DNA from: Octopus sinensis
Lineage: Eukaryota
Direction: 5' to 3'
NCBI RefSeq assembly: GCF_006345805.1
Contig: NW_021837025.1
Span: 62,001-126,000 of the forward strand
DNA: 64,000 bases
The notes beneath the pieces are model-generated. The model was not told the origin of the DNA. It searched no databases and saw only the letters and a program-made list of their open reading frames with translations. Numbering within the stretch: position 1 is the first letter of the stretch; every line of letters begins with the position of its first letter. Both the position numbers and the translations under genes were made by a program. Below are positions 1 to 64,000 of the stretch, one piece after another.

Positions 1-199
1 ATTGAATTGATGTATTTTCTATTACTAAACAGACAACACTTGCTTTTTAAGAGTTGATATAAAATTTTCTATTTGAGTTTTTGTATATCACGGGGAATTT
101 TTCTTAATTGCTGAATTTAAGAATAAAATTCATTCTGAAAGAAAAAAATTTTTAGTTGCCTAAATGTTGTTTTTCCTAAATTCTACATTTACGCTGTTA

Positions 200-590
200 T
201 TAGGTAGGGTTATAAAAATAGACAGCTTCACTTATGTGATTTGTCCAATTTTTATCCCCTTCATTCTTCATCATTTTCGATAAGGATCTTGTTAAGGTTT
301 GATTAAACCTTTCCACAATTCCTTGGCTTCTGGGATTATTTGGCCTGCTGTGGACTTGCTTAATCTTAAATCTTTTGCACAATTCATGAATATGTGCATT
401 TTTAAATTCAGTCCCATTGTCAGACTGCAATATTTGACAAGGGCCAAATTGTAAAAAAATTTCAAGAAAATTTTTGGACACTTCATGTCCACTTTTATTG
501 ACAAGATTACGTGTAAACACAAATTTAGAAAAAACGTCGATAACAACCAAGATCCATGCAAATGAATCATTTAAGTGTTTAAACCTACAA
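200..590 (-). mobile_element. DDE integrase (rve) fragment, Gypsy/Ginger/KRBA2-like
   Basis: Translation WILVVIDVFSKF...LQSDNGTEF...PRSQGIVERFNQTL contains the D, D and E integrase motifs. No other element domains are visible in the window. Confidence 0.85.
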
Positions 591-618
591 TAAACAAATG
601 AATTACATTTTTATGAAT

Positions 619-1111
619 TACAGGGGTTTCCCCAGATAGAGGGGTTTTCTAATATTAACGAAAAAAACTAACGTTTTGTTAATTTAAAACCAAAAGATGT
701 TTATTCTTAATTTCATTTAACAATTTTAGTCTTTACTTGTCGGCAAATGATCCGTTATTTTCGCTCCGAATTTGTACTTTTGAATTAATCGATCCATTGT
801 CAAATTAATCGATCCAAAACGACCTTGTCGAGAAATGAATGTTTATCACTATTATCGGGTTCTCTGAAGCCCTCAGAACCTTCACATCCATCAAAATTAC
901 ATCCATCAAAACAACAGAAACACGTTATTATTAGTTATTATAAAATAAAATTCAAAAATTATAACTAAAAAATATATAAAATATTAAATGCCCCATAACG
1001 GGGTTTATCTTATAAAGAATAAACAGAAAAGCTCCTAATAGAAATTCAAATTGCCCCAAAACCCGAGGGTGCCCCACGTCCGGGGTCGCCCCAATAAGGG
1101 GTTGCACTGTA
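619..1111 (-). mobile_element. Tc1/mariner-type MITE, partial copy
   Basis: 619-802 is the reverse complement of about 37995-38181. 1060-1111 ends GGGGTTGCACTG-TA and is the reverse complement of the TA-CAGTGCAACCCC terminus at 37806. Confidence 0.75.
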
Positions 1112-1231
1112 TTCATATTTATACATTCTGACTTTTTTTTGAACACGACCCATAAAGATAACTAGAAATCACGGTTAGAAATAAAAAATTATTGACTTCT
1201 AACATAAGATTTTAATTTTTCAAATATTAGC

Positions 1232-1256
1232 AATCGCCCACCGTTGAGAACCACTG
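1232..1256. mobile_element. Isolated hAT (Buster/Charlie-like) terminus
   Basis: ATCGCCCACCGTTGAGAACCACTG resembles the TTCGCCCCCGGTTGAGAACACCTG end at 55029-55052. Confidence 0.4.
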
Positions 1257-1378
1257 ATTTAACGTGCTACAAATTAAGTAAAGACACAATTTATAAGCAA
1301 TTTTGTGAAAGTGAATGTCCGAAATGAGCATGAGAACTAATTTTCCCGACAAAGACGTCGACTGGAACTTGGCTGACC

Positions 1379-2495
1379 TCAAGAACAGTCAGTATTGGCA
1401 GAAGTATTATTAGTAATGACACGATTTGTGTGTCTAGTAGTTGGTCTAAAAGACAGCAGAAATTGGTCAGTCCTCAATGTGTTCAGAATTCCTTTCCGGA
1501 AGGGCAGGTTGGCAGTCAGTCGAAAGAACACGTGATTGTCGACAGACCTCTTCCATAAACTTTTGGCCTGTCTTTGATCCTTCATTCGATATGTTTGGGT
1601 CGTGTACGTGCCTTTTTGTCTGAACTTGACAATAAAGTGGAGTCCTCTGTACGACAGTTTGACAATCTTTATTCACGTGAATCGGAACATCCTGAGACTG
1701 TCCAAATATATCACAATTCCAATGCAGCCCACTCCGAATGTGACTGCCAGTCCGTCGATTACTTCCCCCTCAAAAAATTCGAAACTATAGCGTGGGAGTT
1801 TTCTGACGATGTCGAGGAAGTGCACGTCGGCCTCCGTGTTGGTAAGTTGATTCAACATTTTGTGGGCCTCCCGAATGGTGGCCAAGTATTCCATCGAGGG
1901 ATTATCCATCAGAACGTGATTGATGGCCTTCTTCTGGTAGTCCTCGGTCATTTGGTACTCTCCCAACTCACTCTGGAGAAGTAGGAGGCTAACAGTGTCT
2001 GCACTCCGAAAGAACATTCGATTTTGTTCTCTTCAATGTCTTTCCGGAGTTGGAGACACAGCATGTACTTGGTCAGTTCATTCCCCACTTTGGTGGGGTC
2101 AGGGGGATAATACTTGACCCCAAACACCACAATCTCGTCTAAAATATTTGACCATCACAGAAACCTTTGATTGGCTTGTCCATGTTTAGCCATTTTCTCT
2201 CACTGAATCCCCGAATAACGTAGAAGGAGAAAAAGTTGTAGTCCGTTATTCTGTGTTGGTCACAGAACATGTTCAACACAGTTTGTGCTAATGTGTTCTT
2301 CTAAGAACAATTTTTCAGTACAAATACGTCTTTGTCGATTGTGAACTGCTCTCCAGTCAGATTCATTACTACACAAGGCTTTGAAATGCCACTAAGTTTT
2401 TCTGATCTTCCATTTTTGGGTGTTCTGTTCGTGTTTGTGGGCACCATTCCGAAAGAACTGTCAAAGGAAAGGTTGCTCATGTTAAAAGTAGACAT
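1379..2495 (-). CDS. FERM-domain protein, band 4.1/coracle-like (multi-exon; 3' end approximate)
   Basis: FGVKYYPPDP, YMLCLQLRKDI, LLASYF, QSELGEY and AKSLWKRSVDNHVFFRL are FERM N/M/C motifs spread over several frames. Confidence 0.85.
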
Positions 2496-2682
2496 TCTAA
2501 AACAAGCTATATTTCTTCCTTTCCGGATTCTTAACCGATAAAATATTTTATGCTTTGTTAGAAATAAAATAAAACTTGGAAATTTCTATGAATTGTATCG
2601 GCATATTAAAATGTCCATTTGAGACATTTTCCATTTTAGCAACAAAAATGACAAGCATATATTTCCAGTGACAAGACTCCAT

Positions 2683-4128
2683 GTGACTCCTCTGAAATTG
2701 GCCACCTCTGAAATTGACCACACTTATAAAATTATCTTAAGAAAAATTCGAATTTCCATTGAAAGTGACCAATTCTCAAATTGACCATAAATTTTAAAAT
2801 ATATTTTATATAATTTGCAAATTAATAAAATTTCAGTTATTTTATGTCTTCGAACAATTCTCATGGTAATTTAACTTATATCAAAAAATACAGATTTTAA
2901 CTTATAAAAATCAAAATGAAGATGTTTCATGTCAGTATTTGGCTGATAGATTTTCCCATTTGTTTAAAAAGAAGATTTCCGGAAAAACAATTAATAATAT
3001 TATTTTGAAAAAAGATTTTTTTCTCAAAGAGTGTAAAAAACAAAATCTATCTTCAAAAATGCGCATAGACTCAAGTTCCCACAGCTTGATGCTATGTTAG
3101 TTGAATGGATGGATTCGATTGAGTCTAAAGGTAATTTGTACTAATTTATGATTAAGGTGGCGTTCTTAATGATGCTTTAATTTCAAATAAGGCTAATTTA
3201 TTCGCAGCTGAATCAAAACTGGATAATTTTAAAAACTCAAATGGATACCTTCATAAATTCAAAAAGAGGCATGGTTTTCAAAATTTCGATCAGCACAGAC
3301 TTGCATGTCTCCGCGCAGGCTGCTGCACAGGGAGTGGGGCCTGGCTGGATGCTCTCCCTGTCCCTTCCACCGGTAACCTATTAGACAAAGATTGCCTACG
3401 AATTGGTTTATCATTGCGTCTTGGATTGGAAATCTGCGAAATACACAAATGTCGTTGTGGTGCTGTCATTGACCGTTTTGGTCTACATCCCCTTTCCTGT
3501 CGTCGCAGTGCAGGGCGCGCACCACGCCATGCAGCACTTAACGACGTTATTCAGAGGGGGCTCACGGCCGCTGGGATTCCATCAATCCTCGAACCCGTCG
3601 GGCTTGCGAGGGGAGACGGAAAAAGACCCGACGGCCTATCGACTTTCCCGTTTGAGTTCGGCAAGTCTCTGTTATGGGATGCGACGTGTTCAGACACTTT
3701 CTCGGAGCTCAACCTTCCTTCTTCAGCTGTCGAGCCTGGCTCAGTCTCTCGCAAAACCGAGAAGATGAAGATTGGAAAGTACAAGGAGCTCTCTGAACGG
3801 TATCTGTTCACTCCCATCGCCGTCGAGACTTCCGGCGTCATCGGCGAAAAGTCTCTTTCCTTTCTAAAAAAGCTTGGCCGCATGGTCTCCCATAAACGGG
3901 GAGACCCACGCGAGTCCAAGTGGCTTTTCGAAAGGATTTCCTTGGCCATAGTACGTGGAAACTGTGTTTCCATTTACGAGGCCGGAAATTTAGTTAGTTA
4001 ATAACTATTTGTTAATTACATATAACATTCATTTAGAAAGATTGATTTTATTTCTCAAATTGGCCATTTCTCGAATTGACCACAAAAACACGTGGAACCA
4101 AAAATGGCCAATTTCAGAGGAGTCACTG
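2683..4128 (+). mobile_element. pogo/Tigger DNA transposon remnant (HTH part of transposase, DDE domain absent)
   Basis: 22-bp TIR GTGACTCCTCTGAAATTGGCCA at 2683 and its inverse at 4105-4126, ending CTG-TA. Translation ISGKTINNIILKK and FPQLDAMLVEW...FKNSNGYLHKFKKRHG matches CENP-B-type HTH domains. Confidence 0.85.
3291..4001 (+). mobile_element. 5'-truncated CRE-like non-LTR retroelement: Zn-knuckle plus restriction-like endonuclease, open frame
   Basis: SGAWLDALP...LRLGLEIC...CRCG...HPLSC...RH...EPVGL..GDGKRPDG...WDATC...KYKEL...P.AVETSG...LFERISLAIVRGN is the C-terminal signature of CRE-clade RLE elements. Confidence 0.85.
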
Positions 4129-4429
4129 TATTTTGAAAATCGTGCTATCTTAAACGCCAAATTTGACTAATTATTAGGAATGTGGTGTTCATCATATCCG
4201 AATACTTCGAACTGACTGAATTTTCTTCTGCCCTCGAAGTTTAGACTGCATCTTGTCTCGCCTTGCCTCATAAGAGTCACAAAAGTTATACTCATTCCAT
4301 CACATTTTCCGCCAGAATTAGAAGTACCACTAGTACAGTGAATGGTTTCCATCGGTCTACATTGATAAGTGTTATGACAAAGGATACCAGTGGTCTACAC
4401 AGGTCTAACAGACTACGTGGTCTATACAG

Positions 4430-4680
4430 GTTTAACAACTAAGTGAATAATTATGTTATGAGAAGTGTACAAGGAATGTGACAGTTTTGGCATTCCAGAA
4501 GGAGTATGAATTGTCGAAAATGAACAAATAACTGGGCCTCTCCCCTCCCACCAATCTTGTGCCCTCGAAGCCATGTTGAAAGGCTGCTTCAGGAATAAAA
4601 TGTCGAATACGGCCAAGAATCAACTTTTCAAGAATTCTCGAGAAACTAAACTTTCTTAAAGCATTTCTTGGAAACTTGGA
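4430..4680 (-). pseudogene. Degraded LINE reverse-transcriptase fragment
   Basis: SRILEKLILGRIRHFIPEAAFQHGF closely matches SKILERLVLGRIEDFLPERHFQ at about 12500. Confidence 0.7.
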
Positions 4681-4689
4681 AGACGCCAA

Positions 4690-4876
4690 AGGAACTTACG
4701 GATTAGAGTCTCTATACACCCAATACATTAAACCGGCAATTGGTTACGGATGTACAGTATGGGGAAGCAATCAGGCATATACAAATGTCAAAAAATCGAC
4801 AATATTCAAATGGAGATGCGCTGTAGAACACAGAGAAAAGATGCGAAGGTTTCTAAAAGAGGCTGGGATCACCTGA
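4690..4876 (+). pseudogene. LINE 3' end fragment
   Basis: LYTQYIKPAIGYGCTVW is a LINE ORF2 C-terminal motif. The ending EHREKMRRFLKEAGIT* is shared with 20740-20850. Confidence 0.6.
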
Positions 4877-5227
4877 AATAGTTAAATATGGTTATGACGG
4901 TGTTTTTGGTGCTAATAAATAATTTAAAATTTGCTCATAATAACCTCGACGAGGACATATTTCCTAGACAAGCGGAAAAGTTGGGCCTAGATGAAGTGGT
5001 TAAAAACTTGATTTGTTCCAAATTCTAAGTCACTCATATTTACATCGGTTTACTTTAATATCAGCCAACTTGAGCACACCTCATTCTGGTGATTAGGTTA
5101 TGTTCTTGTGTGGTCCACTAGATCTCCCACCTCCCATAGTATTTGGATATTTTAATAGTAAAAATTCAAGAAAAAATTTCGGAATTTTAAAACTTAAATA
5201 AAAATTGTACAATCGTGTCTAGTGGGG

Positions 5228-6701
5228 ATGAAGTTAAGCAAATTAGGGATCGACAAATTAAATTTAGAAGGCAAGCGAGTACTAATGCGGTATATAAAAC
5301 AATATAATAGGCAGAGTAGATTTCAATGTACCAATGAAGGGGGCACATATAACTAACAATCAAAGGTTGTCGGCTATCCACAATATAGAATTGTGGCTGC
5401 CCTTCCCTCCATTAAATACGCCTTGGACAACAAGGCCACGTGCGTCGTATTGATGAGCCATTTGGGACGACCTGACGGGTTGCCCAATCTAAAATATTCA
5501 CTCAAGCCAGTCGCCACCGAACTGAGCCGACTTTTGGAAATGTCAGTCCTTTCCTTATTCCAGGGATGTCACATTTGTCCCCGACTGTCTCGGAGCTGAC
5601 GTATGCAGGACTAATAGCCCGCCAAAAGTGATACTTCTCGAGAACTTGCGATTCCACGTGGAGGAGGAGGGGAAGGGAATTTCAGAGGGCGGGAAAAAAG
5701 TGTGGATTGAATAATTCACAAGGTGACTGCCTCGGAAGAGCAAATGAAGGCCTTTGGGGACGAGTTGTCGACTTATGGAGATGTTTATGTCAATGATGCC
5801 TTCGGGACTGCCCACAGACCTCACAGGTTGCACGTGCACTCACACCGGAAGTTCGATGACAAGAATCAGGTTACCACAAAGAGCTGCCGGGTTTTTACTA
5901 AAGAATGAGCTTGATTATTTTGCGTGTGCGTTGGAGAGTCCCAAACGTCCATTTGTAGCAATTTTGGGGGGGTGGTGTTTCAGAGTGACAAATTAGAGCA
6001 AAAGTGGTGGATAAAATCCCAATAATCGACAACCTTCTGGGAATAGTGGACGATCTGATAATCGGGGGAGGGATGTGCTTCACATTTCTCCGGGAAATAA
6101 AGAAAATGGAGGTATAGTCCAGTAATCACCAGATTGGGTCCTCGATGTATGACCAAGAGGGGGCAGGGAAGGTTCACGACTTTTGGAGGAAGGCGAAGGC
6201 CAATGGGGTCACCATTCACCTCCCTGTTGACTTTGGGGTCGCCTCCGAGTTTTCAGAATTGGCGGAGAGGACAGAAAGTACAATTGAGTCAGGAATTCCC
6301 GCCAATTGTTTGGGGCTTGATATTGGTCAATCCTCCTCAGATATATTTGGTGGTGTGATTGGCAGGGCTGGGACAATCGTGTGGAATGGGTAGTCGTGGG
6401 CTGACAATTGCAGTCCTCCGGGAGTGTTCGAGTTCCCTAATTTTGAGAGAGGGACCAGGCTGATGGCGGAGGCAGTAGGGAAGGCGACAGAGGGAGGGAC
6501 AGTCTCCATAATAGGTATAGGAGGGTCAGCACAGTAGGTGGAGGAGACACAGCAACTGCTCTGGTCAATCTGGGGATAACTGCGAGAATGAGCATGGTCA
6601 GTACTGGAGGGGGTGCCGCTCTAGAACTGCTGGAGGGTGGGTTTCACTCGTACATTATAGGGAAAATACTGCCCGGAGTGAACTATTTGACAGATGCATA
6701 A
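5228..6701 (+). CDS. PGK: Phosphoglycerate kinase, 11 exons
   Basis: [27 protein letters not shown]...[10 protein letters not shown]...[12 protein letters not shown]...NDAFGTAHR...GGGDT...[14 protein letters not shown]. The frame is restored by ten GT-AG introns of 21-25 nt. Confidence 0.97.
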
Positions 6702-6742
6702 CTAACACAACTAATTAATGTCCTTATTATTAGTATAATAAG

Positions 6743-7875
6743 TTATAGCCTCCTTGGCCCTCTGTTCTTAGGGCCAGTGGGTCGAGTGTACGTCTTAATG
6801 GACATATCGACCTCCGGGTAGACTAGACTGGTGATGTACTCCTCAGTCATTTCCTCCAGACTCTCCAACTCGCACTAGGGATGATCCCCCGACAGTACCG
6901 GGAATAGTTTGTCCACCCCGATGGATGAAATGTACTTGAACAGTCCAGCCTTGGACGAGGCAAGCGTCATCCTTTCTTTAACTGAAGACCCATTGCCGGG
7001 AACAATATATACAAACACTATAAATATATAATCCCACCAACCATAGACAGATTGAGAACGTTTATCCCTCTGGTGGTCATATCTGAATAGGAAGAATCCC
7101 TTCTTGTCCACCATCCGTCCCAACTCGGCAAGACTGGTGGAAGTGCGAGCCAAGAAGACGATGGTCTCCCTCCCCAAATCCACGTCCTTGAATGAGAATC
7201 CAGACAAACCAAGTGAATGAGGTTTCCTTCCTTTTTGAGCACTTTGTTCAATTCAGGCAACACATTCTGGTCGACCGGGAGGTTGATCTGTGAGGTGGAT
7301 AACCCAGCAGTGGTCATGGCAGTCCTCTATGTTAGGGACACACTCAACCTCCGCACTGTCCAGTTCTCGCTCACTCCTCTCCTGTGCACTCAAGGCATCC
7401 TCAGTGCACCCAGAACACAGTGCTTGGAAGGCAGCCAGGGATACGTCCTCCTGGGACATGTCGAGTGAGGAGTACGTGGGCAGAGGCGGAGGGGATGACC
7501 CTGGCAACCCTTTCACGGCCGAATACTCGGAGGAGATGGCTTTGGGCGAGTGACATTATCATCTTGTTACGAGTGGACTGGGGAATCCACGTGATGAGGA
7601 CATATTGGTAGGAGGTGGAGGTTTGTGTATCCAGGCGAATGAGCAGAAGAGCGGGTTCCGAGTCGTTGCATTCGGGGAGAATACACAAGTCCCACTCATA
7701 TTCGCACCCCACTCTGCACTGACGAGTGTCCTTCAGGACTAGTTGTTCATCCGACAGCACAATTTTGATAAGTCGGAGATTAGGTGGAGTGTTGTTTAGG
7801 AGATTTGTTAGTTCAGATGATACTATTCAGGTTATGCATTATTACATTACGAGATAATGACACATTAGAACACAT
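6743..7875 (-). CDS. TWF: Twinfilin (two ADF-H domains)
   Basis: LIKIVLSDEQLV, EPALLLIRLD, RNKMIMSLAQSHL, FFLFRYDH, FVYIVPG..SSVKERMTLASSK and the C-tail YTRPTGPKNRGPRRL. Confidence 0.8.
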
Positions 7876-7940
7876 CACCAGATTATAGTTCTATTTATTT
7901 ATTAATCCTTAATAAGTTAATTAATTAATTTCAATATTAA

Positions 7941-8590
7941 TTAACAGAGTCCAGAGTCAGCAGGGGGGTCATAAATAATTTTATGAATAGTTTTGAACTG
8001 TGGAGAAGAGGCATCCCGACACAACTCGAAGATAAGACTGTCAGTAGTGGTGAGATATGCCCCAGCACTGGCCATGCGAGAGAAAGCATATTTTCTACAG
8101 AATAAGAAAGGGCGTGCCTGTCAGTCATTGTTCTGGCAGAAACCGCATCGACAGGAATGTGGACAGAATATCCCGCCTCAATCAAGTCCAAAGCAGATTG
8201 TTGGACACAAACATGTGCCTCGATTCCACATATCACCACTGATTTGACTTGAGCTGCTCATATTAGACAAGTCACCAACATTGCTCCATCAACCACTCCG
8301 ACACGGGTGGTATCACCATCGAGAATTTTGTTTTGGCAAACACTGGTGAACTCCCCAGGTCGATTTCAGGTACAGTTGACCCCAGGCCTACAAGGAGGGA
8401 TACAAGACTTACCTTTGGGGTACTGCTCGGTGGCTAGAATGGGCATTTCCATTATTCTCCCACAACACACCAGACGGTTCGCCAGAGTAACAATTTCCTT
8501 GAAATATTTGATCGAAGGCGCGAATTTTGACTGCAAATCACACACAAAAAGTGCAGTAGAACCAACTGTCAACCGCCCTACATTAACCAT
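7941..8590 (-). CDS. Isochorismatase domain-containing protein (ISOC1/2-like)
   Basis: [50 protein letters not shown]. Three micro-introns, the last GC-AG at 8095-8117. Confidence 0.92.
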
Positions 8591-8731
8591 ACAATTTATT
8601 TCAACTAATATATAAAGTACATAAATTATATTATTAATATATAAATAAACTTAATACATTCTTCTCTAAAATGGAGGGAAAATAAACACAGTATAGAAAT
8701 AAATAAAAAATTTTATTTGAAGAGAAAACTA

Positions 8732-9061
8732 TCATTTGGGATAATTCTCGGTAGGATTACGTAGAATGGATTTAGGCTGGGAATGATAAATCAAACAACC
8801 TCTGGGGAGGACGAGAGGGTTGCTGTCTTCTTGAGAATGGACTGGAATGTCAACAAAACACAACCACTGGGTCTTTGTGGCAATTACTAGTCAGATTTTT
8901 GCGTAGAATTGATCTGGGCTGGGGGAGTATGGATGTGGCACTCGCAGGGTCTTCTCGTGGTTGTTCGGTAGACTTGGGAACGAACTCGTCTTTTTTCCGT
9001 AAAATAGACTTGACAGGCTTAGGATTAATTTATTTTCAGCTACAATTTTATTTTCTTGCAT
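8732..9061 (-). CDS. Predicted 85-aa microprotein with four SIL[KR] motifs
   Basis: Exons 9061-9044, 9017-8865, 8841-8800 and 8776-8732, joined by GT-AG introns of 26, 23 and 23 nt, give MQENKIPVKSILRKKDEFVPKSTEQPREDPASATSILPQPRSILRKNLTSNCHKDPVSILKKTATLSSSPEPKSILRNPTENYPK*. Confidence 0.65.
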
Positions 9062-9432
9062 TTATCAAGACTATTTATCGAATCTATACTTATTTTGGAA
9101 AGTACCACGTAGGTTAAAAGTATACTACCAACAATCAATTATCTGTTAACTATTACTGTTGAAATACAAAATGATTAAATAAATATAAATTATATAATTA
9201 ATTATTTTAGATCAGACTCCATTCTTTCTTGAAACTTAACAAAATATATGAGCTATTCATCTGGTCAACGAGGACGCTCTAATGGAGTTACCAGATCTGT
9301 ATCTACTAAAGAATTGCCCCACAATAGTCCCTCGGGGTAACACGCAGAAAGCCGGCAGATCCAAAAGGATCAAACTATTTCCAGTCCAAAGCGTATGAAT
9401 CGTACGAAACAAACCATTTTTTATGGAAGATA

Positions 9433-10298
9433 TTATGTCACATGGGCAACTATGTCGTTATGGGCAGTCTGTCCTTTTACGTGTTTCTATGGAAACCGCG
9501 GAAAAGGTATTAAATATTGAATATAGCAATTTATATATGGAAGAGTGTAGATTAATCAATTATTCTAATTAAAAATTACATTTGAATTATCTTTTAAAAA
9601 TGGCTTACCCAAAAGTATATTAATTTTAACAGCGTGGTCTCTCACACTTTGTGATGTCGGGTTTAAGGGTTACGTCAGAAATATTAACGAATACAATCAA
9701 ATTAAGGAAACGTTAATCGGATATTCCCGGAGGATATGAATGCTCGAAGCAAACACCGGTTGGTTAAAAAAGCTTCCAATTTTGTCAAAAATGTCTGAAG
9801 AATCGTCAGCAGAAACATCATTTAATTTCGAGTTAGGGTTACGTTAGGGTTTGGGTTAAGGTTAGGGTTCAGATTAGGGTTCAGATTTTGAATATATTTA
9901 TGTTGTCACTTGCCAACGTTAGGGTTAAGGTTAGGGTTCAGATTTTGAATATATTTATGTTGTCATTTGCCAACGTTAGGGTTTGGGTTAAGGTTAGAGT
10001 TAAAGTTGTTACAAACTTTGCAAAAAATTTGATGTAAATTATAATTTGCTAATGTTGCAATTTATATTATCAAAAATAAAAATAATTCACATTATAATTT
10101 GCTAATGTTGTAAATAATTTTACTATTTTAAAGCAAGCATGGTTCAAATATAAAACATCATTTTCTCAAAAATTTATAATAGTTGGCCTTTTAGTAAATA
10201 TTTGCTATGTAGTTGCCATGGAAACACGTAAAGGCCAGGTTGCCCATAGGGGTCTGATCACCCATGTGATCACCCATCTGATCTGGTCTGATCACCCA
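9433..10298. mobile_element. Non-autonomous TIR element, copy A
   Basis: The first ~185 bp match 10299-10482. The right end (AGTTGCCATGGAAACACGTAAAGG..GGTTGCCCATAGGGG) is an imperfect inverse of the left subterminal sequence. Confidence 0.65.
9832..10005 (+). repeat. Interstitial TTAGGG-like repeats with an internal ~56-bp duplication
   Basis: About seven TTAGGG hexamers plus TTTGGG and TTAAGG variants. GGTTAGGGTTCAGATTTTGAATATATTTATGTTGTCAYTTGCCAACGTTAGGGTT occurs twice. Confidence 0.8.
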
Positions 10299-11353
10299 TT
10301 ATGTGACATGGGCAACTATGTCGTTATGGGCAGTCTGTCCTTTTACGTGTTTCTGTGGCAACCGCAGAAAAGGTATTCAATATTGAATATAGCAATTTAT
10401 ATATGGAAGAGTGCAGATTAATCAATTATTCTAATTAAAAATTGGATTTGAATTATCTTTTAAAAATGGCTTACCCAAAAGAAACACCCGAAAATAATTA
10501 TTACAATCTAAAGCTACTGATGATCGAGAAGACGTTGCCCCTCAGGATCGCAATGGATATTCTTTGGAACAACCATTGCTTCTCCCGAGGCTCTCTCTGT
10601 CTTCTCGAGATCAGATTCCCGATTTCCCCGACGAGTTCGAACGATTTTTGGCTCATGACCCCGGAGGTTTCTACGGATATTGGGGAGAAGATGAAGTTGT
10701 CCAACAGGTTGGAATATTTCTGAACTTTATGTGCCTCAGCCTTCTCAGCGGCTGAGCCTGGACTGATCGCGGAGTCAACTATATTGGTCTTTGAGAAGGT
10801 GTCTGTGCACGTGGAGTCCCACGCGAGGCATTTCCCATTACTCCACGGGAAAATGGTGACTCCATCTGGGCGTTTACCGTCTCCACGGTCAAGCCCAACG
10901 GGTTCCAGTTCTGTCGGGAATCCAGCTGCTTGTAACGCAGCCGAAATAGTCTCGTTGATAGCGGAGTGTCTGGGAGCACGGCCAGCACTCCCTCTGCATG
11001 ACAGGGGATGTAGTCCTTTGGTATCGACTTTACTACCGCATCGGCATTGGCCCCCCGAACAGACATTAAGTCCCAAGCGTATTGCTACGCCAATCCTCAC
11101 ACAGTCATTATCGAGAAGGGTATATTAAGAAAAAGTGATTTGTATCCGAGTGAGAATACAAATGGATTCTATCCGTTATTGACGTCTATAGTCTGTTTTA
11201 TGATTATAATTATCATAGTTTTGCTTTTTCGAGGCCATTAATTAACGAGTCAGGACTCGAGGTTTCAAAAAATCTCGAGTCCCTATTTTATCTAAATGAT
11301 CCCTGTGAGATTTTAAGGTTGCCCATAGGGGCCTGATTACCCATGTCACATAA
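10299..11353. mobile_element. Non-autonomous TIR element, copy B (contains a CRE-like insert)
   Basis: Perfect 14-bp inverted ends: TTATGTGACATGGG (10299) and CCCATGTCACATAA (11340-11353). Confidence 0.7.
10501..11122 (-). mobile_element. 5'-truncated CRE-like RLE retroelement tail, copy 2, open frame
   Basis: LLDNDCVRIGVAIRLG...CRCG...HPLSC...EPVGLDRGDGKRPDG...WDSTC...KY...LFQRISIAILRGN is homologous to 3291-4001. Confidence 0.85.
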
Positions 11354-11424
11354 CAAAAAGAAACTCAAAATACATGAATTTAGAAAGAACTTGTTTGATT
11401 AGTATCAACTAGTTATTTTTGTTT

Positions 11425-12333
11425 TTATGGTTTTTCCCTGAAATCACATTTGTCAGTAGTTTTGACATTTGAAAAGAGAGTGTAAAGTCCGAAAAACCCG
11501 CATTTGTACACGTGTATACTGACATTATTGTCTGCTAGAGCACGTCCTTCACGTGTGTTGAGAATGTAGAGAGTTTGTTCGTCTGTAGCGATTAAATTGA
11601 GGTCCAGGAGTTTATAAAATAATTTTTTGTACGTTTCGCAGAACTGGAACAAGACTTTGGCATGACCAGCGAACATGGCACCCCCAACCCACTCTAGGGC
11701 GTCTTTGGTGATTATATCCATGGATCTTTCATGAAAATCTCTTACCTGGGAGAAGAAAATGCTGTTATTGTCAATGTATTTGGAAGTTGTAAAACTATAG
11801 TCCATTTGAGGTTTGGTATTACGCAATAACCCCATGTCTGTCCATGCAAAATACGAGGACGTATTTGAAAACATTCGAATGGCTCTTTCTACCAGTTCGT
11901 GTTTGGAATTCACGATTGCCGAATACTCGAAATTACCCGTTTGGAGTGGGTGCTTTCCATAACCCGGAAGAGTGAATATTTCCTGTATTTTCTGAATATT
12001 TTTAAATCCAATCAACTCCCAACGAGAAAGATAAATGACAGTGGTTTGTTTTCCTTTTCGGACCTTTAACAGTTGGTCGAGAAAAGATTTGCTATCCGAG
12101 AAAAACACAATGTGATTTTTCACAAACCCGTATTTATAAATCCACTCATAGTACTGGGAAGGCTTCCGAATTCCGCCTGGCTTCAAAAATTCCCCAAGAT
12201 TGTAGTAGCCAGAAACTATTACAAAATCTTCATTGTTTACTGTTTCCGGCTTTTTTGGGCATACAAGATAATATAGTATGATGAGGAAAACAGACATGAT
12301 TAACAGGACTTTATATTTCTTGTAAAAAAACAT
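11425..12333 (-). CDS. HtrL/YibB-like protein with N-terminal membrane anchor; intronless
   Basis: 302-aa ORF. The motifs IVSGYY, YYEW, IVFFSD, YSAIVNSKHELVERAI, YFAWTDMG, WVGGAMFAG and ATDEQTLY match my recollection of the HtrL/YibB family. Hydrophobic stretch at residues 9-25. Confidence 0.65.
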   Translation of the reverse strand: MFFYKKYKVLLIMSVFLIILYYLVCPKKPETVNNEDFVIVSGYYNLGEFLKPGGIRKPSQYYEWIYKYGFVKNHIVFFSDSKSFLDQLLKVRKGKQTTVIYLSRWELIGFKNIQKIQEIFTLPGYGKHPLQTGNFEYSAIVNSKHELVERAIRMFSNTSSYFAWTDMGLLRNTKPQMDYSFTTSKYIDNNSIFFSQVRDFHERSMDIITKDALEWVGGAMFAGHAKVLFQFCETYKKLFYKLLDLNLIATDEQTLYILNTREGRALADNNVSIHVYKCGFFGLYTLFSNVKTTDKCDFREKP

Positions 12334-12479
12334 TGTTAAATGCGATTGAAACTGGTGAATATTTATGAAAATTCGGTCAACTATTATTACAGAAATAAAA
12401 TTATAATTTGAAAATTAGATTTACCATTTCGTTACAAAAAAATGATTATAAATACTTATTAAGAAAGAACTAAAAAAAA

Positions 12480-13620
12480 GAAAAACTTGAAAATGTCTTT
12501 CGGGTAAGAAATCTTCTATTCTGCCAAGAACCAGTCTTTCCAGGATTTTTGACATTGAACATAAGAGGGAAATCGGCCTGAAAGATGCCGGGTCCCCTCT
12601 TGGTCTTCCAGGCTTCAGTATCGGCCGTATTAGGGCCTGTTTCCATATTGACGGAATCACGTTGTTGTTGATTGAATAGTTGAAAATGGATGTTAGGAAC
12701 CTGACTCCTTCGACACCAAGGTTTTTTAATAGAATGATCGGGATTTTGTCCGGGCCGTGAGAATACGAAGATTTTGTGGGGTGCAAGGTATCTTCCACCT
12801 CCTTTACCGAAAGGAGGAGCGGTTCAGCCCGTTTTTTTAGGCTTCTGTTGGAGGGGAGTGAGTCGGATTTCCTGTGCTCTTTGTGTGCATTTTTCGCATA
12901 GAAATTCATGAGGCTGTTCACGTCTTTTTTATCAAAATCTTCAAAAGGTTCGGGAGCGTCCCCCCTGGCCACGTGCCGAATGGCTTTCCACACTTCACCC
13001 GTTGAACGATTACGGTTCATGGTAGAAAGAATGCGATTCCATTTCAAATAGGTGTGCCTGTGTTCACTGGTCTTCAATTCCTTGTTTAAATATTGGATGC
13101 GGGTAATTATGTCAGAAGACATTCGGTTTGACTTTTTGAGGCGATTTCTCGCCTTGGCCAGACCGGATATCCTTCGACTACAAGCAGCGTGAGGTGGACG
13201 TTTAGGAATAGCCATTGCTCTTGCTTCCAGAATGATCTTCGAGAAGAAGCCAATGGCCTTGTCGAGAGAGCTAAAGTTGTACAGATTGCAATTTTTTAGT
13301 CTCGTGTTCAATATCTCTTCGAACCGTGGCCAGTTGGCCGCTTTGTAATAGTATGGAATTGGAACTTTCCTGGTGACAACTTCTCTTTTGATCTTCACCG
13401 TTATCGGGTTGTGATCGCTTCTCGTTTCATAGAAGACTGACCACTCCGTAGATGATGCAAGAGAAGGAGAGCATAAAGTTACATCGGGTGATTGTCGGTC
13501 CCTCTGAATGGGGTTCTTGTGTTTCTCGATGGGTTGTTCAGGATAGTTAAGGAATCCAATTGGGAAAGTAGAGATTTCCCTCTCGTATCCGCCAACTGAT
13601 TAGAGAGCTAAAGGGGGTGT
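12480..13620 (-). mobile_element. APE-type LINE fragment (end of endonuclease, linker, first RT motifs)
   Basis: RSDHNPITV, AANWPRF, SHGPDKIP, WKQALIRPILKPG, SFRPISLLCSMSKILERL. Confidence 0.9.
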
Positions 13621-13624
13621 TTCA

Positions 13625-14870
13625 CATTGAGGTCACCGCATAAGATGACCCCGTCTATACGTGCATTCCACTCCTCCGCTTCGACAGCCTGCACACTGTG
13701 CTCTTGTCACGGGCCAGCGTTAGTCCCTTTACATGAGTCCATTCCATTATCCTTGCAAGGTATGGTTCGAGCCTTCGCCATGACAGATCACTCCGTCTCG
13801 AGACATCGATCACGAGAATATCGTCTGCGTATACAATGAGATTACTTAATCGACCCGTAGGTAACGGGATGTCAGCGAGAAAAAGATTAAATAACAGCGG
13901 GCTCAGTATAGAACCCTGAGGCACATCTCTTTTGAGCTCCATCATCTTGAGATTGTCGATTTCAATTTTTAACTGGCTCCTGCGATTCTAAAGGGTGCCC
14001 TTCTTCGTTACAAGCATGGACAGTTGTCTGTTTGGCGGCACCAAGGTCCCAATGCTCTCAATACTCTCTTTTCTGTAAATCTTTCCAGGAATTCGACAAT
14101 TGATGACCTTATATAGGCATCGAGGTCGTCGATGTCCTTTATGGTCCGAAGAGGACGGAGCACGGTAGTATTAAATCCCAAGCACATGGAGGACTCAAAT
14201 AAATGCCAATTCACAGTCGACAGATTATATCCAATAAACAGGTCCTCTGTCAGATTTATTTTCGTCCTTAGTCTCAATGATTGCGGGATGTGGTCCCTTC
14301 CTACATCCAGCTCGATTGTCGGACAATCACAGAGTGGAGTAATAGACGCAGAGGAGAGAAAAGGCGATCCGGTCTGCCTCTGTCCGGATAGTGGTTTAGC
14401 TCTTCGGACGTCCATATCAAAAAACCGAGATTTCGAGACCAACTCTCAAGAACCTCTCTGTCCGTATTGGTTGCTTCACACCCATAGACAATATTCTTTG
14501 CGTTCAGGTCAGCGGCTAGGATAGCTAGATTGTTCTCTTTATGAATGTCCTAACAACCGCCGGGTAGCTTTTCAAAGTCTTTGAATACATACCTCCGACA
14601 GTAACCTAGCCAACGCCTGTAACCAGTTCGAACGATACACGTTCTTAACTTTGATAATCTTTCCGTTTTTGACTCATACTTCCATTACTGCGTCAGTCTT
14701 CCAGGGGATATTAAGGGATTTGTAGTCTTCAAATTCAATTTTATTTGATCCCTTCAGCTTTGTCTCGTTAACAATCAATACGTCAGTTTTCGCTGAAGCT
14801 ATCAGAAACTTCAGCTCAGTTATCCGTCTCGTGAGTGAGCGGGCAGGGCTGGATGGTATAGTGCAAAAAA
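13625..14870 (-). mobile_element. Second LINE fragment: decayed AP endonuclease plus RT core after an internal deletion
   Basis: DVLIVNETKL and AADLNAK (APE motifs, with stops and frameshifts); VPQGSILSPLLFNLF and YADDI (RT core). Confidence 0.85.
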
Positions 14871-14959
14871 CTTCAAATAAAAAGCTAATTTATCAATCAA
14901 TCAACAACTTTATTTAGGTAACAAGGGATAGTATATGGGGTAATAATTAATGAAACGGT

Positions 14960-15520
14960 AAGGCTTGCTCACCGACCTCTTCCGCGAAACAAAAAAGAAA
15001 GGAGGGACCCAACCTCTCAGTATAGAATTACCTTTGCAGGTAAGTCCCAGTGACTGTTGACCAGAATTTGTAGTTTTTGATGCTTTTTTCAACGATTTCC
15101 CCCACCGTAGGCGTTTTAGCCTCGAGCCATGGGGGAATCGGGCATTCCAGGCTTTGGGAGTAGGCGATTTTAACGCCAGTCTCCGAGTATTCTCAAACTT
15201 CCCGATAATGGAACTCCTCTTTCTAGAGAAGTACCATGCCTCTTTTCCAAATACAAGTCCTGGTAAGATCACCGTGTTAAAAACATAAAGGAAAGTATCT
15301 GGTTCCAGATTTAACTTTCTTAAGCAAAAGAGTGCGTTTGTTGCTTTCTTTTTTCGAATTTTCAGTGTATTTACCATTTTCTTCAATTTGCAATCCCAGG
15401 TATTTTATTGAATGTTGTCGTGGTATGTTAGTAATCAGACATGGTGAATTTTTAAGATTTCTACTTTCTGTGATTCTCAACAGGGCAGACTTCTCACGTG
15501 CGACAGCCAGCATGTTACTT
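14960..15520 (-). mobile_element. Third LINE fragment (RT KYLG motif and thumb)
   Basis: SIKYLGLQI followed, after a frameshift, by VFNTVILPGLVFGKEAW. Confidence 0.7.
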
Positions 15521-15681
15521 CTGCACCAATTTAATATTATTTTTGAAAAGAATTATTAAATTTAGTCAAAATATAAAGAGTTCCATAATTTTTTGGCACA
15601 ACTTTATTATTTTAAACCAGTTTTAAAAATGTATTAATTTTGAATTAAAACAGATTATAAAATTGCTCATTTTCACATCAC

Positions 15682-18018
15682 ATGGATTTTAGTGTTGTAC
15701 ATATTTAGCTTAATCTTTCCAGTCTGACCCACTGCTCAACTATCACTCCGAGAGGTACCAGAAATTCACCGAATTGCTCAACAAACACAACAAATCCCTC
15801 CAAAAAAATACACCAAGTCCCATATCTGTCACCACTTCCGACGGCACAGTCGTCCCCGGCACGTCCTGGAGTACGACTCCCCTCTCAATTGCCAACCAGT
15901 ATTCGGCCTCATTCTATCCCAGGGACTTGCAAGACCAATACATTGTGGCCAGAGTCAATGGGGAGTTGTGGGACCTCGAACGTCCCCTGGAAGCCGACTC
16001 CTTCGTTGAATTCCTCACTTTCGATGACCCCGATGGGAAAATGGTGTTCTGGCATTCCGCAGCCCACGTGTTCGGCCACGCCGCGGAAATATTATACCCC
16101 GGGACTCTCCTCTGTGTGGGTCCTCCTACAGAAAAGAACTTTTTCTACGATTTTTTCATTCCCGATGAAAAGTATGCCAAATAATCATTTTAGAACAAAT
16201 GGGGAGACTTTCTCTAAAAGGACGTTCGACGAGTCCGCAATTCGGGAGATCAAGTCAATAATTAACCAAATTTCTCAACGGGCCTTCCCGTTCGAGCGAA
16301 TGGTGGCCGACAGAGAAGAAATAAAGGAATTATTCAAGGTTTGGCCCTTTTAAGCTTCAATTTGCAGTACAACCAGTTTAAATTGGAGATAATCAGTGAT
16401 AAACCTGAAGAGAACACATTTTCCGTGTATCGTTGTGGAGGATTGGTGGATTTATGCAGAGGTCCCCACGTGAGGGACACGGGAAGGATAATCCACTGCA
16501 TGATTACTAATGTGACGGGCTTGTTAATGGTAGTGTTCTTCTACCTTCTGGAAAGGCCTGTCCTCCAACCCAAGTCTCCAAAGACTCTACGGAATTGCCT
16601 TTCCTACGGAGGAAGGCCTGTCCAATTACATCGAAGCCCAGGAACGAGCTGTAAAATACGATCATAGGAATATTGGAAAGGTTTTTGGAGTATTTTATCC
16701 GTCAGCAACAAGAATTGTTTTTTTTCCACCAACTGACCCCTGGGTCGGCCTTCTTCCTGCCGAAAGGGGGGATTATATATACTCGGTTAGTCAAATTCAT
16801 GCAGGGGGAGTACGCGAAGAGGGGATTCCGGGAAGTAGTGTCCCCGAATGTGTACAGCAGTAAGTTGTGGGAGACGTCCGGTCATTGGCAGCACTATTCG
16901 GTGGTGTGGATTGTCACATTGATAGGATAATATGTTTAAATTCACTTGTGATGACACTCAGTTCGGTCTCAAGCCAATGAACTGTCCTGGCCACTGGTAT
17001 TGGAGTGTGTCTTATGTGTAGTCTCATGTTTAATTTCAGAACTCGTTCTTACCGAGAACTGCCTTTGAGATTGGCTGAGTTTGGAGTTTTGCACAGAAAC
17101 GAGATTTCGGGGGCACTTTCTGGGCTGACGAGAGTGAGGAGATTCCAACAAGACGACGCCCACATTTTCTGCGAGTATTCCCAACTGGAGAGTGAGATCT
17201 CTGCTTGTCTCGAGTTCGCCATGTTCGTTTACAGCAAACTGGGATTCAAAAAATTCGAGTTGTTTCTCTCCACTCGCCCTGATGACTATTTGGGGGATCT
17301 GCACGTGTGGGAGGACGCCGAAGCAGTAATCGTATTTTGTTAGGTCATAGCAACTCACGAGGGCTCTTAATAGGTCAGGGTTTGACTTCAAGGTCAATCC
17401 GAAGGACGGAGCCTTCTACGGTCCCAAGATTGATATTTGCATGTTCGACGTGATGGGGCGATCTCATCAATGTGGGACAATTCAGTTGGACTTTAATTTG
17501 CCCAGTCGGTTCAACCTTCTCTACACATCGTTGGTGTGTTGTGGTTATTTCCAGAGACCAACAAACGGAGAAAAGACCAGTGATGATCCACAGAGCAATT
17601 CTCGGTTCACTTGAGAGGATGATTGCTATTTTGTGTGAGAACTGTTTGGGGAAATGGTTTGAGTGTTCATTCCATGTTCAGGCCGTTCTGGTTATCCCCA
17701 TTCCAGTGCATTGTCATGAGTGTCGCCTCCGTGGCCAATGACTATGCTTATGAAGTGACTGACATATTGGAAAGGAATGGATATTGCTGTGACGTGGATG
17801 ACGACAGCACTACTACTTTGTCTAAGAAAATTAAAAATGCGTATCCTAAATATAATTTTATTCTTGGTACTATCAACTGATGTATTGTAGTTGTGGGGGC
17901 TAAGGAGGTCGAGAAGAGAATGGTTAGTCTTCGAGCACGTGATGTAGATGAAGCTAACAAAAATCAGGAGTTGCTTACGATCGCGGATCTCCTTGATAAG
18001 TTTAGTCAACTATTGTGA
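15682..18018 (+). CDS. TARS: Threonyl-tRNA synthetase, cytosolic type, multi-exon
   Basis: TGS domain ([15 protein letters not shown]), [70 protein letters not shown]. Confidence 0.97.
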
Positions 18019-19489
18019 ACTTGTTTTTGACGGTTTCACTTTTGGTTTTATCAATTGATATTTTGTTGTATGACTATCCATGTAGCGAGATTACAAATGA
18101 TTGAATTTGAACGAATTTAAAAAATAAACTTTTTTTTGATATATTTAAGTAATGTAAACTTGTTCAGTTTTTTTTGGTTTTGAACTTTCGATTTCATAAA
18201 AAAAGCGCATAAATATATGTTTCTCAGAAAAACTAAAAATGTAAAATACTTTATTCCATGTTGAGAATAAATTTGAGACATATTCGTAATATTTTCTCAT
18301 TGTAAATTAATAAGAAAAAGCATGTTCAGTTTTTATTTTTGTGGCGGTTATCAGAGGGTGGCGGATATGAGAGACTTTATTGTATGACTAATATAAGTCA
18401 CTTTGAAGAAATATGAGTAATACATTATTGAAAATTTTTTGTTGAATACTTCATGGACTGATAAATCCATTTTAATTCTCTAACAGAGCAGCACTAACAT
18501 TTAAAATATATCATGACTGAGGGTTTTAAATGAATCCAAACTGCAAAAATTTTGCCACATCCTTTAACTCAGGACCACCTCAACATTAGCGCTCGAGATT
18601 TCTGAGAGCAAAGTAATAGATAGCAGTTTTATAGACACAGGCTGTCTTACCCATATTATAGATAAATTGACTAACTGACCCATTTAGGTAAGTAGTGATT
18701 GATTCGAAAACGTGAGATTAAGTAAACAAAAACAGAATTTTAAATGAAACCTAAAAACATTTTATGATATCATAACATCTAAGTTAAGCAATTAAAGGTG
18801 AGTGACCGATTTATGGTCTCAGTATTCACCTCTGATTTGAAGATAAGTGATGGTTCTTGTAAATTAAAAGTGGTTCTATGCTCGACAAAAAATTTTTTGT
18901 ATACAATTTTAATCAATCTTATTTCTAAACATAAAGGAATAGAATTAGAGACACAGTAAAAGATTGAAAATATTATTTCGTCAGATGGCCCCTGCAATAA
19001 TCACAAATCATAATTCCAGGATAAAAATCATCATTCGAATTAAAATAATAATTAAAATATATGCCGACACACACCACAAAAAAACTAACAAACGTGTTTA
19101 ATTTATTAAAATTATTGATATCAATTTCAAAAATTTCGTTATCTGAATTATTAAAAATATAGATTTGGCCTGGTCTGTATGAAAAAAGATTCAACATCGA
19201 CTGATTTATATGTTTTCATTTATCCGTGTAATTTACGTATTCTCAATCCATGTTTCTTTTTGAATTTATTCAAGAATTCATTAGAATTTTTAAAATTACT
19301 TGATTGTAATTTATCCGCAAATAATACTTCCTATGTAGATATTGAATCATCATTTACAAAACCACCTAAAAATTGATTTTTCGGAAACTAACTTTATACC
19401 CTATCATTTATTCAATCAACTTCTCTTCAAGCTTTAAAAACTTCGGTTTATGCCCAGTTTTAAAAGAAGCTTGATAATTTTTGAATCTT

Positions 19490-19860
19490 TTAACGAGACG
19501 GATATTAAAGTCTATCGGACATTTTTGTCTACGACAAACTTCGGAACATCATTACGCTCATCGAAATTGGAATTACTTCTCAACAAGCTTTGAAGCATGC
19601 GGAAGTCGAGAAACTGCATAAATAAGATCTCTTGGCAAGTGAAATGAAGTTAATCCACGATACACATATGAACGTTATACCGCTTGTTCTCATATGGGAT
19701 AGATTAGTATCTAAATTTTACAAACATCACCAAAAATCTCTAAAAGTCGAAGATTCAACTTGTTCCAGTGTCCAGACGATCATGATTAAAGACATTAGAG
19801 AGTATGCGTCCGAACACAAACTTTCAGCTACGGCGGCAAATCACGTAACAAGTATTTCAA
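19490..19860 (+). pseudogene. R4-like RLE retroelement 3' fragment
   Basis: DIFVYDKLRNIITLIEIGITSQQALKHAEVEKLHK*DLLASEM..VIPLVLIWDRLVSKF is homologous to 63400-63870. Confidence 0.8.
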
Positions 19861-20739
19861 TAAATGTCGGGGCAATCGTTCTTGTTCAGGCGGAATTTTT
19901 TTAATCTTAATTTTTAAAAACTTTTCTTTTGATAATCCATTAAAAACCACTGTAAAGTGTTCTAATTATTGATTTTTAATCAAATTTCTGAATTCAAAGT
20001 GAAAATTTCCTAAAAGCAAACTAAAAAAGATGTAGTTATTTGCATGGATAATGAGAGTTTAAAAAATTTTCAGAGTATCGTGGAGAGGTGTAATAAAACT
20101 TTGGCAAAAATTCTTTAATGCTGATAGAGTGAGGAATCAAGTAAAAACTGGATCCAATTTATTAGACGATTCATTCATAACATAACTATTCATTTTTTAT
20201 AAACAAAATACCATTTAAAAAACTAAGAAAAATTTTTGATATAAACACCGTCATTCATAAATATAACAGTTTTTCGATTTTTTATATTTCCACAAAGCGA
20301 GAGGTTAGATAAGTTTTGTCCGCTATCGTCTGAGGATTTGGATTTAGAAAATAATTTAGATGTTTCAGATAAATTTTGTAGCAAGTACGCTAGAAAACTT
20401 GGATCACAGTGCTTTTGTACTGAATATTTTTCTGGGTACAAAAGTGCGAGCCGAAGCACCCCGAACAATCTCTACGTTTGTTAACAAATCTATTTCTCTC
20501 TGAACATAAATGATTTATTCTTAATTTTTGCTTGATATGTTAGCTTGTTATGCGAGCGACCCAGCTTTAATTCCAGACAGACGCATGTTTGTTTAAAGAG
20601 TTCTTTTAATTATTTATGTGACCAGAAATCTCGTCCAAAAAGAAGTTTCGAATAGATGGGATATGTGTCCATTATTAGTATGTTGATACATTATTATTAT
20701 TATTAAAACCAAGATCACCTTCCAAAACATAGAACTAAT

Positions 20740-20850
20740 TAATCAGGTGATCCCGGCTTCTCTGAAGAGGGTCTTCATCTTTGCCCGGTGCTCCTCCTTA
20801 GTCCCGACACAATTTCTATGAGGGCGTGGTGGTGGAGTTTTAGGGCCAGT
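20740..20850 (-). pseudogene. LINE 3' terminal fragment
   Basis: EEHRAKMKTLFREAGIT* matches the ending of 4690-4876, also at the DNA level (GGGATCACCTGA). Confidence 0.6.
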
Positions 20851-21719
20851 ATGTTTGTACATCGGACGTTTTCAATAAAATGAATCGTATTTAAAAATTT
20901 CATTTGTCTGAATTACTTTCCGATCACAAAACGACATTTCCAGTTGGCTAAGCGTTTTTTCTTTCTCGATTCATGTACTTTAAGTTTCTTTTCTATAATT
21001 TTGATTTCGTCCTGATCACAAACAAGTTTTATGAAAATTTGAATAAGCCTTATAGCTTTTCTTTCCTGGATAGGCAATATCTAAAATATCATTCTTGTTG
21101 TAGAAGGAATGAGTTGAGGTATTCCTTTATTACTCCACCGACAACACTTTCTCAAAAGTTGATATGGAATTTTCTAGGAATTTCCCTTAATTGCTGAATT
21201 TTAAAATAAAGTTTATTCAAGCATTCTCTGAAAAAATTTTTAGTCCCTGTTCGATATGGAAAGTTAGTTTCTTTGAATTTGTACTTACCAATGACTTGAC
21301 TTAGTTGAATTAATCTTTTCGTTAAAAACTCGAGTTATTATAGGCCACCCTTAAAGTGAACTTAGTTTTGTAGACATCAAAACTTTAACCGCCAACTGAA
21401 AATGTCGTCCTGTGGTCGGATAGTAATTTGGATAAATGATATTTTTAAAAAAGGAAATTTTGTATTTTATGTGATTCTTGCTCTAAATACTACATTAAAA
21501 TGAATCAAGGTTGCCTGAGCCGTTTTAAACTGGTTTGTGCTTGTTGCATGAAAGTTAAAAAAATTTTAGAACTATTACTTCATTTATTCCTTATTTACTA
21601 ATACCTACACTGAGACAATTCAATCTGACGCATCTTTCCAAATACCGCTGCCTCCTTTGTTGGGGAAAACCTTGCTTTTAGAAAAATATTTTTGCCATCC
21701 CTATAAAATACGATGATTT

Positions 21720-22311
21720 TAAATGAAATAAACCCCCTACTGGGAAAAAAATGCTATATTATCATAAAAGATTCATTCATTAGTAGGTCGATGATTTTTA
21801 ATCAAATAAACCCCCGTCTAAAAAAGAAAAGAGAAGGAATCCTAGCTCAAGGCTTCTCAACCTCCAAAGGGACAATTGGATACAACGGTTCGTGCACAGT
21901 GCTTTGAAAAAGCTTTGGAATATGACTGTCGGGGAAAAAAACATCGGAGGAAGTCTAATTGATTCGGATATTGTGGAAGATGCGATTTTGAAGAGTTTCT
22001 GAGGCGATAATAGTAGTGATAAAGAGGACGCAGCAAACTGGAACATTTGAAAGATCAACAAGTTATAAACAATGCGGAATGTGCATCCATAATTCTGCTA
22101 AATGTCATTGAGCAAGAGATTCCGGAAAATGTACTTGATCTATCAAGGAAAATAACATGATTTTGATGCGAAAAAACAAAAACTCGATTAAAATTAACTG
22201 ATTTTTTATTACAAAATAAAAATTGAGACCTAAATTTAAGGGAAACCCTCTTTTTGGGGAAAAATCTAAAAATTGGGGAAAATTTTCCCCAATTCGGGGT
22301 CGCACTGTATC
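21720..22311. mobile_element. Decayed Tc1/pogo-type element
   Basis: The terminus GGGGTCGCACTG-TA resembles the MITE end at 1098-1111. Weak transposase C-terminal similarity at 21850-22030. Confidence 0.35.
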
Positions 22312-22550
22312 AATATTTATTCAAATCTGATGGACTTTCTAAAACAACCCGAAAATCCCCTTTTTGTTTAAAACCTTTCAAAAATCCAAGTCCTAGATCA
22401 GACCTAAACTCGTGGCTGAAACCCGTCTAGTGCATTAATCGCCTAATTTTATTAGTTTAAATAAACAGTTCCAGGAAATGATTACACGACTTCCTGCCAG
22501 TAAGAAAAATCGTTTATTATAATTATCCATTGCTGTCTAAATTAGTCAAC

Positions 22551-23160
22551 TCAGAATATCCTCTTGGCCAACTCCTCGGCAGAAGCACGTGCGCGGGTGG
22601 CGACACTCAACTTGAGCTCACTCAACTCCTTGTCGAGGTCAGTCATGAAGAAGACAATAAAGTTAACAATCTCGTTCACATTCATGTCTCGGCAGTGCTG
22701 ACTGGTGACGAGGAAGGACAGGTCGTAGTCCTACCAATGACCCCCCAATACACCTCTATCGCCTTCTTCCGCAGAATTTGAAACTCCACTGCCCGCAGAG
22801 TGTAGAAACGAGCAAACTTGGAGGCCAACACGAATTCGATCTCGTCGGACTAGGAAATGTAACGTGTTTGTACTTTTCTGATTTTGAGGCTTATTCGGAC
22901 AGAGTTAATGGAGGGTTCAATCAGAATCCTCTCCTTATCATTCCGTGAGATTATCAGAGGAGTCATTAGTAGTTCTTTTGAGTTCCTGTCCTCTATTTCT
23001 GGCTTGTTGTGTCTCTCCACCACTTGTGAGTCAAAGTTCTGCAGACATAACACAGCCTTCAATGTTAGCCGAACTGCATCATAGTATAACTTCGCTGAGG
23101 TTGCCTAGACCTTATATTTTGAGTAAATTTATGGTATTAAAAATGAGTACAAAAAACCAT
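22551..23160 (-). CDS. ARPC4: Arp2/3 complex 20-kDa subunit
   Basis: [25 protein letters not shown]...[11 protein letters not shown]...FQILRKK. The ATG is alone in exon 1. Confidence 0.95.
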
Positions 23161-23519
23161 TTAAGCTGATCAGTAATAATCTATTCTTTAATTTGAATTA
23201 ATTTTTTATTATATTAAAAAGAAAAATATTTATTAAAATAAATTAATAAAAGTTTTATGAAAATAATCCAATTCATTCATAAAGTCATTACGATAAATTA
23301 TACAATTTCTTTTCATCGAAAAGCAGTTTGAGTTGTTTGAGGCACTTTGAATTTCTATCGAGTTTTTTTATTCTTTAAGAGATAAACTCCTTCATGGGGA
23401 ATTTCATATTATATATATTTTTGTAAGTTAATGTATTAGACCACGTTTTAGCTACGCGTTCAGGTCTGACTTGAGGTACAGGACTTGTAGTTTTGAAAGA
23501 TTCCAACATGAATATCAAC

Positions 23520-24470
23520 AGTGATGAGACTGAATATTTGTGGAAAATCAGACTGTAAATCCCTTTTAGAGTAAACAGATACTCGTGCTGGTGTCAAAAA
23601 TGAAGAAACAGTTACAGTTCTTTCATGTACAAATTGGATAGAAAATGATAATCAGAACAAGCCTCTGGTAATCAGAACAAGTCTCCGCATTGTTTGAAAA
23701 TTTTCAAAATACATTAATGACCAACGTACAGATGACGTTTAAAAATGTAATAATATAAATGAGGAAAATATTTCCACAATAGTGCCACAAGTAATATATT
23801 TCCACAAATGAATCAGCTTTGGTGATTTTTTGGTCCTACTCAGCGGTGATTTGACAATTCTGCAACAGGAAACAAAATAAAAGATTATTTTCGTGTAATA
23901 TATTCTTCGTCACATGCATCAATTGTATGTCAGATTGTGGATTATAGGATTCGATGTGCAAATGTCGAGAGGAAAAAGTATATGATTTCAGCCAAAAAAA
24001 CACTAAAAAATTTGTATCTAATTTATTCCACGCAACATGTATTGCACATTTAATTTACAATTGTGCTTTAAGGATAAGACTAAATTATCCTGTAGTGGAT
24101 AATTTAATTACCTTTATAAAAGGAATTTGTCAAAGAATAATTGTCGAAGGCAACTATTTGCTGAAATAGAACCTATTGTTACTAAATGGGAAAGCTGTCT
24201 CTGAGCAATCAAGTACTACGCGGAAAATTTTCCAAGAGTGTTAGAAATATGCAATTCGCTGAAATATTGATTTGAAGAGCAATGGAATCAATAAAAATGA
24301 AGGACTTTTTAATGATTTAAAGGAGATATGGAATGAATATTCCCCACTCGTTGATGTTCTTAGTGAAATTGAGTTAAGAAACTTTTCTATCCAAAAGGCA
24401 TATAATTTTCAGAGAAAACTTGATTTAAAAGAAGATGCATGTAAAATAAATGAATATATCGAGAATAGGT
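23520..24470 (+). pseudogene. Decayed hAT-related transposase
   Basis: LFHATCIAHLIYNCALRIR and EPIVTKWESCL*AIKYYAENFP correspond to the hAT CxxH and P.xTRW motifs. Many stops. Confidence 0.65.
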
Positions 24471-24507
24471 ATTTCCATACTTCGAAATATTTCCATACTT
24501 CGACCTC

Positions 24508-24934
24508 TTCCATACTTCGACCTCTTAGCCTCCTCAGCCTGAGCACTGGCAGAACCCGGTTAGTGATGGACTTGAGTAACACCGACGCGGAGAACGAGTC
24601 AACACAAGTTGCATCCCAAATCAGGGACTGCCTTCCCTGAAAGGGAAGGTAGTCATCCCGTCAGGACGCTTTCATCACTCCGGCAGAGACCGACTGGCTC
24701 TAGAGTGGGGGGAAACCTGCCGACTCTAGAGCACTTTTGACGATGTCATTGAGGTGAGTGTGGCGAGAAATTCTGCCAGCACTCTTCTTGCACGATAGGG
24801 CGTGGAAACCGTTCGGGAGATCGTAGACCCGCACCGGCATGGGTGGGGCTGACAGATGTCCAGGGCCAAGTGTAAGCAAACACCAATCCGTAAGGATTCG
24901 TCGTCCAGAAGTAGTCCCGTACTAGGGGTAGGGT
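24508..24934 (-). pseudogene. CRE-like RLE fragment, copy 3, frameshifted and truncated at both ends
   Basis: [17 protein letters not shown]...CRCG...[15 protein letters not shown]...EPVGL..KRPDG...WDATC...AEEAKRSKYG. Confidence 0.85.
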
Positions 24935-26818
24935 CCCTACTCAGTTCTCCACGTGTGTGATATCAATCGAGCTCATTTTTTCAGAGGATCAGTTTGAAAT
25001 ATTCTGGATAATATGCGCTTTTTACAGCTCGTCTAAAACCTTTTTATCTACTCTATTCTGGCGTTTTAAATTTTCAGCAAGATTTGCGTAATTATAAATA
25101 TCCCTACTCAGTTCCACGTGTGTGATATCAATCGAGCTCTTTTTTTCAGGGGATCAGTTTGAAATATTTCTGAATAATATGCGCTTTTTACAGCTCGTCT
25201 AAAACCTTTTATCTACTCTATTCTGGCGTTTTAAAATTTTCAGCAAGATTTGCGTAATTATAAATATCCTACTCAGTCTCCACGTGTGTGATATCAATCG
25301 AGCTCTTTTTTTCAGGGGATCAGTTTGAAATATTTCTGGATAATATGCGCTTTTTACAGCTCGTCTAAAACCTTTTATCTACTCTATTCTGGCGTTTTAA
25401 AATTTTCAGCAAGATTTGCGTAATTATAAATATCCCTACTCAGTTCTCCACGTGTGTGATATCAATCGAGCTCTTTTTTTCAGGGGATCAGTTTGAAATA
25501 TTTCTGGATAATATGCGCTTTTTACAGCTCATCTAAAACCTTTTATCTACTCTATTCTGGCGTTTTAAAATTTTCAGCAAGATTTGCGTAATTATAAATA
25601 TCCCTACTCAGTTCTCCACGTGTGTGATATCAATCGAGCTCATTTTTTCAGGGGATCAGTTTGAAATATTTCTGGATAATATGCGCTTTTTACTGCTCGT
25701 CTAAAACCTTTTTATCTACTCTATTCTGGCGTTTTAAAATTTTCAGCAAGATTTGCGTAATTATAAATATCCCTCAGTTCTCCACGTGTGTGATATCAAT
25801 CGAGCTCTTTTTTGTCAGGGGATCAGTTTGAAATATTTCTGGATAATATGCGCTTTTTAAAGCTCGTCTAAAACCTTTTTATCTACTCTATTCTGGCGTT
25901 TTAAAATTTTCAGCAAGATTGCGTAATTATAAATATCCCTACTCAGTTCTCCACGTGTGTGATATCAATCGAGCTCTTTTTTTCAGGGGATCAGTTTGAA
26001 ATATTTCTGGATAATATGCGCTTTTTATGCTCGTCTAAAACCTTTTATCTACTCTATTCTGGCGTTTTAAAATTTTCAGCAAGATTTGCGTAATTATAAA
26101 TATCCCTACTCAGTTCTCCACGTGTGTGATATCAATCGAGCTTTTTTTTCAGGGGATCAGTTTGAAATATTTCTGGATAATATGCGCTTTTTAAAGCTCG
26201 TCTAAAACCTTTTTATCTACTCTATTCTGGCGTTTTAAAATTTTCAGCAAGATTTGCGTAATTATAAATATCCCTACTCAGTTCTCCACGTGTGTGATAT
26301 CAATCGAGCTCTTTTTTTCAGGGGATCAGTTTGAAATATTTCTGGATAATATGCGCTTTTTACTGCTCGTCTAAAACCTTTTTATCTACTCTATTCTGGC
26401 GTTTTAAAATTTTCAGCAAGATTTGCGTAATTATAAATATCCTACTCAGTTCTCCACGTGTGTGATATCAATCGAGCTCTTTTTTTCAGGGGATCAGTTT
26501 GAAATATTTCTGGATAATATGCGCTTTTTACAGCTCGTCTAAAACCTTTTTATCTACTCTATTCTGGCGTTTTAAAATTTTCAGCAGAGATTGCGTAATT
26601 ATAAATATCCCTACTCAGTTCTCCACGTGTGTGATATCAATCGAGCTCTTTTTTTTAGGGGATCAGTTTGAAATATTTCTGGATAATATGCGCTTTTTAC
26701 AGCTCGTCTAAAACCTTTTGATCTCTCTATTCTGGCGTTTTAAATTTTCAGCAAGATTTGCGTAATTATAAAGATCCCTACTCAGTTCTCCACGTGTGTG
26801 ATATCAATCGAACTCTTT
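24935..26818. repeat. Tandem satellite, 11 full units of ~167-168 bp plus a partial 12th
   Basis: Units start at 24935, 25102, 25268, 25434, 25602, 25771, 25937, 26104, 26272, 26440, 26609 and 26776 (CCCTACTCAGTTCTCCACGTGTGTGATATCAATCGAGCTC...). Units differ mainly by homopolymer indels. Confidence 0.97.
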
Positions 26819-27093
26819 ACGTCCTGCAGGAGGTCGTTGGAAGGGATCACTTTATTTACAAACGTGCAAAGGCATACTTTATGGACTCCAAAAGGGATCC
26901 CTCCCCTCAGGAGTCCCCCTCGACCTCTCCGAGTATGGAAGGGTACAGCCACTGTCTGAAAGTCAAAGGAATTGGTGGCCTTGGTCCCCCCTGCCCTGGT
27001 CGACCATGTCAGGAATTCGTTCGTGCAGAGACACTCGCGGAGGGGGCGGGAGGCCTGTCGGAGGCCCAACGTGATCAACCTGTTGGAGGACTT
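26819..27093 (+). pseudogene. Duplicated internal fragment of the MSL3-like gene
   Basis: Near-identical to 32240-32515 (about 6-7 differences in 275 bp), including the 20-nt intron. Confidence 0.95.
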
Positions 27094-27499
27094 AGATATT
27101 GCAGCTCAATGTAATTGGGTGAGTCTCAAGGGTTCAATTTTGCAACAAGGACGTCACTTTAGCAATAAATTTCTGGCGGGTGATGCTTTTCCGAGCTGTT
27201 TTGGCTTCCAAAGCGAGAATTTTTGTAGTTTCTAAATGGCGTTTGTGACTTAAAAAGTTACATGTTTCTGAATAAGTTGTTTTTTCTGATCAGTGAAACT
27301 TATTCTGCTAAAGAAAGGACGAATCGGGCACTTTCTGGATTAGTGTCCAATTATTAGTAAAGAAACCTCGTGGATAAATGTGTACATTCCACTGGACTAA
27401 ACAAAATACACAAAATCAACTAAAATAATATTCCAGTGATATAAGACATAGTTTATTAACAATAAAAATTTCACGCAAACACGGTCATGTAATACTCGT

Positions 27500-29123
27500 C
27501 TACACTAAATCTCCGAAACAATCAAACGACCCGTCATCATCTTGGAATAAATTGTCATTGAAGGAGGCTTTCTTTACAAGGGAGTCATCCTGCGACTCTT
27601 CTTTGACTGAACCAAGTGTGGGTTGATCGTCGGGTCGGGACATTCCAACTCGGTGAATCGTTTTGGTGTCGCCGGCCATACGGTCCATGACATACAGCTT
27701 TGGCTCGGACACCAACAACACATTCGGCGCAGAAGGGGAATGTGTGGGCAGGGATTTGAGAGACTCATTGCCTGGTGGAGTGACCCCCGGCTTCCGAGGC
27801 TTCCTCTTCTGTGTCCGCGAGGCAGTGCTTGGCGCTAAAAGAATAAAACCATAAGAGAACTGTTTATTTTGCGGACAGCCCTCTTGGTCTTCTTATTGTA
27901 GGTGTCGAAGGAATCTAAAATGAGGACAAAGATGTACCCGACTGGGCGGAAGTGGGTCTGCCAATAGAACTGGTGGACTCGACACTGTTGAGTTGCTGAG
28001 ACATATCCCTGTCCATTTGCGCCCTCTGAATCTGCATTATTATGGCTCGGAGGGAGTCGGAGGGGGTCATTCCAAAGTTGCGGGAGTGTCCCATCAGTCC
28101 CCGGGCTGCCTCCCCAATGGTGATCATCTTAATGAGTGAGGACAGAAAGGACACCTCGAGAAAGTGGAGGATGGCCGGGGTGATTCCATTATCCGTTATA
28201 TTATTGAACAACACGTGTTGATGTTGTTCACTCTTGGAGTACATGCGGAGGGATTCCTTGTCGACCATTTCCCGGAAGTTGTGATGTTCGATCGACCAAG
28301 ACCTGATTCGGTGGCAGGTCAGTCCGAACTCCACCTCGACAGTCCCGTTGACGAGGACCTTCCGTCATGTCCACAACCAACCTCGTAGGTCACGTTGAAC
28401 ATTCTGTACTCCGTACGGACAGAGGCGTTGGGGTAAAGCAGGCAAAATGACTTTTGTCGAGGACAGCAGTGGACTGGCTGTCGAAGGATGTTGTGGACTT
28501 GAACGACTCCATTCTCATAACAGAACCGGTAGAACCTGCCAATCATGGCCCTCCCCACGTCTACACACGTCACTGACCTCACTACAGAAACTCTTCGTGA
28601 CCCCCCCGAAGATGCCGGTTATTCGAATATTCGCGTCATCCTCGAAGAATTCATCCGCGAATTTTTCCCAGAAGGAGTAGACACAGCGCTGGGGTGAGTG
28701 GGGGATGTACCTCATCACATCGGGCTTCGCTGGTGATGTCGTACAGGTGGTTGAGCTAGGAATCAGTCAGGACTGTACTTCTAGTCGCGGAGTACTCGAC
28801 TTGGCCATGTTCAGCCATCTGTTCATCTCGTAGACACGTGACTCCACCACTGACACGATTTGGTAGGCTGACACTCCCGGCCGCCGAGTGATTGGGGGTC
28901 CCCTCGGCATGTGTTGTTGGCTCAGCACTTGTTGTTCGTAGCTCATCACTCGCTGGCAGTCAAGAGGGCGGACAACCTGACTGCGGGGGTACAGCATGCC
29001 ACAGTTCTGCGGGTGGTCATCCATTGGGTGTCGGCGCACTGGGGGCATAGCACTGCGAGGGGTAGACTGGTCCATGTACATTTCCTCTGTTAAGGCAATT
29101 AGGCATTTGGGGGAGGGGGACAA
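27500..29123 (-). CDS. LDB: LIM-domain-binding protein (Chip/LDB); start approximate
   Basis: RVYEMNRWL, FWEKFADEFFEDDANI, IGRFYR, RIRSWSIEHHNFREMV, and the LID-like VLLVSEPKL..TIHRV. Confidence 0.8.
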
Positions 29124-29671
29124 TAGGGGATATGCACTGTGTTAGGTCATTAAAGCGAGCATTGCATGTCAGTACTTTACCCAACTATGAAAAGAAAACC
29201 ATATAAATACAATTTTGTTCATTTATAATTAAAACAAATACTAATTCATTTTTACTCCATTTTTTAATCATTTTAACACGCTCTGCTTTTTACCAGTAAT
29301 CGATTAGCCAAAAGTGATCTCTTACCTTCCGGTCTTAGCGTGGCGTTATGGGGTCCACCATGTCAGTTGGAAAATTCCAATCGGATATGGCAACGCTCAG
29401 GAGGCACTTAATGCCTACCGAAAAAGGACTTCTAGCTCTCAGACCCTGGGACATGGTCGTCTCAGGCCGATCATGCGGGCAGGATCGAACCTTTCAGAAG
29501 GATCTCCCTCGTTTGGATCGGCGATCACGGGAATAACTATAATTAACTGGCTTTGCCCGTGTTTGGTCTTTAATAAATAATAATAAATCGATGACTACTC
29601 CTATTGATGACCACGTTAAATAATTCTGTCACCCGCAGTCATAAACCTCCCCCAATCTGTCACCCGCAGTT

Positions 29672-31727
29672 CTACAAAGAACAGTCCAATACGAGAAAAG
29701 CGTAAAAATCAAGAAATAAGCAGCAAATTAAGTGTGGACGAGGGATCGAATCTCGGTAAGCCTGGAATTGTACAAATTGGTCAATTCGTTCTTCTCGTGG
29801 AGGGACAGTCTGTACATCTTCATAGTCCTCTCCTCGTGCTACAAATGACTGTCCATTCACATACTGCCAACACAAGTCCAATCTCATCCTCCAACATCAG
29901 CACGTGTGCTCTCAGTCGCTGAGTCTCAAAGTCCTTGACGCAAAGGGCCACTTTGAGGTCGTGGATTAACTTGCTGTCGAATATGGACCCCTCGCTGGTC
30001 TCGTCCCGCTCGATTTCCTGCAGGGACTTGGAGACCATCCGGGCAATCCGCTCATTGTCTGCCCGGAGACGGTCTTCCGTGGACTTGTAGTTCTCAATGG
30101 CCACCATCAACTCCTCGTGGAACTCGGAAAGAGTGCCCGAAACCATCGAAAGTTGTGACTTTAGGGAAGCAATGTTTATTTCCCGTGCTTTGATGACCGT
30201 CAGCAGAGTATTGACTGCATTCGTGTCAGACTCCTTGATGGACAGTTCGTCTATTTGAGGGAATTGCCTGGAATATGACCCTCAACTACCCCTCGAGCAC
30301 CTCCGCGGACTCGTCATCGGAAATGGGACTCATTTTGTGTGCCCGTTCTCTCAACATTTCGTACATCTCCGTCCTCTGCTCCAACAATTTCTTCCCCTCC
30401 AAGTACGACCGCTTTATCTGGTCATTCTCCTCACTCAACTTGTCATACTGCTCCAACACGTCCTCCAGTCTCTTGCTCAACTCGGATCTGGAATGTGGCA
30501 CACTCTCACCTCTCGTTCTCCAGGTAATTAATCTTCTCCACCGAACTCTCCCTCTCGGCACAGTACAGACTGCAGTGTGCCTCAAAGTCCGCCTGCACTT
30601 GACTCAACTGCGACTGAAGTCCCCAAATCTGTGCGTGGAGGGAGTCGATGGCCTGCTGTTCGCTGTCCCGCTGGGGAGGGGGACTGTCCCTCTTCCCCAC
30701 GGCCACACTGCCCTCCTTGGGGATCTCCGGACTGCGGGGACGTGGCTCAGTGGTCATGATGGAGTCGAGCATGCTGCACCAACTGTCCCTCGACGACTCG
30801 GTGGTGACGGACAAGGTGAGTGTCTCCCCCTCAGTCTTGACAGTCAAACCAGTCCTCAACCTCCAAGACGAAGCCGTAGCTGAAGGGGAGAGTCAGTTCC
30901 TCCACTTTTTTGCACTTTTTGACATCAATGAGCATGTTCACTGCAGAACAGCCATCCATTTTGACAGATAACTGGCCGTTCTTCAACTTGCACCAACACT
31001 TGGCCCATTCCTGGTACATGAACACGACTTACATTCGTCTGCTTGTCGTTGAGCATGAGCCACCCACTCTTCTGGTAGAACAGTCCCTGTGGAGTGAGCA
31101 CACCACTTACTTCCAATTCTGCACTCTCTCCGTACAAATGACTCCTCTTCTCACTCGGTTGGGGCACTGTCTTGACTGCCGTGAGAGGAGGGGAGTACCC
31201 GACTGGGTGGAGTCGACCAGTTTGCCCTCACTTTCGGTGGAGGAATGGAAGACTCGTCTGGGCTGAGTGTCCTGTCTTCTGAGGACACACCGACTGGCCT
31301 CGCCCATCGAACTGTGGAGAATATCCCCCCACCTGTGAATGACCAACCACCCTACCTCCTGATCTCATCTCGATTGACTCCCTTAATGAACATGTCTTGT
31401 CCTTCGAAGTGCAGTCTGAGGGAGTTGGCGTGGGTGGTGATCTCCTCCGCCTCCGACAGTTCCAGCAGGTCGTTCAAGTCCATGTCCGACAAAGGCACTC
31501 CTTCCACCTGCCATCAGTCACGTGCTTACGTTTTCGTCCAGGAAATATTTGAGGTGGGCGTCGCTGTAGACCACGAAGTATCGCCTGATCCACCGCTGGG
31601 AGTGACCTCACACACTCACCCTCGACTTGGACAGGGCTGTGGAGAAATTCGAGTCCTGTGATATGAAGAGATACCCGCAGTGAGTCGCCTTGGTCGAGCA
31701 CTACTTTGTTTTCATATTTTTACGCAT
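29672..31727 (-). CDS. Two-PH-domain plus coiled-coil protein, MPRIP/TRIOBP/outspread-like; ends approximate
   Basis: QKSGWLML..WAKCWCKL..IDVKKCKKVEE..YGF..LSVTTESSRDSW (PH), an upstream PH-like segment DMFIKGVNRDEI, and long C-terminal coiled coils. Confidence 0.55.
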
Positions 31728-31904
31728 TTTCTTTCCAAGGCTTCAGCCGTGTGCTGGTTTTTTGCAGCAAAACAGTTTTGGCAGCGAATACGGCTGAACC
31801 GATTGGGCTCGAACTTTGTGCACTGCTTGTACGACATGCTATTTCACAACCAACAATAACAATCTATAATATTTATTTATTTAATAAACTATTTGAAATA
31901 TATT

Positions 31905-33076
31905 ATGTCGAAGTGCTCTTCTCGGATGTCGTGGCCCACTGTGGGGTCCTCGGTCATTTGCTATGCAGAAAATATTTCCCGGCACAAACTGTTCTTTGAA
32001 GGGACGATCACCGAACAGTCCAGTTGTGGAAATTACAAAGTCCACTTTTACGGCAAAAATAAGCGGTATCAACACACTAATCAGACAGACATGCCGTGCT
32101 TGTGTCCAGACAGTGCATTCTCCCCAACGTCCACAAATACCAGAACATGCGACTCGACTTGCTGTCCAACTCCCGCGTGTAATCCACTTGTCCTACTTTA
32201 TAAGTAAAAATGCGTCCACTCGGAATAATTATGTCCTCCACGTCCTGCAGGAGGTCGTGGGAAGGGATCACTTTATTTACAAACGTGCAAAGGCCTACTT
32301 TATGGACTCCAAAAGGGATCCCTTCCCTCAGGAGGTCCCCCTCGACCTCTCCGAGTATGGAAGGGTACAGTCACTGTCTGAAAGTCAAAGGAATTGGTGG
32401 CCTTGGTGCCCCCTGCCCTGGTCGACCATGTCAGGAATTCGTTCGTGCAGAGACACTCGCGGAGGGGGCGGGAGGCCTGTCGGAGGCCCAACGTGATCAA
32501 CCTGTTGGAGGACTTTTTCGTGGGGAGTTGTGCTGAACTGATTCTGGGGAACCACGACGAGGAGAGTGGCCGAGGGAGGTACTTTTAAATACCAATTAGA
32601 ATTCGATTGAACATTGAGTTTGTTGTGGGAGTTCGGGACATGTTCGACTATTATGCCTCCTATTTGATAGACTACACTCCCTGGGAACGGCTGGGGGGTG
32701 CTTTTGTGGTCGGGGACTTGTTTGGAAGGGTTGGGGGACTTGTGGATCCCCGATGTGAGAATAAAATGAGAGATCGACTTCGATGTAGCCAGTCCACTCA
32801 AAACAAAATATCTGGACTGATGAACGAGTTGAGGGGGTTTGAGTTGTGCAGTCAGGACTACCTGCAGGGGTCAGCCCCCTCTCTCTTTTCGGGAGTGGAC
32901 CATTTGAGTCGCCTGTTCTGTATTCCTGGTGATTGACCGCAGGTTTATTTCCCCGTCTTGTCGACAGGCCTTTGGAGGAGTGTCGGTTTGGCTTGGTCTG
33001 CCAGTATTATCAGCAGTTCTCTCAGTTTGCTCTATTGGCCTATTTTAGATTTCTCCTTAACTGCTTGAGTGTCTGA
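31905..33076 (+). CDS. Chromo-barrel plus MRG-domain protein, MSL3/MRG15-like
   Basis: VICYAEN..LFFEGTI..YKVHFYG (chromo barrel); PNVINLLEDF, FVVGVRDMFDY, PSLFSGVDHLSRLF (MRG). Micro-introns of 20-26 nt restore the frame. Confidence 0.8.
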
Positions 33077-33248
33077 TTTGCCGTCTTTTTCAATAATTTT
33101 GATTTTTGAAAATTAGAATTTTTAGTAGTGATTTGATCGAGCCAATGTGCCCTAAGTAGAGGGCAGAGACCTTCAAAATTAATTTGTTGATAAAAAATGA
33201 CAGAGAATTGAAATAGTAACTGAATGAATGAGTATAACCTAATTTGTT

Positions 33249-35336
33249 GTGGTTCATACAACAATGCTGAATTTTGATTTTCAGAAAGACTCGGATAAAA
33301 GAATATTGGAATCAATGGACTTGCACATCCGGCCAGTCATAGAGCAGGCCAATATAACTCGAACTAACCTGCTCACTGTCCTCAAAATGAGCATAAACGA
33401 CGTCATTTCACAACACGTCCTCTCCAAATGTCAGATGGACATGGCACACCCCAAGACACTCAGACTTGTCAACGTGATCGAAAACTTTTTTTGTTTTGGA
33501 CTGAAGAACATGAGGAACCTGATGACAGTCATTCTGGAAGTGTGCAGGGAGGACGGACGGGAGGTGGTCAATGCCATCCAAAACATGTCGTCTCTTCGGT
33601 TAGCCACTCAGTTGACAGTCCGCAGAACAGTCCCCTCCACTTTCAGAGCGTGGGTGGCCATGTTGCTCATGCGGAAACAATTTTCATATTTTTATGGATT
33701 GGTGAGGTGTCGGACACTCAAGTATGCTTGCATGCTCAGCCCAGTGGGGACATGTACGAGGACTACTCGTGTCTGGCCTGCGAGGAAGGGGAGGTGGCCA
33801 CCGGGCTGTTTCTGTGCTTGTCGAGCATTGACTTTACATTTGTGGCCACCGACGTGGACCTGAACTACCAAGTACGTGTCCCACTCATGTCAGCCCAGTC
33901 CAGTCGACTACGCCTATTTCATGGGCAGAGTGCAGTCCGATTCCCCCATCGACGACTCGCCTGCCAAAATAACGAGCATTTTCAGCCAGAAGGCGTACTT
34001 GGAAGAACGAGTGTCCCTCTTGGAGTAACCACTACTGTCTAACTAAGATGGAAGGCACAGGAAATGAAAAGACAGATCCAACAGGACTCCATTCTGTTGG
34101 ACGAGACAGCAAGGAAGGAGCAAATGGTCAGGGATCAGGCTCAGGCCAACGAGAAAGACCTCATCGAGTACAGGTCACAACAACAAATCATCATCGAGGC
34201 ATTCAACGACAAAATTTCAGTTCTAATTTGATAATCTCAGTCCAAGTCGGAAATCAGGGAGAAGAATCAACAAATCTACAATTTGCAACAAAAATGCGGC
34301 GAATATCTCGACCAACTGGCGACTGTCCGAGTTGTCCAAACTGTAAGCACTCCACCGGACTGTAGGACTTGGAAAACGTGTATAAACAAGCACAAAGCGA
34401 AAGTAAAAGGCAAAGTGAGCAGATTGTCGCACAAATAAGCCAACTGACAGATCTTACGACTCAGCTGAACCAGGCTAGGCACGCCAATCAAGTCTTGGAG
34501 TCGGATCTGGCTCATCGGAGAGAACAAATACAAGTTTGGGTAATCACGTGACCAGTCCTGTGAGGAACTATTGGAGTTGCGGACCACTCAAATCACCAAT
34601 CTGGAAGGAAAACTCTCCAAAATGTCGCTTTTGGTGAAGGACCACGAGATTTTGTTGGTTGAGTGTTACATTGAAGAATAAAGCGAATAAAGGAGGAGAA
34701 CTCTGCAATGGCTGACAAGTGCGAGAGAGTGGAGAGCAAACTGGCATTGGAAGTGGAGGCAAAGTATTTGGTCCTGTCCAAATAGACAAACCATGGAATC
34801 CCTCTGCACGCAGGAGAAACTCAAATGTTTTGATTTCCAGCAGCAGCTTGAGTTGTGCGAATCGAATGCTGCGAGTCTTAAGCGAGAACTGGGTCGTCTT
34901 GTTCCATATGAGCAGGTTAAAGAATTTGTAATTTGAATATTCTCATTTTATTTTAATTGTGAGATTAACCTATTATTTTGTTTAGGAATTTCGGTCATTA
35001 AAGAAGAAATATGACAGCCTGGTGTGCAACTATAAAGAACAGGAGGAGGCGTTGGTGGCGATGGGATGCCAACTTCAAAGCCACAATCTCAAGTTGGACG
35101 AGTTGCACGAGAATACAAAGTGGATTGTGGACAGCGATCAGTCCAATTGCAGCATCTGCGAGTGCAGCTTTACAGTGTCCAAAAGACGGGTTTGAGGGTT
35201 GTTGGACTAATGGTAGCACCACTGCCGTCGTTGTGGACTTATATTTTGTAATGAGTGTTCCGACCACCGAGTCACCCTCCCGTCCTTTGCCAAACCAGTT
35301 CGAATATGTGACACCTGCTTTCATAATATCACATAA
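33249..35336 (+). CDS. RUFY: RUN and FYVE domain protein; start approximate
   Basis: [41 protein letters not shown] (RUN), coiled coil, and W...CSIC..F...[13 protein letters not shown]...VRICDTC (FYVE). Confidence 0.88.
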
Positions 35337-35843
35337 TATTTAAAATGTCAATAAGAGGCCTCCTTGAGTGTGGAATAGTAGTTTTTTTATACAAATAGTT
35401 ATGATACAAAATATCTTTTGGCAAAAAATAAATTTGGCGTGACATTAATGTACTGGAAGAGCGATTTTAGATTAGCCAGTAAATCAGGGTTGATTCTAAC
35501 TCAATTAGCCAGATCAATGTAGAGACACAAGATCGATGATTGAAATCAACTCATTCAATCAGACAGCATATTCGAATCAATTTATTTCGATAATCCTAAA
35601 CGACACTCAATACACTCTTCTCATCAATAAAGAGTTCTGGGATAAGTAATATATTCATATTTATGACAATTCTAGCAACAAAGTGCTCTAAAATAATTAG
35701 CAGCCATTTAATTTGAGAATGATTTAGTAAAGAAATAATGCGGGTAGGTCGACACGTGAATAGACGAACGTGAATTGACGCGACCGATAAGTATTTATAC
35801 TTGATTGCCGTATTCCGTTTGATTTCTGTTTATTTGTTATAAA

Positions 35844-36669
35844 ATGTTTTCTTTTCATAATCCTAAAAATATCACTATGTCTATCCGAGTCCCCAATTGC
35901 CAGTATGCGGCAGAAATAGTCGGAAAACAAGGTGCTGCGTGAATATTAACCGACAGGGTCAAAAATCAAAGTCATTTGCGAAAACACAAACACATTCATT
36001 AAGAATCCCACCAGAGGAGAAGAACCAATCTTCTGCGTGACTGGGGAGCCTCAGGATGTCGAAAAGGCCATCAAGGAAATCAAATGTGCTGCTCAACATT
36101 TTTCAAAAATCCGGTCGACAAAACTCGTGGGGGATGAACAGGTGGTGGCGTACGTGAAGGTACCTGCCCACTTGGTGGGACTGATTGTGGGGTATGGGGG
36201 AATGACGATCATGCGAATACAGCGCGAGACGGGCACATACATTGTCTCGCCCACTCGAGGGAAGGAGCCCGTTTTCGAAATCATTGGGAAGACCAGTGAT
36301 GTGACCTGTGCCTATGATAAAATCAAAACACACGTTCAGACGAGAACGGGGGTAAATGAGGGAGACATCAGAAGATGTATGTTCCTAACGATTGAGGAAA
36401 TGGAGACTATTCATAACAAGTCCATTGAGTCGGGTGACGAGGAACAGTGCAGGGATATCACCCCTAAAATCACGACTCCTCCTAGTAGGGGCTCGACTTC
36501 TTCCAGTGATCAATCTTGGGATATCACCTATGAATCATGTTTGCAGAGACCATTTTACGGAATTCTATTTTGTGGGTATTATGACCCGCTTTATATGTTC
36601 TCCTACTTGCAGTACTTGGAGACAATGTGCTATATCCACTTTTTCAATTTGCCACTTTGTTATGAATAA
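35844..36669 (+). CDS. MEX3: MEX3 KH-domain RNA-binding protein
   Basis: AEIVGKQGSKIK..TNTFIKNPTRGEEPIF and LVGLIVGYGGMTIMRIQRETGTYIVSP. One 25-nt intron within GKQG. Confidence 0.92.
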
Positions 36670-37289
36670 AGTAACGCTTGGCTGGAATAAAATTCTAATT
36701 TCTTTTAATTTCTTAAGTTATTTTCTATTTTTTAATTTACTTGGACGCCACAATCTTTTAGAGTGCTTCAAAGAGTTTTCCGGAGGTCTACAAAACAAGA
36801 GTAAAGGGAGTTATGTGGTTGATTATATGTAGATAGAGTACACACACTATAAAGTTGACGAGATGGAAGGTAAGTCTTTCTTAGACGCAGCCGGTTTGGT
36901 AATGTGGAATTTTATGAAGATAATTATTTCATTTATTTGATTTTATTAAAGTTCTAAATGTCCAGGCGCAATTTATTATTAACACCTTCACGAGGACCAT
37001 AATATTTATAGCTTCGCATGTGCAACAAACAATATTAGACAACTAATTAAGTTGCTCTATGCTTTACTGTTCTTAGTTATGTTTTTTAGAAATTTGATCA
37101 ACCTGATTTTTTAACATAAATAAATTAATCTGTGGAATTGTAATAATGGAATTATTTTTGGTAACAATTAACTTTAATAGTTAATGTTGTAATTACAGTC
37201 TATATTGCATGTATCAATAAAATGTATAACTAATTTAATTCGTCGCGAAATTTAATCCCTGAATAAATTAACGTGCACATCGCCTACAC

Positions 37290-38707
37290 CAGGCATTCTC
37301 AACCTTTTTTTGTTCATCGCCCCCTTAGATATTTTATCTCCCCCTTGTCCACATACAATTTAAAATTTTTTGTGAATTGTCCCTTAATTGGTTTTTTTGT
37401 ATATAAAACAATAAATCAAATGTAAAAATTGAATTTTTATTAAAAATTATTACTGAACCCTTGACATTTTATTAAAAATTCAAAAATAACCTCACAAATC
37501 CCATTAAAACAGCTTTACTATCTACAATGACGCTTTCATGAATTTGTAAAGAAAACTTACTTTGCTTCAGTCTTTCAATAAGAATTTCTTTTATATTATC
37601 ACCCATTTCATCAATTCTTCGACGAATCGAATCATTGCTAAGAGGTAGACTTAATATTTTTCGAAGCATCTTTATGCATTACATCCGATATTATTACTTC
37701 CTGTGATGGAATTATTATATTTTCTGCGATAGTATGAGAACTTGAAGTTTTCGCAATAATTTCAGCAATTTTATAAGAAGCGATCTGCGCACCCACAACT
37801 ATACATACAGTGCAACCCCTTATTGGGGCGACCCCGGACGTGGGGCACCCTCGGGTTTTGGGGTTTTGACGCATTATATGACGGAGTTATAAAATGTCAA
37901 TCTATTGAGGAACTAATTTTTTCAATTAATGCAATGGAAGATGGCATTTTTCAGCATGCGCCAGAGATATTAAATGAATTTTATAATTTTAAGAAGTTGA
38001 CAATGGATCGATTAATTCAAAAGTACAAATTCGGAGCGAAAATAACGGATCATTTTCCGACAAGTAAAGACTAAAATTGTTAAATGAAATTAAGAATAAA
38101 CATCTTTTGGTTTTAAATTAACAAAACGTTAGTTTTTTTCGTTAATATTAGAAAACCCCTCTATCTAGGGAAACCCCTGTTTTTGGGGCACTTAGTGCCC
38201 CAAAAAGAGGTTAGACTGTATAAATAAATGTTAAATAACCATTATGTACTGGCTTTGTAAATAACGATTTGATCGTTTTCTTATTTTCAAAATTGTATTT
38301 TAAAGTTTGAAAATATTCAATCGGCTTTGACATTTTATCCGGGTGCTTGCGTTTTAAATGATCCTGTAATCGTGATGGCTTCATCGCTTCATCTGAGAAA
38401 GAACATTGACAAATAAGACGATAAGGCTGTTTTGTATTTTCAGTACTTTGAATAAACACATATTTTAAATATTCGTTTTGATAATGACGACTTTTCTTAT
38501 TTGAGCGAGAAGATATCTTAAACACTTTCTAGATGTAAAAATATAAAATTTAAGGATAAATACTATAGAAGAAATATTAATAAATCTCAAACATTAAAAT
38601 TAACATGTATAAATACTTGTACGAATATTTTATTAAATACATTATCGCCCCCTTTAACCTAATTATCGCCCTCCTGTACAAAATTTTCGCCCCCGGTTGA
38701 GAACACC
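37290..38707 (-). mobile_element. hAT (Buster/Charlie) deletion derivative carrying the transposase N-terminal half
   Basis: Ends CAGGCATTCTCAACC and GGTTGAGAACACC. BED-type EAMKPSRLQDHLKRKHP, ASYKIA..HTIAE..II, and LSNDSIRRRIDEM. Confidence 0.9.
37808..38218 (+). mobile_element. Tc1/mariner-type MITE nested in the hAT transposase
   Basis: TA-CAGTGCAACCCC ... GAGGTTAGACTG-TA (imperfect TIRs, TA duplication). It interrupts the hAT reading frame and carries an 11-bp-stem hairpin near the right end. Confidence 0.85.
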
Positions 38708-38843
38708 AATACGTGTAAAAGTAGCAATAAACAGATAAACTCGAAGTGAAGCCTTCACTTTGTCAAATTCATGACACGAAACCACCAGATTGAGAAATTC
38801 TTACGTTGTGTAAATAAGGTAAGCATGGTTATTACTTCGATTT

Positions 38844-40185
38844 CTATTTACGTGTTTTGAAGTCCTTTTGTGTAGAACAAGTAATGCAAACAAGCTCTCT
38901 CCCTACTCTGCAGTGCACCAACAGATAACAGTGGGAAAACTTTCTCTTCAAATAATTAATTAGTCGAGGCCTACAAAATGTATCGAAAAACTTGAAATCA
39001 CAAAGTGTAAAAATATTTGAACAATTTTTTGCTATCCGCTGAAGGATCGTAGACAAATTGATGTTCAGTGACAGCAACAAATCCCTCCTCAAGCGTGGGG
39101 TACTCAAACCCGGCATAGAACTCATCAAACTCCTCTTTGGACGTCAAATCAATTCCCCCATCACTCGAAAAGTGTCTCACTGCATTCAAATGCTGAGCCA
39201 ATTCGAGAGTGACAGCCAAAACAAGACATGCGGGCTCTGCTAGTGTTATGACAGTAAATACGTTCCACAAGACTATTTATCACATCCCTCCGACCTCGCT
39301 TGGTTCCCGGACACCCATCCACCACAATTTGTATATCCGAGTCTCCAACATTCAACAGACAGTCCAGTGTAAGGACTGTTCCCGCCATTTCTGCCCCCAT
39401 TCGAGTGGCTAACCAAGTCTTGCCAGAACAGGGCGGCCCACAGACAAACACAATCCTCTACTCATTGTGGCACTAGAAGAGACCGATTGGGGTTGATATT
39501 TCCAGTCGAGAGCACCTTCCAAGTCGGGGATATGTGTCAACCATCGGTAAGGCTGAGGTGCTTCACTAAGAAAAAATTCCTCAGGAGTTTTGAAAGCTTA
39601 AAATAAGACAGAAATCCGACCACAGCCAACATTGTAGGCAAATTGTCGGTCACTGCAGGCAAAATCATCTTTTCTTCCTGCGGCATCCCCCACGAAAATA
39701 CTCCCAACTCGGTCGACGTGGTGACCTCCGTGGAATAGACGTTCGTACAGTTCCCACAGACGTATTGACGGTTTGCGGTAGAGGACTCCACTCACCGGGG
39801 AGAGAACTGTCCACGATTCCAAAAATCGCAAAAAATTTTTTGTTCTTTTCTGAAAGAGGAAAAAGTGTTTGGGAGACCGACCGGCGAGTTTTTGATTGCT
39901 GAACATGACTATTTCGTATCCTTCAAGCCGCAGCCTGGAAAGAGTGTCCGGAATACAGGGAAACAGCCATTCCCAGTCCAGAGAGTCTTTCGGATATTTT
40001 TTCATTCCTTTTGGTCGTACAAGACACCAGTCGATATCAAATGCGGCCACTTTTACGCTTTGTGGGCACTTTTTGTAGTCTGAATTTGTGTTGGTCGTGT
40101 AGATTACTACTTCTTGTTGTCCACGAGGGTTGACATGCTGGAATGTGCTCCATTCGACACTCCTCAGTGACACACGCTCGCTCAT
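38844..40185 (-). CDS. PNKP: Polynucleotide kinase 3'-phosphatase; 3' end approximate
   Basis: KVAAFDIDWCL, MFSNQ, YRKPS, FVGDAAGR..DFACSDRQFAYNVG (phosphatase); GPPCSGKT (kinase P-loop). Confidence 0.9.
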
Positions 40186-40249
40186 ATTTATTTTATTTAC
40201 ACAAATAATTAGTAAAACAAAATCCAGTAAAAAATCAGACTAAACTAAT

Positions 40250-40687
40250 CTAAAAAGAATCAGTCGAACACTCCGCGGGCTTCTCGTAGTCCGAATGGAG
40301 GAAGCAGCGATAGGAGGGACTGTTGGCAGCCATTCCTGCCTTAGTCCGAATACTGTTCAGTTTCTCCTCCACAATCGACTCAGCACGTGCTTGGGACTCG
40401 TTGAGTACTGAAAGAGAGTGATTTATGAAGCTTTCTTCGATCTGCCGTTTCCTCCACTGAGCATCGTCGTGGCTGCTGATTCGTTTGTGCTTCAGTTCTG
40501 TCGATATCCTTCGGTAGAAATTCTGCAAGTGAGATTATGTCAGTGCCTGCCGTCTTCTGTCTGCTGCTTCACATCTTTCTTCGGCTGAGAATAATGGAGA
40601 GGTATTCATGTGATCTGAAGTTAGTTTGGGTGCATTCCTTCGGGGCTTTTCATAAAAAATGTTAAGTCGTTTATTGTCCAATTCCAT
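40250..40687 (-). CDS. Stathmin-like small protein
   Basis: A 47-codon exon 1, a 24-nt GC-AG intron and exon 2. CEAADRRRQ|NF and the AESIVEEKLNSIR coiled coil resemble stathmin LEAAEERRK|SH and MAAKLERLR. Confidence 0.45.
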
Positions 40688-41036
40688 CACAACAACAAAA
40701 TAAGGATTAGCGGGATTTTATTACAAAATTCTTATATAATTATTTTTATCAAATATTTATTATTTAATTATAAACATTTTAGGCCGGAAAACAATTATTT
40801 ATTTATTTGCATGAAATATATTTGGCACAAGTTCATTTTGGACAAATAGTTATTGGTTGAAAAGTTATCAGAAACTTAAATTTAATTTGATTAATTTACT
40901 AATATTTTATTTTTAATTTATTTATAAAATTAGAACGTGCTAATTTTGTTATGGTTAGTTTGGTTGGTCAACTATTCTTTAGACTAATATTAAAAAGAAT
41001 AAACTTAATAAAAAGAAAATCTTCAGAAAAGTCAGA

Positions 41037-41219
41037 ATGGCCGAGTCGAACGGTGTCAAAAAAGGGAAATTTAAAAGCGAATTGCTGAGGACAATGGCAG
41101 AAGAGATTAATCACGATTTTAAAATTGCATCGACCAAGGGGCCTTTGGTTCCTCCGAAAAAACCAATCAAACCACGTGATGACATTTCAGACACCGTTGA
41201 GAGACTAAGTAGTCTATAA
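41037..41219 (+). CDS. Short ORF, possibly the first exon of an unidentified gene
   Basis: ATG-initiated 60-aa ORF with protein-like composition in an otherwise very AT-rich region. No recognisable motif. Confidence 0.25.
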   Translation: MAESNGVKKGKFKSELLRTMAEEINHDFKIASTKGPLVPPKKPIKPRDDISDTVERLSSL

Positions 41220-43468
41220 ATTTTATTTAAATTATGTTTGTCACCACACGTCTTTAAATTGTGATTTCTGGATTAATAATTTGTTTGTTTTATTAGCTTT
41301 TACTAAATAACAAGCATGTAATAATTTTGATATTCTTTAAATAAATAATGTATCAGTCAGTCTCCTGATTCGTTTGTGCTCAAGTTCCTCAAATAAAAAA
41401 ATTCTTCGTGTCCGAAAATTAAAGATCTCAAGTTATTAAGGCCAATTTGTATATTTCCGTGTGGTGTTTTATTATCGGCGATATTTGTTCTTTTAGAAAT
41501 GCAATTAGACTTGTCTATTCCGCGTTATTTTAGCGGATTGAGTGTTTTTAAAATGGTTTTTTTGTAATTAACTGTTTGTATAATTCCCATGTGATTCGAT
41601 ATGATTATTTCAACAATGTTTGTTCGAAATTTTAATAAATAATGTTCTTTAATCAAATGTTTACGTTTCTTATAAAAATGCTTCTTTCAATTTTTTTATC
41701 ACACACTGTTTTATTTATCTGGGGAATATTTCTTCTCATAATTAAGTCGATAATTTCATTATTCGGGAGACTAGATTGTCCAAAAACAAATTTAATTGCT
41801 ACATTATATTTTAGGGGAGATTTGTGGAAAGTTGTTTTGTGATTATAATTAGAAATTCAGTTTTAATGCAAAAGAAAGAAATACGTATCAGTGCAATATA
41901 AATATGAATTGCCGCTGATTTTTGCACACATTTAATGGAATCGAAATGCACATGCATGACAGTTGCCGAACACGCTGAATATCTACGGAGGACCGGACTC
42001 CATCCAGTACGAAACATTACATGGGCGCCTATAAAGTTACGAAGAATTGTCTGCAATGTGTGCCTCAGTGAAAGAAACCAAAATTCTCCAATTGAATCCG
42101 AAAATGTATTTTTTGACGTCTTTATAATTTTACAGGAAGATGAACAGCCGGACCAATTTGATGATTAAATTTGATTAATTTTAAAAATTTGTTTTTCCTT
42201 TAAAACTTGGACAAATTTGCGATTTATGATCCTTAATTTAGATTTGTATTAAATTGCTCAAAACTAATTTCGATACTTTTCGTTTTCGCAGTTTATAATT
42301 TAGTAAGAATCATTACCGCACATTTTGTCTTCTTTTTAAAAAATCTTCAGTATTTACTATTTTTAAAAAGAATTAAAAAATCGTCATTTTATCTGTCTAA
42401 TAAAAAAATTGCATGATAACTATTGGTTATCTTTATTACCACAAAATCCTAATTAATTAAAAAGTTTTTCTAAGACAGATTTTATTATAATTTTCGACCA
42501 TCTGTTCTAATTATAACATTTTTGTTGTTATTTTTTATTGAATGACGCCTTATTGTCATCTTTAATTATTTGCGGGGATAGTCATTAGTTTGGTGTTATT
42601 ATCTATGTAAAATAAGTTGGCCGATTTCTAGACAAAATGGCTACCCACATATTGATTATAGTTGTAATTCAAATAACCAGATAAACGCTAATAAAACTCA
42701 ATATTTGGTATAAAAATAAAGCAATCGGAGAAAATGTATTTGTCGACTTTATTTGTTTATCTTTTCTATGCTTATTTCTGTTCTTAAATACGAGATTTGG
42801 CTTTACCCATACCTGGAATATTCCCTTTTCACACGTGATGGAAAATGTCAAAAATCTGAAGATTAATTTTAAATGCTCGTAGAAAATGCATAAAATCGAC
42901 TCAGTGAATTAACATCGACAAATCGGCAACTGACTCGCATTTGAGTTTTTCGCAAGTATTTTATGTCGTAATTTATAGAAATGTGTCAGTTTTCTAAAAT
43001 TGGGAGCAAATATCAAGACTCCAAAAATGGAATTTAAACTGTCCAAACTTGGTTTGAAAGTCAAGAACAATTTGACTATCGATGGATTTTTTAAATAGTC
43101 GCAATTTTTCAATTGAATATATCTAATAGGAGACTCTGGATAAATAAACCACTAAAATTCTTTGGGGAATCAATGCATGAGTACTCAGAGGAAACCACCT
43201 ATTGTCAGTTCAGTAGTTCCCTGCTGAGATGGCAGTTCTAATGAGAGAGGAATTAAATGACTAGTTATACTGGTTAGTATTTATGTCAATTCGGACTATT
43301 AATGAGATTCCTAGTCGGAACTTGATTATTAATTAGAGACAGCCAATTATAGTCAGTATTAATCAAGTTCAGCAATACAGATCGACCGTTGCCAAGATAT
43401 GGTGCCTAATCAATGAAAGAATCAATGCAAAGCCATAAATATGTTTAAAAAAGTTAGAATATAAAAAG

Positions 43469-44380
43469 TTAGGAGCCCTCTTTGAGGAGTGGCTTGTGTT
43501 GCCTCCGAGAGGGCTGTTGGTGAAAAGAGTCCCAGCAATTCTGGCAGAAATACTGGAGACAATTCAAATGGCCACAAAAGTAGAGTGCCTGTGCAGAACA
43601 CTCATCACAGTCCTGATCATCGAGGACGTAGGGCTTGATTTCGACACGTTTGCTAATGTCCCCCAACTGGAGATGAGCAAAGCGGGAGGAAATGGCAGCA
43701 ATGTAGCTACTCTGCTGGCAAAAGGCGACTCGGGCAGCCCCCTTAGGGTACCTCAACTCACAATCCGTGTCAATCCCTGCATAGCACACATTTCCGAACT
43801 GGTCATTGAGAAGAAGGGCCAACTCGACTGACTTGAGAGGACGGGGGACTCCGCCCACAAATATAGTCAGACGAGGGTCAATCGACTTGGTGTCGTCCAA
43901 CACACAATTCGCGTCCACCAGTCGCCAGGGACGTATTTGCACTGCCTTGCTGATGCAGGACGGACTGGACACCCTCCAAAACAATTTCCCTCCACTTCGG
44001 AAACACGAGGAAGTCAACAAAAGCACAGAAGTTTCCCGCCGAAATAAGAGAAAGCAGTACCCCTTGGGCGGGAATTGGCAGGGACTTTCTGTTTTGTGAG
44101 GCCAGTCGATTTCGTGTTCTCCAAAGCGGGCAAAGGAGCAGGAGATTTCCCCCTCGTCAATGTCTGGGGGGAGTCCTCCTACAAATACTTTGCGAGAATA
44201 ATTGTCTCCGCCACTCCACATTCTGTTCTTCCTGTCACATTCTTCCACACATTTGGCGAACTGGAGAAACTTGAGGTCCCCCTCAGTGTACTCTGTGGTT
44301 TGCCAACAGTCGAGCATTCCCTCGGTGTCGTTGAGAGAACATTCTGACTCGTTTTCGGAAACAATGCTCATCATTCCCAA
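43469..44380 (-). CDS. CPEB: Cytoplasmic polyadenylation element-binding protein, CPEB2-4/Orb2 type; intronless
   Basis: YSRKVFVGGLPPDIDE, DWPHK...FPPKGY, TIFVGGVPRPL, YPKGAARVAF, CDEC...C...C..YFC..CW...H...HKP. Confidence 0.95.
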   Translation of the reverse strand: MGMMSIVSENESECSLNDTEGMLDCWQTTEYTEGDLKFLQFAKCVEECDRKNRMWSGGDNYSRKVFVGGLPPDIDEGEISCSFARFGEHEIDWPHKTESPCQFPPKGYCFLLFRRETSVLLLTSSCFRSGGKLFWRVSSPSCISKAVQIRPWRLVDANCVLDDTKSIDPRLTIFVGGVPRPLKSVELALLLNDQFGNVCYAGIDTDCELRYPKGAARVAFCQQSSYIAAISSRFAHLQLGDISKRVEIKPYVLDDQDCDECSAQALYFCGHLNCLQYFCQNCWDSFHQQPSRRQHKPLLKEGS

Positions 44381-44673
44381 TAAATAATTTTTAAATTTAT
44401 TCCTTTTTTACTCTCGCATAACTAATTACTCATAAACAAAATCAAATATATTAATAATCATTAATTAATCTAATCTTATCATATTTTAGTTATTTTTCCC
44501 CATGTCCTATTTCGGCTATATTTGTCTTGCTGTGGTGGCCATGGTAACTAATGGAGATGCCAGCTGGCCTGATCGATCTGATTAGTATAGGCTGATTAAG
44601 TCGCCTTCTATCCGGATATCCGCACAAGACTGGGTCATAATACATTCTTAATAATTCGCACTTTTGTGGGTTA

Positions 44674-45639
44674 ATGGACGACACTCATTTTGCCATTCAA
44701 CGAAGACGGGTGTTGTGGCCTCTGCTCACTCAATGTCCTCTCCCCTCCTCACACCACTCTCTCTCCAACACACAACTCCGCAAACTCACTGAAATGGTCT
44801 CCTTGGATGTGAACAGGACACACTACTTACTCCAGGACATTCCTCCCTCCTCCAGACAGGCAGTCCGGGACACTGTCCAGTCCATCATCATGCACGTCCT
44901 CACACAACACAGGGAACTGAACTACTTCCAGGGATATCACGAGGTGGTCACTATCATCTTCCTCCTCCTCAGAGATGAGAACATTGCTACACAAGTCGTC
45001 CACAATCTGACTGTCTCCTCCTTCAGACAATTCATGGACTGTGATTTTGAGGGGTCTATTCGGGCTATTAATTTGGTTGAACAACTCCTCAGTCACGTGG
45101 ATGGGGATCTCCTGGCTGCCCTCCACTCAGCCCACGTCACTTTCGATTTCGCCCTTGCCTCCCTCCTCACGTGGTTTGCCCACTCGGCCTCCCTCGACGT
45201 GCTGGCTGCCATATTCGACTACTCCATTTCCTCCAATTCTCCACACACGCCTGTCTATTTGGTGGTGGCCTCCCTCATTCAGCGGAGGGAGGAGATCATC
45301 CCTCTTTGCTCACATCCCGATTACTTTTCTTCCCTTTTCAAGACCATTTCCCGTTTTCCGACTCACTTTTGTGTGGATTCGCTTATTCTACAGGCAGACC
45401 AGCTTAGTCGAGTTTATCCTATTTGTTCTATCACTCCAACTTGTCCTGATAAGGTCGTCCATTTCTGGAAAGGCCTTCTTTTGGTGTCGCTGCTTTTGTT
45501 GTGTTCGTCGTCTCCTTTTTTATTACTTTTTATTTCAAATAAAAGTTACTTGCACATATATAAACACATTTGGAATCAACCACAATCAAATTCCACAACA
45601 CCAACAGTCGACCACAAATACGTGTGTGGACATGACTAA
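44674..45639 (+). CDS. TBC1D20: Rab-GAP TBC domain protein; start approximate
   Basis: RRVLWPLL, LDVNRT, LNYFQGYHEVV, FALASLLTWFAH, PVYLVVA. Confidence 0.85.
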   Translation: MDDTHFAIQRRRVLWPLLTQCPLPSSHHSLSNTQLRKLTEMVSLDVNRTHYLLQDIPPSSRQAVRDTVQSIIMHVLTQHRELNYFQGYHEVVTIIFLLLRDENIATQVVHNLTVSSFRQFMDCDFEGSIRAINLVEQLLSHVDGDLLAALHSAHVTFDFALASLLTWFAHSASLDVLAAIFDYSISSNSPHTPVYLVVASLIQRREEIIPLCSHPDYFSSLFKTISRFPTHFCVDSLILQADQLSRVYPICSITPTCPDKVVHFWKGLLLVSLLLLCSSSPFLLLFISNKSYLHIYKHIWNQPQSNSTTPTVDHKYVCGHD

Positions 45640-46118
45640 CACATTCCCTGATTTGTCGATGCAAAGACACAACGAACACTCAGGGAAGGATGGATTATGT
45701 GCAGTGGCCACTACAAACATGAACATTTGCCGGATTCTAATCTTAAAGTACTTTTAGGGTGAAAGACAAAACATGAATATGCTAATCACATTTCCAGACA
45801 TGAGAGTTGCAACTCACTTCATCCCAACCTTCTCATTCGACACAAACAAAAACTGTCAAACTGAGTGAATGCTCAACACTGCGAACTAGTTGACGAAACA
45901 TGACTGTCTTAAGCTTATTATAGAGTGACGAGAATGTCACATGACTCAGCACACAAAATACAAATCACGTCCAATATCGAACAGCCCCACCAATTTATCC
46001 TACAAATGCCATTCTCCATCATTAACCACCCTACAAGAAAGCAGCTGAAAACAGCCCATATAGACGTGCCACAGGACTGGTCGTCAAAAGACACGCCTGA
46101 GAAGAGAAAATAGTAAAT

Positions 46119-46602
46119 TTAAAAGCGGATAGAAAGAATAAGCTGCATCATGACTCGAATCATGGCCTTAATTTGGATGGACTTGTCGGTCAAGAGTTGT
46201 GTCCGAGCATTCAACAAGTCAATTCGCTTAGGAATGAAAATAAGGGCCTCCTCAAAACACATTTCCACAAATATTTCCCTCCCAACACTCACAAACACAT
46301 TCCCCACGTTGTGTCTTGATTAGGACACCAGAATATACACTTTCGCTCGCATGTAGACGTTGTTTCCCACCTCCATTTTGGTGTCGATTTTGGTCATTCG
46401 AGTCTCCTACAGTGGGACACTCACAGTACAGCAATGAACTCCAATGTTCTCGCCAGTTGGAGGTATTCGGATATTTCAGAGTACACAGAGTCACGCTGCT
46501 CGAGTGTCCTCCTACAATGGGACCCCTTACTCACCCTAGTTCTGGCTTTAGTCTCTCCTCGATAAATCGTTCGTATTTCCCCAAGTCCCCCACGTCACTC
46601 AT
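46119..46602 (-). CDS. UXT: Alpha-prefoldin-like protein UXT; 3' end approximate
   Basis: KYERFIEERLK, EISEYLQL, VFVSVGREIFVEMCFEEALIFI..R..LL...L...S.QIKAMI. Confidence 0.75.
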
Positions 46603-46873
46603 AATATTAACAATATTTTATATTTAAATTAAATAATAATTTTACATTAATAAATCAACCCAATATAGTCTCGGCCTTTCCTCATCTGATTCCAATTCTA
46701 AGTTCTCTCAGTCTCCCCGAACATCAACTGTCCTTTCTTTCTCTGACTCACCCGACTGTCAATTGTCCCAGCAATTCTAGTCGTATAGAAATAAATCATA
46801 TTTTACTTTTATTATTTTTAATTTATTATTATAGTGAGTTGGAATAAATAATTTGAATAAATGTAAAATCAAA

Positions 46874-48242
46874 ATGAGAGCGTCAGTGACTTGTCCCGGG
46901 TTCGCAGGATCAATGGTCGACAGCTGCCCCTCCGCACCCTCAACCAGGAACATCCCCTCCAATTCCTACATCTATGAAAAATACCGCCAAATGAAAAGGC
47001 AAGAAAGTAATGAAGACAGGAAAATGGTAATAACTTGTGCCAATCAATTGTTAATTACTGCGCTGTCCAAACGTGTTTTCACAATTCGCTAAGCAACATT
47101 ATTGACAGGCCTTCGTGTCGCCTCCAGTCAAAGAAGGGAGACTGACCGGGCCGCGTCTACTCCGAGTGTTCCAAGTCGTGGTGTTGTTGTTGTCTCCACT
47201 GACTCCCATATTCATGCTCCTCATTCCCCGCTTCTGTCGAGTGCCCTCCGAATTCCTGGTCTGCCAAGGGGACTGTCTCGTCTCCCTCTTCTCCTGCGTC
47301 TTCAGAATTATTCTGATGCTGCCCCTCTGCTGTGTCCACTATTCCACACTCGGGGGCTGCTCCACCAACACCGTCAAATATTGTCTGAGTCTGCACGTGA
47401 CCATCCTCTTCACTGGCTGGGTGTTCTACGTGGTGTACGTCCTCGATAGCACTCTCACCTACCAGAGTGTCTCCAACTTTGTCCTGTACTCTCCTTGTAG
47501 TATTCCCAGATGCTTCACCGACCTGCTCAACCTGGCCCTCGTGGTGTCGGCCATTGTCCTGTGGAGGGGGAGACTGGCCGGGCACTCAATGGCCGTCAGT
47601 GTGGTCGAATCCCCCACCGCACTCCACTACAGTCTCCGTGTGTCTGCTGGGGGAGTCGAGCAAGTGGCCGCCGCGGTGGTGGAATATTTCTACTCCTCCC
47701 AACATGCCCAGGACGGGCCAGCAGGGGCAATCTCTGCGGACTCCCACTGCAAGTCGGAGGTGTGTCGGTCGAGGAGGTATCACGAGGAGGGACGAAAGGC
47801 GGCCAAATTGGACAAGTGCAAGTGGAGATTGGTCGAGGACTGCGAAAATATGTTCGATACTGACCAAATCAAAAGTTGTGGCCATCACCTACGTAGACGT
47901 CGACACCATCTTTGGGGGAATTTCAAGAAGCCTGGAAAAATACTTTCACTCGTCTGGGCAGTACTTTCGTCACAGCGTCAAGTCGGTCAAGGAAAACATT
48001 GCCCGTTATAAACAACACGGAATGAGCGGGAAAGCCTTTTGGGCACTCTACTGCGGGGAGGTAGGCAGAATATGAAAATGTAGAACTTGCGGGTTGGAGG
48101 GGGTGTTTGGTGGCTGGAGAAGGAGAGTGTGTTGGGACGGGAGGACATGAACTTTTATTTGAAGAACGGGACAGTCACTCTCCACTGCCTCGCATATAAA
48201 TTGCCCAAAGCAGAAATAAGACAACGAGCAATTGACATTTGA
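46874..48242 (+). CDS. VANGL: Van Gogh-like / Strabismus planar-cell-polarity protein
   Basis: Four hydrophobic segments. LTPIFMLL, WVFYVVYVLDS..TYQSVSNF, RYHEEG..L.K..WRLVEDCENMF and IF..ISRSLEKY align with Vangl motifs. Confidence 0.8.
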
Positions 48243-48268
48243 TTCGAATAAATCCGTTTTGTAGTACA

Positions 48269-49978
48269 TCAACTACTTTTGTACATTTTTATGAGTCTGC
48301 TCGAGTAGTGTCCCCACTTGGCCACCCTCTCATCCACCCCAATTGAGGGACTGTCCTCTCCCACTGACCGGTCCTCCTTGGCCACTGTGTGTACAACTGA
48401 AGAGGACGGGAGACCGTTGGGGGATGTCAAATTATATTCGCTAACCACAGAACGACAGCAGTCGAGAAGGGAGGAGAGCATGTCACTGCACAGGGAAATG
48501 GACAGTCCCCCTTCCTTCGAGGGAGGCCTCACCACCCCCAACGGGAATACCCGACTGTCCGATCTATCCTCCAACACGACTGTCTGTTTCTTAGGGTGTC
48601 TTGTCAGGGTCTGTTGTGCAGTCGACACACAATCCAGTAGTTGGAGATCAATCGAGAAGTCTGCGGCGTATTGGAAAAGGCGGGACAAGTCAGGGGAGTC
48701 ATCCAGCAGACTCACGGCAAGTCCATAAGTCCCGAATCTGCCAGCACGCCCCACTCTGTGCAAATAAGTGGCCGAGTCGTGGGGGATGTCGAGGTTAACC
48801 ACCAAATTAATATTAGCCGAGTCAATTCCCCTCGCCGCCTGAATGAACACGTCAACCAACCACATCAGTCGAAAGCAACACTCGGCACTTGTTGGCCTGC
48901 AAATCCGAAAATGCCTTCAGTCGACTCTTCTGGTCGAGTCCCCCCGAAATGCAGGCGACGGGCAGACTGATGTGTCGCATGTGATTGTGCACACTCTCCA
49001 CTCTACCAGTCAGGAATACGCCTACACTTTCAGATCATTACAAAATATGATTGTCTGCTCGAAATCCAGTCGTCGGAGAATGGATTCGAGTGATCGGGTG
49101 AACTGGGACATGTCTCTGCGTGGCAGAAGGGAGTAGTAATGTCGAATCCCTGCGATGTGTTGGGAGACCAACCAAACAGGGAGGGAGAAGCCTCGTCCAG
49201 ACGGACAAAGGTGGGGGTCTTCATGTACGTGGATATCAACTGTGCCAACGACTGAGGGTAGGTGGCCGACAGGGCTATGATTTGCTTGTTACTTCCAGGC
49301 AGACTCCAAAAAATAGAACTGGACTAAAAAGAAGACAAAACTTGATTTGAGCTCGCAGATTGTCCTCAATCAGTTTGTCCGCCTCGTCGAGAATGAACAG
49401 TCTGATTTTGTCTGTTTTGAGTGTGCCCGACTCGATGAGTTGTTTGACCCTTCCTGAAGTGAGGGAGGACACATACCCGGAGTCCCCACGGCAATGTGGC
49501 ACCCACCGACCTTCTTCTTGTCCCCCGAAAGGGAGAGTCCCCCAATGAAGTACCCCACTTTTATGGCACTGTGACTCCCAATGGACTCGACCACACTGCA
49601 CACCTGCACGGCTATCTCCCTCGTGGGGGTGAGGACCAACACCTCGAATGCACGTGACATAACAACCTGGACATTCCTCAGGGCAGGATTCACTGCTTCG
49701 ATGGCCAGACATGCAAAGACGACAGTCTTCCCAGTCCCTGACTTGGCCTGTACTACCAGATCTGGGAATAGTCAGAATGGGCTGACCGAGGCCACAACGG
49801 CCTAGTGGAATGGCCTTGTACTGGATTGGGGAGGGAGACGTGATTCCGATGTGTGTCAACCCTTTTATGATATTGTCGGGGACGGATAGAGCTTCGAAGT
49901 CTGTTCCATCTTCGCAATAGACATCCCTGGTCCGCTTTATTGGTAGGGACCTAGTGGTACACCACAACACACAAACAT
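48269..49978 (-). CDS. DDX20: DEAD-box helicase DDX20/Gemin3-like
   Basis: [64 protein letters not shown]. Confidence 0.85.
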
Positions 49979-50056
49979 TTGAATTTCAAATAATTATATT
50001 CTCTATTTTAATAAAACTAAATCAACATTTTTAAAACAATATATAAAGCGGCAAAT

Positions 50057-50918
50057 ATGTTTGAATCTTGTGGCAATTCAACAACAAAATTCGGGGACAG
50101 TACCACAGTCATTTACGATGACATAATTTCCACAAAATGTTTACAAATCAAGTCAATCGACATGAAACTACGAAATGCAGTCGATTTGTCTCTCCACTTT
50201 AGATGTGTGAGAAAAGCCACTTGAACATTCAAATGCTGCTTTCCCAAGCCCGTCTGCAGTCCCAAAACGAGCGTATCCGACAAATGGAAGAGGAAATATC
50301 CTCTCTCAGCAATGAGCGAGTATTCAATCCCATTTTACAGAAGGAAGGACTCGGACATTGCCTTGTTCAGCACATGGAAGGACTACCCCTCCCGACAGAT
50401 GAAGAAATGGGGGATAAATTGAGTGTGGAGTGGCCTAATTAATTAGAACGGGAGACAGAACTGATTGACAAGTTGAACAGCATTCTGAGAAGGAACAAAC
50501 AGGCTGTGGCAGGTTTGTGGAGTCAAATGTTGTAGATACTGAACGGATGATTGAGGGGGTTGACCAACAGACCAAGGAGACTGTCTCCATCAGAAAGGAA
50601 ATCACTTTCGACACTGTAGTCCTCAAACTAATTGTTTTGGAGGGCGGTGACCCCTCTGGACTGATAGAACAGTGTTTTGGGGAGTGGGGGGATGAGGGGT
50701 GGTCTCCCCCATCTACTCGGCAGCAGATTGAGGGGACAACTGGGGCGGACTGTATTATGGAGGAGGCGGGTGGAGTAGTAGAGCAGTGCTTTGGGGAGTG
50801 GAGGGACGAGGAATGGTCTCCTCCGACTAATCGGAAGCCAAAACAGAAGAGAAGTGTCACTCGGAAGAGAAAGAAAGCAGTGAATTTGACCACGGCCACA
50901 ATTATCGTTCGTTATTGA
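50057..50918 (+). CDS. Unidentified coiled-coil protein with a duplicated C-terminal motif
   Basis: A continuous frame results from removing GT-AG introns of 23, 21, 24 and 23 nt. EQCFGEWxDExWSPP occurs twice, followed by a basic tail RKPKQKRSVTRKRKK. Confidence 0.55.
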
Positions 50919-51876
50919 GTCATAGTTCAGGGGAATGGCACCACTGCAGTCAATTATTAATCTTTTTTGTTGATTCATCTGTTCTCCATTTAGGTCTCTC
51001 TGTTCGAATACATTACTTTTCAAATAAACCTTTTCAAATTTAAAATTTCTATATTTTTGAAAGTAAAGAAATCGCTCATTCCACTGCTGCCAAACTTGCT
51101 GAGCACTTTCTAATTTATCTATACTTCAGAGGTAATATTTTTATTCAAAAAATTCAAAATATTTTATCATTTCTGATAACTTGAGATTTCTGATAACGCT
51201 GATTTCATTCAGGCTCTCAAAGAGTAGAATAACAAATTAATTTTTGCTTAAAATAATTAAAAAGTGTTACTTTGTTGACTACTATTTTGACGTATTCAAC
51301 CAACTTTCTTATCCGGTAACAACAAAATCCAATGATTGACCAATTGAAGTATACATTTCCGATTTTTTTCTACATTTTACAAAATAAGTCAGTTTGAAAA
51401 AAGAACGAGCTTATTTGGTTCTTTACCTAAGGTGCTCTTATGATGAAGATCTTGTTCTGACATTGGCTCAATCCAACAAATCTGCTTGTTTCCACAGAGA
51501 GTTATCACAATACACTGTTCGGCCCCATCCTTCTAAACTACATTCCATGATGTAATGACATGAGACTTGTCTACATGAGATGATCTTTCTAATTAATTGA
51601 TAAATGTTTATTTCAGTCTTTTAAGTATCAACTTGTTCATCTCAAAAGTTTGTCGTTTTTTTTGAAATGAATTAAAGTTGTGAGCCTTAAAAATTGGGGA
51701 GGAAATTTCGCATTAGCTGATTTTCATTTGTTCATTGCCTGACTTTTTCAAATGTCATTTATTATTTTCAAAATCACAAAATGAACGTAAGAATGAAAGA
51801 TCACATTAGCAAGTGAAAATATTAGACAAAAAAATCACAGAAATCACGATTTCCTTTTCTTCTTTATAGCTTTAGC

Positions 51877-53268
51877 CTACCCTGACAGACCAAACCACAC
51901 CTCAAAAATTTCCCTTAATTTCCGGAAATGAGCAATTTCTTCATTCAGCTCAATACACAGATTATCCAACCGCTGAGACTCCTCTTTATACTTCAATTCC
52001 AGTCGGTTGCACTTCACATTCACCTCGAAATACTGAGAACGGATGTACCTCATCTTCAGTGGCTTTAAATTTGGCATTCTTTTCCTCCAACTGTTTCTCA
52101 AATGCATTTTTGAGAGCCGTCTCCCTGGATTGGTTTTCAGCGATCAGCGCAGCCATTTTGCGAGAGAATATTTGGTGAATACTGCACTTGCGACACCACA
52201 CTACCTTAGACCCCCTTGTTTTGCACATCCAAACTGGAGCATCTGCTTTGTTCTGTAGCATTCAAATAGTTCGTCTGTCGAGTTTATCAAAACGTGCATG
52301 TCCGTCCTCATTATACCTTCCTGCAGGGCAGTCAAGTCGCCGTGTTCGGGGTTTTCCACTACGGCAGTGAGGGAGGACTGTACCCTCGACGACTCCCCAC
52401 GGGTACACTCTCCCCAGGACATTCATGTCTCCCACTCTGCTTGTACTGCCCACCACTGCGAATGGCACAAGATCCTGCATGCTTTATGCACTGGAAGCAA
52501 TACGTTCAGGGAACTGTCCATAAAACTGAAAATTCGAATTTCAGCAGATCTTAGACTGAGTAAGACCGATGATTTGATTTGTTCCAACTCTGGTCTGGTC
52601 AGGGAGTCGCTTTTGGCAATGAGAGGAATCAAGTTAATGCGAGAAGAGAGGGCCTCCATAGCTTTCAAGTCGAAAGAACTGAGTCGGCTACAATAAACAA
52701 CTCACATTTACTTTCTGGTGCATGGAGAAATAAAATAAAGACAGCAATGAATTCTGCAATCTTCCCGTTCGCTGGGATCCTGGTTTGGACTCAGTTCTGT
52801 CTGAAACCACTTTTCGTATTGACTGTCAATGTAATTGACGACATTCGTGTGACTGGACTGTCAGGTCAGTACTGTACTCATCGTAGTAGTCTACAGTCTC
52901 TCCAACGCTCAAATTCAACGTGATCCCCGACTCCTGGAGCTCTGGAGTGATCAGAGACTCACAACCATATGATCTTTTGGAAATGCAGGATTCTTCAGAG
53001 AAAGACGACTGGGAAAGGAAGCTAAAGAGGGAGTTGATGAGAGTTGTCTTCCCTATTCCAGTCGGTCCTTTTAGGTGAGAGCACGCCAATACCTACGCAG
53101 AGGACATTCAAAGTCAACCGTCTTTTGGATGGAAGGAAAGTGGCCTGGTTTGGGTATTCAGAAATGCCGATATATGATGTCGGGACCAATTCCCGAATGT
53201 TCTATTTTGTTAGTTGCTATTTGTGCCTTTATCTCAGGATATTCGACTTGTGATGACAACTCGGACAT
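51877..53268 (-). CDS. Septin, probably SEPT6 group; 3' end approximate
   Basis: LNVLCVGPTGIGKTTL, RIHCCLYFISP, INLIPLIAKSD, PFAVVGS, RVYPWG, VEN.EH, C-terminal coiled coil. Confidence 0.9.
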
Positions 53269-53868
53269 AAGAAACAACAAAACCAACACCGCAAAGTGGT
53301 TATTTATTAATTTGCTGTGCGTGTTACTATTGGTTTGAGTCCTCAATCCTTGTTATGGAGAACAAAAACTTGACCTGATGTACTATTATTTTTGAACTTA
53401 TTGTCCTACTCAAAACCATTCTTGTTTGTTGGTTTTCTATGTAAAATAAACTTATCAAATAAACTGATTAAATAAGCATAATTGATAAATATTCGGAGTC
53501 TGATTTAAATTCAAACTCATTATATTGGTAAAATATTGAGTGGGAGTTTTCTAATTGGTATTTTTACCTTTAGTTCAATAAAAATGGAACAACGAAGGAG
53601 GCATTGCCGAGTGAGGCCAGTGAGTCGGACTTGAAAGGAATCAATGAGGAGGCCAGGCCTATGAAATGGATAAGTGTGCCATTTGCTCTGTCTCAAAGAG
53701 AAGAATCGACTGAACGCAGACGCATTAATTTAAAACAAAGTATTGATATACACATTCTAAGAAACTTTGGTTTTGCTACAGATTTAGATTTCTAGTACGA
53801 TATAAAAATATAGCAATGATTGAAAAGAATGAAGCATTTATATAAAATTAATTTTTCACGTTTTAGAG

Positions 53869-55052
53869 CAGGCATTCTCAACCTTTTTTTGTTCATCGCC
53901 CCCTTAGATATTTTGTCGCCCCCCTTTGAAATTTTATCGCCCCCTTGTCCACCTACAATTTAAAAATTTTTGGGCATTGTCCCTTAATTGGTTGTTTTTT
54001 GTACATAACTTAAAAACCAAAATATAAAATTATAAATCAAATGTAAAAAATTGAATTTTTATTAAAAATTATTAGTGAGACCCTTGATATTGATGTTTAC
54101 TCGCTAAATATTATATGTCGGGTTTAATTCTGCTCAACTTTAGGCGTATATCGCCTCTATAACACACTTCCAGTCTATTTTTTTCACATTGTGTATTATG
54201 ATTGACAAAACTAAATCCACTTTCAACTAAATAAGTGGTAGGGAATGTCAATAGTACATTACTCATTTCCTTCCATAAATTTGGAAATTTCATTTGTAGA
54301 TCTTTTGATTGCCAAAATTTAGAGATACCATCCTGTTGAAATCTGTGAATATATTCTTCATTATATTTCAATTCAATTATCTCTTCTGATTGGATTTCCA
54401 ATAGTTCCATTTGTAAACTTTCATCTGCATTGGAAACATTAAAAGAGAATGATGATGCGAATAATGAAAATTGTTGTTCAAAAGACGAAAAATCATTAAA
54501 TCTTTCTTGAAATTCCTCTAACAACGATTCTAGTTGTCTTTCGTACTGGTAAATAAAACGAACTTCATAACAAAAAATTATGTGACGTGTTCTGAAATTT
54601 CGATTTTCATAAATATTATGATTATCAAGTCATATTAAAATATAAAAGGGCAAATATTAAAAAATTTTAATAGAAATTGATTTGAAAGGAATAAATCGAA
54701 ATAAAATATAAAAATGATGAAATTTCAAACTGTATAATGACAAAATTAAAGTTCATAAGAATAAGAATTATTCCTTCATAATCAATCAATTGAAATAAAC
54801 CAATATAGAAAAACATAAAAACGACAACAAACTAAACTACGTGTATAGCGTGCTCTAAATTATTAGGCTTGCCATTAAAAATATTCTAATTAAACAATTT
54901 TTAAGGTTAGGGCCTGTTTAATAGTGTGCTAATAGTCCACCTCGGATTTTTAATAAATATAAATTTTATTTTTTATTAAATATATTATCGCCCCCCTGTA
55001 CAAAATTATCGCCCCCTTGTACAAAATTTTCGCCCCCGGTTGAGAACACCTG
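53869..55052 (-). mobile_element. hAT (Buster) deletion derivative carrying the transposase C-terminus
   Basis: TIRs CAGGCATTCTCAACC and GGTTGAGAACACCTG with an 8-bp TSD TTTTAGAG (central TA) on both sides. FPNLW..LLTFPTTYLVESGFS dimerisation motif. Confidence 0.95.
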
Positions 55053-55697
55053 TTTTAGAGTATTCTGGACTTAAAATTAGACCCATAGGGTGGATCAATT
55101 AAAATTGAAAAAATTTCATGTTTATTTATTTTCTGAATATTATTCTAAACACAATTCTTATGATATCTATTCGCGCGTCCTCTCAATCAAAGAATTAACA
55201 TCATAAATTCACTTAATTAACACTCGAACTATTGTAAAAAAAAACCCAAAAAAATTCTTATGATTTTCATAAAATCAAGTTTGATTATGTTAAAAATGAG
55301 TAAGTCAGACCTCAAGGACTTTATTGTGAGTGTCTTTTCTTCGTCAAAACTAATCGACACATTGATTGATCAAGTCTGGACAATTCCTTTTTTAATAATC
55401 CTGTACTGAACATCGTCCACGTGCTTGTTGTCGAGTAGTCGACTGTCGGTGGCCATTCTCGTCATAACCCAACATGGAAAGAATCCTGGCGACTACAGTC
55501 GACACTCTATTATCAAGCCTAACCATATTAACAAACATCATTCATATTTCGAAAAATTTGTAAATTAATTAAAGGTCTGATATTTTTTTGGAAAAGGCAT
55601 GTTCGAACCATTGGTCATAACACCTGTTCTTTCCCTTTAAGATTGAGAGCCTGACCTTTTGATTTCTATAAAAGAAAACGAGGATTAATGCAATTTA

Positions 55698-58600
55698 TTA
55701 AATTGATGTAAAGCGTATTAAAAGTTCTGGGGATCTGTATATCATGATGAGTGTGGCAAACAAATACTCCTCCAACTCAAACTCCCCAAAGTCTCGAGCA
55801 TTGGAAATATCAACGCACAATTGTAACAGTCTATCGACATTGGGCAACTCCTGGAACATGATCCGACTGGAGGCTCCCGTGATGTACGTGCGCATAAAAC
55901 GGGAGATTACAATGACAACATATGCATATAACCCAAGGATCCTACAATTATCCCTCCAGTTATACCCATAGTTCGTGAATATTGAATAACTTTAGAAGAA
56001 ATACGCGACGTGAACGTGTTCAGATGCATGACGGAGGACTGGTCTTCCATCCGGACTTGCCACCACTCATCCTCCATCGACTCCGCCATGTAATGATCGA
56101 GGGTGACGTCATTCCACAGAGGACCTGTTCTGACCATCCATGGCGGCGGTCCGCAGTTGTTATTGTCATCAATCACAATGTAGGGAGGGATCAGTTTGGG
56201 AATTGTTCTGCAATATAAGTAACAAGCATACAGAGAAAAGTTGTAACTACCACTCAGGTGGTCTATTAAAAAGTGTCGTTCAGTCGTAGTGAGTTGTTTC
56301 CTGAAGGTGCATCGAGCAATGGAATATCGATTCTTGAGCACATTTCTAGAATAAGACAAATAGGAAAAACCGTTCGATTAATATTTCCACTTCGAACGAG
56401 AGGGGAATGTCCGACTGCAAGTCATGAATCATCGACCTCCGTCCATTAGGATTGATGGTCCAGAAGCAAGTCCTGTTGGTCATGAATATCAATGTGGAAA
56501 TGTCTTCTGGAGAGTACTGCTGAAGGAAGGCTCCGTGCCCGTTTTGAGTCATTTCATGATTCAGTTTAGAGAAGGCGGTCTTAGAAATGGACAGAATCTG
56601 ATCGTCGGAGACTTGAATCCAAGGTTGGAAGTTGGATAGCTTAAACTCCAAGCGTGCCTTGTCGGGAGGGGCGGGATCGTATATATTGGCAGAGAAGAGG
56701 AGCAGAGGGAACCAGACAACGACAATAATAAAGATGATGAGGAGTCCACCAGTAAAGAACTTGTAGAGATTTCCCAGGACTTGTCCAGAAAGTTGGACGA
56801 ACCTCTGAAAATGACAGGAAAACTGACCTTCTCTTGAGTGCGATAACACTTGATTACAAAAGCTTCCTGATTGATATTCTGTATCTGAATCCACGAATAC
56901 AGTGCCAAGGACGTTTTAGTGAGTGCCCAGTCCATGGTGAGGATGATCTCGTGGAGGAAGGGGACCAACATGTACCTACCCATCACTCAGAGGACTACAG
57001 TTTGTACAACACCAAGGACAGATAGTTGTGATGTTTCGTAAACCATATCTTGAGCACTCTCCGCGGGTAGTTTGCTCGAATTTGCAAAGCCGAGATGTAG
57101 AAATATGCGCATTTGAGGACATACCACGCCATCGCCGGCATGTTTTCCGTGATCGGACTGCCAATGAGGGGAGGACTGACGTTTGGGTGGTTATTGGAAG
57201 AGCCACGAAAATCCACACATGGACAGCAAGAACGAGGACGACGTAGAAGATCATTTTGTGGAGAATTGACTTGTTGACGTATATCACTCTGTCCACCACA
57301 ATCAACAGGAATTCGACAATGAGGAGTCCCAGAAACGACATTGGCACTCTGTTCGAGAGAATGTACTGCTGTACTGCCGTGTGGTTCTCGGAGACACTGA
57401 ATCCCCAATAACCAAATATCGACACGGCGAACGTCAGGAAGTCAAAAAAGAACATTTGAGTGTACACATCGCGAGTATCGGGGACTGCCGAGTTGGCAAT
57501 GTGTGTGTACACCGATTGCAAAAGCCTACACATCAGTCCTCCCAATACCTGCTGCTCCAACTGGTCTGCGCTGCCAACGGGGATGGCAAATCTTCCGGAT
57601 TCTCGCCAATGTCCCTCTCAGATGACACATCTGCCGGGCTCTCGCCGTTCTCGGGGGACGTGTCCGGAGCTGAGGACCAGAGACCAGTGTGCTGGAATTA
57701 GACAAAGACCAACTTGGAGTCCCAGTTTGTGGAAGAGAAGTGCAAATATCAACACAAAGTCGAATGCAACAAACCCATGCAGAGTGTCATGATTGAGAGA
57801 AATTGACTGGCAATAAATCCACTCGGGATCCACAAGACCGGCCAGCAGAAAGTATTTGAGCACAAACTTGAACCCGACGAGTGCCTGCCCAATGACCGAG
57901 ATGATTACAGTGCTGATGAACATGGCCATCTGCCAGAACCGGACAGTGGGACGAGGCGACTTGAGTAGTCCGTAGAGAAGAAGGAGGAGTGTCAGAGGCA
58001 GAGAAAAGGGGAGAGGGTTGATTAGTTGGTTTATCACTATCAGAAGAAAGCACAGACCTTGTGTCTGAGCAAACAGCACACGAATAACCAACATCAAAGT
58101 CATCGACACCAAAGCTCGACTCCTACAAAACTTGTTGCATAAACCAACTCAAAAAAACTCTCATCCTGACCAATACTCTCTCCACTGTCAGACTGTGCTT
58201 GGTAGTCAGGACAGTATTTGGTAAACTTGACATTACTGAGAATAATACTCTCTCTTGTTTCTCCCTGTAGACTTGGTCGTCAAAGGAGCATGGGAGGAGT
58301 ACGCAATTGGAATATTCCATGCAGAACACTCGCACTTTCCATATCCACTTGTCCATGAATTTCTAATTAATCAATGTCGGCAAACCTTCCCCCACTTTTC
58401 TCTCACAGGACAATCATCGGTTGAGGATCCCCCGAGTCTCCTGGAAATCAGAAACTCGACAAATTCGACGTTCCATGATCTCACGGCTACTCGAATTATT
58501 CGGGAGGCGGACCGTCGTAGTGACTCATCCTCTCCCCGTCGGATGGTTTGTGGACATTCTCCCGGATGTTTTGTATGTTTTCCTTTATTTCAAGAAATGC

Positions 58601-61600
58601 CATGTCGGACTTGAGATTTTCCCTGCATTTTACATCTCTCCGCATTTGCTGGATCAGCAGGAACTGCCTAGGAATATTGAACACGCAATATGCCTGTGGG
58701 CGAGAGGAGCACTGACACTTTGGTGGAATGCCAGAGTGGAGAAAGACCGCGAACGATACACTTGGCGCTGGAAACAGAGGATAACAAAGGAGAGAAGGTC
58801 ACACAGGCAGGTCGTGACTAAGCAATAGGGCAGGAATGTACAGTTGACAATTCTCAATCTGAGCAGTTCATGGAAAATGGAGAACTTGTCGTGCAAACAC
58901 AGGAAACTGGCCTATTTGTAGTGAAAAGAAATGTACCAGCAAAATGACTTTAACAAGAGTGACCCCAAAGACCACGGAAATTAAATAATTCCACCTACGA
59001 CGTAAAAAGAGGACTTACTTTCGCACGAGATTGTGAGTGTGGATATTAGGGGAATAGAAGAGTATCAGAGTGAAGGAGGAAATGAGGTAAACGAGGGAGA
59101 TGAGAGACAGGTCGACGAAGCAAGTCACGAGGATGGAGAGCAACACAAGCATGGACTGGCAATGAGGAAGGCGCACTTTGTGTAGTCAAACACACTCCTG
59201 CAAATATATTCACTGAGGAACCGCTTGTTGGCCACAAAGTCGTGGTTCTGGGAAATATCAGCTAAATCATCATTGATTCGCGTCTGTGAAGTAAAGACTC
59301 TCCTGTGCTTCCTCACTATCGAGTCCTGGAAAGCAAAGAACAGCCAACAGAAAGCATCGACTAGCAATAGAGGACTAACCAAACCATATAGTCGGTAGGA
59401 CTGACTGGCGTGTTGATATGAGGGGAGTAGCAGCCAGTCCTGAATGGAAGCCGACAGTCCACTCCAGGGATAGTCTGTGACCATCAGCCAGCACAACAAC
59501 CAAGACAGACCAGTGGAGGGAGTCCGGAGAGAGACAGGACGTTGTACACCATAGCACATGACAAAACATACATCCACACTCGCCAGCAGCGGGAGAGCAC
59601 ATCTCCTTGACAGAATGTGAGGAAGGGCAGCACGAGAATGTACAAGACAGACATCATATCCCGGTGGAGGTATATGTTCAGACATACGAGACATTGACAA
59701 CACTAAAATAAGGTCGAGTTCTCACAAATAGCCCGTGTTTCAGAAAAAAGAATTCGACAGTAAACTTGCACGCGTCAGTAAAAGAGTTGCAGGTCAAGTC
59801 AATGTGGAGATTGTCGAAAACCCGCGTCTTCTTAGGCCAATGAGCGACTTTGCGACGGAAATTGAAGAACGCCTGGAGAGTGGCCACAAAAATAATAAGT
59901 AGATCGGCCTGCGATGATAAGAGGGGGCGAACCGGGAGACGAGCACCCCCTTTGGATAGACCAAACCAGGAGGCAGTGTTATTGTTGAAGTTTGGAAAGT
60001 GGTGGAGGTTCTGCAAAGAGACAAAAAAATTACCGGGCAGTACTGGATGAACAGATTTTCATCGACAAAGGGAATGGAGTAAATAAACTTGATTAAAGTT
60101 ATAGACATTGCCCAAAACATGAGGACCATCCCCAAATATTTGTCGAGTTTGTGAAAATGAAAGTACCCAATGACTACGACAATGTACGACAGGCTCAGAG
60201 GGGAGTGCTTGAGAGTTGTCTCAATGACTAACCTCGTAGCACGAAACAATGACTGCACTTACAATCACCAACGAATTTATGTGGAACTTGACGAATAAGT
60301 ATAATGACTGTGACAGTTTGACAATCTGACTCCCCGTCCATCTGAAACATCGCGTCACTGTCCAATGAGAGCAAACTCCTAACCAAGTCCCACGTTTCCA
60401 GAGGGGACAGTCTCTGCTTTGAAAGTAGTGGGTGGGAGTCTTGGAGTATTCCACACATCAAACCTGGTGATGAATTCGACGAAATCGCGATTGCATTTGT
60501 AAATTTGTACAAACAGCGCGAGGATAGAAATGGAGGGCATCAGCAGAATAAAAGAAATGTCTCCAAACTGACTGCCGCTGTCCAACCCAATGCCCCGGAG
60601 AGTACGAATGCTCAGTCCGGAGGCAATACTCCAGTATGTCAGGAACCCCGAAAATTGGCACGTGTATAAAAGAATGGTGACCATTATTGAGAAAATAGTG
60701 TAGAACCACCAAAAGAACGAGAGCGAGTTGACCCAAAAGGCGGGGGCAGCCTGCAAACCTCGCGACCAATCAAATAACCCTGAAGACGTAGAGAAATCCC
60801 ATAACAAAGAGCAAATAGAGTAGACAGACTGCAGTGGAGTGAGGATAGTAGGCAGTGGACAGCAAAATGAGGATTGTCACACACGGCCAGAGACGGGAGA
60901 CCACTCCGAGTATATCTACAAGTAAAGGGGACAAATTACCTGCTGGCAATGGAGAGAATTGTTAATCCGAGTGGCCTGGCCTGTCAGAATGGGTGCCCCA
61001 CTGGCCAACACCCGTTTGGACAGACGAGCCGACAATGCAAATATAAACACACAAACGAGCTGGGAATAAGACTGGCCGCAAACCTGCGTCATCACGGCAA
61101 ACGAAGCATATTCGTAGCGAATGAAACCGATCTGGATAAGACTGCCAGTCGTAGTGTTGCCAAAGGCAGGCCACCCCCCGGCCAAATTGGACGTGTAAGT
61201 CACCCCCACAAACACGAACGAGAGGGAGACAACAAACTTGGAAATGACCGCGTACGACCGAGCATTTTTGCATGCAATAAAATCCATAAGAAGGAAGAAA
61301 AGTGCAAGCCAGCTATGATAGAGCACTCCAAGCAACTGGGAGGTGACAAAAGGAGAGTACAAGCATTGTTATGAGGGAGACCAAATGGAAGTGTTCGGAC
61401 ATGAATTCTTTGAGAAGGAGGAATCTGGAATGCACGTATTCGTAAAATCGTCGTCCTCGCCCGACCACTCGCCGAGGCTGACTCTCCGAATAAAAGTTAG
61501 CAGAGGAGAATGAGAAGGACGCGATTAGGTTGAGGACTGGAAGTATTGCGATGTAGAGATAACTCGACCACTGAACTGGGAGGCCGATGAACTTGGTAGG

Positions 61601-62481
61601 CCGCACACACTCATATCGGAAGAAGAGAGGGGGAGCGAACAGTCTACGTAAGAAGAGGACTGTACTTGAGTATTCCGCCACCGGTCAGTCCGCAGTGTGT
61701 TCATGTTCCACAAATATGTTACAATTGTCAGCAAAATTGTGTAAAAATAGAGGAAACGGGAAATTTTGCAGAAACGGAGGACTGTCATTTTGTGGTGAAA
61801 TGCAATCATGAAGGCCATCCAGAAAATGGTCAAAATGAAGGGAATGGCAGTCAGACAGATGTGGCGGACACGCAGACAACCAGAGAGAACAGTGTGAGGT
61901 AGTTCGCCATTATTAGCCGTCCTTTCAACAGACACCTCCCCGAGACCGAACTCGAGGACCTTTCTGTCTCAACTGAGGTCGACCGTGGATCAGAATAAGT
62001 CCGAGAATGCAGAACGAAGGCTGCAGTGAATAAACACACCAGAAAGTCAAAAATGAACACCCTCAGGACATCTCCCAGGGACGAGTGAGACAGCCTACAT
62101 ACACACTCCACTATACTCGTAGAATCCCAAGTCCGACACGACCACGTCCAGTTTGGAGCCTACATCTAATCCAGGCAGTACATTTTTCGAAGAAATAATC
62201 TTCCCGGAAATAGAGAACGACGTAGAAGGTCATGTGGCACACCAGTGATGTGCATGAGAATGCGGTCAGAAGATTCATCAGCCACAGTTTGTGTACTTTG
62301 TTGGTGCTGTTGAATAATATAAATGTCCATGCGCAGAATGCGACGAGATAGACCGTGTTTATGTAATTGAATCGGAAAAAGAAAGCTGTGGGGTCATCAG
62401 AAAATAGAAACCTAGGAAGAGTGAAATAACTGAAAGTCCTTCGAGTATTGTGGACTTTAACTTGTGAGTGACATTAGGCAT
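55698..62481 (-). CDS. PIEZO: Piezo mechanosensitive channel, many micro-introns
   Basis: N-terminal FFRFNYINTVYL; YMLVPFLHEIILTMDWALTKTSLALYSW; C-terminal IMFQELPNVDRLLQLC.DI..AR..GEFELEE.LFA.LI.IYRSPE. Confidence 0.95.
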
Positions 62482-62617
62482 GACTATCTATTTTATTTAT
62501 TTAAAATGTTACATTTATTAGATAAGGCAATTTATTTTAAATAAATTCATTTTTTTTAAATTGAATTTTTTTATGAACTAATAATAAATTAATAGTTAAT
62601 CAGAAACTAAGCAGATC

Positions 62618-62815
62618 TCACTCCAGCTCGCTGATATCCACTCTCCTTCTCTTGGAAGAAGAGTCTACTTCCAGCTGCCTCTTACTCCCCACTACCACAT
62701 CTGATTCAACCATTGCATCTTCTTTAGCATTCATTGGGTCGTCTTCATTTTTGCATACCATCTCCACATACCGGTTGAAAGCAGAAGCGTATTCTTCACC
62801 AGATACCTTCTACAC
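62618..62815 (-). pseudogene. 3' tail of an R4-like retroelement, diverged copy
   Basis: KVSGEEYASAFN...DSSSKRRR matches KVDNEEYASAAN...NSSSKRRR at 63400-63560, also at the DNA level (CTCTTCTTCCAAG). Confidence 0.55.
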
Positions 62816-63389
62816 ATTTGAGAAACTCTTCTTCTGCAAGGGGCCTCCAATTCCGTCTCCTCAGTTAGCAACCGGGAATTTTTGAAAACTCCCTGTTCTT
62901 GCTGGACACTCTTTCGTCGCTGCCGTCTTCCTACAAATTAGTGAAGTCGTGGGTAAATAACAAACTAATTATATACAACACTGCCCTGGGAATTGCAGCA
63001 CTTAATTGGAAATTTTTCTACTACACCGAATTTAGAAAAAAGATAAATCCGCTCACAAAGAACTCCTGCACTACCCTTTTAGAGAAATCTCATTTTCTAA
63101 TCGTACTTGGGACAGTCTTTATACATATTAAGCTTTTATAAGTTGTTTTATGTCATTAAACAAAGTTGTAACAAAAGTACTGTTTGTATATAAGAGGAAT
63201 TTTTGTAAAAGTTAAGTCTTAGTCAATTTTAGCTTATTTAAACTAGCTTGTTGATTCCCCCAATGTTTTTTAATTTGTTTCCAAAATTAATATGCGTTCC
63301 TATTTCCAGAAGAATTAAAGATTCTAACTGAAACCAAAGACATGTTTATATAAATTATTATGTAATTCTATCTTAAATTATTTAAGAAT

Positions 63390-63920
63390 CCAGATCGTCA
63401 GTGATTTCTCTTCTTCGCTTGGAAGAAGAGTTTGCAACAAAATTCCTCATCATTTTCCATTTCTGCGTCAAAGTAATTGTTCAACTGAGTGGCCCTCACG
63501 GCATGCCACTCCGCAAGTTGATTGGCGGCAGAGGCGTACTCCTCGTTGTCTACCTTCATCCCATGTCTGTGTTCAATAAGCATACTCTCTAGAGTCCTCT
63601 TCAGCACAACGACCGACTGGATGTATGTCCTCGTTCCTTCTTCAATGGATAACTTGTGCATATGACTTTTAAAGAACTTTGAGACAACTCCATCCCATGT
63701 CAAGACAATTGGAATAATCTTCACTTTTGCTTCATAGAGAACTGACAGTTCGTTTGCAAGCAGGTCATATTTGTGAAATTTCTCCACTTCAACTTGCTTT
63801 AAAACGGTCTTGCGAGGTAACTCCCACTTCGATTAAATGAATTTCTCTTTTCTCTCTGTCATAAACGAAGATATCAGGTATTGAATTGAACCTTTGTTTC
63901 AGTCATAATTGAAGTGTCAA
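63390..63920 (-). mobile_element. R4-like RLE retroelement 3' fragment with frameshifts
   Basis: PDIFVYDREKREIHLIEVGVTSQD...EVEKFHKYDLLANEL..IIPIVLTWDGVVSKF is a PD-(D/E)xK restriction-like endonuclease. Confidence 0.85.
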
Positions 63921-64000
63921 AAACCAAGACAATAAATAGTCCAATTTATTATATCCTGTTATTATTGGATTAGTGACTAAACTCTCTTCCGGTCTGCCAC

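What the first reader, a model, noticed from the sequence alone, without database searches (positions are those of the whole stretch)
2683..4128. Transposon DNA-binding domain fused in frame to a retroelement restriction-like nuclease, inside pogo TIRs
Seen in sequence: removing a 26-nt GT-AG intron (3131-3156) gives an unbroken frame from ATG 3094 to the stop at 4001 (293 aa). It reads MLVEWMDSIESKG|GVLNDALISNKANLF...FKNSNGYLHKFKKRHGFQNFDQ directly into HRLACLRAG..SGAWLDALP..CRCG..RPDG..WD..KY..ETSG..RGN. The cassette lies between the 22-bp pogo TIRs, and the DDE domain is gone. Established knowledge: the first part is a CENP-B-type HTH of pogo/Tigger transposases, the second a CRE-clade Zn-knuckle plus PD-(D/E)xK endonuclease. 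Inference: this could be a natural chimeric targeted nuclease, with an HTH that binds TIR-like sites, mobilisable in trans. Caveats: a chance in-frame insertion has roughly 1-in-6 odds, and two frameshifts (about 2880 and 3060) break the more N-terminal part of the transposase.
Basis: partly seen in the sequence, partly recalled or inferred. Interest (0 to 1): 0.75.

Follow-up and report, generated by a model that had tools for sequence, protein, structure and literature searches.

The report
Retrotransposon fragment nested in dead pogo
The in-frame "DNA-binding domain plus nuclease" reading frame is real, but it is best explained as an accident of one jumping gene (a LINE-type retrotransposon of an octopus genome) replacing the middle of another, already decayed one (a pogo transposon), so it is ordinary genomic debris and probably not a new nuclease gene.

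Summary
There are perfect 22-bp inverted repeats at 2683-2704 and 4105-4126. Removing 3131-3156 gives a 293-codon frame from ATG 3094 to the stop at 4001. The first ~57 residues are a Tc5/pogo HTH. The rest is the C-terminal linker, Zn-knuckle and restriction-like endonuclease (RLE) of a non-LTR retrotransposon: its AlphaFold model hits only R2 proteins significantly in the PDB.

The functional reading is not supported.
- Window 3280-4013 is 99.6% identical to the 3' end of an RT-encoding ORF in Octopus sinensis, including that ORF's own stop codon. The open frame is therefore inherited from a very young copy.
- A longer copy of the same pogo family shows that about 1.15 kb, the whole DDE domain, has been replaced here by the retro fragment plus 23 orphan bases.
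- The pogo part is decayed. An 11-nt deletion and a 1-nt deletion lie upstream of the ATG, which is an internal Met of the second HTH. The first HTH is out of frame.
- The frame needs a 26-nt intron. Introns this short are known in animals only from myxozoans and dicyemids.
- No second copy of the fusion was found, though the octopus genome itself could not be searched.

An in-frame junction is a 1-in-3 event. Verdict: nested-transposon debris, low interest.

The parts
2681..2704 (+). Left terminus of the pogo-family element. The 22-nt inverted repeat is 2683-2704. The terminal CA is followed by an extra T, and the flank reads TC instead of TA.
   Evidence: repeat; L002 shows TA|CAGTGACTCC...
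2688..2790 (+). Subterminal direct repeats CTCTGAAATTGRCCAC, likely transposase-binding sites. The window has two tandem units where L002 has three, plus a further pair at 2755-2790.
2844..3130 (+). Decayed 5' part of the pogo transposase gene: the first HTH region and the start of HTH_Tnp_Tc5. It is broken by an 11-nt deletion at 2878|2879 and a 1-nt deletion in the A-run 3055-3059. ATG 3094 is an internal Met (..LDAMLVEW..).
3131..3156 (+). 26-nt GT...AG intron-like segment containing TACTAAT. It sits at the same codon in four diverged octopus pogo copies, and removing it restores colinearity with intronless relatives.
3157..3279 (+). Last 41 codons of the pogo HTH_Tnp_Tc5 domain (GGVLNDAL...FKKRHGF). 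The native continuation in L002 is RMTKLHGEMRTND... into DDE_1.
3280..4013 (+). 3'-terminal 734 bp of a non-LTR retrotransposon ORF (linker helices, CCHC Zn knuckle, RLE), with its own stop codons at 3999-4004 and 9 further nt (4005-4013). It is 99.6% identical to L001 11034-11767 (Octopus sinensis).
4014..4036 (+). 23 AT-rich orphan bases at the 3' junction. They match neither the retroelement copy nor the pogo copy, and no nearby template was found.
4037..4130 (+). 3' end of the pogo element: subterminal repeats, right inverted repeat 4105-4126, terminal TG 4127-4128, and TA flank 4129-4130. It is 98-100% identical to L002 2003-2094.
3094..4001 (+). The conceptual chimeric reading frame (293 codons after removing 3131-3156).

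Best explanation
This is a dead, internally deleted copy of an octopus pogo-family DNA transposon. About 1.15 kb, covering the end of the DNA-binding region, the whole DDE catalytic domain and the C-terminus, has been replaced by the last 734 bp of a young, high-copy RLE-type non-LTR retrotransposon plus 23 orphan bases.

The retro fragment lies in the same orientation as the transposase gene and happens to join it in frame (1 chance in 3, or 1 in 6 counting orientation). Its open frame and stop codon are those of the parent retroelement, preserved only because the copy is very recent. It is not a gene.

Most likely route (inferred, about 50%): one retrotransposition event. Target-primed reverse transcription began in the 3' part of the pogo copy. 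That region in L002 contains GTTGTTCT, close to the retroelement's TTTGTTCT, which starts 7 nt after its second stop codon. The 5'-truncated cDNA was then joined 1.15 kb upstream, deleting the target DNA in between, as is known for LINE insertion-mediated deletions.

Shown: the identities of both parents, the breakpoints, the decay of the pogo part, and the youth of the retro part. Inferred: the order and mechanism of events, and the absence of function.
For: - Retro parent. Window 3280-4013 equals L001 11034-11767 with 3 mismatches in 734 bp. The L001 ORF (603 codons) has RVT_1 followed by the same C-terminus and the same stop.
- Abundance. The family is common: further 5'-truncated copies lie at window 10504-11121 and 24450-24932 and at L001 5283-6449, and there are more than 15 annotated O. 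sinensis paralogues.
- Pogo parent. Window 2689-3282 equals L002 256-858 (94%) and window 4037-4130 equals L002 2003-2094 (98%). L002 carries DDE_1 (E = 2.7e-39) in the 1.15 kb that the window lacks.
- Junctions. The 5' junction is blunt (TTTTC|AAAATTTCG).
- Decay of the pogo part: two frameshifting deletions and a damaged left terminus.
- No constraint visible: 0 synonymous vs 5 non-synonymous differences in the HTH exon, 1 vs 2 in the RLE part.
- The Pfam HTH match covers only profile positions 8-62 of 66, and the first HTH is out of frame.
- A 26-nt intron is below the size known to be spliced in animals other than myxozoans and dicyemids.
- None of the 120 best homologues of the chimera carries an HTH domain. 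Exact-protein and junction look-ups found nothing.
Against: - The octopus genome and transcriptomes could not be searched at the DNA level, so copy number, expression and splicing remain untested.
- All residues invariant across 53 homologues (CCHC, E104, D117, D133, K163) are intact in the window copy, so the nuclease module itself is not visibly damaged.
- The 26-nt segment has the conservation pattern of a real ancestral intron, and a RefSeq model of another copy uses the same acceptor site. Splicing therefore cannot be ruled out.
- The inverted repeats are perfect.
- For the proposed mechanism: the 3' boundary of the retroelement is ambiguous. The L001 copy continues into an AATAAA signal and an A18 tract that the window lacks. 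The 23 orphan bases are also unusual for a simple TPRT junction.
Confidence: 0.85

Rival explanations
1. Filler-DNA capture. After excision of a full-length pogo copy, gap repair from a sister or homologous template aborted. The two partly resynthesised ends were then bridged by copying or ligating an ectopic piece of a retroelement (DNA or cDNA) plus 23 untemplated bases. This would create the deletion derivative and the insert in one repair event, without retrotransposition into the element.
For: - The retro fragment sits exactly where the 1.15 kb is missing.
- There is no target-site duplication and no poly(A).
- The L001 copy continues past 4013 into about 38 nt, an AATAAA signal and an A18 tract that the window lacks. 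The window fragment may therefore be truncated at both ends.
- The 23 orphan bases and the blunt 5' junction are typical of end-joining.
Against: - In two independent subfamily pairs (window vs L001), homology between copies stops at the homologous point, 11-12 nt after the first stop codon. That suggests a natural 3' boundary at 4013, which a random capture would rarely hit.
- Filler segments in transposon gap repair are usually much shorter than 734 bp. This rests on established knowledge and was not tested here.
Confidence: 0.3
2. Two unrelated events. A pre-existing, roughly 700-bp internally deleted (MITE-like) pogo copy was later hit by an ordinary 5'-truncated retroelement insertion.
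For: - Internally deleted pogo relics exist in the window, for example 19184-19464 on the minus strand.
- 5'-truncated copies of this retroelement are frequent: five in 86 kb.
Against: The insertion would have to fall within 0-23 nt of the older deletion breakpoint in a roughly 700-bp element, a chance of a few percent.
Confidence: 0.12
3. The fusion is an expressed gene encoding a TIR-binding HTH tethered to an RLE nuclease, possibly spread by trans-mobilisation of the element.
For: - The 293-codon frame is intact.
- The nuclease motifs are intact.
- The model of the RLE half is confident and R2-like.
- The inverted repeats are perfect.
- The intron-like segment is ancestral to the family.
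Against: - Frame intactness is explained by 99.6% identity to a parent copy.
- Only a truncated second HTH is present. The first HTH is frameshifted away, and the ATG is an internal codon.
- There is no sign of selection.
- A 26-nt intron would be needed.
- The left terminus is damaged and one binding repeat is lost.
- In R2, target recognition and cleavage depend on the N-terminal Zn-finger and Myb domains, RT, thumb and linker surfaces, and bound RNA, all of which are missing here (PMC10499050).
- No second copy or gene model was found.
Confidence: 0.04

Closest known systems
LINE insertion-mediated target deletions (described for human L1 in cultured cells and in human-chimpanzee comparisons)
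   Same: A 5'-truncated non-LTR retrotransposon copy replaces about a kilobase of target DNA, with no target-site duplication.
   Different: The element here has a restriction-like endonuclease rather than an APE endonuclease. There is no poly(A) tail at the junction, and 23 orphan bases lie at the 3' junction. The mechanism is inferred, not shown.
Internally deleted non-autonomous DNA transposons with filler DNA (maize Ds from Ac, Drosophila P-element deletion derivatives)
   Same: The termini and 5' coding remnant are kept, the catalytic domain is lost, and foreign sequence lies at the deletion junction.
   Different: The filler here is 734 bp of a retrotransposon ORF and happens to be in frame with the transposase remnant.
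R2 non-LTR retrotransposon protein (Bombyx mori and Taeniopygia guttata cryo-EM structures)
   Same: The order is linker helices, CCHC Zn knuckle, then RLE, C-terminal to the RT. The fold match has Foldseek probability 1.00, E = 2.5e-5 to 7e-4 and TM 0.43-0.60 (PMC10499050).
   Different: Sequence identity is only 15-18%, and sequence and profile searches do not reach R2. The octopus family is dispersed rather than rDNA-specific. Its clade (CRE, NeSL, R4, Hero or other) was not determined.
pogo/Tigger (Tc5-type) transposons and CENP-B or jerky-like derivatives
   Same: HTH_Tnp_Tc5 followed by DDE_1 in the longer copy, termini beginning CAGT, and TA flanks.
   Different: The window copy lacks DDE_1 and has frameshifts. 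The family carries a 24-26-nt intron-like segment inside the second HTH.
Host-transposase fusion genes (for example SETMAR and other captured transposase DNA-binding domains)
   Same: A transposase DNA-binding domain joined in frame to an unrelated domain.
   Different: Known cases are spliced host genes under purifying selection and conserved across species. None of that is shown here, and the partner is another transposable-element fragment.

Membership tests
pogo/Tigger (Tc1-mariner superfamily) DNA transposon | Terminal inverted repeats flanked by a TA target-site duplication | tested here: met
   Perfect 22-nt repeats. L002 shows TA|CAGTGACTCC...GGAGTCACTG|TA. In the window the right flank is TA and the left is TC with an extra T in the terminus.
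pogo/Tigger (Tc1-mariner superfamily) DNA transposon | N-terminal CENP-B/Tc5-type helix-turn-helix DNA-binding region | tested here: met
   HTH_Tnp_Tc5 E = 8e-14. CENP-B 1HLV residues 80-130, E = 0.029. 362 pogo-type relatives found by HMMER. The first HTH is only weakly recognisable and is frameshifted.
pogo/Tigger (Tc1-mariner superfamily) DNA transposon | DDE_1 catalytic domain | tested here: not met
   Absent from the window copy. Present in the family copy L002 (P0135, DDE_1 E = 2.7e-39). The window element is a non-autonomous deletion derivative of the family.
RLE-bearing non-LTR retrotransposon (R2-like architecture) | Endonuclease domain located C-terminal to a reverse transcriptase in one ORF | tested here: met
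   The L001 ORF 9944-11755 has RVT_1 followed by the same C-terminal 240 residues. No APE domain is recorded in 120 relatives. The window fragment itself has no RT.
RLE-bearing non-LTR retrotransposon (R2-like architecture) | CCHC zinc knuckle followed by a PD-(D/E)xK-type catalytic core | tested here: met
   Invariant across 53 homologues: C57, C59, H69, C73, then E104, P116-D117, D133 and K163. The model has alpha-beta-beta-beta-alpha-beta topology.
RLE-bearing non-LTR retrotransposon (R2-like architecture) | Fold similarity to a solved RLE | tested here: met
   The seven significant Foldseek PDB hits are all R2 proteins, probability 1.00.
CRE clade of non-LTR retrotransposons | RT-based phylogenetic placement with CRE1/CRE2/SLACS/CZAR | not tested
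   No reference CRE sequences or full-length octopus copy were available. Only the RVT_1 and RLE architecture is shown.
CRE clade of non-LTR retrotransposons | Site-specific insertion (spliced-leader genes in the founding members) | tested here: not met
   Five copies in 86 kb lie in unrelated flanks. The only hint is a 12-nt motif shared by the L001 5' flank and the element's 3' end.
Domesticated or chimeric transposase-derived gene | Purifying selection and conservation beyond one locus | tested here: inconclusive
   0 synonymous vs 5 non-synonymous (HTH exon) and 1 vs 2 (RLE part) differences against paralogues. No constraint is visible, but the counts are too few for a test. No second copy was found in the limited look-ups.
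Domesticated or chimeric transposase-derived gene | Transcription and correct splicing | not testable with these tools
   No octopus RNA-seq or genome DNA search was available.

The most novel reading that the evidence does not exclude
The ancestral mini-intron is spliced in octopus and the locus is transcribed. This would yield a 293-residue protein in which a single Tc5-type HTH tethers an R2-like Zn-knuckle/RLE module to pogo-end-like sequences: a natural transposon-derived targeted nuclease carried by a trans-mobilisable element.
Probability: 0.03. Interest if true: 0.65.

Novelty: new member of a known kind. Interest (0 to 1): 0.15.

Why it matters
As it stands, this is one more nested transposon in a repeat-rich cephalopod genome. 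It is a useful warning that long in-frame 'fusion' ORFs arise by chance when a very young retroelement fragment lands in an old element.

It would matter only if the fusion were expressed and selected. RLE modules are of current interest for genome-insertion tools, and a natural HTH-RLE fusion would be a new way of aiming one.

Two by-products may interest transposon specialists. First, the C-terminal linker/Zn-knuckle/RLE domain of a large marine-animal LINE family has no Pfam model yet folds confidently like R2. Second, an octopus pogo family carries a 24-26-nt intron-like segment.

Tried and rejected
- A word-indexed protein search with the stitched pogo N-terminus found nothing. The exhaustive HMMER search was needed to reach the family.
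- Sequence and profile searches of the RLE half against the PDB gave only noise. Pfam has no model for it.
- Exact-protein look-ups of the 195-, 280- and 281-residue versions of the chimeric product are not on record.
- The 31-nt junction sequence is absent from JGI metagenome contigs. This is uninformative for octopus.
- I considered that the retroelement specifically targets this pogo family, because the L001 3' flank looked pogo-like. I rejected it: L001 has no pogo sequence around its copy.
- I considered that 4014-4021 (AATTACAT) is the pogo codons K-L-H immediately after the junction. I rejected it: L002 reads AAGTTACAT there, and homology resumes only at 4037.
- I looked for a local template for the 23 orphan bases. 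Only chance 10-12-mers turned up.
- I fetched two more octopus copies of the LINE family (L005, L006) to define the 3' end. One belongs to a different subfamily with an unrelated UTR, and the other is 3'-truncated.
- A 2026 octopus repeat-annotation paper mentions neither pogo nor CRE.

Full report
**Observation.** The sequence features are as described.
- A 22-nt inverted repeat (GTGACTCCTCTGAAATTGGCCA) lies at 2683-2704 and 4105-4126. It is 100% complementary, has no other match in the 64-kb window, and none is expected by chance.
- GC content jumps from 0.18-0.33 in the flanking element to 0.41-0.61 across about 3283-3982, which already suggests two different origins.

**Identity of the C-terminal 80%.** A search of 5.8 billion proteins gave 649 hits, nearly all unannotated marine metagenome fragments at 45-67% identity. 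There was also one Octopus sinensis protein at 97% identity that carries a reverse-transcriptase domain.
- Its locus, L001 (scaffold VCDQ01002078.1), matches window 3280-4013 with 3 mismatches in 734 bp.
- In L001 this stretch is the end of a 603-codon ORF. That ORF has RVT_1 followed by the same C-terminus and the same TAA TAA stop.
- So the window's open frame and its stop codon are the retroelement's own.
- The quoted 'NFDQ' belongs to the retroelement (...LRKNFDQHRLACL in P0027). The junction is therefore 3279|3280, not about 3290.

**Is the C-terminal part a restriction-like endonuclease?** Yes.
- Pfam has no model for this domain, and sequence or profile searches do not reach any solved structure.
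- An alignment of 53 homologues shows invariant C57, C59, H69, C73 (a CCHC knuckle), E104, P116-D117, D133 and K163.
- AlphaFold2 on that alignment gives a confident model (pLDDT 92.8, pTM 0.89). It has three linker helices, a small knuckle and an alpha-beta-beta-beta-alpha-beta core.
- In Foldseek against the PDB, the seven significant hits are all R2 retrotransposon proteins from Bombyx, zebra finch and a turtle. Probability is 1.00, E is 2.5e-5 to 7e-4 and TM is up to 0.60. They are followed only by weak matches to other PD-(D/E)xK nucleases.
- This is the linker / CCHC zinc finger / RLE arrangement described for R2 (PMC10499050).
- Relatives carry RVT_1 and no APE domain.
The CRE-clade label was not testable here.

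**The retroelement family is abundant.** Other 5'-truncated copies lie at window 10504-11121 (minus strand) and 24450-24932 (minus strand), and at L001 5283-6449. More than 15 O. sinensis gene models belong to it.

**Identity of the N-terminal 20% and of the host element.**
- With the 26 nt removed, residues from 3073 to 3279 match Pfam HTH_Tnp_Tc5 end to end (E = 8e-14). From ATG 3094, only profile positions 8-62 of 66 remain.
- An exhaustive HMMER search found 362 pogo/Tigger-type relatives. One, at 85% identity, starts exactly after the 26-nt segment and runs on into a DDE_1 domain.
- Its locus, L002 (O. sinensis VCDQ01010602.1), holds an 1,845-bp copy of the same family with TA|CAGTGACTCC...GGAGTCACTG|TA ends.
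- Window 2689-3282 aligns to L002 256-858 (94%), and window 4037-4130 aligns to L002 2003-2094 (98-100%).
- The native continuation after ...FKKRHGF is RMTKLHGEMRTND... and then the DDE domain. In the window, these roughly 1,150 bp are replaced by the retro fragment (3280-4013) plus 23 bases (4014-4036) that match neither parent and have no detectable local template.

**State of the pogo part.** Relative to L002, the window copy has:
- an 11-nt deletion at 2878|2879;
- one A missing in the run 3055-3059;
- an extra T inside the terminal CAGTG;
- TC instead of TA at the left flank;
- two instead of three tandem 16-nt subterminal repeats.

They cut the first HTH away from the second. ATG 3094 is an internal methionine of the second HTH.

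L002 is itself broken, so no autonomous partner is in evidence.

**The 26-nt 'intron'.**
- Removing exactly 3131-3156 restores perfect colinearity with intronless relatives: SIESKG|GVLNDAL in the window against MESKGVILNDNL in P0123, whose locus translates without interruption.
- The segment is present at the same codon in four octopus copies that are only 65-94% identical to each other.
- In those copies the flanks and the terminal AG are conserved, GT is conserved in three of the four, the interior has diverged, and the lengths are 24-26 nt.
- That is the pattern of an ancestral intron of this pogo lineage.
- A RefSeq model of one copy (XP_029657973.1) uses the same AG|G acceptor, but with a donor about 480 bp upstream.
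- However, introns under 30 nt are reported in animals only for myxobolid myxozoans and Dicyema (PMC13644364). Splicing of this segment in octopus is therefore unproven, and without it there is no ATG-initiated chimeric frame.

**Is the fusion more than chance?**
- Given a retro fragment in sense orientation, an in-frame join has probability 1/3, or 1/6 counting orientation.
- Nothing else needs explaining. The RLE frame is open because the copy differs from a paralogue at 3 of 734 positions (1 synonymous, 2 non-synonymous).
- The 41-codon HTH exon differs from L002 at 5 positions, all non-synonymous. These counts are too small for a formal test but give no hint of constraint.
- None of the 120 best database homologues of the chimera has an HTH domain. 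Apparent 97-98% coverage comes from the retroelement's own linker region.
- Exact look-ups of plausible gene-call products and a junction scan found nothing.
- These negatives are weak, because the octopus genome itself could not be searched.

**Mechanism.** The retro fragment exactly fills the gap left by the missing DDE region, so insertion and deletion were probably one event.

I favour retrotransposition with target deletion.
- The fragment is 5'-truncated.
- In two independent subfamily pairs, homology between copies ends at the homologous point, 11-12 nt after the first stop codon. This suggests that 4013 is a natural 3' boundary.
- L002 has GTTGTTCT 18 nt upstream of the right breakpoint, close to the retroelement's TTTGTTCT. 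That motif is also duplicated at the 5' flank of the L001 copy.

Against this reading:
- The L001 copy continues into AATAAA and A18, followed by a possible 7-8-bp target duplication. The window fragment might therefore be 3'-truncated as well.
- The 23 orphan bases look like an end-joining product.

Capture as filler DNA during gap repair is therefore a serious rival. Insertion into an older deletion derivative is a weaker one. All three give the same verdict on function.

**Function.**
- In R2, target choice and cleavage need the N-terminal zinc-finger and Myb domains, the RT, thumb and linker surfaces, and bound 3'UTR RNA (PMC10499050).
- The fragment here keeps only the linker, knuckle and RLE.
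- It is joined to an incomplete second HTH of a two-HTH DNA-binding region. CENP-B aligns only over residues 80-130.
- A working targeted nuclease is thus unlikely on architecture alone. This is an inference.

**Context.**
- The element lies between FERM-domain exons on the minus strand (1673-2130, with a likely first coding exon at 2301-2495) and the start of a phosphoglycerate kinase gene on the plus strand (about 5228 onwards).
- That places it in the space between two divergently oriented genes.

**Verdict.** The domain assignments are right, with the clade untested. The chimeric-nuclease reading is not supported. This is a nested, decayed transposon pair of known kinds.

Noticed in passing
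window 3131-3156; window ~19.33 kb (minus strand); L002 ~708-732; L004 ~3640-3667: A 24-26-nt GT..AG segment interrupts the HTH_Tnp_Tc5 domain at the same codon in four octopus pogo copies that are 65-94% identical to each other. The ends are conserved, the interior has diverged, and removing it restores colinearity with intronless relatives. RefSeq model XP_029657973.1 uses the same acceptor. Introns this short are reported in animals only from myxozoans and dicyemids, and dicyemids are parasites of cephalopod kidneys. An origin by horizontal transfer is conceivable but untested.
   Followed up: partly
L003 (Dictyocoela muelleri SDVU01006198.1) vs window 2897-3279: The closest named relatives of this octopus pogo family outside cephalopods are 'Tigger/CENP-B-like' proteins of the microsporidian Dictyocoela muelleri (47% identity over the DNA-binding region, intronless). 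This is a possible case of transposon exchange between distant hosts.
   Followed up: partly
window 10504-11121 (minus strand) and 24450-24932 (minus strand); L001 5283-6449: Further 5'-truncated copies of related RLE-type LINE subfamilies, one of them 95.6% identical at protein level to an L001 copy. The family's linker/Zn-knuckle/RLE domain has hundreds of homologues but no Pfam model.
   Followed up: partly
L001 9923-9934 and 11757-11768; 11790-11829: The 12-nt string ACTATTTGTTCT occurs both at the 5' flank of the L001 retro copy and just after its stop codons (starting 3 nt after the second). About 40 nt further on lie AATAAA, an A18 tract and then TTTGTTC. It is unclear whether the element ends shortly after the stop codons and selects targets by 3'-end annealing, or has a 50-nt UTR with poly(A).
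   Followed up: partly
window 19184-19464 (minus strand): A second, older pogo relic (about 65% identical), containing only the second HTH and the first residues after it.
   Followed up: partly
window 1673-2495 (minus strand) and 5222-5599 (plus strand): FERM-domain exons (FERM_M, E = 1e-6) and the 5' exons of a phosphoglycerate kinase gene (PGK, E = 9e-12) flank the element in divergent orientation. The element therefore sits in a shared upstream region.
   Followed up: partly
L004 3001-4216 (O. sinensis VCDQ01003981.1): The RefSeq protein 'jerky protein homolog-like' XP_029657973.1 is itself a chimeric model. An integrase-like fragment (..GRPKAPWIQGQVER..) is spliced onto a pogo copy, showing how readily such fusions are annotated in this genome.
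   Followed up: no
window 4676-4876 (plus strand): A short ORF (..LYTQYIKPAIGYGCTVWG..) resembles, from memory, the region downstream of the RT domain in jockey/CR1-type LINEs. It is probably another retroelement relic just downstream of the pogo copy.
   Followed up: no

What the first reader, a model, noticed from the sequence alone, without database searches (positions are those of the whole stretch)
5228..6701. Ten introns of 21-25 nt in PGK, nearly all at ancestral animal positions
Seen in sequence: introns at 5290-5314, 5366-5388, 5542-5563, 5700-5722, 5827-5851, 5972-5996, 6112-6132, 6390-6413, 6515-6537 and 6637-6660. From my recollection of human PGK1, nine match in position and phase (MR|V, QR|I, K|D, K|V, S|S, GG|A, E|I, IG|G, EG|K). 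The same size class occurs throughout the window, down to 20 nt (GTACAGTCACTGTCTGAAAG in the MSL3-like gene). These introns were miniaturised rather than lost, to far below the size usually considered feasible for animal spliceosomes. Similar sizes are reported for dicyemids, ciliates and nucleomorphs.
Basis: partly seen in the sequence, partly recalled or inferred. Interest (0 to 1): 0.7.

Follow-up and report, generated by a model that had tools for sequence, protein, structure and literature searches.

The report
Ultra-short introns in a dicyemid PGK gene
The ten 21-25-base introns in this phosphoglycerate kinase gene are real and sit at ancient animal intron positions, but the DNA is almost certainly from a dicyemid parasite carried as contamination in the Octopus sinensis genome assembly, and dicyemids have been known for such tiny introns since 2007.

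Summary
Removing the ten GT..AG segments (21-25 nt) from 5228-6701 gives a 412-aa, full-length PGK. It is 60-63% identical to animal PGKs. An independent homology-guided spliced alignment recovers the same ten boundaries.

All ten coincide in alignment column and phase with introns of the hemichordate Saccoglossus. Nine match a vertebrate PGK1 (gar) and nine match a sponge. ThrRS (10-11 introns, mode 25 nt) and Piezo (4-5 introns, 23-25 nt) in the same window show the same size class, again at ancestral positions. ThrRS has nonetheless lost about 8-9 of 19 ancestral introns.

The window is bases 62001-126000 of contig VCDQ01003981.1 in the Octopus sinensis assembly GCA_006345805.1. Its genes are only 53-60% identical to cephalopod orthologues. 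O. sinensis hosts Dicyema japonicum, and dicyemids are one of only two animal groups known to have introns under 30 nt. The most likely source is therefore a dicyemid contig contaminating the octopus assembly; this is inferred, not shown by sequence identity.

The phenomenon is published (Aruga 2007, Ogino 2010, Lu 2019, Zverkov 2019, Hadjez 2026). What may be new is the unflagged contamination and a slightly shorter intron mode. Transcript evidence was not available.

The parts
5228..6701 (+). Phosphoglycerate kinase gene: 11 exons, 10 introns, 412-aa product
   Evidence: Splicing and translation; Pfam PGK 1.7e-132 over the full profile; gap-free alignment to human PGK1 structures; guided spliced alignment
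5290..5314 (+). Intron 1, 25 nt, phase 2 (MR|V)
   Evidence: Same column and phase as gar, Saccoglossus and sponge introns
5366..5388 (+). Intron 2, 23 nt, phase 2
   Evidence: Shared with gar, Saccoglossus and sponge
5542..5563 (+). Intron 3, 22 nt, phase 2
   Evidence: Shared with gar, Saccoglossus and sponge
5700..5722 (+). Intron 4, 23 nt, phase 0
   Evidence: Shared with gar, Saccoglossus and sponge
5827..5851 (+). Intron 5, 25 nt, phase 2
   Evidence: Shared with gar and Saccoglossus, absent from the sponge
5972..5996 (+). Intron 6, 25 nt, phase 2
   Evidence: Shared with gar, Saccoglossus and sponge
6112..6132 (+). Intron 7, 21 nt, phase 0; carries an in-frame TAG if retained
   Evidence: Shared with gar, Saccoglossus and sponge
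6390..6413 (+). Intron 8, 24 nt, phase 2; the one intron not found in vertebrate PGK1
   Evidence: Shared with Saccoglossus and sponge, absent from gar
6515..6537 (+). Intron 9, 23 nt, phase 1
   Evidence: Shared with gar, Saccoglossus and sponge
6637..6660 (+). Intron 10, 24 nt, phase 1; retention would be in frame, so it is supported by homology (ELLEG|K) and position only
15720..18015 (+). Threonyl-tRNA synthetase gene (N-terminus not modelled). Introns at 16172-16220 (49 nt), 16339-16367 (29), 16512-16533 (22), 16681-16705, 16901-16925, 16997-17021, 17326-17350, 17530-17554, 17657-17681 (25 each) and 17867-17890 (24). Probable eleventh intron at 15899-15922 (24 nt)
   Evidence: Guided spliced alignments with three guide proteins. 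All ten coincide with introns shared by Haliotis and Oscarella. The eleventh lies within one alignment column of a shared phase-2 intron
55707..57611 (-). C-terminal part of a very divergent Piezo gene. Introns at 57158-57180, 56976-56998, 56805-56827 (23 nt each) and 56346-56370 (25 nt). Doubtful 20-nt intron at 55990-56009
   Evidence: Spliced alignment with the single guide P0242, 33% identical

Best explanation
These are ordinary GT-AG spliceosomal introns that have shrunk to a narrow length class. In 24 introns from three genes, the mode is 25 nt and the median 24.5 nt. They have kept the positions and phases they had in the ancestral animal PGK gene.

The DNA is most likely from a dicyemid, a roughly 30-cell parasite of cephalopod renal sacs. 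It appears to have been co-sequenced with its host and left as an unplaced 373-kb contig in the Octopus sinensis reference assembly.

Inferred mechanism: intron-definition splicing with a reduced signal set. The elements seen are:
- an exonic (A)G before GT, with only a weak A at +3;
- a T-rich interior;
- an enriched A about 8 nt before the 3' end, a candidate branch point only about 13-15 nt from the 5' splice site;
- a pyrimidine at -3 (YAG);
- a tight length window that may itself act as a ruler.

Shown: boundaries, frame restoration, positional homology, the size class in three genes, and the contig's identity. Inferred: that transcripts are actually spliced, the dicyemid origin, the branch point and the ruler.
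For: Introns are real:
- Exact boundaries and a 412-aa full-length PGK.
- The same ten introns from an independent guided alignment.
- 10/10 positions and phases shared with Saccoglossus, 9/10 with gar, 9/10 with a sponge.
- Retention of introns 1-9 truncates the protein.
- The same class in ThrRS, at positions shared by a mollusc and a sponge, and in Piezo.

Signals, comparing 23 true introns with 98 exonic GT..AG look-alikes:
- T content 37.5% against 23.7% (p = 1e-5).
- Pyrimidine at -3 in 91% against 38%.
- A at -8 in 57% against 32%.
- Exon -1 is G in 16 of 23 true introns.

Source:
- A window ORF is an exact NCBI protein on VCDQ01003981.1 of GCA_006345805.1.
- 20.6 kb of that record is identical to the window, which places the window at 62001-126000.
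- That assembly is O. sinensis.
- O. sinensis is the host from which D. japonicum was collected.
- Octopus vulgaris ThrRS is only 53% identical and Argonauta PGK only 60% identical to the window proteins.
- Dicyema introns are 26.2 +/- 1.9 nt at conserved positions, or median 27 nt.
- The D. japonicum genome is 36.7% GC, 49% repeats and LINE-rich. The window is about 41% GC and carries reverse-transcriptase-like ORFs.
- In a survey of 51 animal genomes, only dicyemids and myxobolid myxozoans had introns under 30 nt.
Against: - No transcript or cDNA evidence could be obtained. No spliced PGK more than 63% identical exists in the protein collection.
- No Dicyema sequence was available for direct comparison, so the taxon rests on host association, intron size class and exclusion of alternatives.
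- The window's introns average about 24 nt for the 23 introns of 21-29 nt. This is about 2 nt shorter than published dicyemid values, so the species may not be D. japonicum or D. acuticephalum.
- GT..AG look-alikes of the right length are not depleted in exons: 98 observed against 93.8 +/- 7.9 in synonymous shuffles. The listed signals may therefore not be sufficient for recognition.
- The A at -8 rests on 24 introns and many positions were examined.
Confidence: 0.8

Rival explanations
1. The contig comes from another, undescribed octopus-associated animal that is not a dicyemid and that evolved ultra-short introns independently.
For: There was no direct sequence match to Dicyema. The intron mode of 25 nt (median 24.5) is shorter than published dicyemid values of 26-27 nt. 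Piezo is extremely divergent: one hit, 33% identity.
Against: Dicyemids are the common renal-sac parasites of benthic octopuses, and O. sinensis is the documented host of D. japonicum. A 51-genome survey found introns under 30 nt only in dicyemids and myxobolids. GC and LINE content fit D. japonicum.
Confidence: 0.07
2. The contig comes from a myxobolid myxozoan, the other animal group with 22-27-nt introns.
For: The median intron length in Thelohanellus and Myxobolus is 22 nt and in Henneguya 27 nt, which brackets the value seen here.
Against: The contig sits in an octopus assembly, whereas myxobolids cycle between fish and annelids. No cnidarian or myxozoan protein is among the best 120 hits for PGK or ThrRS. 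The top named hits are molluscs, a brachiopod and hemichordates. PGK at 62-63% and ThrRS at 55-58% identity to bilaterians is high for the fast-evolving Myxozoa; that last point is my inference.
Confidence: 0.03
3. The DNA is truly part of the octopus genome: either native octopus genes or dicyemid DNA integrated into a host chromosome.
For: It is deposited and annotated as Octopus sinensis, with proteins in NCBI and UniRef.
Against: The genes are only 53-60% identical to cephalopod orthologues. Three genes spread from 5 kb to 62 kb of the window all have about 24-nt introns. More than ten genes lie within 64 kb. From general knowledge, not tested here, both features are unlike octopus genes, which have kilobase introns and low gene density. 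The genes look intact, not decayed.
Confidence: 0.03
4. The segments are not introns but assembly errors, programmed frameshifts or translated insertions.
For: Intron 10 of PGK and the probable first ThrRS intron are multiples of three without stop codons and could in principle be translated.
Against: All ten start with GT, end with AG and lie at ancestral intron positions and phases. Nine would truncate the protein if retained. Long-read indel errors do not produce 21-25-nt insertions with splice dinucleotides.
Confidence: 0.01

Closest known systems
Dicyemid ultra-short introns (Dicyema acuticephalum, Aruga 2007, PMC2222250; D. japonicum, Ogino 2010 Gene 449:70 and Lu 2019, PMC6736024; Dicyema sp., Zverkov 2019, PMC6543705)
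   Same: GT-AG introns in a very narrow size class under 30 nt. Positions are conserved with other animals. There are several introns per gene. The host is O. sinensis. The genome is moderately AT-rich and LINE-rich.
   Different: The mode here is 25 nt and the median 24.5 nt, against a mean of 26.2 and medians of 26-27 nt in the published species. Sequence identity to a named Dicyema species was not tested. The DNA is filed under the host's name.
Myxobolid myxozoan introns (Hadjez et al. 2026, PMC13644364)
   Same: Animal introns with medians of 22-27 nt. The 5' signal is reduced to GTa. [quoted passage not shown] Positions are conserved.
   Different: Those are cnidarian parasites of fish and annelids. 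No cnidarian affinity appears in the window's PGK or ThrRS hits, and the DNA was found in an octopus assembly.
Ciliate and nucleomorph mini-introns (Paramecium about 25 nt, Stentor 15-16 nt, Bigelowiella nucleomorph 18-21 nt; cited; nucleomorph sizes from general knowledge)
   Same: The same physical scale and a narrow length distribution, which suggests length-dependent recognition by a canonical spliceosome.
   Different: Those are not animals. The window's genes are animal-type, with animal intron positions and standard stop-codon use.
Orthonectid Intoshia linei short introns
   Same: A reduced parasitic 'mesozoan' with shortened introns and similar intron density.
   Different: The median is 57 nt and most introns exceed 30 nt.

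Membership tests
U2-type GT-AG spliceosomal introns | GT at the 5' end and AG at the 3' end | tested here: met
   10/10 in PGK; 24/24 in the pooled set
U2-type GT-AG spliceosomal introns | Removal restores a continuous reading frame that encodes the conserved protein | tested here: met
   412-aa PGK, full Pfam profile, no gaps at junctions
U2-type GT-AG spliceosomal introns | Positional and phase homology with introns of orthologous genes | tested here: met
   10/10 with Saccoglossus, 9/10 with gar, 9/10 with sponge; ThrRS 10/10 with Haliotis and Oscarella
U2-type GT-AG spliceosomal introns | Absent from mature mRNA | not testable with these tools
   No transcript data for this organism. No spliced PGK more than 63% identical in the protein collection
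U2-type GT-AG spliceosomal introns | Branch-point adenosine and pyrimidine tract upstream of the 3' splice site | tested here: inconclusive
   A at -8 in 57% of true introns against 32% of decoys; T-rich interior; pyrimidine at -3 in 91%. Only 23-24 introns, and no long tract is possible in 21-25 nt
Dicyemida (source organism) | Dominant intron class under 30 nt, narrow, at conserved positions | tested here: met
   Median 24.5 nt, 22 of 24 introns between 21 and 25 nt; published dicyemid values
Dicyemida (source organism) | Association with a cephalopod host | tested here: met
   The window is VCDQ01003981.1:62001-126000 of the O. sinensis assembly. O. sinensis hosts D. japonicum
Dicyemida (source organism) | Sequence identity to a known dicyemid genome or transcriptome | not testable with these tools
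   No dicyemid nucleotide or protein data could be reached. The cluster of the exact ORF has a single member
Dicyemida (source organism) | Spiralian phylogenetic affinity | tested here: inconclusive
   The top named hits are molluscs, a brachiopod and hemichordates, but identities are flat (53-63%) across bilaterians and sponges. No tree was built and no cnidarian sequences were available
Myxobolidae (alternative source) | Cnidarian or myxozoan sequence affinity, and a fish or annelid host | tested here: not met
   No cnidarian or myxozoan among the best 120 hits for two genes. The contig comes from an octopus assembly

The most novel reading that the evidence does not exclude
The contig belongs to a dicyemid species, or a related octopus parasite, that has not yet been sequenced. 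Its introns would be measurably shorter (mode 25 nt, some 21-22 nt) than in any published dicyemid. The long-read Octopus sinensis assembly would then hold large, unrecognised pieces of its genome. This 373-kb contig exceeds the 196-kb contig N50 of the published D. japonicum assembly. If so, a better dicyemid genome could be recovered from existing host data, and a set of 'octopus' proteins in public databases would be mislabelled.
Probability: 0.35. Interest if true: 0.45.

Novelty: already known. Interest (0 to 1): 0.27.

Why it matters
Animal introns of 21-25 nt challenge the textbook minimum for the metazoan spliceosome, and how they are recognised is still unknown. That question is already posed in the literature for dicyemids and myxobolids, so this PGK gene is a clean worked example, not a discovery.

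The practical point is different. A gene-dense contig of at least 64 kb, and probably the whole 373 kb, in the Octopus sinensis reference assembly appears to be parasite DNA. At least some of its ORFs are in NCBI and UniRef as octopus proteins. This can mislead comparative genomics, claims of horizontal gene transfer and gene-family counts in cephalopods. The same contigs are also a free source of long-read dicyemid sequence.

Tried and rejected
- **Codon-usage gene finder.** I tried a dynamic-programming gene finder based on codon usage that allowed 17-60-nt introns across the whole window. Codon bias is too weak: it mis-modelled even PGK, so I abandoned it for homology-guided spliced alignment.
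- **RNA genes.** Rfam at gathering thresholds and a tRNA scan of the window found no snRNA, rRNA or tRNA. There is no RNA marker for taxonomy and no spliceosomal RNA to inspect.
- **Exact look-ups.** Of eight window ORFs, only one is in the protein collection, and its own names are masked.
- **Haliotis rufescens PGK.** It turned out to be an intronless copy and was useless for position mapping.
- **Lingula ThrRS.** The isoform was not on record; I replaced it with Haliotis cracherodii and Oscarella.
- **MSL3-like 20-nt intron.** Pfam found no MRG domain in the joined translation or in neighbouring ORFs. By eye there are MRG-like motifs in 32589-32933, but the intron lies in an unconserved linker and cannot be verified by homology.
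- **Piezo search.** It returned only one guide at 33% identity, so only the C-terminal third was modelled.
- **Selection against cryptic sites.** I tested whether exons avoid cryptic GT..AG sites of intron length. They do not.
- **Missing sources.** The supplement of the 2026 MBE paper and the O. sinensis genome paper were not held.

Full report
**1. The observation**

The region 5228-6701 (+) was read directly. Their lengths are 25, 23, 22, 23, 25, 25, 21, 24, 23 and 24 nt.

Splicing them out gives a 1239-nt ORF from ATG 5228 to TAA 6699-6701, encoding 412 aa. The protein covers the whole Pfam PGK profile (positions 1-379, E 1.7e-132). It aligns with human PGK1 crystal-structure sequences over residues 4-410, with no gap at any junction.

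As an independent check I wrote a protein-to-genome spliced aligner. It uses BLOSUM62 and allows GT..AG introns of 15-120 nt in all three phases. Guided only by the Saccoglossus PGK protein, it recovered exactly the same ten introns.

Unspliced, the frame stops at codon 43. Retaining any single one of introns 1-9 creates a premature stop. Intron 10 (24 nt) would give an in-frame 8-aa insertion inside the invariant ELLEGK motif, so it is supported by homology and position only.

**2. Is it more than chance?**

GT..AG pairs 21-25 nt apart are common. There are 34 in the PGK span, and 98 in 5.7 kb of coding sequence from five window genes. The dinucleotides alone prove nothing.

The evidence is that each of the ten frame or homology breaks is bounded by GT..AG and coincides with an ancestral intron position and phase. 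From the observed GT and AG frequencies, I estimate about 0.017 per site by chance, so about 1e-18 for ten sites. This is my rough estimate.

**3. Intron positions**

I fetched the genomic loci of three animal PGK genes and mapped their exons exactly. I then placed all introns on a protein alignment.

| Reference | Window introns matched (column and phase) |
|---|---|
| Saccoglossus kowalevskii (11 introns) | 10 of 10 |
| Gar PGK1 (10 introns) | 9 of 10 |
| Sponge Corticium candelabrum | 9 of 10 |

- The gar's cumulative exon lengths (65, 116, 272, ... 1213) equal those I recall for human PGK1.
- The intron missing in vertebrates (6390-6413, phase 2 in WNG|PPG) is present in both the hemichordate and the sponge. 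It is therefore ancestral and was lost in vertebrates.
- The window lacks only the phase-0 intron at alignment column 312, which gar and Saccoglossus have.

**4. The size class elsewhere in the window**

ThrRS (about 15720-18015, +) was modelled with three guide proteins. It has ten confident introns: 49, 29, 22, 25, 25, 25, 25, 25, 25 and 24 nt. All ten coincide with introns shared by the mollusc Haliotis cracherodii and the sponge Oscarella lobularis.

A probable eleventh intron (15899-15922, 24 nt) lies within one alignment column of another shared phase-2 intron. Haliotis has 19 introns, so in ThrRS about 8-9 ancestral introns were lost and 10-11 were miniaturised.

The C-terminal third of a very divergent Piezo gene (57611-55707, -) has introns of 23, 23, 23 and 25 nt, plus a doubtful one of 20 nt.

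Pooled over 24 introns, the median is 24.5 nt and the mode 25 nt. Twenty-two lie between 21 and 25 nt, and only four are multiples of three.

**5. Splice signals**

I compared 23 true introns with the 98 exonic GT..AG look-alikes.

| Feature | True introns | Exonic look-alikes |
|---|---|---|
| T content of interior | 37.5% | 23.7% (p = 1e-5) |
| Pyrimidine at -3 | 91% | 38% |
| A at -8 | 57% | 32% |
| A at +3 | 35% | 17% |

The last exon base before the intron is G in 16 of 23 true introns. This agrees with the reduced 'GTa ... [quoted passage not shown]

Exons are not depleted of look-alikes relative to synonymous-codon shuffles: 98 observed against 93.8 +/- 7.9. How the true sites are chosen remains unexplained. 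The 2026 MBE paper leaves the same question open.

**6. Where the window comes from**

- One window ORF (39601-40185, -, 195 aa, PNK3P domain) is an exact NCBI/UniRef protein.
- It lies on contig VCDQ01003981.1 (372,945 bp) of assembly GCA_006345805.1.
- The 20.6 kb fetched from that record is identical to window 29598-50185. This places the window at record positions 62001-126000 and PGK at 67228-68701.
- GCA_006345805.1 is the Octopus sinensis reference assembly of Li et al. 2020.
- The genes are not octopus genes. Octopus vulgaris ThrRS is 53% identical and Argonauta hians PGK 60% identical to the window proteins, no closer than insects or sponges.
- Three genes spread from 5 kb to 62 kb of the window share the mini-intron architecture, and more than ten genes lie within 64 kb.

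**7. Which organism**

O. sinensis is the host from which Dicyema japonicum was collected for its genome project.

Dicyemid introns have been reported several times:
- 26.2 +/- 1.9 nt (n = 16), at conserved positions, in 2007;
- 'highly shortened ... in conservative exon/intron structure' in 2010 (Ogino et al., cited);
- median 27 nt in Dicyema sp..

The D. japonicum genome is 36.7% GC, 49% repeats and rich in LINE elements. The window is about 41% GC and contains reverse-transcriptase-like and related repeated ORFs.

A 2026 survey of 51 animal genomes found introns under 30 nt only in dicyemids and myxobolid myxozoans. Myxobolids are disfavoured for two reasons. No cnidarian or myxozoan protein appears among the best 120 hits for either PGK or ThrRS, where the top named hits are molluscs, a brachiopod and hemichordates. 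Their hosts are also fish and annelids.

I therefore conclude, by inference, that the contig is dicyemid DNA carried as contamination in the octopus assembly. No dicyemid sequence was reachable for a direct comparison. The intron mean here (about 24 nt for the 21-29-nt class) is about 2 nt below published dicyemid values. The species may therefore differ from those studied.

**8. Mechanism (inferred)**

I propose canonical U2-type splicing by intron definition with minimal signals: exonic (A)G|GT, a T-rich body, a candidate branch A about 8 nt from the 3' end, and YAG.

This would place the branch point only about 13-15 nt from the 5' splice site. The distance is comparable to ciliate and nucleomorph mini-introns and far below what vertebrate spliceosomes accept. 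The very narrow length distribution suggests that length itself is part of recognition. None of this was tested. The window contains no snRNA genes.

**9. Comparison and novelty**

The finding matches the published dicyemid pattern in every tested respect. It is a further example, not a new kind.

Two things have not been reported in any paper I could find:
- an unplaced contig of the O. sinensis reference assembly is parasite DNA, with ORFs deposited as octopus proteins;
- this organism's intron mode is slightly shorter than in published dicyemids.

**10. Verdict**

The phenomenon is already known for dicyemids. Interest is low to moderate, mainly for the contamination and as a clean example.

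The decisive missing tests are alignment to dicyemid assemblies and transcriptomes, and RNA-seq junction evidence.

Noticed in passing
window 1-64000 (= VCDQ01003981.1:62001-126000 of GCA_006345805.1): The window is part of an unplaced 373-kb contig of the Octopus sinensis reference assembly, but it carries non-octopus genes. At least one ORF (39601-40185, -, PNK3P domain) is an exact NCBI/UniRef protein entry. Neighbouring gene models on the record (a 301-aa CPEB-like protein and a 351-aa unknown) come from the same stretch. This is probably parasite contamination annotated as host.
   Followed up: partly
window 5228-6701 and coding sequences of five window genes: GT..AG look-alikes of intron length are as frequent in exons as in synonymous shuffles (98 against 93.8 +/- 7.9). 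There are 34 in the PGK span, of which only 10 are real introns. The visible signals may not be enough to specify splicing.
   Followed up: partly
window 16172-16220 (+): One ThrRS intron is 49 nt, about twice the class size, yet it sits at an ancestral position shared with Haliotis and Oscarella. It is an outlier in an otherwise 21-29-nt set.
   Followed up: no
window 11425-12333 (-): A single-exon 302-aa ORF matches Pfam HtrL_YibB (E 2.9e-08), a family described as bacterial. It lies between repeat-like ORFs in this animal contig. It could be a horizontally acquired or transposon-borne gene.
   Followed up: no
window 3414-4001 (+), 10501-11100 (-), 12421-13398 (-): Two ORFs of about 195-199 aa look by eye about 60% alike (CRCG...GLHPLSCR..AGRAPRH...GDGKRPDG motif) and have no Pfam match where tested. 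A 325-aa ORF looks like part of a non-LTR retrotransposon protein. These are repeated mobile-element remnants, in keeping with the LINE-rich dicyemid genome.
   Followed up: no
window 55700-62400 (-): The Piezo gene is extremely divergent. The word-indexed search returned a single homologue at 33% identity, although the C-terminal pore motifs are recognisable. Only the last third was modelled.
   Followed up: partly
window 48050-50000 (-): A DEAD-box helicase (DEAD and Helicase_C hits) has motifs that by eye resemble DDX20/Gemin3, a factor in snRNP assembly. It has several mini-introns that were not modelled.
   Followed up: no
window 28000-34000: A GC-rich block (48-52% GC) has long open frames in several frames on both strands. 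Pfam found nothing at E <= 1 apart from a weak RUN hit at 33243-33860.
   Followed up: partly
L003 (Haliotis rufescens, GCA_023055435.1): The best-scoring mollusc PGK (P0004) is encoded by an intronless copy, so it is probably a retrogene.
   Followed up: no

What the first reader, a model, noticed from the sequence alone, without database searches (positions are those of the whole stretch)
8732..9061. Hidden 85-aa microprotein made of tandem SILK (PP1-docking) motifs
Invisible in the ORF track. Three canonical micro-introns (26, 23 and 23 nt, all phase 0) join four exons encoding KSILRKK, RSILRKN, VSILKKT and KSILRNP plus a degenerate TSILP in a Pro/Ser-rich, probably disordered chain. Three of the four motifs start at or within three codons of an exon boundary, suggesting exon duplication. 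[GS]IL[KR] is an established protein-phosphatase-1 docking motif, as in Inhibitor-2 and KNL1, usually paired with RVxF. A stand-alone multi-SILK protein with no RVxF is not one I recognise. It could be a multivalent PP1 scaffold or competitor.
Basis: partly seen in the sequence, partly recalled or inferred. Interest (0 to 1): 0.7.

Follow-up and report, generated by a model that had tools for sequence, protein, structure and literature searches.

The report
Tiny repeat-motif gene with micro-introns
This is probably a real but unverified gene for a 77-86-residue disordered protein, split by 23-base introns, that carries three or four Ser-Ile-Leu-Arg/Lys motifs resembling a phosphatase-1 docking site, though nothing yet shows it binds that phosphatase.

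Summary
Exons 9061-9044, 9017-8865, 8841-8800 and 8776-8732, joined by GT..AG introns of 26, 23 and 23 nt, give exactly the 85-aa protein described. The window is an animal genome with ultra-short introns: 20 homology-verified introns in neighbouring genes measure 22-29 nt. Micro-introns are therefore normal here.

Introns 2 and 3 look like the verified set. Four ELM-type SILK motifs within 240 nt exceed chance (0 of 200 simulations). Conservation among the four units has a period of three. All differences in the S, I and L codons are synonymous. No plus-strand gene model can link the units.

The weak points:
- Intron 1 is atypical (AAG acceptor, 50% A).
- A fourth intron-like element lies inside exon 2, which allows rival 5' models.
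- Codon usage is only marginally coding-like.
- No homologue, Pfam family or transcript evidence was found.

The PP1 reading rests on a four-residue motif. There is no RVxF, and three of the four copies end in Arg, not Lys.

Verdict: probably a real, lineage-specific, disordered repeat protein built by duplicating an intron-plus-exon module. PP1 docking is the best candidate function but is untested. Interest is moderate.

The parts
9044..9061 (-). Proposed exon 1 (ATG 9061-9059; MQENKI)
   Evidence: This is the only ATG that can reach the KSILRKK frame through a short intron. Inferred, not verified.
9018..9043 (-). Proposed intron 1, 26 nt, GTAGCT..CCTAAG (atypical)
   Evidence: It has an AAG acceptor (0 of 20 verified introns have one), 50% A against 17+-8% in verified introns, and a PWM score of -2.0 against a mean of +2.4 (sd 3.0).
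8865..9017 (-). Exon 2 (51 codons: PVKSILRKK...TSILP..PRSILRKN...DPV)
   Evidence: Frame B is open from 9026 to 8853 (read). AF2 predicts no secondary structure, pTM 0.15.
8919..8941 (-).
   Evidence: One search lists it. Splicing it from the ATG frame without intron 1 also gives an in-frame product (read directly from the sequence). Its composition is exon-like (58% C) and its PWM score is -5.3.
8842..8864 (-). Intron 2, 23 nt, GTTGTGTTTTGTTGACATTCCAG
   Evidence: Length, T-richness and CAG acceptor are typical (PWM +1.1). In-frame alternative donors give 20 or 26 nt.
8800..8841 (-). Exon 3 (SILKKTATLSSSPE)
8777..8799 (-). Intron 3, 23 nt, GTTGTTTGATTTATCATTCCCAG
   Evidence: Typical (PWM +4.9) and similar to intron 2.
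8732..8776 (-). Exon 4 (PKSILRNPTENYPK, stop TGA 8734-8732)
8997..9008 (-). Motif copy 1, TCT ATT TTA CGG = SILR
8922..8933 (-). Degenerate copy, TCC ATA CTC CCC = SILP
8901..8912 (-). Motif copy 2, TCA ATT CTA CGC = SILR
8830..8841 (-). Motif copy 3, TCC ATT CTC AAG = SILK
8759..8770 (-). Motif copy 4, TCC ATT CTA CGT = SILR
8712..8717 (-). AATAAA 15 nt after the stop codon (possible poly(A) signal; weak evidence in AT-rich DNA)
7941..8590 (-). Neighbouring gene, not part of the feature: isochorismatase-domain (ISOC-like) gene, ATG at 8590, 141 nt downstream of the stop codon

Best explanation
A small, lineage-specific protein-coding gene lies on the minus strand of an animal genome with ultra-short introns, from a dicyemid or a myxobolid.

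It consists of four tandem modules. Each module is a 23-26 nt GT..AG element followed by an exon that begins, within 0-3 codons, with P-x-S-I-L-[RK]-[KN]. The modules most likely arose by duplicating an intron-plus-exon unit.

The product is 77-86 aa, depending on how the 5' half is spliced. It is basic (pI about 10), rich in Pro/Ser/Thr, and unfolded. It therefore works as a carrier of three or four copies of one short linear motif that dock onto a folded partner.

The best known candidate partner is the SILK pocket of protein phosphatase 1. A protein with several such sites and no RVxF anchor would bind weakly at each site. It could either hold PP1 through avidity or rebinding, or compete with SILK-dependent regulators.

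What is shown: the motifs, the frames, the typical introns 2 and 3, selection on the motif at the amino-acid level, and the unfolded character.

What is inferred: transcription and translation, the 5' exon structure, and any binding to PP1. My sub-estimates are about 0.65 that the gene is real and about 0.2-0.25 that it docks PP1.
For: (1) Micro-introns are the rule in this genome.
- 20 introns were verified by homology in ThrRS, ISOC, DDX20 and Piezo. They measure 22-29 nt, with modes at 23 and 25.
- Removing the ten ThrRS introns gives an uninterrupted 665-aa ThrRS.
- The literature reports introns under 30 nt in animals only for myxobolids and Dicyema, with splice signals reduced to GTa/AG (PMC13644364; PMC6736024).

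(2) Introns 2 and 3 score +1.1 and +4.9 on a PWM whose leave-one-out mean over verified introns is +2.4 (sd 3.0). Their length and T-richness are typical.

(3) The motif cluster and the frame links exceed chance.
- The cluster of 4 motifs was reached in 0 of 200 simulations.
- Valid frame links arise in 0.118 and 0.071 of shuffles.

(4) Conservation among the four units has a period of three (44x 444 x4x 33x 44x).
- 14 pairwise nucleotide differences in the SIL[RK] core are synonymous.
- The other 8 are all Arg<->Lys.
- Of the six frames, the minus-strand SIL frame has the most synonymous differences.

(5) No plus-strand GT..AG can link the units.

(6) The annotated frame has the best codon log-odds of the three frames on that strand. 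Frame B beats frame A in the disputed segment.

(7) The locus is single-copy in the window and not part of a repeat family. There is no Rfam match.

(8) The protein lies on the disordered side of the Uversky plot. AF2 gives no secondary structure.

(9) All four motifs fit [GS]IL[KR][^DE], and their context PVKSILRKK resembles the SILK site of Inhibitor-2. Both the regular expression and the Inhibitor-2 site are recalled from memory, not tested here.
Against: - The codon log-odds for the whole CDS is only +3 bits. Same-length windows of known genes give 17.5+-7.3, with a 5th percentile of 6.9.
- Intron 1 is atypical: an AAG acceptor (0 of 20 verified introns) and 50% A.
- A second intron-like element (8941-8919) and a second open frame allow other 5' models.
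- There is no homologue in 5.8 billion or 1.8 billion protein sets and no Pfam family. However, this organism itself seems absent from those sets.
- No transcript data could be consulted.
- For PP1: there is no RVxF. SILK is an auxiliary site; in Rif1, SILK to SAAA costs about 20-fold in affinity, whereas RVSF to RVSA leaves under 0.1% of it. The experimentally confirmed definition ends in Lys, while three of the four copies here end in Arg. A PP1 molecule has a single SILK pocket.
Confidence: 0.55

Rival explanations
1. It is not a functional gene. The region would be a decayed tandem duplication (a dead gene or old minisatellite of about 65-95 nt units) in the 140-470 nt upstream of the ISOC start codon. 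The short ORF and GT..AG pairs would be left-overs or chance.
For: - The codon log-odds lies below the 5th percentile of known genes.
- A codon-based chaining gene-finder gives no path here.
- No homologues were found.
- Intron 1 is atypical.
- The CDS is short, so open frames are not very improbable.
Against: - Neutral decay should not leave conservation with a period of three, and only synonymous changes in the S, I and L codons.
- It should not preserve two typical, correctly phased 23-nt introns. The joint chance of both links is about 0.008, the product of the two fractions.
- TRF finds no DNA-level tandem repeat here. Outside the motif the units are at background identity.
Confidence: 0.2
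2. It is a real gene with a different 5' half (model M2). Intron 1 is not spliced. Translation from ATG 9061 runs in frame A to 8942 (MQENKIVAENKLILSLSSLFYGKKTSSFPSLPNNHEKTLR). The 23-nt element 8941-8919 is then spliced, joining to PRSILRKN.... This gives 86 aa with three motifs.

The hydrophobic LILSLSSLFYG segment could be a weak signal peptide. The protein would then be a secreted repeat-peptide precursor, cut at the basic residues that follow each SIL to give peptides ending in -SIL.
For: - Element 8941-8919 is 23 nt, GT..CAG, and splices in phase 0 from frame A to the motif frame (reading).
- Every exon would then start with the motif.
- Dibasic RKK, RK or KK follows three of the motifs.
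- Frame A is open from 9061 to 8894.
Against: - PVKSILRKK would then sit out of frame by coincidence, although its three differences from copy 4 are all synonymous in frame B.
- The element is 58% C, with the lowest PWM score of all (-5.3).
- Frame A scores 3 bits worse than frame B.
- The hydrophobic stretch is short and interrupted by Ser. No signal-peptide predictor was available.
Confidence: 0.12
3. All four intron-like elements are spliced, and the assembly carries (or the gene tolerates) a 1-nt length difference in the A6 run 8996-8991 (model M4). This gives MQENKI|PVKSILRKKTSSFPSLPNNHEKTLR|PRSILRKN...|SILKK...|PKSILRNP..., 77 aa with four motifs, each at the start of an exon.
For: - Both frames are open across 8990-8942.
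- Exon U1 is 76 nt, one base off a multiple of three.
- KKTSS after motif 1 parallels KKTAT after motif 3.
- Homopolymer length errors are common in long-read assemblies (general knowledge).
Against: - It requires an unobserved sequence change.
- It uses both atypical introns.
- The sequencing technology of the assembly is not known.
Confidence: 0.06
4. The ORF is an upstream ORF or leader of the ISOC transcript. It would be translated only incidentally, or as a regulatory peptide, and is not an independent gene.
For: - It is on the same strand as ISOC, only 141 nt before the ISOC ATG.
- No promoter evidence exists either way.
Against: - AATAAA lies 15 nt after the stop.
- Neighbouring independent genes are equally close: the ISOC stop at 7941 and the ADF-H gene from about 7772.
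- Amino-acid-level conservation of a repeated motif is not expected of an incidental uORF.
Confidence: 0.07

Closest known systems
SILK docking motif of PP1-interacting proteins (Inhibitor-2/PPP1R2, KNL1, Rif1, RRP1B)
   Same: - There are four matches to [GS]-I-L-[KR] followed by a non-acidic residue.
- They lie in a basic, disordered chain.
- The context P-V-K-S-I-L-R-K-K resembles the Inhibitor-2 site P-I-K-G-I-L-K-N-K (the latter recalled from memory).
   Different: - Known carriers have one SILK site that assists an RVxF anchor. Here there are 3-4 copies and no RVxF.
- Three copies end in Arg, whereas structures have shown only Lys.
- Binding has not been tested.
Inhibitor-2 family (Pfam IPP-2, PF04979)
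   Same: It is small, hydrophilic and disordered, with a SILK-type site near the N terminus.
   Different: There is no Pfam match even at E<=10. It has no KSQKW-type RVxF and no HYNE/IDoHA helix. It is 85 aa rather than about 200 aa.
Ultra-short-intron genes of Dicyema japonicum and myxobolid Myxozoa
   Same: It has 23-nt GT..AG introns with reduced splice signals. These match verified introns of the same window and the published description.
   Different: Intron 1 (AAG acceptor, A-rich) lies outside the verified range.
Repeat-peptide precursors (prohormone-like proteins with a repeated C-terminal motif and basic cleavage sites)
   Same: The repeated ...SIL is followed by RKK, RK, KK or R.
   Different: There is no Gly for amidation. 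No homologue is known.

Membership tests
PP1 SILK docking motif (short linear motif class) | Sequence G/S-I/V-L-K (experimentally confirmed; pattern searches also accept R at position 4) | tested here: met
   SILRK, SILRK, SILKK and SILRN are at residues 10, 42, 58 and 74. Only one copy has the Lys seen in solved complexes (definition from PMC9813921).
PP1 SILK docking motif (short linear motif class) | Lies in an intrinsically disordered region | tested here: met
   The protein is on the disordered side of the Uversky plot, with GRAVY -0.96. The AF2 model of exon 2 has no secondary structure and pTM 0.15 (single sequence, so weak evidence).
PP1 SILK docking motif (short linear motif class) | Accompanied by an RVxF anchor, [RK]x0-1[VI]{P}[FW] | tested here: not met
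   No match in any of the three protein models. The consensus is from PMC4794898.
PP1 SILK docking motif (short linear motif class) | Binds the SILK pocket of the PP1 catalytic subunit | not testable with these tools
   No complex prediction or binding assay is available, and no PP1 gene lies in the window.
Inhibitor-2 (Pfam PF04979 IPP-2) | Match to the family profile | tested here: not met
   hmmscan against Pfam-A found 0 families at E<=10.
Spliceosomal micro-introns of this genome | GT..AG, 22-29 nt, YAG acceptor, T-rich and A-poor interior | tested here: met
   Introns 2 and 3 are 23 nt with a CAG acceptor, 53% T, and PWM scores of +1.1 and +4.9 against a verified mean of +2.4 (sd 3.0).
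Spliceosomal micro-introns of this genome | The same features, for intron 1 (9043-9018) | tested here: inconclusive
   The 26-nt length and GT..AG ends are fine. But it has an AAG acceptor (0 of 20 verified), 50% A (verified maximum 39%), and PWM -2.0.
Secreted repeat-peptide precursor | N-terminal signal peptide | tested here: inconclusive
Model M2 has LILSLSSLFYG (1.67). No dedicated predictor was available.
Protein-coding gene (general) | Homologues or transcript evidence | tested here: not met
   No homologue was found. The organism appears absent from the protein collections and the metagenome scan found only distant intron-less ISOC genes, so this test has little power. No transcript data could be reached.

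The most novel reading that the evidence does not exclude
This is a stand-alone, RVxF-less, multivalent SILK protein. Four weak SILK sites on one 9.6-kDa disordered chain would let it gather several PP1 catalytic subunits. Alternatively, it could act as a decoy for the SILK pocket and so tune SILK-dependent regulators such as Inhibitor-2 or KNL1. That would be a mode of PP1 control not described so far. It would have been built in a parasite genome by duplicating an intron-plus-exon module.
Probability: 0.15. Interest if true: 0.65.

Novelty: new variant of a known kind. Interest (0 to 1): 0.4.

Why it matters
If real, this matters in three ways.

- Genomes with ultra-short introns hide small protein genes. 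ORF scans and codon-based gene finders both miss them; my own chaining finder missed this one.
- It gives a clean example of a protein repeat built by duplicating an intron together with its exon.
- It offers a natural test of whether the SILK pocket of PP1 can be used on its own, multivalently, without the RVxF anchor that nearly all regulators need.

If the PP1 link fails, what remains is an ordinary orphan disordered micro-protein.

Tried and rejected
- **Plus-strand coding.** The reverse complement of the motif reads F-[FL]-R-[KR]-[IM]-D-L, with variable sites again at third positions. It has fewer synonymous differences (10 against 18), and no plus-strand GT..AG can join unit 4 to unit 3. 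Rejected.
- **DNA-level motif or transcription-factor site array.** TCNATTYTNCG occurs 5 times in the window, 3 of them here. A binding site would not show degeneracy with a period of three. Rejected as the main explanation.
- **Repeat family or transposon.** blastn of 8600-9300 against the window finds only itself and the internal motif match. Rejected.
- **Non-coding RNA.** No Rfam match at E<=1.
- **N-terminal extension of ISOC.** An in-frame TAA lies 5 codons before the ISOC ATG, with no AG in between. Rejected.
- **Upstream exons.** The only other ATG route needs introns of 358-406 nt from ATG 9417 inside a repeated element. Unlikely.
- **Homologue searches.**
  - The word-index search of the 85 aa found nothing.
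  - HMMER of exon 2 against 1.84 billion representatives found one hit, E 2.3e-4, a 427-aa protein with three N-terminal repeats and no SIL[KR] motif. I judged it spurious.
  - An exact look-up of the 302-aa neighbouring ORF found nothing.
  - A metagenome scan with ISOC returned only homologues of 54% identity or less, without introns.
- **Intron surveys without homology.** An ORF-joining survey was swamped by noise. A donor-motif length survey was uninformative. A codon-based chaining finder mis-placed several verified introns, so its AAG/GAG acceptors cannot be trusted.

Full report
**What is there**

The finding lies on the minus strand.

| Part | Coordinates | Content |
|---|---|---|
| Exon 1 | 9061-9044 | MQENKI |
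| Intron 1 | 9043-9018 | 26 nt, GTAGCT..CCTAAG |
| Exon 2 | 9017-8865 | 51 codons |
| Intron 2 | 8864-8842 | 23 nt |
| Exon 3 | 8841-8800 | SILKKT... |
| Intron 3 | 8799-8777 | 23 nt |
| Exon 4 | 8776-8732 | ends in stop TGA |

All introns are phase 0. The product is MQENKIPVKSILRKKDEFVPKSTEQPREDPASATSILPQPRSILRKNLTSNCHKDPVSILKKTATLSSSPEPKSILRNPTENYPK. The mechanical ORF list shows only fragments.

**Are introns of 23-26 nt believable here?**

Yes. The window is an animal genome. It contains:
- threonyl-tRNA synthetase, DDX20 and Piezo;
- CPEB, a TBC RabGAP, PNKP, a KH protein and an ADF-H protein;
- ORFs whose sequences look like non-LTR retrotransposon fragments (Pfam finds nothing in the two I tested).

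I aligned three-frame translations to solved structures and looked for the GT..AG that restores the frame. This verified 20 introns: ThrRS 10, ISOC 3 (one of them GC-AG), DDX20 4, Piezo 3. Removing the ten ThrRS introns gives an uninterrupted 665-aa ThrRS.

The verified introns are 22-29 nt long (seven of 23 nt, eight of 25 nt). All have YAG acceptors. Their interiors are T-rich (41%) and A-poor (17+-8%). Published work reports introns under 30 nt in animals only for myxobolid Myxozoa and Dicyema japonicum, with splice signals reduced to GTa and AG (PMC13644364). Dicyema has 36.7% GC and 49% repeats, many of them LINEs (PMC6736024), which fits this window. I did not establish the species.

**Is the motif cluster more than chance, and is it coding?**

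- Four matches to [GS]IL[KR][^DE] fall within 240 nt on one strand. In 200 Markov simulations of the window the largest cluster was never 4.
- I aligned the four units on the Ser codon. Identity is at background everywhere except the motif. There it follows codon positions: 44x 444 x4x 33x 44x.
  - Ser is TCT/TCA/TCC/TCC.
  - Leu is TTA/CTA/CTC/CTA.
  - Arg is CGG/CGC/CGT.
  - The only amino-acid change is Arg to Lys in unit 3.
- Of all six frames, this one has the most synonymous differences.
- The wobble-matched plus-strand frame (F-[FL]-R-[KR]-[IM]-D-L) comes second. But no plus-strand GT..AG can join its units.
- Shuffled spacers allow a stop-free, in-frame 20-29 nt GT..YAG link in 11.8% and 7.1% of trials for the two downstream junctions.
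- Introns 2 and 3 score +1.1 and +4.9 on a splice-site PWM whose leave-one-out mean over verified introns is +2.4 (sd 3.0). They resemble each other and verified introns such as GTTGGTGTGTTGTGGTTATTTCCAG.

Taken together, the 3' two-thirds of the model looks like a real spliced coding sequence whose motif is under selection at the amino-acid level.

**Weak points**

- *Codon usage.* The total codon log-odds of the CDS is +3 bits. Same-length windows of the window's known genes give 17.5+-7.3. The annotated frame is the best of the three frames on its strand, but only marginally coding-like. This is partly expected for a Pro/Ser/Lys-rich disordered chain scored against globular proteins. A codon-based chaining finder does not call the locus.
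- *Intron 1.* It is the only short-intron route from an ATG to KSILRKK, and it is atypical. It has an AAG acceptor (0 of 20 verified), 50% A (verified maximum 39%), and PWM -2.0.
- *A fourth intron-like element.* Inside exon 2 sits GTGCCACATCCATACTCCCCCAG (8941-8919, 23 nt), directly before PRSILRKN. The locus is therefore four modules of [GT..AG element] plus [motif exon]. Two alternative models follow.
  - M2: translating from the same ATG without intron 1 and splicing this element is also in frame. It gives 86 aa, three motifs, and a hydrophobic LILSLSSLFYG near the N terminus.
  - M4: splicing all four elements would need a 1-nt change in the A6 run 8996-8991.
  - This element is C-rich and exon-like (PWM -5.3). 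Frame B scores 3 bits better than frame A in the disputed segment. All of motif 1's differences from the other copies are synonymous in frame B.

**Search for relatives and known families**

- Pfam gives nothing at E<=10.
- The word-index search of the 85 aa finds no candidate.
- A full HMMER pass of exon 2 over 1.84 billion representatives gives one hit at E 2.3e-4. It is a repeat protein without the motif, which I regard as spurious.
- These negatives have little power. The organism's own proteins seem absent from the collections, and a metagenome scan with the neighbouring ISOC protein returned only distant, intron-less homologues.
- The locus is single-copy in the window and has no Rfam match.

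**What it probably does**

The product is basic (pI 9.9) and has GRAVY -0.96. It contains 11 Pro, 11 Ser and 6 Thr and only two aromatic residues, and it lies on the disordered side of the Uversky plot. AF2 on exon 2 shows no secondary structure. A protein like this acts through its repeated linear motif.

The motif fits the PP1 SILK site, and the first copy's context resembles the Inhibitor-2 site (from memory). Three points weigh against the PP1 reading:
- The experimentally confirmed definition is G/S-I/V-L-K (PMC9813921), and three copies here end in Arg.
- SILK is an auxiliary site. In Rif1, SILK to SAAA costs about 20-fold in affinity, while RVSF to RVSA leaves under 0.1% of it (PMC5437018).
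- There is no RVxF (consensus from PMC4794898).

I therefore treat PP1 docking as the leading but unproven hypothesis, at about 0.2-0.25. Rivals are a secreted peptide precursor (under M2), a uORF of ISOC, and a dead repeat.

**Context**

The stop codon is followed after 15 nt by AATAAA. The ISOC gene starts 141 nt downstream on the same strand. ISOC is itself followed closely by an ADF-H gene, so tight spacing of co-oriented genes is normal here. ISOC cannot be fused to this ORF (reading).

**Verdict**

- The gene is probably real (about 0.65), with an uncertain 5' end.
- Duplication of an intron-plus-exon module is well supported by the anatomy.
- The PP1 interpretation is plausible but untested.
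- Novelty: a new variant of a known kind, if the SILK reading holds; otherwise an orphan disordered micro-protein.
- Interest: 0.4.

Noticed in passing
window 8095-8117 (-): The third intron of the ISOC gene appears to be a 23-nt GC-AG intron (GCACGCCCTTTCTTATTCTGTAG). Only this choice restores the alignment ..[19 protein letters not shown].. to ISOC proteins (the human ISOC2 sequence used for comparison was recalled from memory).
   Followed up: partly
window 8853-9061 (-): Two overlapping reading frames are both open for more than 55 codons: frame A 9061-8894 and frame B 9026-8853. Exon U1 is one base off a multiple of three, next to an A6 run (8996-8991). This could reflect alternative splicing, an exonised intron, or a homopolymer assembly error.
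   Followed up: partly
window 24470-24526 (+): A 17-18 nt tandem repeat (TTCCATACTTCGA..) also translates to SILR three times in different frames. It shares 9 of 11 bases with the motif DNA TCCATTCTACG. It is a DNA-level repeat at the edge of another element and is probably a coincidence.
   Followed up: partly
window 24934-26818: A 168-bp satellite of 11.3 copies at 96% identity.
   Followed up: no
window 9832-9995 (+): A 57-nt tandem repeat built from telomere-like GTTAGG/TTAGGG units, just upstream of the locus.
   Followed up: no
window 9395-9572 and 10218-10438 (+): There are two copies of a short dispersed element, sharing ORF fragments such as ..MEECRLINYSN. The repeat-rich stretch begins about 200 nt upstream of the proposed start codon.
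   Followed up: no
window 11425-12333 (-): A single-exon 302-aa ORF with an N-terminal hydrophobic segment matches Pfam HtrL_YibB, described as a 'bacterial protein of unknown function' (E 2.9e-8). It lies between ORFs that look like retrotransposon fragments and may have been acquired horizontally.
   Followed up: no
window 3414-4001 (+), 10501-11100 (-), 12421-13398 (-): These ORFs look like fragments of non-LTR retrotransposons. Two share a ..HPLSCR.SAGRAPRH..DGKRPDG.. domain. Pfam finds nothing in the two I tested.
   Followed up: partly
window 38641-38694, 53895-53946, 54984-55037: A 21-nt unit (ATTATCGCCCCCTGTACAAA) occurs as short tandem arrays at three separate places.
   Followed up: no
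window 8675-8686 (-): A further TCC ATT TTA GAG (SILE) lies in the AT-rich spacer between the stop codon and ISOC. It can be reached from exon 4 only through a 32-nt GT..TAG (8760-8729) into a low-complexity ORF. It may instead be a polypyrimidine/TAG acceptor of an ISOC leader.
   Followed up: no
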